35,480 nt of DNA, from positions 1 through 35,480 of the forward strand of contig JBOEGD010000029.1 of NCBI GenBank assembly GCA_050633245.1, in the 5' to 3' direction. Shown here one piece after another: positions 1 through 35,480 of the stretch. The notes beneath the pieces were generated by a model, which saw only the letters and a list, made by a program, of their open reading frames with translations, had not been told where the DNA came from and made no database searches. A program made the translations under genes and the position numbers. The stretch comes from Calditrichia bacterium. GTDB taxonomy: Bacteria > Calditrichota > Calditrichia > RBG-13-44-9 > J075. The first letter of the stretch is position 1, and the number at the start of each line of letters is the position of its first letter.

Positions 1-20
1 GTTCTGTGTTCTGTGTTCTC
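1..20. repeat. Heptamer tandem repeat (GTTCTGT)n, truncated by the window edge
   Basis: GTTCTGT GTTCTGT GTTCTC directly abuts the stop codon of the SPOR gene. Confidence 0.6.
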
Positions 21-763
21 TAGGGTGTTATCTGCCGGATCCAGGCGTCCTTATACTGGCGCTGCTGCAGCAGTTTTTTAAAGTCTTCTGCAGCCAGGCG
101 AGTTGGAAATTTTCCGACATATACGCGCCAACGAAGTCCGTCTTCCACAATCATTACCGGCTGGCTTACTTCTTTTTCCAGCTCTTCCTTAATGTCATTC
201 GCTTTGCGAATCTCACTCGTTAAAAAGACCTGAATGGTGTAGTGAAGCTCTCCGGTGGGCTGTGTATAAAGCTTTTGTTTTTCGGTAATGGCTGCAATTT
301 CCGTTGAGCTTTTGGGTACTTCAATATCGGTCTCTACTACCCACGCACCGCTAACACCACCGTTACGCAACTTATCCAACATAATTTCAGCATCAACACG
401 CTTATCGAAATTCCCAACCTGAACCTTGTAAAGACCACTTGAGGAGCTAACAATATTTACATCACCAACGTTTAAGGCACGCATGCGACTGGCGGTTTCT
501 TCCGCCTTCTCGAGCTGGGCGCTGGCGAATACCTGACAGCGATAACCCTTTGCAGAGACATATGGTAGCGCTTCTATGCGGTCTGCGCGCTGCCCTTCGG
601 TTTTCAGCACTACAAATTCTTCAGCGTGAGCATTTACCAGCTGATCGAAAGACTTTTTTTCAAGACCTTCACGCAGTTCTGTTGGTAACTGAGCAACTAG
701 TGGTTGTGCTATAAAAGCCAATAGCACGAGCAGCAAAGGATATCGTCTCATTTTATATTCCAT
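20..763 (-). CDS. Exported protein with two SPOR (denuded peptidoglycan-binding) domains
   Basis: Signal peptide (MRRYPLLLVLLAFIAQPLVA). Two SPOR-like repeats: GYRCQVFA...YKVQVGNF..R.DAE..L..L...G..GAWVV and YTIQVF...WRVYVGKF.TR..AE.....L....YKDAWI. Start may be 751. Confidence 0.85.
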   Translation of the reverse strand: MEYKMRRYPLLLVLLAFIAQPLVAQLPTELREGLEKKSFDQLVNAHAEEFVVLKTEGQRADRIEALPYVSAKGYRCQVFASAQLEKAEETASRMRALNVGDVNIVSSSSGLYKVQVGNFDKRVDAEIMLDKLRNGGVSGAWVVETDIEVPKSSTEIAAITEKQKLYTQPTGELHYTIQVFLTSEIRKANDIKEELEKEVSQPVMIVEDGLRWRVYVGKFPTRLAAEDFKKLLQQRQYKDAWIRQITP

Positions 764-764
764 T

Positions 765-2015
765 CTAGCGATAGAGGCTTTTTAGAGAAAGATCGGGATA
801 ATAGAAACCAAGAATTTCGCTGTATTGCTTACGATCTACAGACATGCCGATTGCACCCCATTGACACATTCCTTTGCCGTGACCAAAGCCACCACCGGTA
901 ATATAGAGGCGTCGCGGATTTTCCTTCGACGCATTCATAAAGAAAAGATTACTCAGCAGCGGATCGCCCTTCTCATTTGCAAACAGGCGACGAATTTGGA
1001 AGCCGCTAATTGGGAAGCTTTCCTCATTAACGGTTACCGTCATTCCTGTAATCCAGCTGTCATCAATGCGCTTATCTACATTCATTGAGAGCGTATAACC
1101 GTTGTCGATCCAGTTTTTTATGCGCAGGGTATCTAGCTCAAGAGTTTTGCCCAGGTTACGCAGAATCGTATCCATATTCCGTTGCTCAGACCAGCGATAG
1201 TTCTTTAGACCGCGACAGTTTACATCCGTTCGAACAACCGGGTTGATCACTTCACCTGTATTTTTATCGCTGGGTAAAAGCATGCCGCCACAGTTGGAGT
1301 GATACTGTGTAATTGTTGGATTGTTGTTCTCGCTCAGAACCAGACCGCGAGTACCGCGAATCGCCTTATCGACCAGCTCGTTATCGGCTTTTGCCATTCC
1401 AAGGTAAACCTGGTCTTGCACCGTAGCGCGAATGTGGTAGTCGGGAGACACCGGTTTGTTCATACGAAAGAATGCGAAAGAGCGCGCGGTGATTGTCTGC
1501 GCATAGACAGCCTGAGCATACTCCGGCTGACCGCTGGGCATTTCAAATGGCACAACGCCGCGCAAATAGGTTTCAAGAGGCAGCTGATTGATTATTGTTA
1601 CGCGGTTATCTTTAAAAAGAATCTGTAGCTCACCGCTATATACGACATCGTTCCAAAGAAATTTACTGTCTTCAGCCTCGGGTTTAAAGACCAGCAGTTG
1701 GGGCTCAGAAATTTCGAGATAACGTCTTTCCCCCTGCATTACCAGGCGACCGCCGCGATAGCCGATTGTCATTTCCTTGATTGCCGGGTCGAAGCGATAG
1801 ACTGCCTCTTCCAGCTGCAGTTCATAATTGTCTTGAAAGGTAAGTCGGCCGGAGCGCAGTTTTTCCGCCAAGGCTACTTTAATAAGCGGCTCACCTGCAA
1901 TGCTTCCCTTGGAAGGTGACGAGGTGCGCGGCGTACAGGCCGCGAGTAGCGTGATCAATAAAATCATCAGACCAAATTTAAGGCCAGACCAATGCATGTA
2001 CTTGAGTCGATTCAT
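765..2015 (-). CDS. SpoIID/LytB domain lipoprotein (putative lytic transglycosylase)
   Basis: IN.LPLETYLRGVVPFEM (catalytic Glu), AQTITARSFA, DQVYLG, YHSNCGG, GFGHGKGMCQWGA, YSEILGFYYP. Lipobox LAAC. The track start (2096) is probably too long; ATG 2015 or later is preferred. Confidence 0.88.
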   Translation of the reverse strand: MNRLKYMHWSGLKFGLMILLITLLAACTPRTSSPSKGSIAGEPLIKVALAEKLRSGRLTFQDNYELQLEEAVYRFDPAIKEMTIGYRGGRLVMQGERRYLEISEPQLLVFKPEAEDSKFLWNDVVYSGELQILFKDNRVTIINQLPLETYLRGVVPFEMPSGQPEYAQAVYAQTITARSFAFFRMNKPVSPDYHIRATVQDQVYLGMAKADNELVDKAIRGTRGLVLSENNNPTITQYHSNCGGMLLPSDKNTGEVINPVVRTDVNCRGLKNYRWSEQRNMDTILRNLGKTLELDTLRIKNWIDNGYTLSMNVDKRIDDSWITGMTVTVNEESFPISGFQIRRLFANEKGDPLLSNLFFMNASKENPRRLYITGGGFGHGKGMCQWGAIGMSVDRKQYSEILGFYYPDLSLKSLYR

Positions 2016-2032
2016 AGGAGCTTTCAATAAGA

Positions 2033-2063
2033 TATCCTGACCCGCGCAAGGTGGATCAGGATA
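2033..2063 (-). other. Intergenic hairpin (possible weak terminator or mRNA processing/stabiliser element)
   Basis: TATCCTGA...TCAGGATA 8-bp arms plus an imperfect inner stem, lying between the OMP gene and the SpoIID-like gene. Confidence 0.35.
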
Positions 2064-2096
2064 ACAGTTTTTGTCGTAAGAAAGGAATGTCAGCAA

Positions 2097-2813
2097 TTAA
2101 AGAGCGAAGCCCAGCCCCATAATGCGAAGACCAACCTTAAAGCCATATCCGGAGACGTCAAGTGACTGCCAGATTGGCAAGCCATTTTCATTGCGTTCTC
2201 CATTACGGGTCGCATCGGCATCGTTATAAAAGCCGTCGAAGAAGACGTAGCCATATTCACTGATACGCACCTCCAGTCCCGCAGACATCTGCCAACCGAG
2301 TCCGTTAAAGAAACGCCGCCGTTCAATGTCTTCAATAAAGTTGTTTTCATTATTCCAAATGAAGTTCCAACCTAATCCACCGCCTGCACGGAAATAAAGC
2401 GGGCCTTCTACTTCGGCATCACCTAAGTCCAAACGATATTCGATCTTGAAAAGCACCGGTACAATAATCGTATTAAACTCAAGCTCGAGCTGCTTTACAT
2501 CAACAAGCGTGCCGTTGCCACCACTGTCGGTAGCAACCGTTGTTTCTTTACGAAATGTCGTTTTGAAGTAATTGACCTCAAAAGCCCAGAACAAACGGCT
2601 GTCCAACTGATGTCCTGTAGTGATACCAAATAGATTTCCGGAACCAGTATCCTCAGGATTGAATCCACCGAATTTAAACTCGGTAAAAGGCTTAAGATCT
2701 TTTCTACTTGTCTTCTTATTCTTCTTACCGTCCCACAACCAGTCCTGTGAAAAGCCCAGCTGGGTGAAGGCGAGAAACAGTACACAAACCAATGCGAATC
2801 GTTTCATCATCAA
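2097..2813 (-). CDS. Outer-membrane beta-barrel protein (small, OmpA-transmembrane-like)
   Basis: Signal peptide; alternating amphipathic strands (FWAFEVNYF, IVPVLFKIEYR, LYFRAGGGLGW, GWQMSAGLEV, GYGFKVGLRI); GGAGG SD at 2821-2825; start is TTG 2813 or ATG 2810. Confidence 0.7.
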   Translation of the reverse strand: MMMKRFALVCVLFLAFTQLGFSQDWLWDGKKNKKTSRKDLKPFTEFKFGGFNPEDTGSGNLFGITTGHQLDSRLFWAFEVNYFKTTFRKETTVATDSGGNGTLVDVKQLELEFNTIIVPVLFKIEYRLDLGDAEVEGPLYFRAGGGLGWNFIWNNENNFIEDIERRRFFNGLGWQMSAGLEVRISEYGYVFFDGFYNDADATRNGERNENGLPIWQSLDVSGYGFKVGLRIMGLGFAL

Positions 2814-2945
2814 AAGTAAACCTCCAATGTGTTACCTGATAGACGAATATAGGAATTCATTTACGCAAATCAAACTTGAAAACGCTTAATAATCACGATT
2901 GTTCCAACGGGTAAGTACGTTGTACAAGAAAGAGTTAGCCGGAGA

Positions 2946-3037
2946 AATTGAGCATTGAACATTGACCATTGAACATTGGCCATTGAACAATCGACCAATT
3001 ATCATTGAGCAATTATCATTGAGCAATGGACAATTAT
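2946..3037. repeat. Degenerate 7-bp-period tandem repeat tract (~13 units; CATTGAA/CATTGAC/CATTGAG/CAATTAT)
   Basis: AATTGAG CATTGAA CATTGAC CATTGAA CATTGGC CATTGAA CAATCGA(C) CAATTAT CATTGAG CAATTAT CATTGAG CAATGGA CAATTAT, starting at the ilvE stop codon. Confidence 0.85.
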
Positions 3038-4062
3038 CAATCAATCTCCGTAATCCAACCGTATGGATCTTCATCGCGCTCAAGCTGAATTCCGGTAATC
3101 TTATCGTAAACACGATGAGAAAGCGCGAAGTCCGTTCCTGAGAAATCGTATTCTTCACCTTTCCACAAGATTTTGTTCACGGAGGTGACAATCGCGCCCG
3201 TTCCGCAGACAAAACATTCTTTCGCATCCTTGCAGAGTTCATCAATGCTTAGGGGACGTTCTTCAACCTTTAGACCGAACATGTCCCGAGCAACGCGAAT
3301 AATTGAATCACGCGTGATTCCGGGAAGAATCGATTTTACTTCCGGGGTAACCAAGGTATTGTCCTTCATCAGAACAAACACATTGGCAGCGCCAGCCTCT
3401 TCTACATAGGAGTTATGCACAGTATCCAAAAATAAAGCGCCATCATAACCGTGCTCAATCGCCTGCTGGCGTGGCGGCATCGTGGCGGCATAATTACTGA
3501 CAGCCTTGGCACTGCCAATTCCATTCGCAGCAGCGCGATGCATATCGGTAACCATCAAAGACACGACTCCAACCTTGTCGAAATACGGCCCAACAGGACT
3601 TCCATAAATATAGAACAGATACTCTTTTGCAGCCTTTACACCTAACATCGCTTCAGTTCCGATTGCGACCGGCCGCAAATAAAAGCTGTATTTGCCACCA
3701 TCACTGTCCGGGATATAATCCACGTTGGCAAGAACCGTTTTCCACACTGCATCCATAAATTTTTGTTCATTTACGACAGCCATTGCCAGCATAGCTCCGC
3801 TTCGCGCAAACCTGGCAGCATTCTCTTCCGGCCGAAACATAACAATGCGTTCCTTTACGCTACGATAGGCCTTCATACCTTCAAATATCCCCTGCCCATA
3901 ATTCAATATGTTGGCTGCTGGCGATAATGCAATAGGACGAAACGGCACCAGCTCTCCGGAGTCCCATTGCCCATCTTTATACCAGCTCTCAAACATCTTT
4001 GTCTCTTCCGAGAGGTGGTTTAAAGAGAACGTCAGTTTACCAAAATCTTTCTTTCCTGTCAT
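3037..4062 (-). CDS. ilvE: Branched-chain amino acid aminotransferase (PLP fold type IV)
   Basis: LNYGQGIFEGMKAYR, FRPEENAARF, YLRP, AKAVSNY (PLP Lys), EEAGAANVF, ILPGITRDS, ECFVCGTGA; AGGAGG SD. Confidence 0.93.
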   Translation of the reverse strand: MTGKKDFGKLTFSLNHLSEETKMFESWYKDGQWDSGELVPFRPIALSPAANILNYGQGIFEGMKAYRSVKERIVMFRPEENAARFARSGAMLAMAVVNEQKFMDAVWKTVLANVDYIPDSDGGKYSFYLRPVAIGTEAMLGVKAAKEYLFYIYGSPVGPYFDKVGVVSLMVTDMHRAAANGIGSAKAVSNYAATMPPRQQAIEHGYDGALFLDTVHNSYVEEAGAANVFVLMKDNTLVTPEVKSILPGITRDSIIRVARDMFGLKVEERPLSIDELCKDAKECFVCGTGAIVTSVNKILWKGEEYDFSGTDFALSHRVYDKITGIQLERDEDPYGWITEID

Positions 4063-4275
4063 GTTTCCTCCTGAGCAGATCTATTTCAAGCTGAGCACCA
4101 ATGGGTACATTTCACCAAATTATTAATGAATTCAATATAATCTTCACCATGCTGCCAAATAAAACGATTTTTCATTTTACAAGATAGATTATTTTTTGTA
4201 TGATTTCCTGCACCACCATCTCAATGAAACGAATTAAATTTACAGCACACATACATTGTCACTACCTTGAATAGC

Positions 4276-4299
4276 ACAGACGCTCAATTGTGCGTCTGT
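4276..4299. repeat. 24-bp near-perfect palindrome (REP-like or operator)
   Basis: ACAGACGC-T-CAATTG-T-GCGTCTGT, just upstream of the GT39 start. Confidence 0.45.
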
Positions 4300-4315
4300 A
4301 AAAACATTGGATTAC

Positions 4316-5887
4316 ATGAAAAAACTACTGCGCTATCTGCTATCCAGAGATTATTTGTTTACAGATAGCGCTATTCTGCTCTATTTAGCGCTTACCAAAC
4401 TTCTCCTGCATCTTCTGGTCAGCACCAACTTTGGAATTCACCGAGATGAATTTCTATATCTGGCAATGGGTGATCATTTGGACTGGGGATTCCGCAAAAC
4501 TCCACCGGCAATTGCGGTATGGGGGAATTGGCTGACTTCTGTTTTTGGCAATACTGTTTTTGCAGTGCGTTTCTTGCCTGCGATGCTTGGCAGTATGATG
4601 GTTCTGCTGGTCGGAGGCATGACGCGCCAAATGGGTGGTGGACGTTTTGCAATGGCGATCAGCGGAATTGCAGTAATTATCGCTCCGCTTTTTTTACGCT
4701 CAGGGACCCTTTTTCAGCCGGTTATTTTCAATCAGTTTTATTGGACACTCGCTTCTTTTCTATTCGTAAACATTGCTCTTCAAAAAAGGAAATGGGCCTG
4801 GTGGATTTCACTGGGTGCAGTCTGTGGTATGGCTCTCCTCAACAAATACACCATGCTACTCTGGGGCAGTGGACTTGCAATTGGCCTGCTGTTTAGTGAA
4901 CAGCGCAAACAGCTGCTGACACCTTGGCCATGGATTGCACTCGCAATCGCCGGCATTATTCTTTTCCCCAATATCCAGTGGCAGCAAGCCAACAATTGGC
5001 CTCTCTTTGAGCATCTACATCAATTGCGCACCAACCAGCTAATTCATGTCTCAAAAACCGGGTTCATCATCGACCAAATTCTTATGCTGCAACCGGCAAC
5101 CTTGTTTATTTGGCCATGTGGAATCGTGTTCTTCCTCTACAGCAAAGCCGGAAAACCGTTCAGAGCACTGGGTTGGGTTTACGTCTTTTCATTCATTACG
5201 ATTCTCTATCTTCAGGGAAAAGCATATTATCTGGGACCGGCTTATCCTGCACTATTTGCCGGAGGCGCAATTTATGTCGAACGCTTTATTCTTGCAAAAC
5301 GCATGTATTGGTTAAAGCCGGTTGCCGTTACCTATCTGCTGCTATCCGGTGTCATTTTTTCCCCTTATGGCGCCCCGGTTCTGCCGGTTCGCTATATGGA
5401 ATTTTATTGCCATTTTATGGCTGAGAATGTTGGTCTCGACGGACCATTAAAAAATGAAACCGGAAAGTTGGGAACGCTGCCCCAGGATTATGCAGATATG
5501 CACGGTTGGAAAAATCAGGTGAATACGGTTGCAAGAGTGTTCAATGAACTTACTCCGGAAGAACAGGAGCAGTGCGTTATTTGGGCAGGGAATTATGGAC
5601 AGGCCGGGGCACTCGATCTTTATGGACCGGCGCAGGGCCTACCAGCTCCCATTTCACTAAACAGCAGCTACTACCACTGGGGCCCCGGTGAAAAACCGGG
5701 GAATGTGGTCATAACTATTGGCATTCCATTTGACGAGCTGAAGAAGCATTTTGTCAAGATTCGGCGCAGAGCCGTGGTAAATCATCGCTACGCGATATAC
5801 TACGAAAAGGATTTACCGATATTTGTCTGCTGGACCCCGGAGACGCCACTACAGGAACTATGGCCCACCTTAAAGTCATATCAATGA
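4316..5887 (+). CDS. Glycosyltransferase family 39 / ArnT-PMT-like integral membrane glycosyltransferase
   Basis: HRDEFLYL..G.HLDWG...PP, many TM helices, G.ALLNKYT, PN..WQ..N.WP, GKAYY, NYGQAGA. ATG 4316 preferred over TTG 4307. Confidence 0.85.
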   Translation: MKKLLRYLLSRDYLFTDSAILLYLALTKLLLHLLVSTNFGIHRDEFLYLAMGDHLDWGFRKTPPAIAVWGNWLTSVFGNTVFAVRFLPAMLGSMMVLLVGGMTRQMGGGRFAMAISGIAVIIAPLFLRSGTLFQPVIFNQFYWTLASFLFVNIALQKRKWAWWISLGAVCGMALLNKYTMLLWGSGLAIGLLFSEQRKQLLTPWPWIALAIAGIILFPNIQWQQANNWPLFEHLHQLRTNQLIHVSKTGFIIDQILMLQPATLFIWPCGIVFFLYSKAGKPFRALGWVYVFSFITILYLQGKAYYLGPAYPALFAGGAIYVERFILAKRMYWLKPVAVTYLLLSGVIFSPYGAPVLPVRYMEFYCHFMAENVGLDGPLKNETGKLGTLPQDYADMHGWKNQVNTVARVFNELTPEEQEQCVIWAGNYGQAGALDLYGPAQGLPAPISLNSSYYHWGPGEKPGNVVITIGIPFDELKKHFVKIRRRAVVNHRYAIYYEKDLPIFVCWTPETPLQELWPTLKSYQ

Positions 5888-7605
5888 CGACGCTTATTCA
5901 CAAAAGCCAACACCTCATCTGCACTGTAGGTATTCAGGACCTGCTCTTTGCTTAACCAGCCCTTGCGCGCCATACCAATTCCATACTGCATATCACTGAA
6001 TCCCGCCACCCGATGAGAGTCCGGGTTTACTGACATCATCACGCCTTTTTCGATCGCATATTGACAATAGCGCCAATCCATATCCAATCGATGTGGGTTC
6101 GCATTAATTTCGATTGAAACGCCCAACTCACCAGCTGCGTCAATAACCGCACGCTGATCCAGCGGATAGCCTTCACGAGAAAGCAATAAACGCCCGGTTA
6201 GATGGCCTAAAATATTGACATAAGGATTTTCCAATGCGCGGATAACCCGATCTGTTGCTTCTTTCTCGGTCATGCCAAACTTACTGTGAATACTTGCAAT
6301 CACCACCTCAAAACTTGCGAGTACCTCATCGCTGTAGTCCATTCTCCCGTCGGCTAGAATATCGCACTCGATACCCTTTAAAATTCGGAATCCATCTAAA
6401 CGACTGTTCACTTCGTCTATCTCAGCATGCTGTTTAATAATGCGCTCTTCACTGAGCCCATTTGCATAGGCTGCGGACTTGGAGTGGTCGCTAATAACAA
6501 TATATTCATATCCGGCAGACTGACAACCACGTGCCATTTCCTCAACGGTATTCGCACCATCGCTGTAGGTGGTGTGCGTATGGATGATGCCCCTTATGTC
6601 AGATCCTTTTACCAGCTTTGGCAATCGCTTCTCTGCTGCGGCTTCTATCTCGCCAAAGTTTTCACGAAGTTCCGGCGAAATAAAATCCAGCCCAAGATGT
6701 GTAAACAATTCTTTTTCATCTTCGCATTTAATAAGCTCTTCACCGCGAAAGAGGCCATATTCACTAACCTTCATTCCCATCGAAATTGCGCGCTGTCGCA
6801 GCGCAACATTGTGTTCTTTTGAACCCGTAAAGTGATGAAGCGTATTAGGAAACTGCTCGTCAGAAACGATACGCAAGTCGGCATTAATACCGCTTTTCAG
6901 TACAATACTCGATTTTGTTTCTCCCTGGCCAACAATCGATTCGACATTGGGAAGAGACGTGAACAATTGCATAATATTCACGCGGTCTACTTTTTCCGCA
7001 CTCACTACAATGTCGATGTCTTTTACAACTTCCTTACTACGCCGCAGACTACCGGCAACCTCGGCACGCATAACACCGGGGAAAGCCTGAATGGACGCCA
7101 GTAAGTCTTCTCCGGCAGGTTTCGCTTCCGATAATAAGAAGCTGTCCTTAAACTTTCGCAGTAGTTCAATATTGCGCAGAATCTTTTCCTGCGTTTTCTT
7201 ACCGAAGCCTTTCATATCAGAAAGTTTGTCTTCTTTACAGGCGGCCTCAAGTGCATCTACCGAGGTAATTCCCTGTTGTTGCCATATCGCCTTAATCTTC
7301 TTGGGCCCCATTCCGGATATACCGGTCATTTCCATTACCCCTTCAGGAATAGACGCCTTAAGTTCTTCGTATTCCTCAAGCACTTCGTCATTGAGCAACA
7401 GCGTTATTTTGTCCGTCATTCCCTTTCCGATGCCTTTGATATTAGTGATCTCACCTGACTCCACCAGCTCAGCAATACTTGCCGTTAAGCCTTCCAAAAT
7501 TCTGGCGGCATTTTCATGGGCGCGCACTTTGAATGGATTGCTGCCTGATATTTCCATCATGACGGCCATCTTTTTTAATGTGGCTGAGATTTGTTTTTTA
7601 TCCAT
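5881..7605 (-). CDS. polX: DNA polymerase X family / PHP 3'-5' exonuclease
   Basis: NPFKVRAH, HhH motifs (IKGIGKG, GMGPKK, GFGKKT), AGSLRR.KE.VKDID and ADLR (intact Asp triad), HFTGSKEHN, PHP motifs HTHTTYSDG, SDHS, GHLTGR, EINA.PHRLD, NPDSH. Start at MDKKQ (7605). Confidence 0.93.
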   Translation of the reverse strand: MDKKQISATLKKMAVMMEISGSNPFKVRAHENAARILEGLTASIAELVESGEITNIKGIGKGMTDKITLLLNDEVLEEYEELKASIPEGVMEMTGISGMGPKKIKAIWQQQGITSVDALEAACKEDKLSDMKGFGKKTQEKILRNIELLRKFKDSFLLSEAKPAGEDLLASIQAFPGVMRAEVAGSLRRSKEVVKDIDIVVSAEKVDRVNIMQLFTSLPNVESIVGQGETKSSIVLKSGINADLRIVSDEQFPNTLHHFTGSKEHNVALRQRAISMGMKVSEYGLFRGEELIKCEDEKELFTHLGLDFISPELRENFGEIEAAAEKRLPKLVKGSDIRGIIHTHTTYSDGANTVEEMARGCQSAGYEYIVISDHSKSAAYANGLSEERIIKQHAEIDEVNSRLDGFRILKGIECDILADGRMDYSDEVLASFEVVIASIHSKFGMTEKEATDRVIRALENPYVNILGHLTGRLLLSREGYPLDQRAVIDAAGELGVSIEINANPHRLDMDWRYCQYAIEKGVMMSVNPDSHRVAGFSDMQYGIGMARKGWLSKEQVLNTYSADEVLAFVNKRRH

Positions 7606-7660
7606 TGAATGTACTCGGGTTTGATTATTCAAGATGATTATTGCAGAGCTCAAAATTTAG

Positions 7661-7757
7661 GCACATCACCGGGGAGATTATGGGGCGATTCCGGGCGAGA
7701 AGCCCTTCCCCCCGGCAATGTGCACAGATCGGACTTCATACCTGAAGCCAGACCTGT
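7661..7757 (-). ncRNA. Candidate structured RNA (two adjacent long helices) upstream of polX
   Basis: Minus-strand 16-bp stem 7708-7723/7661-7676 with 3 G-U pairs, enclosing a GGGC-UUCUC-GCCC hairpin. Directly adjacent 14-bp hairpin 7724-7757 with 2 G-U pairs and one U-C mismatch. No family recognised. Confidence 0.4.
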
Positions 7758-7783
7758 CTCTTACATATCAAACTGAATTTAAT

Positions 7784-7837
7784 GCCCGCGTAGGCATAAC
7801 GCAATCTCATTCATTGCGATTATGCGCGGTAGCGGGC
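7784..7837. repeat. Imperfect long palindrome (REP-like hairpin)
   Basis: GCCCGC/GCGGGC, GCATAA/TTATGC and CGCAAT/ATTGCG nested arms. Confidence 0.5.
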
Positions 7838-7870
7838 TAAAATTAGTCTTCAAAGAAACGTAAAACACAA

Positions 7871-8452
7871 CTATTTCTTAATAGAGCGGAACATCTGTAG
7901 TGGAGGGATATTGCGATATTCGGTTTCACTGAGAATCATTGTAAAGTGTCGCTCCAGATAAGCCAATTGATTACTGCGAGGCAACCAGAACATCTGCAGC
8001 GTAAAAAAGGAGCTGTTCGGTTTAAGGAGCGTATGTGAATCCGCCACCACTTTATTTCGTTCTGCTGGTTTCAACCAAAAAAACGGAATGCTGCAAATAA
8101 TACTATCAACCTTCAAAACGCCATTATTGGCTAACAGCTTTGGTGCATCGACAGCCGACCCCTGAATAATGGAAACGCGCGGATCAGTAATCTCGTGGCG
8201 CAGTTCAGCAACCAGTTCAGGGTTAATTTCAATGAGAATTAAGCGGGCATCCGAACGCATCTTCTTCAAAATGTATTTGGTAATGGCTCCATTACCGGCG
8301 CCATACTCAATCAATACTTCGGAACTTTTGAAATCAATATATTTACAGATTCGGTTTGCAACGAACGGCGAGCTCGGTGTAAACGCCGCTGTCGTCTTAA
8401 TACTTTTCAACTTTTCTCGCACGCGAGCCTGGGGGGAAACTTGTTTCGTCAT
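7871..8452 (-). CDS. Class I SAM-dependent methyltransferase (phospholipid N-methyltransferase PmtA-like)
   Basis: TAAFTPSS..VA..I, motif I VLIEYGAGNGAIT, LILIEIN, IQGSA, DSIICSIPF, RNIPP. Confidence 0.75.
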   Translation of the reverse strand: MTKQVSPQARVREKLKSIKTTAAFTPSSPFVANRICKYIDFKSSEVLIEYGAGNGAITKYILKKMRSDARLILIEINPELVAELRHEITDPRVSIIQGSAVDAPKLLANNGVLKVDSIICSIPFFWLKPAERNKVVADSHTLLKPNSSFFTLQMFWLPRSNQLAYLERHFTMILSETEYRNIPPLQMFRSIKK

Positions 8453-8666
8453 CAACTTATTTCTCGGTCATTTATTACGGGTTATCATTTGCCCACCAAC
8501 TTCATGATGTTGTGCGCACAAAACAGAACTACACAGCAAGAAGAGTAAAAGCAGAGGTGCATAAACTGTTCTTAGCAGAAACATCGATTCCTTGTGGTAA
8601 AGTTCTAAATTTTAGGAAGATAGTATAATGGCGGCATTTCTACAAGAGCAAGACATTCTTGCGAGA

Positions 8667-9350
8667 TTACTCAGAAACAGGTTGTACCAGGCCGGAGGTA
8701 TCGTTGCGGGAATTATTGATTTCGGTAGAAACGGGCAGAATCTCAAGTGCACCTTCGAAAGGCTGCATAAGTGCATTAAGTTGCCCAAGGTTAGACAAGG
8801 ATGCATCAAGCCAGAGCTTTTCGTTCTGCTCGCTCAATATCACCGGCATTCGATGGTGATACGGCTCGACTTCGCTATTTGCAGGCACGGTAATCAGCGA
8901 ACAGCTGTAGCGTTTCTCGCCCTCCGGGCTTTGCCAGACAGAATAAATCCCACCAAGAGCAAAATCGTTACGATTGACTGGCGTAAAGCGATAGGGAACT
9001 TTTTTTCCACTCTCTTTGCGCCATTCAAAGAAATGATTCATCAAAACAATACAGCGCTGACGGCGAAGCAGATTTTGCTTAAACCCTGCCTTTTCGAAAG
9101 AATCAGAGCGACTGTTAAACATGGCATATTTGGATTTGAATTCGTTTGCAAAGGAGGGAACCAGTTGCCAGAACATTTCGCGACAACCAAGACTGCCATT
9201 GTTCTTTATGTGAATAGCAGGGATATCGCGGTAGGGGGCAGCATTATATGAAAACGGCTGCTTATAAACATCGGGCATCGGGAAGCCGAAGCGTTCTTCA
9301 AACGCTTCGGGAGTCATCTTAATGGAATAAAGAGCAAAGCGACCGCACAC
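8667..9350 (-). CDS. SOS response-associated peptidase (SRAP; YedK/HMCES abasic-site protecting protein)
   Basis: The likely true start is GTG 9350, giving M-C-G-R-F (catalytic Cys2); YNAAP, W.LVP, FNSRSD, RC, FFEW (Glu), HHRMPVIL, VS..IN..RND; GAGG upstream. The 9539 start in the track overlaps pfkB and is rejected. Confidence 0.9.
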   Translation of the reverse strand: MCGRFALYSIKMTPEAFEERFGFPMPDVYKQPFSYNAAPYRDIPAIHIKNNGSLGCREMFWQLVPSFANEFKSKYAMFNSRSDSFEKAGFKQNLLRRQRCIVLMNHFFEWRKESGKKVPYRFTPVNRNDFALGGIYSVWQSPEGEKRYSCSLITVPANSEVEPYHHRMPVILSEQNEKLWLDASLSNLGQLNALMQPFEGALEILPVSTEINNSRNDTSGLVQPVSE

Positions 9351-9372
9351 AGTAAAGAACCTCGATAGAATA

Positions 9373-10287
9373 TCAGGTATAGACGGAAACCGCCCCGATT
9401 TCAGTAATAGCTTTTGCGGCCCAGGAGTTGGCAAAGCGCCCCCACTCCATAAGCTGCTCCGTTCCGAATCGTACTGGCGTCTCGAATTTTTCGTGCGCAA
9501 GCTTCGACAAGAAAGCTGCAAGGAAGGCATCCCCCGCACCGGTGGTGTCTACCACCTCAACATTTTCGGCCTGCACAAAAACCCGATGCTCCGGCGTAAT
9601 GAAACGCACACCGGCATCTCCTTCCGTCATAATAAGCAGCGAAAGCTGTTTTTGCACCAACTGTTCCGGAGAGGCATGAGAAAAAAAGGCCGTCCAGTCT
9701 TCAACGCTGAGCTTCAGAATGTCTACATAACTGAGCACCTTGTTGAGTCGTGTTTGCACTTCACCACGATTGCCAACCAGATCGAGTCTAATATTTGGAT
9801 CAAAGGAAATGAGACAGTTTTGCTGCCGCGCCTCACGCAAAATACGAAGCGTAGTGCGAAATGTTGTTTCTCCAAGCAGAGCAACGCCACCAAAGTGTAA
9901 CACAGCCGCACCTTCCAGCTGGGTCATATCTACATCATTCGAACGAATATAGCGTTCGGCACTGTCTTTATTATGAAACTCAAAGTAGCGTTCACCGGCT
10001 TCGTTCAATCCAACAAAAGCAATTTTAGTCGGATGAGCGGGGTCAACACGAATTCCATCGGTGCTGAGCCCTATCTGACGCACCTTATCGACAAGATAGC
10101 GGCCAAACGAATCGTCTCCCACCTTGCTCCAAAGCACGGGCCTCACACCATGGTGCTGCAATCCGATAGCCACATTGGCCGGAGCACCACCGGGATGTTT
10201 ACAAAATCGATTCACCTGCGAGAGCGTTTTCCCCGGCTCATCACTGGTAAAATCGACAATTAATTCACCAAAACATATTACACGCAT
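9373..10287 (-). CDS. PfkB-family carbohydrate kinase (fructokinase-like)
   Basis: GGAPANVA, KVGDDSFG, SFDPNIR, LKLS, DTTGAGDAF; AAGGAG SD. Confidence 0.9.
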   Translation of the reverse strand: MRVICFGELIVDFTSDEPGKTLSQVNRFCKHPGGAPANVAIGLQHHGVRPVLWSKVGDDSFGRYLVDKVRQIGLSTDGIRVDPAHPTKIAFVGLNEAGERYFEFHNKDSAERYIRSNDVDMTQLEGAAVLHFGGVALLGETTFRTTLRILREARQQNCLISFDPNIRLDLVGNRGEVQTRLNKVLSYVDILKLSVEDWTAFFSHASPEQLVQKQLSLLIMTEGDAGVRFITPEHRVFVQAENVEVVDTTGAGDAFLAAFLSKLAHEKFETPVRFGTEQLMEWGRFANSWAAKAITEIGAVSVYT

Positions 10288-10337
10288 ATCCTGCTCCTTC
10301 AGGCACTAAATCTCCCTACTCCCAAAAACATTTTTAC

Positions 10338-10357
10338 ACTGTAAGCAAACTTACAGT
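10338..10357. promoter_or_regulatory. Candidate transcription-factor operator (LacI/cre-like arms)
   Basis: Perfect inverted repeat ACTGTAAG-CAAA-CTTACAGT, 50 nt upstream of the pfkB start. Confidence 0.45.
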
Positions 10358-10474
10358 ATCGCCAGCGCGGTCGCAACTGGAATTCATCAAAAAAAGACGT
10401 ATCTATTCAATATTTTCAACATCAAAGAACATAGATAAACGTTGTGAGAATGTGATTATCAGCATTAATTTGCC

Positions 10475-10504
10475 TTGACAAAAGTCGATGTTAGTAATTA
10501 TGTT
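10475..10504 (+). promoter_or_regulatory. Sigma70-type promoter of hrcA-dnaJ
   Basis: TTGACA-N18-TATGTT, about 20 nt upstream of the hrcA ATG. Confidence 0.55.
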
Positions 10505-10525
10505 TCAGACTTATAAAACCAGACG

Positions 10526-11563
10526 ATGAAGATCATGAATCTTACGGAACGCGAAAAGATAATTCTGGGCGAGATTGTTCAGAATTTTATAGAAAACGGA
10601 TCGCCGGTCAGCTCCTCCTCGATAGCAACAAGTCGACGAATTAGCATGAGCGCTGCTACCGTTCGATCCGTCATGTCCGATTTGGAAAAAAAGGGCTATA
10701 TCCACCAGCCTCATACCTCGGCAGGCCGTGTTCCTCGTACTACCGCTTATCGCGCGTACGTAGATGGAATGATGAAAACATCACGTCTCAGCCCGTCTGA
10801 AAAAGATTCGATTCGCAGCCCGATTCATCCGGAAAGCGAGCTGGAAGAAATTCTGCGTGAAGTAAGCCGAATTCTCGCACACCTTTCCAGACAGCTAGGT
10901 ATTATCGTAACACCGCGAATGGAAGATGGAATTTTTGAGCGCATGGAACTGGTTCGGCTATCCTCTAACCGGCTTTTGGTCGTAATTACAATTGAGTCCG
11001 GGCTGATTCGTACGATACAGGTCGAAGTTCAATCCACTTTAAAAGACGATAATCTTCATCTGGTAACGCAGCTGTTAAATGAACGACTGTCGGGATTAAA
11101 GATTTCTGCCATACGTACGAACTTCGACAATATTGTAAAAGACATCAAACATGAAGAAAGCGGTCTTGTTCGCATCTTTACTACGCGGGCCAAACGCATG
11201 TTCGATTTCGGCGAAGATGCCGATGTTTATGTAATGGGCACTCACCATATCATGCAGCCGCAGGATTTTAGTGATGTGCAAACCGTTTCGTCAGTTGTCG
11301 AAATGGTTGAGGACCGCAAAGTGATTATCCACCTGTTGGACTCCTCTGAAGAAAAAACAGATTTAGTAGTGCGAATTGGTGAAGAGATGCAGCAGGATGG
11401 AATGCAGGAATGCAGCATCATCAGCGCTCGCTATCACGTTGGAAGTATTTCGGGTATCCTTGGCGTTTTGGGACCAACGCGGATGAACTACAGCAAACTG
11501 GTTCCGCTGGTTAATTTTACCGCACAAGCTCTTACAAACGCACATGGAGAAGATCAGGCATAG
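10526..11563 (+). CDS. hrcA: Heat-inducible transcription repressor HrcA
   Basis: LTEREK.IL..IV..FI..G.PVSS, S.ATVR..M.DLE..GYI.QPHTSAGRVP....YR.YVD, G.LGVLGPTRMNY. Confidence 0.95.
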   Translation: MKIMNLTEREKIILGEIVQNFIENGSPVSSSSIATSRRISMSAATVRSVMSDLEKKGYIHQPHTSAGRVPRTTAYRAYVDGMMKTSRLSPSEKDSIRSPIHPESELEEILREVSRILAHLSRQLGIIVTPRMEDGIFERMELVRLSSNRLLVVITIESGLIRTIQVEVQSTLKDDNLHLVTQLLNERLSGLKISAIRTNFDNIVKDIKHEESGLVRIFTTRAKRMFDFGEDADVYVMGTHHIMQPQDFSDVQTVSSVVEMVEDRKVIIHLLDSSEEKTDLVVRIGEEMQQDGMQECSIISARYHVGSISGILGVLGPTRMNYSKLVPLVNFTAQALTNAHGEDQA

Positions 11564-11589
11564 AAACCTGATCGCAGAAGGGGATTTTT

Positions 11590-12771
11590 ATGGCAGCAAA
11601 ACGGGACTATTACGAAATACTTGGCGTCAGTCGTGAGGCAAGTGAAGGTGATATCAAGTCAGCTTATCGCAAGATGGCAATGAAATATCATCCAGATCAG
11701 AACCCTGACAATGATGAAGCTGAAGACAAGTTCAAAGAAGTTGCGGAAGCATATGAAATATTAAGTGATCCCGGTAAGCGTGAACGCTATAACCGCTTTG
11801 GCCATGAAGGTGTGCGCGGTGCTGGCGGTGCCGGAGGCTTTGGCGATATCGACCTGGCAGAAGCGCTTCGGAGATTCATGGAAGAGGGCTTCGGAATTGG
11901 CGATATATTCGGCGGTGGTGGACGCGGCGGAAGAACCGCCCGGCAGCAAGGGCGCGATCTGCGTATCAATCTTGAAATGAGCCTGGAAGATATCGCTGAA
12001 GGCGTTACCAAAAAGCTTAAGATAAATAAGCTTACGAATTGCGAAACCTGCAAAGGCAGCGGAGCAAAAAAAGGGTCTGAAGCCAGCACTTGCCAAACCT
12101 GCCAGGGCAATGGCCAGGTTCGCCAGGTTTCCCGAACGGTATTCGGTCAATTCGTGAACGTTACAGCCTGCCCAACATGTAAGGGTGAAGGCCAAATGAT
12201 AGACGACCCTTGCGGAAGTTGTAATGGAGATGGACGCGTCAAGGGCGAAGAGACGATAGAAGTTTCAATCCCTGCCGGTGTCAGCAGCGGTCAGTATCTT
12301 ACCGTTCAAGGCAAAGGTGATACCGGCCCACGTAGCGGACCAGCAGGTGATTTAATCGTTGTGATTCAGGAAAAAGAACACCCCCTCTTTACACGCCATG
12401 AAAATGACGTCATTTTTGACTACTATGTCGGCTATCCCGATCTGGCGCTGGGCATCAATACAACCGTGCCTTCTCTACAGGCGGAAAATAGCGACCTAGA
12501 GGAAAGCGACGTAAAGCGCTACAAGCAGCTGGAAATAGACATTCCATCCGGAACGCAGCCGGGTAAAATCTTCCGCCTGCGCAAAAAAGGTCTCAGCGAT
12601 CTTCAATCCGGGCGCAAAGGCGATTTATTGATTCAGATTAAAGCCTGGGTTCCGACCAAGCTCTCTGCTCGTGAAAAAGAATTAATGGAAGAACTACGTC
12701 AATCTGAAAACATAATGGCTCCGCAAAAGGGCAAAAATTTCTTCCAAAAATTTAAAGAAGTATTTAGTTAA
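11590..12771 (+). CDS. dnaJ: Molecular chaperone DnaJ
   Basis: [13 protein letters not shown] motif, G/F linker, four CxxCxGxG repeats, C-terminal domain. Confidence 0.97.
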
Positions 12772-12847
12772 TCCCCGCTTGTTACTCCCCCGCGTGTTTA
12801 ATTCGCCAAAACATCTTTTTTTGGCAACCTTCTCTTATGGAGGATAT

Positions 12848-13282
12848 ATGTACTTTTCTCAATCGCAGCAGCGAGCTCTATTTTTTGCGGTATTACTCTT
12901 CATCCTCTCAATCGGTGCACGTACGTTATGGCATTATAAAAGTAGCTCAGCCAGCCACGACTTCAGCGCTTTTCATGCAAGATATCTGACTAAGCTCACT
13001 GAAATTCGGCATGCAGAAAAGCTGGATTCATTAACACTGCTTGCCGCTTCTGAAGAAACGAAGACACATCGGAACATCTCAGTTACCGCTCAGAAGGTAA
13101 ATCCCAATTCCGCAAGCAAAGAGGATCTGCAAAGCCTGCCTGGAATAGGTCCTAAAATGGCTGACCGTATTATTCACTTTCGCAACCGGAATGGTAAGTT
13201 CAGGCAAGCAGAAGATTTATTGAACGTTAAGGGAATCGGGAAGAAAAGTCTTAAAAAAATCAGACAGCAGCTTTCATTTTAA
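12848..13282 (+). CDS. ComEA-family helix-hairpin-helix DNA-binding membrane protein
   Basis: N-terminal TM; VNPNSASKEDLQSLPGIGPKMA.RI..FR...G.F...EDLLNVKGIG.K; GGAGG SD before ATG 12848. Confidence 0.88.
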   Translation: MYFSQSQQRALFFAVLLFILSIGARTLWHYKSSSASHDFSAFHARYLTKLTEIRHAEKLDSLTLLAASEETKTHRNISVTAQKVNPNSASKEDLQSLPGIGPKMADRIIHFRNRNGKFRQAEDLLNVKGIGKKSLKKIRQQLSF

Positions 13283-13451
13283 AATGGTATCCCAAGTATA
13301 GTAGAAAAGTTATGCGATGTATCGGGGTAAACACATTGTGGCAGCGCCTCGCCTATGCTCAAAGTAATCAAAAATGAATCTGCTGGAAACATCCGAACGT
13401 ATATCTAAAAATTGGCACTTTATGCAGGTAAGTAGTAAATTATGAAACATT

Positions 13452-13466
13452 AGCTGTATTACAGCT
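13452..13466. promoter_or_regulatory. Candidate operator palindrome upstream of the cytochrome/YceI/DUF5777 operon
   Basis: AGCTGTA-T-TACAGCT perfect 7-bp arms. Confidence 0.35.
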
Positions 13467-13550
13467 TACTTCTAAACAAACGAGCTTTATTACAACTTCT
13501 AAACCATGTGAAACCAAGCAATGGTACACGCTACCAATCAGGGAGTATTT

Positions 13551-13991
13551 ATGAGAGTTAAGTGCACTATTTTTTCTATCCTTCTTACCGCGGCATTGAT
13601 GACTGCATGCGCTGAGAATATAACAGAGGCCAGAGAAGAAGCGGGCCAACAACAGATGATGAGCCCCAATTTAATGCGCGCGTCGTTTACTCAGATACAA
13701 GATTCTGTGTTAACACCAACATGCGCCATATCGGGTTGTCATGGAGATCAGATCTTCCCAAACCTCAGCGCTAACCAGTCCTTCGGCAATATCGTTAATC
13801 AGGCGGCTTCGAGTGGACTTTATATTGATCCGGGTGATGCCGAAATGAGTTATTTGTTTCTCAAAGTAAGCCGCAACACTGGTGACCCGGCTATTAGTGG
13901 AAATCGCATGCCACGCAACGGGACTCCCCTGACTCAGGCAAAACTGGATTCCATCCGAAAGTGGATTAACGATGGGGCAATGAATAATTAA
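13551..13991 (+). CDS. Lipoprotein with a single atypical haem-c motif (CX4CH), cytochrome c-like
   Basis: Lipobox LMTAC; CAISGCH; distal RMP; LT..KLD.IRKWI.DGA.NN; GGGAG SD before ATG 13551. Confidence 0.7.
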   Translation: MRVKCTIFSILLTAALMTACAENITEAREEAGQQQMMSPNLMRASFTQIQDSVLTPTCAISGCHGDQIFPNLSANQSFGNIVNQAASSGLYIDPGDAEMSYLFLKVSRNTGDPAISGNRMPRNGTPLTQAKLDSIRKWINDGAMNN

Positions 13992-14033
13992 TAATTACCA
14001 GTTCTATATTTACTATATTTCGTGGAGAAACGA

Positions 14034-14621
14034 ATGACGCGCAAAACACTGACTATACTTATTTCCCTGATGTTATCTGCCATTGCCATCGCAGGAGAAT
14101 GGCATGTGGACAGCTCGGCAGAGAATCTTGTAAAGTTTACCTCCTCAGTTTCCGTACTGACGTTTGAAGGCACAACGGACAAAGTAGACGGCTATGTGTA
14201 CTGGGAAGGCGATGAGATGTTTAAAGAAAAGAGCCAGGTTTATATTGAAGTCGACCTGAACTCTGTAGAAACCGGCATCGGTAAACGAGATCGCGATATG
14301 CGTGACGTACTCAATGCCAAGGAATTCCCCGCTACGACATTCACCGGGATCTTTGAGAATGCTACAGCGGTCGAAGGCATGGAGAATGCCTGGAATGTGA
14401 CGGTCAAGGGTATTTTCATGGTAAATGGCGCAGAGAACGAAATCAGCGTCCCCGGAAAGATTACTATGGAAAACGGCCGCATGCACGTTGTGGCAGACTT
14501 TATGATTTTGTTAAATGATTACAATATAGAAGCCCCCTCGCTTGCCGCATTTATTAAGGTGGCGCAGGAAATTAAGCTGAACCTCGACTTCTATTTGAAA
14601 GAACAAAAAGGCGAAGAATAA
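14034..14621 (+). CDS. YceI-family periplasmic lipid/polyisoprenoid-binding protein
   Basis: Signal peptide; VDLNSVETGI.KRDRDM...L.A.EFP..TF; G...VNG; F.I.L.DY.I..P; GGAG SD. Confidence 0.88.
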   Translation: MTRKTLTILISLMLSAIAIAGEWHVDSSAENLVKFTSSVSVLTFEGTTDKVDGYVYWEGDEMFKEKSQVYIEVDLNSVETGIGKRDRDMRDVLNAKEFPATTFTGIFENATAVEGMENAWNVTVKGIFMVNGAENEISVPGKITMENGRMHVVADFMILLNDYNIEAPSLAAFIKVAQEIKLNLDFYLKEQKGEE

Positions 14622-14643
14622 TATAATACCCCAAGGAGACCAT

Positions 14644-15504
14644 GTGAAGATTACAGGCATTCTACTCTTCTGCTTTCTGCTTTCACTTTCGTTAGCAGCA
14701 CAACCGAAGTGGAAGAAGAAAACCCCGGCTAAAAAGCTGGATCTGGAGCTTTTTCATTCGACAATGACAGCAAACTTCCCCACCACCGAGACCCTAAAAA
14801 AAGGCGATTGGGAATATGAAATTTCACACCGCTTTACCGGACGGGTAAACGATGGCTTTAGTGAACTATGGGGAATTGATGGGGGATCGCGCATCCGGTT
14901 TGGATTAAGCTATGCACTTACGGATCATCTGATGATCCGCGGTGGGCGAACCAATGTGCAGGATAATTATGATCTGTCGCTAAAATACAAGTTCTTGCAG
15001 TTGCGCAATGAGGCTTTGCCAATGGCAATGGCCATTCGGCTAGGTGGCGCATGGAACTCTGCCGAGGTTAGCGGGCGAAATCGCTCCGACTCAAAAAACT
15101 TCCAGTTTTTTTCGCAGCTGGTGGTAAATACTATTCTGCAGGAAAAATTCGCTATCGGTGTTGTTCCTTCCTATGTTTACAATAGCGACTCTTTTTCACC
15201 AGAGAAAGAATACACCTTCTCGCTGGGCAACTATTATCAGTATTACTTCAGCAGCAAGTATAGCGCTTTCGTAGAGTATAGTCCGATTATCTCCGGTTAT
15301 CAGGGCCCAATCCAATTCGGTATAACACAAAAGTCTTTCAATTCTCTATCCTATGGTTTTGACATTGAAACTGGCGGACATTTCTTTCGTTTATTGCTAA
15401 CAAACAATACCAGATTGAATACATCGCAGTTTTTGGTGGGAGGAGTTCGATCGGTAAGTGATAATGAGTGGAGTATCGGTTTTAACATTACTCGATATTT
15501 ATAG
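14644..15504 (+). CDS. DUF5777-like outer-membrane beta-barrel protein
   Basis: Signal peptide; ISHRF, WGIDG..IRFGLSYA.TD, G.DIETGGHFF.L.LTN, IGFNITR C-terminus; AAGGAG SD with GTG start. Confidence 0.8.
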   Translation: MKITGILLFCFLLSLSLAAQPKWKKKTPAKKLDLELFHSTMTANFPTTETLKKGDWEYEISHRFTGRVNDGFSELWGIDGGSRIRFGLSYALTDHLMIRGGRTNVQDNYDLSLKYKFLQLRNEALPMAMAIRLGGAWNSAEVSGRNRSDSKNFQFFSQLVVNTILQEKFAIGVVPSYVYNSDSFSPEKEYTFSLGNYYQYYFSSKYSAFVEYSPIISGYQGPIQFGITQKSFNSLSYGFDIETGGHFFRLLLTNNTRLNTSQFLVGGVRSVSDNEWSIGFNITRYL

Positions 15505-15512
15505 ATTTTTTT

Positions 15513-15538
15513 TGAAACCTTGGCAAATAGGCTCCGTA
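15513..15538 (+). promoter_or_regulatory. Candidate ECF sigma-factor promoter
   Basis: TGAAAC-N16-CGTA, identical in form to the SigW-type ECF consensus; followed by GTCTAA. Confidence 0.5.
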
Positions 15539-15545
15539 GTCTAAG

Positions 15546-15608
15546 TTGTCTCTTAAATATACCTCCTCACATGGGCCGCCGGCTTTCTAAGCTGGCGGCT
15601 TCTTTTTT
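15546..15608 (+). ncRNA. Candidate small regulatory RNA with an anti-Shine-Dalgarno seed
   Basis: Lies between the ECF-like promoter and an intrinsic terminator; ACCTCCT at 15561-15567 precedes the terminator stem; no ORF. The 5' end is approximate. Confidence 0.4.
15575..15608 (+). terminator. Rho-independent terminator
   Basis: GCCGCCGGCTT-TCT-AAGCTGGCGGC stem followed by TTCTTTTTT. Confidence 0.85.
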
Positions 15609-15620
15609 GCCCTGTACTAA

Positions 15621-16007
15621 TCAGCTTTGATGTGGCTTGGCTACTGGACGCGGCTGAAGTTTATGTTCTCCAAAAAGAATATCGGTGGTTCGGCCAACCA
15701 GTGAACCAGCCAATAGTTCACCTGCAATCTTTTGCCCCTCATCATTAATAAGTAAGCAGCGAATACGCATTTTTCCTTCTCTGGAAAAAGCAAAAAGACC
15801 AAGTATGCGCCAATTTCTCTCAAGAAATTGAATCGTACTATCAGCAGACTCTCTCAACATTACTGCACGCAAATCCCCAATCGCTGTCAGAATAAACACA
15901 TTTTTAAAAGCGTTTGTAGCTATAAAGTTTTCAATAGAAGAAAGAACATCATCGTTTTCTTTCAGACGGAGCATATGCGTAGAAAAGCGTTTATTATCAA
16001 TATACAT
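15621..16007 (-). CDS. PPC (DUF296) domain protein, degenerate
   Basis: HMLRL...DDVLSSI..F.......F.LTAIG.L..V.LR; G..IAG.L..GS.V..T. Canonical His residues are absent. Confidence 0.65.
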   Translation of the reverse strand: MYIDNKRFSTHMLRLKENDDVLSSIENFIATNAFKNVFILTAIGDLRAVMLRESADSTIQFLERNWRILGLFAFSREGKMRIRCLLINDEGQKIAGELLAGSLVGRTTDILFGEHKLQPRPVAKPHQS

Positions 16008-16155
16008 CTATTTTGTCCTACATATGAGTCAACACAAAATCGTGCAAAACGGGCATTTGTAAAATGTAGATGAAAACAAAACTAAAATCAATTCATTCTT
16101 TAATCAATCTTGCTACTCACTCAAAGTTACGCAAGAAATTGACCGAATACAGTTT

Positions 16156-17268
16156 CTATTCAACCATCGATTTTTCAGCAAGTGCTAACCCGGTAGACGT
16201 CAAGGTCATGATGTTATTATCAATAGCCAACAAACCCTCGCGCTGAGAAATTCGGGTAATTTTACCTGCGAACTCTTTTTCCCAACGCAAATGTTCGTGC
16301 ACATCACGGACATGACATTCCCTCTCACGTTCCTCCGGTTTACCCTGATGGTTTAGCAAATGCACCGCTAACATCTTTTGAGCAAATTCAATACGTTGGC
16401 GCGCTTTTCTTTGTGCGATAGCAATTAGACCGCGATAAGGAGCAAAAAACAAAACGAGTCCAAATACCACACCAGTCATCGTTGCCATAGAACCGGCAAT
16501 GTTTACATCAAGAAGGTTTGCAAGCCAATAACCACTTATCGCTGAGAATACAGCAATAATAGCACTGATAACCAGCATTCGGGACAAACGATTTGTTATC
16601 AGATATGCAGCGGCGGGTGGGGCAATCATCAGTGCTACAACCAGCACGGCACCAACAGCGTCAAAAGCGCCAACTGCGGTAAGTGAAACCAACGACATCA
16701 GCGAATAATGAATGAGCACAGGTGAGAAGCCAGCGGCAGCAGCCATACCAGCATCGAATGAGGCAAACTTAAGCTCTTTATAAAAGAGTGCAATAAAGAC
16801 AATATTCAGCACCAATATGGCACTCATCATATAAGCCGCACGTGGTCCGAGATCATATCCATCCCAAACCAAACGGTCGAATGGAGCAAACGCCAACTCA
16901 CCCAATAAAACGGCATCGACATCCAGATGGATGTCTCCCGCATAGCGTGAGATAAGAATGACGCCAATGCTAAACAGTAGTGGGAAAACCAGCCCGATTG
17001 CCGCGTCCTCACGAACAAGCCGAGTTCGATGTAATGATTCTACCATTACAACAGTTAGCAAACCCGTTAAGGCTGCTGCAACAATCAGGAGCGGCGAGGC
17101 GACATCATGTACAACAAAAAATGCCAGTACAATGCCAAACAAGATAGCATGTCCGATGGCGTCACTCATCATCGCCATCTTGCGCAGAACTAAAAACACG
17201 CCGGGCAATGCGCAGGCAATTGCAACAATAACGGCAATCAATTGAATTTCCAGCTGAGCACCCGTCAT
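16156..17268 (-). CDS. Mn/Fe/Zn ABC transporter permease (MntD/TroD-like) with a C-terminal DtxR-like extension
   Basis: GVFLVLRKMAMMSDAIGHA, HLDVDAVLLGEL, YKELK..SFD, AFDAVGAVLVVALMIAPPAAA; ATGA overlap with the upstream gene. Confidence 0.9.
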   Translation of the reverse strand: MTGAQLEIQLIAVIVAIACALPGVFLVLRKMAMMSDAIGHAILFGIVLAFFVVHDVASPLLIVAAALTGLLTVVMVESLHRTRLVREDAAIGLVFPLLFSIGVILISRYAGDIHLDVDAVLLGELAFAPFDRLVWDGYDLGPRAAYMMSAILVLNIVFIALFYKELKFASFDAGMAAAAGFSPVLIHYSLMSLVSLTAVGAFDAVGAVLVVALMIAPPAAAYLITNRLSRMLVISAIIAVFSAISGYWLANLLDVNIAGSMATMTGVVFGLVLFFAPYRGLIAIAQRKARQRIEFAQKMLAVHLLNHQGKPEERERECHVRDVHEHLRWEKEFAGKITRISQREGLLAIDNNIMTLTSTGLALAEKSMVE

Positions 17269-18395
17269 TTCGTTTCTCCCGGAGGTTGTCTGAGCTCACG
17301 TGCACGAGCAATACCGCTATCAGTAAGCCCCCATAAGCCATAGTCACGCTGGGCAGCCATTCCTCTGCGAGATAATTCGCGAAGACAACGCTCAACCGCT
17401 GCCTGTCGCATATTCATAGTTTTAAGAACAGCCGAGGCATGAGCATGTTGAAGGTTACGATGCTGAAGTGCAAGTGCATATAAATCGAGTAGAACGGCGT
17501 CTATGTGAAAGTCATGGCGATTTCGCATTTGTCTTATCCAACGCCAGATGAGTCCTCTGTTCGGGGCCAGTAAGAGCGAGACAACAACGATTCCGCTAAT
17601 GAACAAGACGATGGTGGGCCCGGTCGGTAAATTGACGACAAGGCTGCTGGTTATTGCACCGCTAAGACCGGCAAGAGCACCGAAGAAAGCAGCGAGCAAA
17701 ACCATAACATGCAGCTTGTTTGTCCATTGTCTTGCTGCGGCAGCCGGAGCAACAACCATTGCACTCATTAAAACAACACCAACCATCTGCAAACCAATGA
17801 CAATGGCGATAACCAGAAGCGTCGTAAGAATCGCATCTACAATACGCATATTGAATCCAAGGCTGGCACCATAGTCTTCGTCAAAGCTAAGCAGCTTAAA
17901 CTCTTTCCAAAATATTGCGCAGCCCGTCAACACCACAATCCCGAAGATCAGCATTGTTCTAACATCTTCTGCCAGAACAGTTGCGGCCTGCCCAAACAGA
18001 AATTTTTCAAGCCCGGCCTGATTAGCATTTGGCAGCTTCTGAATATAGGTCAAGAGCACCAATCCAAACCCAAAGAAAACGGACAATACAATACCGAGTG
18101 CACTGTCGCCTTTTATGCGGGTATTGCGGACGATCATGACCATAACTAATGTTGCTACCCAGCCACTAAGCGCGGCGCCTATCAGTAGAATTAATGATGA
18201 CTTACTTCCGGTAAGCAAAAACGCAATGGCAATTCCCGGCAGCGCCGCATGTGAGATGGTGTCACCCAGTAGACTTTGCTTGCGCAAAACAGCAAACGAC
18301 CCAAGCGCCCCGCTGATAATCCCCAGCAGAATTGCCCCAAGTGCCACATTTCGCAAGGTATAATCCGTAAAGAAAAGTAATACCGTATCGATCAT
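17265..18395 (-). CDS. Mn/Fe/Zn ABC transporter permease (MntC/TroC-like) with a C-terminal DtxR-like extension
   Basis: [59 protein letters not shown]. Confidence 0.9.
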
Positions 18396-19216
18396 TTCTT
18401 GCCGCCTCCGGTAGCGGCTTTGTGCTTATCAAGCTCCGGGTGCATAAACGATACGCGGCCGCCATAGGCGGTACGTAAGTTTTCCTCGGTAAAGACTTCT
18501 GCAACCGGACCGCAGGCAATACGTCGAACATTCAGCAAAAAAACCCAGTCGAAGTATTCGTTCACCGTTTGTAGATCGTGGTGTACGACAACAACTGTTT
18601 TCCCGTTCTCTCTTAGTTCACGAAGCAATGTAATGATCGCGCGCTCAGTTGTAGCATCAACACCTTGAAACGGCTCATCCATCAAATAGATTCGTGCTTC
18701 CTGCACCAATGCTCTCGCCAGAAAAGAACGCTGCTGCTGTCCACCGGAGAGTTCACTGATCTGGCGTTTAGCGTATGCATCCATGCCTACTTTCTGTAGT
18801 GCTTCCATTGCCATATTACGTTCAGATCGTCCCGGGCGTTTAAACCAGCCCAGTTCGCCATAGCGTCCCATCATAACCAAATCCAATACGGTCGTTGGAA
18901 AATCCCAGTCCACGCTTGTTCTCTGCGGAACATAGGCAACCTGCTTACGCTGCTTTTGATAAGGCTGTCCGTGAATCTCAACTCGACCGGCAACCGGGTC
19001 GATAAGCCCGAGCATTGCTTTTATTGCCGTCGTCTTACCCGCGCCATTTGGGCCAACAATTGCCATTAACACACCGGCTGGAATTTCCAAATCAATATCC
19101 CATAGCACTGGTTTTTCCCGGTAGGCGACTGTTAAGTCCTCTACGCGGATAGCAAATTCAGATTTGGCTATCGGTTTTTCCGATAGCGTTTTTTCAACAT
19201 CCACTTCAGTTTTCAT
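18392..19216 (-). CDS. Mn/Fe/Zn ABC transporter ATP-binding protein (MntB/TroB-like)
   Basis: Walker [28 protein letters not shown], Walker B YLMDEPF, VVHHDL. Confidence 0.95.
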
Positions 19217-19226
19217 AGCCGCACTC

Positions 19227-20168
19227 CTAAGATGCCAGACGTTTCTGTACCAACGCTCTTACAATCGTATTCACATTGTGTTTAACCATACCGAGATAGG
19301 TTCCCTCAGCAGTTCCGGGATTGCCCATTGCATCGGAGAACAAGCTCCCGCCGACAACAACCTCATGACCGCGCGAACGAACTGCAGCCTGCAAAGCTTC
19401 GATATAGCGCGGTGGTACAGAAGTTTCTACAAAGATTGCCGGAATCTTACGCTCTACGATAAACTTGGCAAGGTTTTGCACATCGGCAGCACCGGTTTCA
19501 GAAGCAGTGCTAATTCCCTGTAGTCCACGAACCTCGAAACCATAGGCATCACCAAAATATCCAAAGGCATCATGAGCAGTAACCAACACTCGCTGATCTT
19601 CCGGAACGGTTTGTAAAATTTTGGTAATTCGTTCATTCAGCTTCTCCAGCCTTTCACGATAGCGCAGGTGGTTTGCTTCATACACCTCGGCATGTTCAGG
19701 GTCGAATTCTTTTAGTTGCCTTGAGACATAGTCCACAGCCTTCATCCACAGAGACACGTCGAACCAGATATGAGGATCATTATTGCCTTGAAAAGCCTCT
19801 GAGCTGCGCAACAAATCTTGTGGAATCCCTTTAGCTACGGCAACTGTTTTAATACGGCTTTCCAGCTTTTCCAACACTTCGGCCATCTTGCCTTCCAAAT
19901 GAAGACCGTTGTAAAAAATAATGTCGGCGCTACTCAGGCGAGTCACATCGCCTTCGCTTGCCTTGTAAAGGTGCGGGTCGATTCCAGGCCCCATCAGTGA
20001 CGTTACTTCCAGGCGATTACCCCCAAGGTTAATAAGGATATCTCCTATCATACCGGTTGTTGCAACTACTTTTAATTGTCGTTTGCCTATTTCCTGAGCA
20101 TTTTGTTCCTGCTGCTTTCCGCAGCTCAACATCAACAATAGTATCAGGCCAAAGCCTATCAGCTTCAT
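19227..20168 (-). CDS. Mn/Zn ABC transporter substrate-binding lipoprotein (TroA/MntA-like)
   Basis: Lipobox MLSC; His3-Asp ligand set DPHLY, DPHIW, AHDAF, FSDA. Confidence 0.93.
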
Positions 20169-20213
20169 AAATCACTCCTTCAGTTTTCAACGCGATCATT
20201 TCTGGATCGCCAT

Positions 20214-20876
20214 TTATTCTTCTTCTGTTAAACGCACAAAAATTTGCTCGGCAACTTTTCGTCCCAACGTAAAGACGTTATCGCCCAACTTCACTTCCAG
20301 TGGACCATCAAATGGTGCCACGTCAACAATCGCAAATTCTGCTTTTGGATATAGATTCCGTTCTCCCAAATAACGCAGCAACTCCGAATTGTGGTCACGC
20401 ACTTCAACGACAACTGCCTGCTGGCCTTTTGCTAACTCAGCAAGCGTTAGCGAAGGTGTGTCGACCATATTTCCATCTCTATCGGGAATCGGCGAGCCAT
20501 GTGGGTCGCGAGTGGGATGCCCTAACAAGGCATCGATGCGATCTTCAACATCCTCCGAAATAACATGTTCCCAGCGCTCAGCTTCCTCATGAACTTTGTC
20601 CCACGGTAATCCCAATGCTTCAGCCAGGAACAACTCAATCAAACGATGATGGCGCAATACCTCAAGGGCGACCTTGCGTCCGGAAGGTGACAACTCTACT
20701 CCCTGATAGCGTTCATACGTTATCAGATTCATCTCCGATAGCTTCTTGACCATTCCGGTAATGGATGCCGGAGCCAACTTTAGCCGCTTTGCCAAGGCAT
20801 TTGTAGACACCTTATTCGATTCGTCCTGAATCTCAAATATCGCTTTTAGATAATCTTCTATGACTTGGTTTTTCAC
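20214..20876 (-). CDS. DtxR/MntR-family metal-dependent repressor with a C-terminal FeoA domain (probably Mn-sensing)
   Basis: EDYLKAI, LAPASITGMVKKL, RHHRLIELFL, VHEEAERWEH, DPHGSPIP; GTG start with GAGG SD. Confidence 0.92.
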   Translation of the reverse strand: MKNQVIEDYLKAIFEIQDESNKVSTNALAKRLKLAPASITGMVKKLSEMNLITYERYQGVELSPSGRKVALEVLRHHRLIELFLAEALGLPWDKVHEEAERWEHVISEDVEDRIDALLGHPTRDPHGSPIPDRDGNMVDTPSLTLAELAKGQQAVVVEVRDHNSELLRYLGERNLYPKAEFAIVDVAPFDGPLEVKLGDNVFTLGRKVAEQIFVRLTEEE

Positions 20877-20894
20877 AGGCCTCTCTCAAAAAAA

Positions 20895-20910
20895 TTTAGG
20901 TATACCTAAA
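20895..20910. promoter_or_regulatory. DtxR/MntR/TroR-type operator
   Basis: Perfect palindrome TTTAGGTATACCTAAA between the promoter and the repressor start; matches the TTAGG-N4-CCTAA family box. Confidence 0.85.
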
Positions 20911-20920
20911 AATTATTTTT

Positions 20921-20949
20921 ATAATACAAAATATTTTTTTTAAATGCAA
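20921..20949 (-). promoter_or_regulatory. Sigma70-type promoter of the metal-uptake operon
   Basis: Minus strand TTGCAT-N17-TATTAT. Confidence 0.6.
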
Positions 20950-20979
20950 CAAAAAGAAGCTAAGGCGGCTTCTCTCTTC

Positions 20980-21008
20980 TTGACAATGCTGGTGGAAAAC
21001 ACTAAGTT
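20980..21008 (+). promoter_or_regulatory. Sigma70-type promoter of nadK
   Basis: TTGACA-N17-TAAGTT. Confidence 0.6.
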
Positions 21009-21067
21009 TTAACCTATCGTTTGGCTTCATGCGATATAGTTTCAAAGACTCTTACAAGGCAGGATTA

Positions 21068-21961
21068 ATGAGTAAAACCTTTGGCGTTACAGTTAACACA
21101 AAGAAGCAGCTTTTTGGGAATAAGCTCCCGGAGTTGCTACAGTGGTTTCGCGAAAACAAGGTGTCGGTTATTTTCGATGAAAATATCCCCACCGATTATG
21201 AAATAGATATAGCACCCTACGCAACACTGCCAAAATCTCGCCTGGTAAAAGAAGTTGATATGATTCTGGCATTCGGCGGAGACGGCACTATCCTGCATAC
21301 AGTTCAGATGATCAGAGAACTGGAAACCCCGATTTTAGGCATTAATGTGGGTGGGCTTGGTTTTATGACCGAGATAACCCTTGAAGAATTCTGTCATCGC
21401 TTTCATCCTATTATGGCAGGAGAATTTCGAATAGAAGACCGCCTAATGCTGAGGGGTGATATTGAGGGTGACGACAAACCGCTTTATGCGTTGAATGAAA
21501 TGGTTATCGAAAAAGGCAGTTCGGTCCGCGTTATACAGATACACACCGAAGTAAACGGCTGCTATCTAAACTCTTACGTTTCCGATGGATTGATTATCTC
21601 GACACCGACAGGATCGACCGGCTACTCACTGTCTTCGGGTGGGCCAGTCGTGGTTCCCGACAACAATGTGATGATTATTAATCCAATTTGCCCGCATTCA
21701 CTCACCAACAGACCAATTATTCTTTCGGCGATGTCTACCATTCGGGTTAAAACGCGCACCGAGCATCCGGAGTTTATTATTGCTGCAGATGGACAGGATT
21801 TACGGCACTGCAAAACCCGAACAGCTTTTCACATTAAGAGAGCAGAGTTTTCTGCGCGCCTGGTGAAGCCACTGGACAGCAATTTTTATACGCTGCTGCA
21901 CGATAAGCTGGATTGGGGCAAGGATCTACGCGACAAGAGTCGCTGGAGCCACGATTCCTAA
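21068..21961 (+). CDS. nadK: NAD(+) kinase
   Basis: GGDGT, GIN.GGLGF, ALNE, DGLIISTPTGSTGYSLSSGGP, PICPHSL..RP; ATG 21068 follows AGGA. Confidence 0.95.
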   Translation: MSKTFGVTVNTKKQLFGNKLPELLQWFRENKVSVIFDENIPTDYEIDIAPYATLPKSRLVKEVDMILAFGGDGTILHTVQMIRELETPILGINVGGLGFMTEITLEEFCHRFHPIMAGEFRIEDRLMLRGDIEGDDKPLYALNEMVIEKGSSVRVIQIHTEVNGCYLNSYVSDGLIISTPTGSTGYSLSSGGPVVVPDNNVMIINPICPHSLTNRPIILSAMSTIRVKTRTEHPEFIIAADGQDLRHCKTRTAFHIKRAEFSARLVKPLDSNFYTLLHDKLDWGKDLRDKSRWSHDS

Positions 21962-23031
21962 TGCTGTGGTTTGCACTACTCCTGCTTCTTATTCAGCTCG
22001 GTTTCACGTATTGGATTCAGCGCGGATTAAAAAAGATTGTTCAATCTCCCGCTTCTAACTCCACCAAACATAGCTTTTCCGTCATTATTGCCGCTCACAA
22101 CGAAGAGTTCGGCATTGCTGAGTTATTGCAACGGCTCTGCGAACAAACATATCCTCCCGGCAAATTTGAAGTTATTCTCGCCGCAGACCGATGCACTGAC
22201 CAGACAATCTCGATTGCCAAGCGATTTTCACAGCAGCTGAACCTCACCGTTTTAGACATTCAGGATGTGCCGTTAAAGGTATCGCCAAAGAAAAATGCCC
22301 TTGAACAGGCAATCAAAATCGCTGCACATGACCGCCTTCTTTTTCTGGATGCGGACGTCCTGCCGACGCAGCAACATATTGAAGTCTACAATTGCCATTT
22401 TGCTGTGGATGTAAATGCGGTAGTTGGCATTATGGCCTTCAACCCGGCACAGTCGTTTTGGCAGCGCTTTATTGTTTTTGAAAAGCTGGTCAGCTGGTGT
22501 ATTGCGGCGGCTGGTATTGCATCGGGGCAGGCGATTATTTCCTATGGCGGTAACTGGGGATATACCAGGAAAGCCTTCGATACAATTGACGGGTTCGATG
22601 ATATTCGCACCTCGCTGAGCGGTGACGACGATTTATTGCTCCAGCGTTTTAGTCGCTTGCCCGGTCGCATTGCATTTTGTCTCGACACCAATGGCTGGAT
22701 AACAATGGACTATCCGAAAACGTTCGGCGAGTTTCTACGTCAGCGTAGGCGTCATTTTTCCGCAGGAAAACGCTATCAGCCGCTTATTCAATTTGGTTAT
22801 CTGATGTATCATCTAAGCAACCTGCTGCTCTGGCTTTTGTGGATTATTTATCCTCCGGCAGTATTTGCATTGCTTATCAAATTGCTCGCAGACTCGATTG
22901 CGCTTTACAAGGGCGGTGTTGTTTTTAATCGCAAACAGCATGCGTTCACACTGCCAATTTTTCTGCTGCTATACCTGCTATACAACAGCCTGATAGGGCC
23001 ATTGGGGCATTTGGGGAAAATTCGCTGGTGA
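21961..23031 (+). CDS. Glycosyltransferase family 2 (membrane-associated)
   Basis: SVIIAAHNEE, D.CTD.T, KKNAL, FLDAD, SGDDDL, QRRRH; TAATG coupling to nadK. Confidence 0.88.
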   Translation: MLWFALLLLLIQLGFTYWIQRGLKKIVQSPASNSTKHSFSVIIAAHNEEFGIAELLQRLCEQTYPPGKFEVILAADRCTDQTISIAKRFSQQLNLTVLDIQDVPLKVSPKKNALEQAIKIAAHDRLLFLDADVLPTQQHIEVYNCHFAVDVNAVVGIMAFNPAQSFWQRFIVFEKLVSWCIAAAGIASGQAIISYGGNWGYTRKAFDTIDGFDDIRTSLSGDDDLLLQRFSRLPGRIAFCLDTNGWITMDYPKTFGEFLRQRRRHFSAGKRYQPLIQFGYLMYHLSNLLLWLLWIIYPPAVFALLIKLLADSIALYKGGVVFNRKQHAFTLPIFLLLYLLYNSLIGPLGHLGKIRW

Positions 23032-23045
23032 AAAGCCCGAAGATA

Positions 23046-23094
23046 CTGGAGCAGTTTTCAAAACTGCTCCAGCTTAGATTAAAAACTGCTACAA
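23046..23094. repeat. Perfect 27-bp palindrome plus a third half-site copy
   Basis: CTGGAGCAGTTTT-C-AAAACTGCTCCAG (23046-23072), then AAAACTGCTACAA again 22 bp downstream of the right arm start. Confidence 0.6.
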
Positions 23095-23165
23095 TTTATC
23101 AGAACTTCTGACGCGAATCCGAATATAAAAAGAAACCCCTTTTCTCTTTATAATTGGAATCGCAT

Positions 23166-26100
23166 ATGAAGACAATCGTTAAGACGACTCTTATTCTGCT
23201 GCTATCTATCTGCCTGCCGCAACTGCTAAGCGCGCAATCGGTAAAGAAAGTATTACCGCCAGCCAAGGATGGTCCTTCCGGTAATGCAATAGACGACTAC
23301 AGCATGTTTAACATCAACAATGTATCACTGCGTCTGTATGCCGACGGCAATATTAACAATGCACTTGACGCGAATAACAACAATTTACCAGCCGTTGTTT
23401 ATCCACGTGGTAAAACTTCGGTAATTTATTCCTCTGGACTAATCTGGGGAGGCAGAGTGTTAGATGGCGATTCAACCAAGCCTGCCATTCGCACAGGGGG
23501 CCAACGCTGGAGCGCCGCAACCATTCCCGGGCCGATTTTACAAAGCGGACCTGATCCGATACCGGGTGATCCGGACTTTCCAGTATATCGCATTCGGAGG
23601 GACTGGCAGTCGCTAACCGGCAGCAGCATAGAAATACTTCGCGATGCAGCAGATCTTTATGGAGTTGAACTTTCTGAGGTTACCCCACAGCAAGCGCAAC
23701 AGGTTCTGGATGATTACGTCCATGACTGGAATAACTGGCCGGTGCATCTGGGCGCACCATATGAAGACCTGAACAATAATGGCAGCTATGAACCCAGCAT
23801 CGACCGACCCGGCATTGCTCATGCCGACCAGGTACTCTGGACAGTGTGTAATGATTTAGATACATCCCGCTCAATTTGGATTTGGGGTTCTCCGCCAATT
23901 GGCCTCGAAATTCAAACAACAATTTGGGGTTACGCACGCCCAAACTCATCGCTGAATGAGATGATCTTTCAACGGTATCGTATTATCAACAAATCCGGAT
24001 TCCCCATTGACTCAATGTTCGTTGGCAAATGGACAGATGTCGACATAGGTAGTTTTAATGATGATCTCATTTCCAGCGACTCTTCCCGAGAAATGACATA
24101 CGGCTACAACGGTAAAAGCATCGACACTGACTTTGCCGCAGTAGGACTTGCCCCCGCAGCATTTGGCCATTCATTACTTCAAGGTCCGACAATTACAGCA
24201 TCTGAAGACTCCGCGACTATCGGTTTTCGACGCATTTCTGGATTCAAGAATCTTAACATTACCTCCTCGCAAGTCATTGCTGGATTTGGACAGGGCAAAC
24301 CACCATATGGATACGAGTTAACTGAAAAATGGTATAACGTATTGAACGGCTATGTGCCATCAAGCTTTTCATCCCCACCAATTCCATGGTATATAGGATC
24401 TGGTCCACAGCGTGGTTCGCCAACACATTTCCCGCTCAATGGCAATCCCGTAAACACACAAGGGGATGTTGATGGATACGGTGACAACCTACCTCCCGGC
24501 GACCGGCGTATGGGACTACACTCCGGTCCCTTCTCAATGCAGCCAGGAGATATGCAGGAAATCATTATTGCCGGTATCGGCGGCTTGGGCGGCACGCACC
24601 TGGAAAGCATTGTAAAGCTACGAGAGAACTATACAGTTGCACATGGACTGCAAAAATCGCTGTTTGAAGATATCCCCACTCGCGTAGACTTTCAAACAAG
24701 AGTAGATTACCTTAGCGAAACTTTCAGTCGCATTCGCTTTCGCGCAGTGAACTCCGACGCCACTGAAATGAGATTAACACTGCGCCAGCTCGGAGGGCAG
24801 GTACTCGCAGAGATGGATCTCTTTGACGATGGAAATCATAACGACGGCGCCGCTAATGACGGAGTTTGGGGTAACGATTATGTGATGCCGCCCTACCCGA
24901 TGGGACTATCGGCCGATCTGGACGTCACCTATGATGGATTTGATTTCTGTTGGGAAGGAATTGCTGAGAACATCAGCACCAGCGGCCCGGTAGAGGTAAC
25001 AAACTTTTTTATCGGCTCGGACAATCTGAACCGTGATGGCATTGTGAACCCCGGAGAAGACGTGCGCTATACCCTTGAGGTGAGCAATACCGGAGACTTT
25101 GACTATACAGCAGTAAACCTGATCCAGCTTTCCTCGCCCCAGCCTGATATAGTAGAAAATCTGAACATGCGCCTGCGCTATGAACCCCTTAAGGTCGAAA
25201 CGCTACCGGCCAACAGCAGCTTCAGCTGGCCGTATGATACAACATCGAATGCATATTTCTCTTTTCGCATCAATCCGGCCTATGCGGGGAACGATAGTAT
25301 TCAGCTGGTTTTCCGCTTTGCCGACACCAGCGGCAACGCTTGGCTGGATACGTTATCGGTTTTTGTAGAGCAGTATCAGAATCCGCCGCAGGACTATCTG
25401 ATGACTAAAACAGCTGGATCTGCTGAAGGCAATCTCGGTTATCGGGTGGTCGATCCGGCAGCGCTCACCGGTGACTCTTACAAAGTCAGCTTCAATGACA
25501 CAACACATTCTTACAAAGTTCAGTATGAAGTAAAAAATCTGAACACCGATTCTGTTTTAGCGAGTATGCAGGATTTTCCCGATGTACTCACCCATAATAC
25601 AAATCCGATAGATGGCTTTATTATCACACCCGGCACATTACCAAGGAGAACTGTAGTGGGGCCCTGGGAATGGTTTGGCGGCGAACGCTGGCTTACCGGG
25701 GTAAATTGGGGTGGCCAAACATTTTGGGGCGGTGCCTCCCTGGGGGGTGATTTCTTTGGAACCACTTTGGGAAGAGCCGATAGCAACTACAGCGAGGTTC
25801 GTATCGACTTCGATCCAAATATTACTACCAATGCCAACGTCTTTCGCCGCGATATGGGCTACTCACACGCTGGTCTCGGTACCTTTTACGGCGCAGCCTA
25901 TGATATTGAAGATCCGGCTAATCCGCGTCGCCTGAACATCGCCTTCGTAGAAGATGGAAGCCTGAAACCGGCAGACTTGATATGGAATCCGGACAGCATG
26001 AATTCCGGTGCGCGCGAATACCTGTTTATTATGGACAGCGATTACGATCCGATTGACGGCGGAGGCTATACTGAGACCGGTATTATTTTTGGCGGCACCC

Positions 26101-26540
26101 CTACTGTCTGGGGACTATGGACACAGCTTAAGAGAGGCTTTACCTTCCTTGAATCTTCAGGCTCATTGGAACTTTACCTAACTCGAGGCGCAGATTCCGG
26201 CACAACGTTCGAATTTACACCGGAATATTTTCTCGGCTCTGAAGAAGAAGAGCAGATCATACAAACATTTAATCTGGAACAGAACTATCCCAATCCGTTT
26301 AATCCAACCACATCCATTCGCTTTCAAATACCAAAGTCTGTCAAAACAACATTGACGATCTACAATGTACTTGGACAAAAAGTGAAGACGCTGGTGAACG
26401 ATAAACTGAGTGCCGGAAGCTATACGATGCGCTGGAAGGGTGTAAATGATTTCGGAAATACAGTGGGATCCGGCGTTTATTTTTATCGCATCGAAGCAGG
26501 GGATTTTGTAAAAACCAGGAAAATGCTACTGGTTAAGTGA
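23166..26540 (+). CDS. Large secreted protein with a T9SS type-A-like/FlgD-Ig C-terminal sorting domain
   Basis: Signal peptide; C-terminal F.LEQNYPNPFNPTTSIRF...IYNVLGQKVKTLV...G.Y...W.G....G..V.SGVYFYRI.......RKMLLVK; internal LFDDG.HNDG.ANDGVWG (choice-of-anchor X-like). Confidence 0.85.
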   Translation: MKTIVKTTLILLLSICLPQLLSAQSVKKVLPPAKDGPSGNAIDDYSMFNINNVSLRLYADGNINNALDANNNNLPAVVYPRGKTSVIYSSGLIWGGRVLDGDSTKPAIRTGGQRWSAATIPGPILQSGPDPIPGDPDFPVYRIRRDWQSLTGSSIEILRDAADLYGVELSEVTPQQAQQVLDDYVHDWNNWPVHLGAPYEDLNNNGSYEPSIDRPGIAHADQVLWTVCNDLDTSRSIWIWGSPPIGLEIQTTIWGYARPNSSLNEMIFQRYRIINKSGFPIDSMFVGKWTDVDIGSFNDDLISSDSSREMTYGYNGKSIDTDFAAVGLAPAAFGHSLLQGPTITASEDSATIGFRRISGFKNLNITSSQVIAGFGQGKPPYGYELTEKWYNVLNGYVPSSFSSPPIPWYIGSGPQRGSPTHFPLNGNPVNTQGDVDGYGDNLPPGDRRMGLHSGPFSMQPGDMQEIIIAGIGGLGGTHLESIVKLRENYTVAHGLQKSLFEDIPTRVDFQTRVDYLSETFSRIRFRAVNSDATEMRLTLRQLGGQVLAEMDLFDDGNHNDGAANDGVWGNDYVMPPYPMGLSADLDVTYDGFDFCWEGIAENISTSGPVEVTNFFIGSDNLNRDGIVNPGEDVRYTLEVSNTGDFDYTAVNLIQLSSPQPDIVENLNMRLRYEPLKVETLPANSSFSWPYDTTSNAYFSFRINPAYAGNDSIQLVFRFADTSGNAWLDTLSVFVEQYQNPPQDYLMTKTAGSAEGNLGYRVVDPAALTGDSYKVSFNDTTHSYKVQYEVKNLNTDSVLASMQDFPDVLTHNTNPIDGFIITPGTLPRRTVVGPWEWFGGERWLTGVNWGGQTFWGGASLGGDFFGTTLGRADSNYSEVRIDFDPNITTNANVFRRDMGYSHAGLGTFYGAAYDIEDPANPRRLNIAFVEDGSLKPADLIWNPDSMNSGAREYLFIMDSDYDPIDGGGYTETGIIFGGTPTVWGLWTQLKRGFTFLESSGSLELYLTRGADSGTTFEFTPEYFLGSEEEEQIIQTFNLEQNYPNPFNPTTSIRFQIPKSVKTTLTIYNVLGQKVKTLVNDKLSAGSYTMRWKGVNDFGNTVGSGVYFYRIEAGDFVKTRKMLLVK

Positions 26541-26565
26541 TGAATTATGAGTGATTATTGATGCG
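26538..26565 (+). repeat. Heptamer tract (TGATGAA-like), left member of an inverted pair
   Basis: TGATGAA TTATGAG TGATTAT TGATGCG beginning at the stop codon. Confidence 0.5.
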
Positions 26566-26617
26566 AATTACATGTTGAAACTGGTGGACTATTTTCGAGT
26601 AAAAATACAATGTTCTT

Positions 26618-26673
26618 CCCCTCGACTTCGCTCGGGGAACGTCGTACCCGCTCCCTGAGCGTAGCCGAAGGGG
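26618..26673. repeat. REP-like inverted doublet
   Basis: CCCCTCGACTTCGCTCGGGGAACG...CGCTCCCTGAGCGTAGCCGAAGGGG; the arms are near reverse complements. Confidence 0.7.
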
Positions 26674-26705
26674 CGGGAGTGATGCAGTCTGAGGCGAGCT
26701 GTTAA

Positions 26706-26733
26706 ATCATACATCATAACTCATCATTCATCA
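26706..26733 (-). repeat. Heptamer tract (TGATGAA-like on the minus strand), right member of an inverted pair
   Basis: Minus strand reads TGATGAA TGATGAG TTATGAT GTATGAT just after the cyclase stop. Confidence 0.55.
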
Positions 26734-26741
26734 GTAACAAA

Positions 26742-28856
26742 TTACTTCGTCGTCATCGTATACACACCGTCCCAGTCCAGCGGTGGTGGGTTGATCGCAA
26801 AGTCATTGATGCGCTTCATGTAAACACGGGAAGGTCCATCGGTTGGAAGAAGACGCAGGCAATAACGGAAACACTCAGCGGCCTTTTCCCAGTTCTGCGC
26901 CTGATAATATTTGATACCATTGTTATAGATTGGCAGCATGCTGAGAATACGTTCATCGATCTTTCGATTTTTACGCGCCATCAGCTCGAATACCTGAACC
27001 GGCTTACGCTTTCCCTTTACGCGGATCAGATCTAATGGCCTTGCTACAACGGCACGCTTCACCAGTTGGTAGGTCGACTCGCTAATCATATTCTTGGTGC
27101 CGTATTCCTTATTGGCACCTTCCAGACGCGCAGCAAGGTTCACCTCATCACCAAGAACCGTGTAATCAAACACTTTTTTCGATCCCATATTACCAATCAC
27201 CATATTACCGGAGTTTATACCGGCACGACAGGTAAGAACCGGCTTGCCTTCGCTGCGCCACTTCTTACCCAAAACCAGTAGTTTTTCCTGCATTTCCAAA
27301 GCACAAAGACAGGCATTCACGGCATGCTCTTCGTAGAATACCGGTGCACCGAACTCAGCCATAATCGCATCGCCTTCATACTTATCAATAATGCCATCGT
27401 ATTTGAAAACGATCTCGGTCATTTCAGTAAGATATTCCGTTAGCAGCACGACCAGCTCTTGTGGTTTTAGAACCTCGGAGATTGTCGTAAAACCAGCGAC
27501 ATCGGTAAAGATTACAGACAAGAAGCGTTCTTCGCCACCAAGCTGAAGTTTATCCGGCTGTTCGAGGAGCTCATCAATCACTTTTTCCGGCAGATATTGC
27601 TGGAAGGCGCCAAGTAGCTTACGCTTCTCTTTTTGCAGCTCGATTCGCTGATACACGTTTGTTGTTACCAGTCCCAGCACCATCGCCAGCGTTGGAAACA
27701 CCATATCGCCAACCAACTTCATCGCTGTAAACAAATAAACCTGAAGCAGATTATAGCCGAGTACCAAAGCGACGCTTGAAAACAACACCACCCACAGATT
27801 GTTAAAACGCACTACAAGAAACAGTATTATCCCAAGTGCAACTAACAACATGGCCAGGGTTATCATCGGGTTGATGCGCTGGTAATAACCGTTGCTCAGA
27901 ATCGAATTCAGAGCATTTGCATGAATCTCCACTCCCGGCATTTCGCGTGGTGTTCCACGATGCTCTAAAAAGGGTGTCGGGAAATTATCGTGCAGCTCGG
28001 CAACGGTCGAGCCAATAAGCACAATTTTATCTTTGAAGACGCCATCCGGCAATAAATCGTCATCAAAATAATTCAAATCAAACTCTTCGCCCAAATCGAA
28101 CTCGGCGTCATCCATTACGTTCGAAAAGGAGTAGGTTGGAAAGGTACCATCAGGTCCGGCATAGTCAATCAGGAGCGTATTTTGTTCAAATAGCGGTACG
28201 TCATAGTCACCAAAGCGGAAGGCACTGTTACTCACATCCGGCTCTAACTCCACAGCATTGCTATAGCCAACATACTTGCGCAGCAGCTCGATGCCAAATG
28301 CCGGCCAGAAGCGTTCCTGATGCAGCTGTGCCACCGGATATCGGCGATAGATACCATCTCCATCAGATTGAATTGAAACGAGCCCAACTGACCCATCAGC
28401 GGCAGTTTTAAACAGCTCAATCGGTTCCAGCGGCGCAAAATAGCTACGCAGGCGACTGGTCTGCTCCAGCTTTCCAGCCATTACAACATTGCCTCTTTCC
28501 TGAATAGCTTCGGCAAGTTCGCGATCGCGCTCCGGATACTGCTCATCCGGGCTGTCGAAAATGACGTCAATCCCGATGGCCTTGGCACCGGCACGATTCA
28601 GATTACGCACCACGCGAGCATAGTAAGAACGGGGCCAGGGCCAACGTTCGGGAAGTGCTTCAAACGACTGGTCGTCTATGGCAACAATTACAACAGGCGA
28701 GTCCGAAAGGTCTTCCACTCCACGCCATTCAAAGCGCCAGTCAACGGTTTTTAACTCAAGACTATCTAATGTGGGAATTGTCTTGCGAAGCAAGAAGGAA
28801 ATAACAAGAACCGCCGGTACGATGAGTACCAGCGTTATAAGTTTACGAAATTTCAT
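26742..28856 (-). CDS. CHASE2-domain class III adenylate cyclase with a C-terminal TPR-like tail
   Basis: N-terminal TM; CHASE2 (VVIVAIDD.S, RWPWPR, IGIDVIF, D.DG.YRR, FKDKIVLIG, PTPF, MPGVEIHA); 3 TM helices; FTDVAGFT, DKYEGDAIMA, DYTVLGDEVNLAARLE (Lys/Asp = ATP specificity); WDGVY. Confidence 0.93.
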   Translation of the reverse strand: MKFRKLITLVLIVPAVLVISFLLRKTIPTLDSLELKTVDWRFEWRGVEDLSDSPVVIVAIDDQSFEALPERWPWPRSYYARVVRNLNRAGAKAIGIDVIFDSPDEQYPERDRELAEAIQERGNVVMAGKLEQTSRLRSYFAPLEPIELFKTAADGSVGLVSIQSDGDGIYRRYPVAQLHQERFWPAFGIELLRKYVGYSNAVELEPDVSNSAFRFGDYDVPLFEQNTLLIDYAGPDGTFPTYSFSNVMDDAEFDLGEEFDLNYFDDDLLPDGVFKDKIVLIGSTVAELHDNFPTPFLEHRGTPREMPGVEIHANALNSILSNGYYQRINPMITLAMLLVALGIILFLVVRFNNLWVVLFSSVALVLGYNLLQVYLFTAMKLVGDMVFPTLAMVLGLVTTNVYQRIELQKEKRKLLGAFQQYLPEKVIDELLEQPDKLQLGGEERFLSVIFTDVAGFTTISEVLKPQELVVLLTEYLTEMTEIVFKYDGIIDKYEGDAIMAEFGAPVFYEEHAVNACLCALEMQEKLLVLGKKWRSEGKPVLTCRAGINSGNMVIGNMGSKKVFDYTVLGDEVNLAARLEGANKEYGTKNMISESTYQLVKRAVVARPLDLIRVKGKRKPVQVFELMARKNRKIDERILSMLPIYNNGIKYYQAQNWEKAAECFRYCLRLLPTDGPSRVYMKRINDFAINPPPLDWDGVYTMTTK

Positions 28857-28875
28857 TTAGACCAATACGCTCCGC

Positions 28876-31275
28876 TTAAAACGTTATGTCGTAGCGCGCA
28901 GTTATCAGGAAATCTTTAAACTGTCGATCGCCGCTATAATTAATCATGTCCGCATTAAATGAGATGCGCCCCGCTGCGGGCATTGTATAGATTAAGCGGC
29001 CATTGAATGACGTACGATTATAATCCACTTCGCTGTCCGCGATTTGCAGATCACTTGAGATCTTATTGCCGACGGAACCGAGCCGAGCATTCGTCGCAAG
29101 AACCAGCGCATCACCGAGAGCAAACAACTGATTAAAGCGATATTCCAGTCCCAAGCCAAACGTATTAAGCGCTAATTCGGCCTTGCTATTATTAAAATCG
29201 ATCGTGTTCTCGGTTTGCTGAAAACTAAACGAAAGACGCGTACGAAGTGGAAAGGAATAGCGGGTATTCAGCTCAAACTGCACCGTGTTCGACAAGTTTT
29301 CACTTCCGAGATCTGTATTATCAGTACGATTGTAGTTGATCAGATTCAGACTCAATCTGTTGTTCAAACTTGAAACCGCAAACGGCACGCTGGTTGAGAA
29401 ATTAATGGTATTGCTACGATTGTCCTCAACGAAGCCAAATGTCGAATCCGGATCGATATCATTCTTGCGATCATAATTTGTAAAGCCAACGGAGATACTC
29501 GGGAGATTGCGTATTGGAAAATAGGACAGATTAAACGATAGTGTTCGATTATCCGTTGTGCCTGGTTTGTTGTCATTCAAGTTGTTCCGATACTGCTGAA
29601 ATCGCAGATTCAGGAACAGCTGATTTTGCAGTAAACGAATATTGTCTGTGATGGCAAATCCGCGATTATCGCGCAGCAGATAAGGCTGACCAAAGGAGTT
29701 GTATTCATCAGAAACAGATTTGTACGAAACCGTCAATCTATTGTTTTTGATAAAGTTGAAGCGTGCTGTTCCGTCAAATGCAATTCCCGGAAAGACGATC
29801 AGATATTGGTTCACTGTAAGAAAACGACTGGCAAAATTGTAGGCGCCTTCAGGAATATCAATACCGAGGTTGCGCAGCGTATCGAGCGCGGTGTCTTCAC
29901 CATTACCAATGTCTGTATTTAAAAAGCTTAGATTAAAGCTTCCTTCAAGAATAATTTTATTGTCTTTGCTGGCAACGTAGAGATCCGTTCCAGCTGCGGC
30001 GGCTTCCTGTGGTCGCAGACCTTTGCGAATCGAAGCAATATCATCACTACCGCGCACCCCGCTCACGCCCCACTGAAAGTAATCCCGGTTTCCGGTACTA
30101 ATCCGTACACCGGTCAGGTTGCGTTGAAACGAGCCCGGAAGCGTGTCGTTAACACCTACAGTGGTCGTACTATCGACAATGCCTTCGATGCCACGGCGCG
30201 TAGCACCCGTTGTAAAGTCGAGGTTTAAAAATTTCATGTGTAGCTGACCATGAAAACCACGAACGCGAGTATTCTGAAGTATTAGAGCGCCATACTGCGG
30301 ATAAACATCGCCACCGGCCAGACGTAGGAATCTCTTATCCCAAAAGTTCGAGCGGAACCAAACTGAATACCGATTGATTGGCTGGAGCGCATCATCTTCA
30401 CGATTCGAGAAATAGAGACGAGTTCCAAAATTGATAGAGTTTGTGCTCGCATTCAGTCGAATGCCGGCCTTGGTATAACGATCTTCACGAAAGCCATCGG
30501 CCAGACTCTCAAACCGGTTCTCAGCGAACACATTTCCAGTCCAGAGAAGCCCGGTTGAGGGAGCAACTTTTTTCTCGATGGTTGCGCGCTCACTTGCGGT
30601 AAACTGCCATACTTTACTGGCAACCTGTCGGCCGCTGCGATCGAATAACTTCAGAGTAATCTTATGACTGCCCGGAGGAACCTGTCTTGGTGAAAAGGTA
30701 AGAAACTCATCATACATCTTTACATAGCGAGAAACGTCCCAATTATTCAGAAAAAGCTTGGTGCGCTCACCGTCGACCTGACTGGCAATTTGAAAAAAGG
30801 AAACCGTCAGCACGAATTCATTGGTATAGATGCGTTCACCGGCTTCGGGGCTAACCACCACAATTTGTCCATCACCAGAGTCGAAGCCCTGATTGGCAGC
30901 TACGGTTAGTAGCTCGCTTTCCGGAGCTGTGGCAGGGTAGCTGGTGCGTCGGCCATCGGCAAACTCCACATCCAGATAGTATTCAACCATGCCGCCCTTA
31001 TAGGAAGACAAATCGACGCTGGCTAAATAACGCAGCCCTTCCGGAGACATGCGACGTGTTTTAAAGTGATTTTCACTGAATTCACGATAATGCACGCGCA
31101 TCGCCTGAATTGGTGATCGCGAGTAATTGGTAAGATCTACTTCAAGCTGAAGCTGGCCGTCGTCATCTACATAAGGTGTAGATACGAAGCGAACTTCGGC
31201 TAATTCATTTGCAAAGACGTTACATGCAAAGAGCAAGAGTACTAATAGGGCGTTCAAAAAACGTATCATTCGCAT
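28876..31275 (-). CDS. Uncharacterised outer-membrane protein: N-terminal beta-sandwich-like domains plus a large beta-barrel
   Basis: Signal peptide; about 550 C-terminal residues of amphipathic beta-strands; ends ARYDITF (terminal Phe, BAM-type signal); TAATG-coupled to the FecR gene. Confidence 0.7.
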   Translation of the reverse strand: MRMIRFLNALLVLLLFACNVFANELAEVRFVSTPYVDDDGQLQLEVDLTNYSRSPIQAMRVHYREFSENHFKTRRMSPEGLRYLASVDLSSYKGGMVEYYLDVEFADGRRTSYPATAPESELLTVAANQGFDSGDGQIVVVSPEAGERIYTNEFVLTVSFFQIASQVDGERTKLFLNNWDVSRYVKMYDEFLTFSPRQVPPGSHKITLKLFDRSGRQVASKVWQFTASERATIEKKVAPSTGLLWTGNVFAENRFESLADGFREDRYTKAGIRLNASTNSINFGTRLYFSNREDDALQPINRYSVWFRSNFWDKRFLRLAGGDVYPQYGALILQNTRVRGFHGQLHMKFLNLDFTTGATRRGIEGIVDSTTTVGVNDTLPGSFQRNLTGVRISTGNRDYFQWGVSGVRGSDDIASIRKGLRPQEAAAAGTDLYVASKDNKIILEGSFNLSFLNTDIGNGEDTALDTLRNLGIDIPEGAYNFASRFLTVNQYLIVFPGIAFDGTARFNFIKNNRLTVSYKSVSDEYNSFGQPYLLRDNRGFAITDNIRLLQNQLFLNLRFQQYRNNLNDNKPGTTDNRTLSFNLSYFPIRNLPSISVGFTNYDRKNDIDPDSTFGFVEDNRSNTINFSTSVPFAVSSLNNRLSLNLINYNRTDNTDLGSENLSNTVQFELNTRYSFPLRTRLSFSFQQTENTIDFNNSKAELALNTFGLGLEYRFNQLFALGDALVLATNARLGSVGNKISSDLQIADSEVDYNRTSFNGRLIYTMPAAGRISFNADMINYSGDRQFKDFLITARYDITF

Positions 31276-31943
31276 TAATCCTGGATTTGCAGTCGCAGTA
31301 CTTTTTTCTGTCCGTTAGAATCGTTGAATTCAAAATCCAGCGATTTTTCTGATTCCGTATCCTCTTCATCCGGAATATCTCCGGAGTCTGTGAGGCGAAC
31401 AATCGGCAGCTTGGTTTTAGACTGAACAATGCCGGTTTGTCCTGCTCTCACCAGCACCTTGCCAGCCTTGTTTTCGACTTCTAGAACACCTTCAGTACAA
31501 ACATATTTTGTTTCCGAAGTAATCTTGTTCTGAATTACCCAGAACATTGTTCCCTTCACCGAGGCCACAGACGTTGGTGTCGTAACTTGAAAAGTGGTTT
31601 TTTGCTTAAAAATGCTGGCGAAGAATGTGCCAATCTCAACGAAGATATTTTTTTCAATGGTACTTTTTTTGCGCGTCCCTTCAATAATACAGGAGGAGTT
31701 TTCTTTTATGCGCAGCAGGCTTTTATCATCCAAAAACTTAATCGCGCAAAATGCCCCCTTGGCTGTTTTCAGCTTGTCCTTATGCTGTAAAACATAGCCC
31801 TTCTTGGCATCAACGCTTTTAACCTTCAAATTTGGCGTAATATCGACATCACCGCGGGACTTAACGACCACAGCAACGTTCTCATCTGCAAGACCGATCG
31901 CAAAGCATCCGAGTAAGATAATTGCGAAGCAGGTAAATTTCAT
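31275..31943 (-). CDS. Periplasmic FecR-domain protein lacking the N-terminal anti-sigma domain
   Basis: Signal peptide followed directly by AVVVK.RG.V, L...D.LKT, I.F.DD.S.LRI.ENS, F.VTTPTSVASVKGT.FWV, EG.LEV.N..G.V.V.AGQ. Confidence 0.85.
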   Translation of the reverse strand: MKFTCFAIILLGCFAIGLADENVAVVVKSRGDVDITPNLKVKSVDAKKGYVLQHKDKLKTAKGAFCAIKFLDDKSLLRIKENSSCIIEGTRKKSTIEKNIFVEIGTFFASIFKQKTTFQVTTPTSVASVKGTMFWVIQNKITSETKYVCTEGVLEVENKAGKVLVRAGQTGIVQSKTKLPIVRLTDSGDIPDEEDTESEKSLDFEFNDSNGQKKVLRLQIQD

Positions 31944-31985
31944 AGGATCAGTCCTTCCGTTCAGATTGCTTTCTAAAAGCGGGGT

Positions 31986-33200
31986 TTAGTAAACTTCAAC
32001 CTCTTTAATCGTAGCCTTTCCCTGAATTATCGCATTTAAGTATTGCAGTAACTCAGAGACTTCCAGTGCAGTGCCTTCAACGCTGATGTCGCCTGTCGGC
32101 TCAAATCCCTTTTCAACGAGTTCCTGATTGACAATGCCATAGCGTGGGCCAAGCATCTGCTGTAGAATCTGCAGAATAAGTCGCGAACTGTTTCCGGCAT
32201 TTGCTAAATCAGAAACTTTAAAACGAAAGACGTCGCTTTCCAGTTGATCTGCTCCAATAGCCGTCGGGATTACAGAGGTTATCTGCCAGTAGTATGTTGC
32301 GCCGCTACGAAGCGGGCGAACTGGTCCTACAACTTCACCAGAGGTTAATAATGGATCGCTCTCGGTGGGATATTGGAAGAAGTTTTGCTTAAATTTGTCC
32401 AGAGATAAAACAGGAGGATGGCTTAATACATCGTCGATAGATTCATCTTCGTCGTATTTCTCAAAAACCTGTAGCGTATAGAATGGAGGTTCATCAGAGC
32501 TTTGGCTGGCAAATTTCTCGGCTTGCTGAAAGCCAAAAGAAGCGGGGTCAATATCGCTTTGCCACTGAAAGAATGGGAAGAGTGTTCCCACTTCTTCAAC
32601 CTCACTATCGTTAGCCGAACGCCCGGGGAACAAAGGTTCCAAAGTGGTGGGGTTGGTGATTGTCATAACATTATCACCAAGGAACGGATCTGAAAGTGCA
32701 GCAGAGGCGCAGTCCAGACCGATTGTTTGATCACCGTAAAACATACGAACCTGATAGGTACCTGCCGGAGCACGCCCGGTTGAGAGCACCTGCGACTCCA
32801 GCTCATTAACGGTCGTAAAATCTACCGTTGTATTGAGAAAGCGAACCGGCTGACCATTTATAGAGGCAATATTCTGATTAATCGCCTGGCTGGTAAGCAC
32901 ATATTGCTGTGATGATGGAACCTGAGGAATAATATCCGATTCCGATTGGGCAATGATGTCGCCATTATAACGCACTTCAAGACACAAGATCAGATCTTGC
33001 GGCTCGTTGGAAAGATTTTGAATTTGAACTATATAGTAAGGATCTACCAGACCGGTGCGGGCAAAATCGAAGTCACCTATTGGGAAAATTTGGGCATTTG
33101 CATTTATCAGTTGCAAATCGACCTGAAAATTACCTTGTGGAAATGCCCAGAGGCTGGTAAATAGTGCGATTAGAAATGTTAATCGACGCGTAAATTTCAT
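31986..33200 (-). CDS. Uncharacterised exported beta-rich protein (Ig/FnIII-like; C-terminal half resembles DUF928-type motifs)
   Basis: Signal peptide; PAGTYQV; P.FQW...YTLQVFE...FFQYP...LRSGATYYWQI...SDVFRFKV; AAGGAG SD. Confidence 0.6.
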   Translation of the reverse strand: MKFTRRLTFLIALFTSLWAFPQGNFQVDLQLINANAQIFPIGDFDFARTGLVDPYYIVQIQNLSNEPQDLILCLEVRYNGDIIAQSESDIIPQVPSSQQYVLTSQAINQNIASINGQPVRFLNTTVDFTTVNELESQVLSTGRAPAGTYQVRMFYGDQTIGLDCASAALSDPFLGDNVMTITNPTTLEPLFPGRSANDSEVEEVGTLFPFFQWQSDIDPASFGFQQAEKFASQSSDEPPFYTLQVFEKYDEDESIDDVLSHPPVLSLDKFKQNFFQYPTESDPLLTSGEVVGPVRPLRSGATYYWQITSVIPTAIGADQLESDVFRFKVSDLANAGNSSRLILQILQQMLGPRYGIVNQELVEKGFEPTGDISVEGTALEVSELLQYLNAIIQGKATIKEVEVY

Positions 33201-33295
33201 GCAGTGCTCCTTTTTTTACAGCACGATTCGGGCATGATGAGAGCAAGATCGTATCTAATTTCAACTATTTGGAGTAAAGTAGTCAGCCGATGCGA

Positions 33296-33817
33296 TTAAG
33301 ATTCAGGTTCAATTGCTTCGAATTCCAGAATCGGTTGACCAACAGCGACCAGTGCACCTTCATCGAAATGAATTTTTTCTACAACACCAGCACGCGCTGC
33401 CTTTACTTCATTCTCCATCTTCATCGCTTCGACGATAAACAAGCGCTCACCTTTTTGGACACTGTCACCTTCGGAAACGAAAAGCTTCAACAGCTTACCG
33501 GGCATTGGGGCACCAACTTCGTTACCTGCCTCTTCACTGCCACCCGATCCACCACCAAATATGGCTGAATCCTTGAGGAGCAGATTGAAAACGTATTGAC
33601 GTCCATTTAGCGAGACATAAACTTGTTCACCATCGCGACATCCGTGTACGGTGGTGGATTGCCCATTCATCTGAATGACAAAGCTGGTTTCGCCGGATTG
33701 TTGCAGCTTACCCTGATGAGGGTTCCCATTAACTGCTGCGCTGAAATGCGTATCGCCTTCCTGCGAAAACTCAACTTCGTGAACGTCCTGTTGAAACTGT
33801 AATTTACGTAGAGCCAC
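33296..33817 (-). CDS. Biotin carboxyl carrier protein with an N-terminal BT-like domain (acyl-CoA carboxylase)
   Basis: APMPGK, V.EGD.V.KG..L.IVEAMKMENE (biotinyl Lys); GTG 33817 follows AAAGG; start uncertain (track gives 33847). Confidence 0.88.
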   Translation of the reverse strand: MALRKLQFQQDVHEVEFSQEGDTHFSAAVNGNPHQGKLQQSGETSFVIQMNGQSTTVHGCRDGEQVYVSLNGRQYVFNLLLKDSAIFGGGSGGSEEAGNEVGAPMPGKLLKLFVSEGDSVQKGERLFIVEAMKMENEVKAARAGVVEKIHFDEGALVAVGQPILEFEAIEPES

Positions 33818-33917
33818 TCGTTTTAACCTTTCACGGGCGACTTGCAAAATCTAGTCGCCGACCTTTCGACCTCGTGTGATACATATCGTCCATTTGGGAT
33901 ATTATTTTATTTAAGAA

Positions 33918-35414
33918 TCAACTCATTTGCCAATCACCAAGACTTTGCCAGGGCGTTGGATCTTCTCGATCACCTTCTGCTCGAACAGCTGTTTTCCCTT
34001 TGGAAGCAAAGGCTGCAGCAGCTAAAAGTGCCAGCACTTTTTCTGGCTCAGCAGGTTCATTCTTCCAATCGGCAAAATGCTCGGGAAGAAAGCCGGTATG
34101 CAGATCGCCACTAACAAAAGCCGGATGGTTTATCAATTCTTTCAGGAAGGCAAGAGGGGTTTCTACACCAAGAATAACATAGTCGGAAAGCGCCAGGGTA
34201 AGACGAGAAATCGCTGCTTCACGGGTTTCATCCCACACGATAAGCTTCGACAATATAGGATCGTAAAAATGCGTAACGTCCATGCCTGTTCGTACTCCAC
34301 TATCGACGCGAATTCCCGGTCCGGCAGGCTCTTTAACCAGCTGAAGCTTACCGATTGAAGGCAGAAAGTTTGTCTCGGCATTCTCGGCATAAATCCGGCA
34401 CTCTATTGAATGACCTCGCTGAGTAATATCGGATTGTTTGAAAGCCAGCTTCTCTCCACGTGCCACGCGAATTTGTTGTTTAACCAAATCTATCCCCGTA
34501 ACCATTTCCGTTACCGGATGCTCCACCTGAATTCGCGCATTTACCTCGAGAAAGTAGAAGTTCTTCTCTTCATCCAGCAAAAACTCTACTGTTCCGGCAC
34601 TGGTATAGTTTACCGCTTCCATTACGCGGCAGGCCGTTTTACCCATACGCTCACGCAATTCATCATCCAATGCGGGTGAAGGTGTTTCTTCCACAATTTT
34701 TTGGTGTCGACGTTGAATCGAACATTCGCGCTCAAATAAATGCACCGTATTACCATGCGTATCGGCTAGCACTTGATATTCGATGTGACGTGGACGCTCA
34801 ATAAATTTTTCCATATAAACTGTATCATCGCCAAATGCCGATCCGGCTTCACGCTGTCCGGCTTCTACAGCAGACATTAGATCGTCTGCATTGTGCACCA
34901 CACGCATACCTTTTCCACCACCGCCTGCTGCAGCTTTAACCATCACCGGAAAACCGATATCTTCAGCCAACTTGCGAACGTCTTTTTCCGATAGCCCTTT
35001 TATTTCGGCACCGGGAGTCTGCGGCACACCGGCATTCAGCATAGCTTCGCGCGCCTTCAGTTTATCTCCAACTTGCTCGATAGACTCAGCAGAGGGGCCA
35101 ATAAAATTGAGCCCGGCGGCGATACAGCGGCGCGCGAAGACAGCATTTTCCGAAAGAAAGCCATATCCGGGATGCAGCGCATCACAACCGGTATCTGCAG
35201 CTGCTTTCAACACATTGTCAATGTTAAGATAGCTCTCCAATGGTGGGGCGGGGCCAATCTCAACGACTTCATCTGCCGCAAGAGCATGCGGCGCCAAGCG
35301 ATCTACTTCTGAACAAACAGCCACCGTTAACAAACCCATTTCGCGACAGGCGCGAATAACGCGAACGGCGATTTCACCACGATTTGCAATCAGCACTTTT
35401 GTCATTTTTTTCAT
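33918..35414 (-). CDS. Biotin carboxylase subunit of an acyl-CoA (acetyl/propionyl/methylcrotonyl-CoA) carboxylase
   Basis: KVLIANRGEIAVRVIRAC, HPGYGFLSENA, KAAAGGGGKGMR, ERECSIQRRHQK, FLEVNARIQVEHPVTE, RIYAE, YDPILSKL. Confidence 0.95.
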   Translation of the reverse strand: MKKMTKVLIANRGEIAVRVIRACREMGLLTVAVCSEVDRLAPHALAADEVVEIGPAPPLESYLNIDNVLKAAADTGCDALHPGYGFLSENAVFARRCIAAGLNFIGPSAESIEQVGDKLKAREAMLNAGVPQTPGAEIKGLSEKDVRKLAEDIGFPVMVKAAAGGGGKGMRVVHNADDLMSAVEAGQREAGSAFGDDTVYMEKFIERPRHIEYQVLADTHGNTVHLFERECSIQRRHQKIVEETPSPALDDELRERMGKTACRVMEAVNYTSAGTVEFLLDEEKNFYFLEVNARIQVEHPVTEMVTGIDLVKQQIRVARGEKLAFKQSDITQRGHSIECRIYAENAETNFLPSIGKLQLVKEPAGPGIRVDSGVRTGMDVTHFYDPILSKLIVWDETREAAISRLTLALSDYVILGVETPLAFLKELINHPAFVSGDLHTGFLPEHFADWKNEPAEPEKVLALLAAAAFASKGKTAVRAEGDREDPTPWQSLGDWQMS

Positions 35415-35459
35415 AATATATCCGAAGTTCAGAATTCTTATTTCAACATTTGAATTTTA

Positions 35460-35480
35460 CAGTGAACAGTGAACAGTGAA
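35460..35480. repeat. Heptamer tandem repeat (CAGTGAA)x3, truncated by the window edge
   Basis: CAGTGAA CAGTGAA CAGTGAA. Confidence 0.7.

Follow-up and report, generated by a model that had tools for sequence, protein, structure and literature searches.

Four neighbouring genes of a Calditrichia bacterium (assembly GCA_050633245.1, contig JBOEGD010000029.1), which encode an exported protein, a free FecR-domain protein, a predicted outer-membrane barrel and a predicted CHASE2 adenylate cyclase, constitute a unit whose conservation extends through a phylum and into a second lineage. We read this unit as a split variant of the NsrA/CHASE2-cyclase relay of Sinorhizobium meliloti, with an apparently non-orthologous barrel and cAMP as the output, and we estimate the probability that the operon is an envelope-spanning signalling module with cAMP output at approximately 55%. 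The window, i.e., the whole stretch of DNA that was analysed, is 35,480 nucleotides long.

Conservation of a four-gene unit

The first-pass annotation of the window had described four co-oriented genes at positions 26742-33200, and the ORF coordinates (Table 1) match its spacings exactly: a gap of 42 nt, an overlap of 1 nt and a gap of 19 nt, in order. The overlap between the FecR and barrel genes reads CAG GAT TAATG, and the gene of the 404-aa protein is preceded by an AGGAG ribosome-binding site 7 nt 5′ of its ATG. Promoter-like sites numbered 14 compared with 12.1 expected in shuffled sequence, under a sigma-70 consensus that may not suit this lineage, and terminator-like sites numbered 4 compared with 9.9 expected from shuffled sequence.

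Table 1. Genes of the conserved unit, with positions in the 35,480-nt window
Gene	Product	Coordinates	Strand	Basis
1	404-aa protein	33200..31986	minus	ORF
2	222-aa FecR protein	31943..31275	minus	ORF and PF04773
3	799-aa protein, predicted outer-membrane barrel	31275..28876	minus	ORF and model
4	704-aa protein, predicted CHASE2 adenylate cyclase	28856..26742	minus	ORF and PF05226, PF00211

All 86 genomes of the phylum, apparently Calditrichota, contain a match to the barrel family, and in 83 the match is strong (E <= 1e-44). When 42 other genomes of the phylum were examined, the 404-aa and FecR genes were found directly upstream of the barrel gene in all 41 that have the corresponding flank, and the cyclase gene directly downstream in 37 of 39 (one in pieces), the order being conserved across 8 families. 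The same four-gene order recurs in a second lineage (labelled Ignavibacteria, Bacteroidota or, in one case, Flammeovirgaceae), whose barrels are only 27-30% identical to those of the phylum; there, the cyclase follows the barrel in 15/15 loci with flank, and the barrel is preceded by FecR in 14/14 and by the 404-aa family in 13/13. These counts leave out 24 Calditrichota loci (L051-L074), since they probably overlap genomes already counted. Wherever the flank was long enough (41 + 13 loci), the 404-aa, FecR and barrel genes stood together, and in every window-family locus examined FecR and the barrel have a gene each. Co-occurrence of the four homologues elsewhere, which had been proposed as a test of the unit, is thus observed in both lineages, and the arrangement is far beyond chance.

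The triad formed by the 404-aa protein, FecR and the barrel lacks an adjacent cyclase gene in the remaining 2 of 39 genomes: G082 keeps a cyclase orthologue elsewhere in its genome, and the best cyclase match in G068 is only 29% identical. Since the triad is kept in these genomes, it need not depend on the cyclase.

The four encoded proteins

Gene 1 encodes an exported protein with two beta-sandwich domains in tandem, both FN3/Ig-like (~22-183 and 184-334; model pLDDT 83); a leader precedes them, and residues 339-392 form a helical C-terminal region. It has no match in Pfam or NCBIfam, although 36 homologues were found. Structure searches with the model gave no functional lead, all matches being generic FN3/Ig sandwiches (Z up to 8.5, Foldseek TMq <=0.29). 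Direct reading of its sequence, as well as that of the FecR protein, revealed no CXXCH haem-binding motif.

Gene 2 encodes a soluble FecR-domain protein with a signal peptide only. PF04773 was detected at residues 56-153 (E 3.4e-10, 40.7 bits versus a cut-off of 24), the leader of ~19 residues is the sole hydrophobic segment, and the protein has neither a transmembrane helix nor a cytoplasmic anti-sigma domain. Beyond the FecR domain, the chain continues through an acidic linker to a tail, EFxDxxGxxKxL, that is conserved at the C-terminus. Both features singled out at first reading, the lone signal peptide and a GT dipeptide within VKGT (residues 129-132), were recovered, and S125-V-A-S128 and G131-T132 are invariant in 25 orthologues. 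In a weak alignment (probability 4%), G131-T132 lines up with Gly181-Thr182 of E. coli FecR, which is reported as the self-cleavage site of that protein (PMC12036975); given this alignment and the invariance of the dipeptide, regulated processing is possible. The sequence LLGC at residues 10-13 suggested a lipoprotein, an idea that was rejected because no Cys is conserved in the 25 orthologues. Comparison with solved structures gave no sequence match at E <= 1, and the nearest NCBIfam models, those of Leptospira Lsa33, Lsa19 and LipL45, are all far below cut-off.

The 799-aa product of gene 3 is modelled as a large outer-membrane barrel whose two N-terminal domains would face the periplasm. 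After a leader, two beta-sandwich (Ig-like) domains (26-126 and 139-228), periplasmic by topology, precede the barrel proper (244-799), for which DSSP counts ~26 strands (26 between 244 and 798; model pLDDT 80.9). Modelling as a barrel had been set beforehand as a test of the assignment, and the large beta-barrel obtained bears it out. The terminal Phe that had been pointed out is present (...RYDITF). The loops after odd strands total 152 residues and the turns after even strands 50; in five putatively extracellular loops, the majority fraction is 0.54-0.69 versus 0.53 for the strands. A family-wide motif, S-F-G-Q-P-Y-L-L-R-D, lies at 527-536. The protein matches no Pfam or NCBIfam model, including Plug, TonB_dep_Rec and STN, no TPR was detected by Pfam in it or in FecR, and the nearest clusters in an ESM Atlas search are all unnamed. 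Its best Foldseek match (residues 236-799) is MtrB, chain 6r2q_B (E 1e-10, TMq 0.41), and VIA-align places the same chain first (Z 21.6, rmsd 5.5 over 461 residues; next match Z 17.5). The family comprises 3959 representative proteins at E <= 1e-3; no FecR domain is present in the 19 longest among the 150 representatives listed or in the 1066-aa barrel of locus L089.

The predicted product of gene 4 is a class III cyclase of the inner membrane, in which the catalytic residues are complete and a CHASE2 domain lies in the periplasm. CHASE2 (PF05226) was detected at 18-341 (E 3e-64, 217.5 bits versus a cut-off of 26.3) and Guanylate_cyc (PF00211) at 447-621 (E 5.6e-21, 75.4 bits versus 21.9). With hydrophobic segments at 1-30 and across 326-399, the topology comprises TM1 (~5-24), the periplasmic CHASE2 domain (~25-328), three TM helices (~329-399) and a cytoplasmic cyclase domain (447-621), after which come a weak TPR (644-673) and a conserved C-terminal tail, PPPLDWDGVYTMTTK. 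The closest solved structure is P. aeruginosa CyaB (3r5g, E 4.3e-38), with whose motifs the catalytic residues align, and D452, D496, K492, T566, N573 and R577 are invariant in 25 orthologues. By analogy with other class III cyclases, we take D452/D496 to be metal-binding, N573/R577 to serve the transition state and K492 to specify the purine. The residues previously read as metal Asps, Lys and Asn/Arg are present, but the second purine-specifying residue is not the Asp that had been assigned: Thr566 matches the DYT motif of CyaB, so the pair is most likely Lys492/Thr566, and Thr at this position presumably marks a class IIIb cyclase. The genome contains just one other class III cyclase gene, which makes gene 4 a likely main source of cAMP. 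The two further CHASE2 genes of the genome lie on contigs without a FecR-domain match, which counts against the relay proposed below.

Sigma-70/ECF, Plug and TonB_dep_Rec domains are absent from the four operon proteins (E <= 0.1) and from 25 other window ORFs (E <= 1e-5), which represent most of those of at least 150 aa, leaving aside the overlapping 7091-7624, 8667-9539 and all shorter ORFs. The earlier statement that the window has no ECF sigma factor or TonB-dependent receptor therefore holds for the 29 proteins scanned, in which no cytochrome domain was found either.

A proposed relay and its alternatives

In the proposed relay, the barrel would serve as an outward-facing receptor, either alone or jointly with the 404-aa protein, and free FecR would dock on both the periplasmic domains of the barrel and CHASE2, passing the state of the former to the cyclase. 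The FecR-TPR arm of NsrA, part of a single polypeptide, probably plays the corresponding role in S. meliloti. Besides the conserved gene order, the relay draws support from FecR as a recurrent hub, encoded beside barrels in a paralogous module and beside CHASE2 proteins in other phyla, and from the homology of the window FecR to the S. meliloti FecR domain. The resulting cAMP would then be read by the many cNMP-binding proteins of the genome, in which 17 such matches were found. A macromolecular or surface cue is more likely as the signal than a small periplasmic ligand. The FecR-CHASE2 contact, and with it the bridging step, is something that we infer; complex prediction for FecR (20-222) and CHASE2 (25-328), with a 25-row alignment for each, scored 0.00, which speaks neither for nor against binding.

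A different explanation, possible but unlikely in our estimate, is that the triad is above all an outer-membrane assembly with a role in structure, transport or surface display, and that the cyclase is only co-expressed with it or monitors its integrity, without receiving an external signal through it. In one form of this explanation, the barrel would ensheathe a partner protein as the porin MtrB does MtrA, which agrees with the lead of MtrB among the structural matches and with the five loops that are conserved to the same degree as the strands, as would fit loops lining the lumen or gripping a partner. The persistence of the triad in two genomes without an adjacent cyclase points in the same direction, as do the Leptospira surface adhesins whose models are nearest to FecR, albeit far below cut-off. 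Paralogous barrels add to this: in 6 of 12 paralogue loci, a 476-509-aa FecR-domain protein is encoded directly upstream of a ~575-aa barrel without N-terminal domains, in a module that lacks CHASE2, and the two of these FecR proteins that were scanned against Pfam both contain Ig-like domains. Other barrel paralogues have as neighbours proteins with both TPR and FN3 domains, or relatives of the 404-aa family. No signalling gene was found beside the paralogous FecR-barrel pairs in the loci scanned, and the FecR-barrel unit may therefore have a non-signalling role. However, the cyclase remains next to the triad in nearly all loci of both lineages even though their barrels have diverged so far, and the FecR and 404-aa sequences carry no CXXCH. 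In addition, FecR domains recur beside CHASE2 proteins in unrelated phyla, with adjacent genes reported in Burkholderia and P. aeruginosa (PMC5192318) and in Campylobacterota (PMC9239204), and CHASE2-cyclase signalling in S. meliloti is reported to depend genetically on NsrA (PMC7529298), most probably a fused FecR-barrel protein.

A further reading, which we regard as speculative and rather improbable, would make the triad a new kind of sheathed-wire sensor across the outer membrane, in which an MtrB-like barrel encloses or holds FecR or the 404-aa protein and the position of this partner, or its processing at the invariant Gly-Thr, reports a surface event to CHASE2. If this were true, CHASE2 would in general be a receiver of FecR-domain proteins rather than a small-molecule sensor, and the barrel family with its FecR-bearing partners would define a widespread outer-membrane signalling system of the FCB group.

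It is also conceivable, though in our view doubtful to a still greater degree, that free FecR itself senses a periplasmic cue, such as the state of the envelope or cell wall, and regulates CHASE2 directly, with the barrel and the 404-aa protein as accessories. The FecR partner of a CHASE2 kinase in Burkholderia carries a peptidoglycan-binding LysM domain, and the available text of that study names no barrel gene among the four genes of the operon (PMC5192318); possible processing at the invariant G131-T132, with its weak alignment to the E. coli self-cleavage site, would suit such a sensor as well. Against it stand the unbroken association of the 404-aa protein, FecR and barrel in both lineages, the union of FecR and barrel in one polypeptide in the rhizobial family, and the recurrence of the FecR-barrel pairing among paralogues. 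That the four genes are neighbours by chance or through shared transcription, without a common function, is very improbable and is already contradicted by the neighbourhood counts, as the order is kept across 8 families and a second lineage at 27-30% barrel identity, with gaps of 42 and 19 nt and a 1-nt overlap in the window, even if promoter-like and terminator-like sites do not set the unit apart from shuffled sequence.

Comparison with known systems

The closest parallel to the proposed cAMP relay is NsrA with CyaK/CyaD1/CyaD2 in S. meliloti, which likewise brings together a barrel in the outer membrane, a FecR domain in the periplasm and, in the inner membrane, a CHASE2 class III cyclase; there, the signal is the plant ribosomal protein uL2. 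NsrA and CyaK are both reported to be needed for signal-induced cAMP (PMC7529298; PMC13001267). The gene directly upstream of cyaK, which overlaps it by 1 nt, encodes a 1190-aa FecR-TPR-barrel fusion. No locus tag for NsrA is stated in the available text of the 2020 article in PLoS One; this protein is most probably NsrA, judging from its position, its length and the reported barrel range of residues 600-1200, which fits a protein of 1190 aa. Its FecR domain is homologous to the window FecR (hhalign 98.2%, E 6e-14, 156 columns), and the window cyclase is 32% identical to CyaK over ~88% of its length. Profile-profile comparison of the two barrels gave a probability of only 0.2%, and the profile of the window's barrel family has no match on the pSymB record, so that the barrels appear to have no detectable relation at the sequence level. 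Genes are adjacent or overlapping in both systems, whereas a single FecR-TPR-barrel polypeptide in rhizobia corresponds here to separate FecR and barrel proteins without detected TPR; the two N-terminal Ig-like domains of the barrel and the always present 404-aa exported protein are found only on the window side.

The first-pass annotation had drawn this parallel, which proves closer than it claimed, and had presented the operon as a candidate for an undescribed system with rewired signalling. The FecR, CHASE2 and cyclase domains are real and the 799-aa protein models as a barrel, but since the S. meliloti protein carries a homologous FecR domain, the rewiring amounts to a split form of an existing design, and with adjacency of FecR and CHASE2 genes also known, the system is not wholly undescribed. 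It offers a natural experiment on CHASE2 input: the FecR domain that rhizobia fuse to an outer-membrane barrel is here a free protein of the periplasm, and its gene keeps a fixed place among those of an exported protein, a CHASE2 cyclase and a barrel with no detectable sequence relation to the rhizobial one, in one phylum and a second lineage. Because the parts are separate and small, tests of binding and reconstitution should be easier than with the 1200-aa rhizobial fusion. The unit also contains two sizeable protein families, those of the 404-aa protein and the barrel, for which Pfam and NCBIfam have no model, and it belongs to little-studied bacteria in which the cyclase is a likely main cAMP input.

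Two further clusters share with the window an exported FecR-domain protein encoded beside a CHASE2 receptor. In the BiofilmReg operon of Burkholderia, a LysM-FecR protein accompanies a CHASE2 histidine kinase, together with DUF4136 and a response regulator (PMC5192318); the Campylobacterota cluster pairs its FecR protein with a CHASE2 cyclase, a phosphodiesterase and a TPR protein (PMC9239204). Neither cluster is described with the 799-aa barrel or 404-aa families in the available text of these reports, the former of which states that the factors recognised by CHASE2 are not known (PMC5192318). The MtrB porin sheath of the Mtr complex (6r2q) resembles the window barrel in fold only (~26 strands, 9-10% identity); MtrB has no N-terminal Ig-like domains, and the multihaem cytochrome partners of that complex have no counterpart here.

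With the FecA-FecR-FecI system of E. coli and the FoxA-FoxR-FoxI system of Pseudomonas, the unit shares a periplasmic FecR-family domain encoded beside a barrel gene and the same principle of information flow between the two membranes, inwards from the outer one; the GT dipeptide is common to both as well, as far as the weak alignment with E. coli FecR indicates. Unlike in those systems, the FecR protein of the window lacks a transmembrane helix and an anti-sigma domain, no ECF sigma gene accompanies it in the window, and the output would be a second messenger and not a sigma factor. CHASE2 receptors may be driven by a FecR-domain partner that relays outer-membrane events, which would represent a form of cell-surface signalling where a second messenger replaces the ECF sigma factor.

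Conservation and layout of the four-gene unit

The four genes form a conserved unit, both in the window and well beyond it. Their ORFs lie head to tail, and the shared orientation, the 42-nt gap, the TAATG overlap and the 19-nt gap described in the first-pass annotation were confirmed from ORF coordinates and junction sequence. An AGGAG motif stands 7 nt 5′ of the ATG of gene 1. The window is an entire contig of a 6.3-Mb genome in 59 contigs, and the nearest homologues carry the source labels Calditrichia, Calditrichaceae or Caldithrix.

Coordinates of the four genes and of features in their surroundings
Feature	Coordinates	Strand	Remarks
Gene 1, exported protein	33200..31986	-	404 aa; 42 nt to gene 2
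Gene 2, FecR-domain protein	31943..31275	-	222 aa; 1-nt overlap with gene 3 (GAT TAATG)
Gene 3, outer-membrane barrel (modelled)	31275..28876	-	799 aa; 19 nt to gene 4
Gene 4, CHASE2 cyclase	28856..26742	-	704 aa; last of the four
Biotin carboxylase and biotin carboxyl carrier protein	33296-35414	-	498 aa and 183 aa; same orientation, 95 nt upstream of gene 1
Exported protein	23154-26540	+	1128 aa; FlgD Ig-like match (E 2.3e-9); borderline Por_Secre_tail type IX secretion sorting-domain match (27.3 bits, cut-off 27); convergent with gene 4, stop codons 201 nt apart
Metal ABC uptake operon	16156-20876	-	ZnuA-type binding protein, ATPase, two ABC-3 permeases; adjoins a DtxR-type repressor with FeoA domain
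YceI-like protein, then DUF5777 membrane beta-barrel protein	14022-15504	+	

A barrel profile matched every one of the phylum's 86 genomes, its own included; in three of them (G015, G037 and G042) the best match was at the level of shorter paralogues only (E 1e-12 to 1e-14), so a barrel orthologue is assigned to 83 of 86. Neighbourhoods were compared in two samples, which have seven genomes in common and together comprise 42 distinct genomes. The first covered 16-18 kb around the best barrel match in 20 genomes with long contigs, representing all eight families, where the order 404-aa protein, FecR protein, barrel was found in 20/20, followed downstream by an intact cyclase in 17 and by a cyclase in three pieces in one, with the cyclase absent in two. 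The second consisted of 29 short loci from the barrel-profile search, with the 404-aa and FecR proteins at 28 of the 28 loci that include the upstream flank and the cyclase at 24 of the 26 that include the downstream one. Among genomes with the relevant flank, the combined figures are 41/41 and 37/39. As regards genomes without an adjacent cyclase, G082 has a 54%-identical cyclase elsewhere, and the best match in G068 is 29% identical. ORFs resembling the metal ABC operon of the window adjoin the first three genes in G068, a likeness judged from N-terminal sequences alone.

The same order was observed outside the phylum at 16 loci labelled Ignavibacteria, Ignavibacteriales, Bacteroidota, unclassified 'bacterium' and, in one case, Flammeovirgaceae (cyclase 15/15, FecR 14/14 and 404-aa family 13/13 among loci with the needed flank), with barrels 19-30%, mostly 27-30%, identical to that of the window. 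The co-occurrence of all four homologues, on which the earlier proposal had been made to depend, is thereby established, with gene order kept, within the phylum and in Ignavibacteria- and Bacteroidota-labelled loci. The barrel family itself is large (3959 representatives at E <= 1e-3, 694 at E <= 1e-30), and its nearest ESM Atlas clusters are unnamed, their few taxon labels being Fidelibacterota and Cloacimonadota.

Predicted architecture of the four proteins

The domain search matched gene 4 to CHASE2 at E 3e-64 and to a class III cyclase domain at E 5.6e-21, and gave a weak TPR match below the cut-off. Hydrophobic segments at about residues 5-24 and, three in number, across 329-399 would make CHASE2 periplasmic and the catalytic domain cytoplasmic. 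The closest solved structure is Pseudomonas aeruginosa CyaB (3r5g, E 4.3e-38), and D452, K492, D496, T566, N573 and R577 are invariant among 25 orthologues. The previous call of an adenylate cyclase stands, although its ATP-specifying 'Lys/Asp' pair was slightly off, since the position within the DYT motif holds Thr in place of Asp, a feature that we take to mark class IIIb adenylate cyclases. Judged by these residues and segments, gene 4 encodes a competent-looking cyclase with a predicted periplasmic CHASE2 domain. Its C-terminal end (...PPPLDWDGVYTMTTK, residues ~689-704, window 26742-26790) is kept in orthologues, with P691, W695 and K704 invariant. Because just two class III cyclase genes (gene 4 and a 329-aa ORF on another contig, C20) and 17 cNMP-binding domain matches were found genome-wide, the four-gene module is probably a main cAMP input of this genome.

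Gene 3 matched nothing in Pfam or NCBIfam. Its structural model (pLDDT 80.9) begins with a pair of beta-sandwich domains and continues, between residues 244 and 798, with 26 DSSP strands, for which the MtrB sheath was the top-ranked Foldseek match (E 1e-10) and also led in VIA-align (Z 21.6 over 461 residues; next chain 17.5). The loops that follow odd strands add up to 152 residues and the turns that follow even strands to 50, an asymmetry usual in outer-membrane topology that would make the N-terminal domains periplasmic. Together with the C-terminal Phe, the model thus agrees with the earlier reading of the 799-aa protein as a barrel and supports an outer-membrane location with periplasmic domains. 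Of the seven putatively extracellular loops in the barrel's first half, five are conserved as much as the strands or more (291-301, 325-337, 412-423, 454-496 and 522-536, at 0.54-0.69 versus 0.53 for strands), including the 43-residue loop 454-496, modelled with two helices. The second half has short loops, most of them variable (0.23-0.48); its final loop, of three residues, scores 0.57. The model of gene 1 (pLDDT 83) contains two FN3/Ig-like sandwiches and a helical tail, with generic matches only in fold searches.

The FecR domain of gene 2 occupies residues 56-153 and is preceded only by a leader, as had been described, and the protein has no anchor, anti-sigma part or conserved Cys. S125-V-A-S128 and G131-T132 are invariant among orthologues, and the C-terminal tail EFxDxxGxxKxL is conserved. 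In a weak single-sequence alignment, the invariant GT lines up with G181-T182 of Escherichia coli FecR, given as the self-cleavage site in PMC12036975; self-cleavage of gene 2 FecR at G131-T132 is possible.

FecR as a candidate connector

A cue would be received by the barrel, perhaps together with the 404-aa protein, FecR would connect the barrel to CHASE2, and the outcome would be a rise or fall in cAMP. That FecR acts as the connector is pointed to by its independent recurrence in two settings, with barrels and with CHASE2. Regarding the first, shorter barrel paralogues of ~575 aa occur in the phylum and match the barrel part alone, and at 6/12 of their loci a 476-509-aa FecR-domain protein is encoded directly upstream, forming a CHASE2-less module (barrel-family loci L099 on contig C1 of genome G006, L100 in G035, L101 in G030, L103 in G014, L104 in G041 and L105 in G027). 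The FecR proteins of L099 and L104, the two scanned against Pfam, also carry Glucodextran_B/Ig-like domains; the presence of Ig-like domains on FecR and not on the barrel is a domain shuffle consistent with joint periplasmic assembly. Further upstream at L099 are an SLT transglycosylase gene and a DUF2851 gene. The remaining 6/12 loci have TPR, FN3 or 404-like partners. Among L094, L095, L096, L097 and L102, barrel paralogues adjoin ~990-aa proteins with a 404-like segment or long TPR proteins together with FN3 proteins, and the one at L095 lies next to a BamB-like propeller as well as a TPR protein and a member of the 404-aa family. As for CHASE2, two papers describe a LysM-FecR protein gene beside a CHASE2 kinase in Burkholderia and P. 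aeruginosa (PMC5192318) and, in Campylobacterota, a CHASE2 cyclase accompanied by a phosphodiesterase, a TPR protein and a protein with a FecR domain (PMC9239204). The third case is Sinorhizobium meliloti.

The main rival explanation is that the first three genes encode a structural or surface-display assembly, with the cyclase a bystander or monitor. Several observations count against signalling from barrel through FecR to cyclase: the first three genes are kept without an adjacent cyclase in two genomes; no signalling gene was seen near the paralogous FecR-barrel pairs at the loci scanned; and the free FecR-domain protein SMc02177 of S. meliloti is dispensable for signal perception (PMC5498481). 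In addition, of the three CHASE2 genes and three FecR genes in this genome, only the pair in the four-gene unit is adjacent, the two other CHASE2 genes lying on contigs without a FecR-domain match. Set beside these are the 37/39 genomes with a cyclase downstream and the recurrence of FecR next to CHASE2. The original proposal of rewired envelope signalling with cAMP output is partly supported: it holds for its components (conserved unit, cyclase, barrel and free FecR), and the steps that would join them are ones that we infer.

Comparison with NsrA/CyaK of S. meliloti

A tblastn search of gene 4 against plasmids recovered cyaK on pSymB (32% identity). At its start, cyaK overlaps by 1 nt with a gene for a 1190-aa protein that bears the annotation 'FecR domain-containing protein' and combines a FecR domain (66-160) with TPR repeats (417-587) and a weak outer-membrane-barrel match at the C-terminus; its family (521 matches, mostly ~1200 aa, from rhizobia) goes by varying names, such as FecR-domain protein and TonB-dependent receptor. 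Published work describes NsrA as a predicted barrel protein of the outer membrane and states that signal-induced cAMP depends on it as well as on CyaK (PMC7529298; PMC13001267; PMC10463352); residues 600-1200 of NsrA are given as the barrel portion and sole surface-exposed part (PMC7529298). Because of this requirement and this barrel range, we infer that the 1190-aa protein is NsrA. The FecR domain of gene 2, a protein predicted to be free in the periplasm, is homologous to that of the 1190-aa protein (hhalign probability 98.2%, E 6e-14, 156 columns; VKGT aligned with IRGT), and so to the periplasmic arm of a receptor whose role with CHASE2 cyclases is proven genetically.

The literature searched on CHASE2 (with FecR; from 2018 on) and on NsrA with CHASE2 or cyaK yielded no description of the four-gene cassette. 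We class the cassette as a split form of the NsrA/CHASE2-cyclase design; its conservation extends over Calditrichota and lineages that carry the labels Ignavibacteria and Bacteroidota. It differs from its S. meliloti counterpart in a barrel without detectable relation to the rhizobial one and in the addition of a fourth protein.
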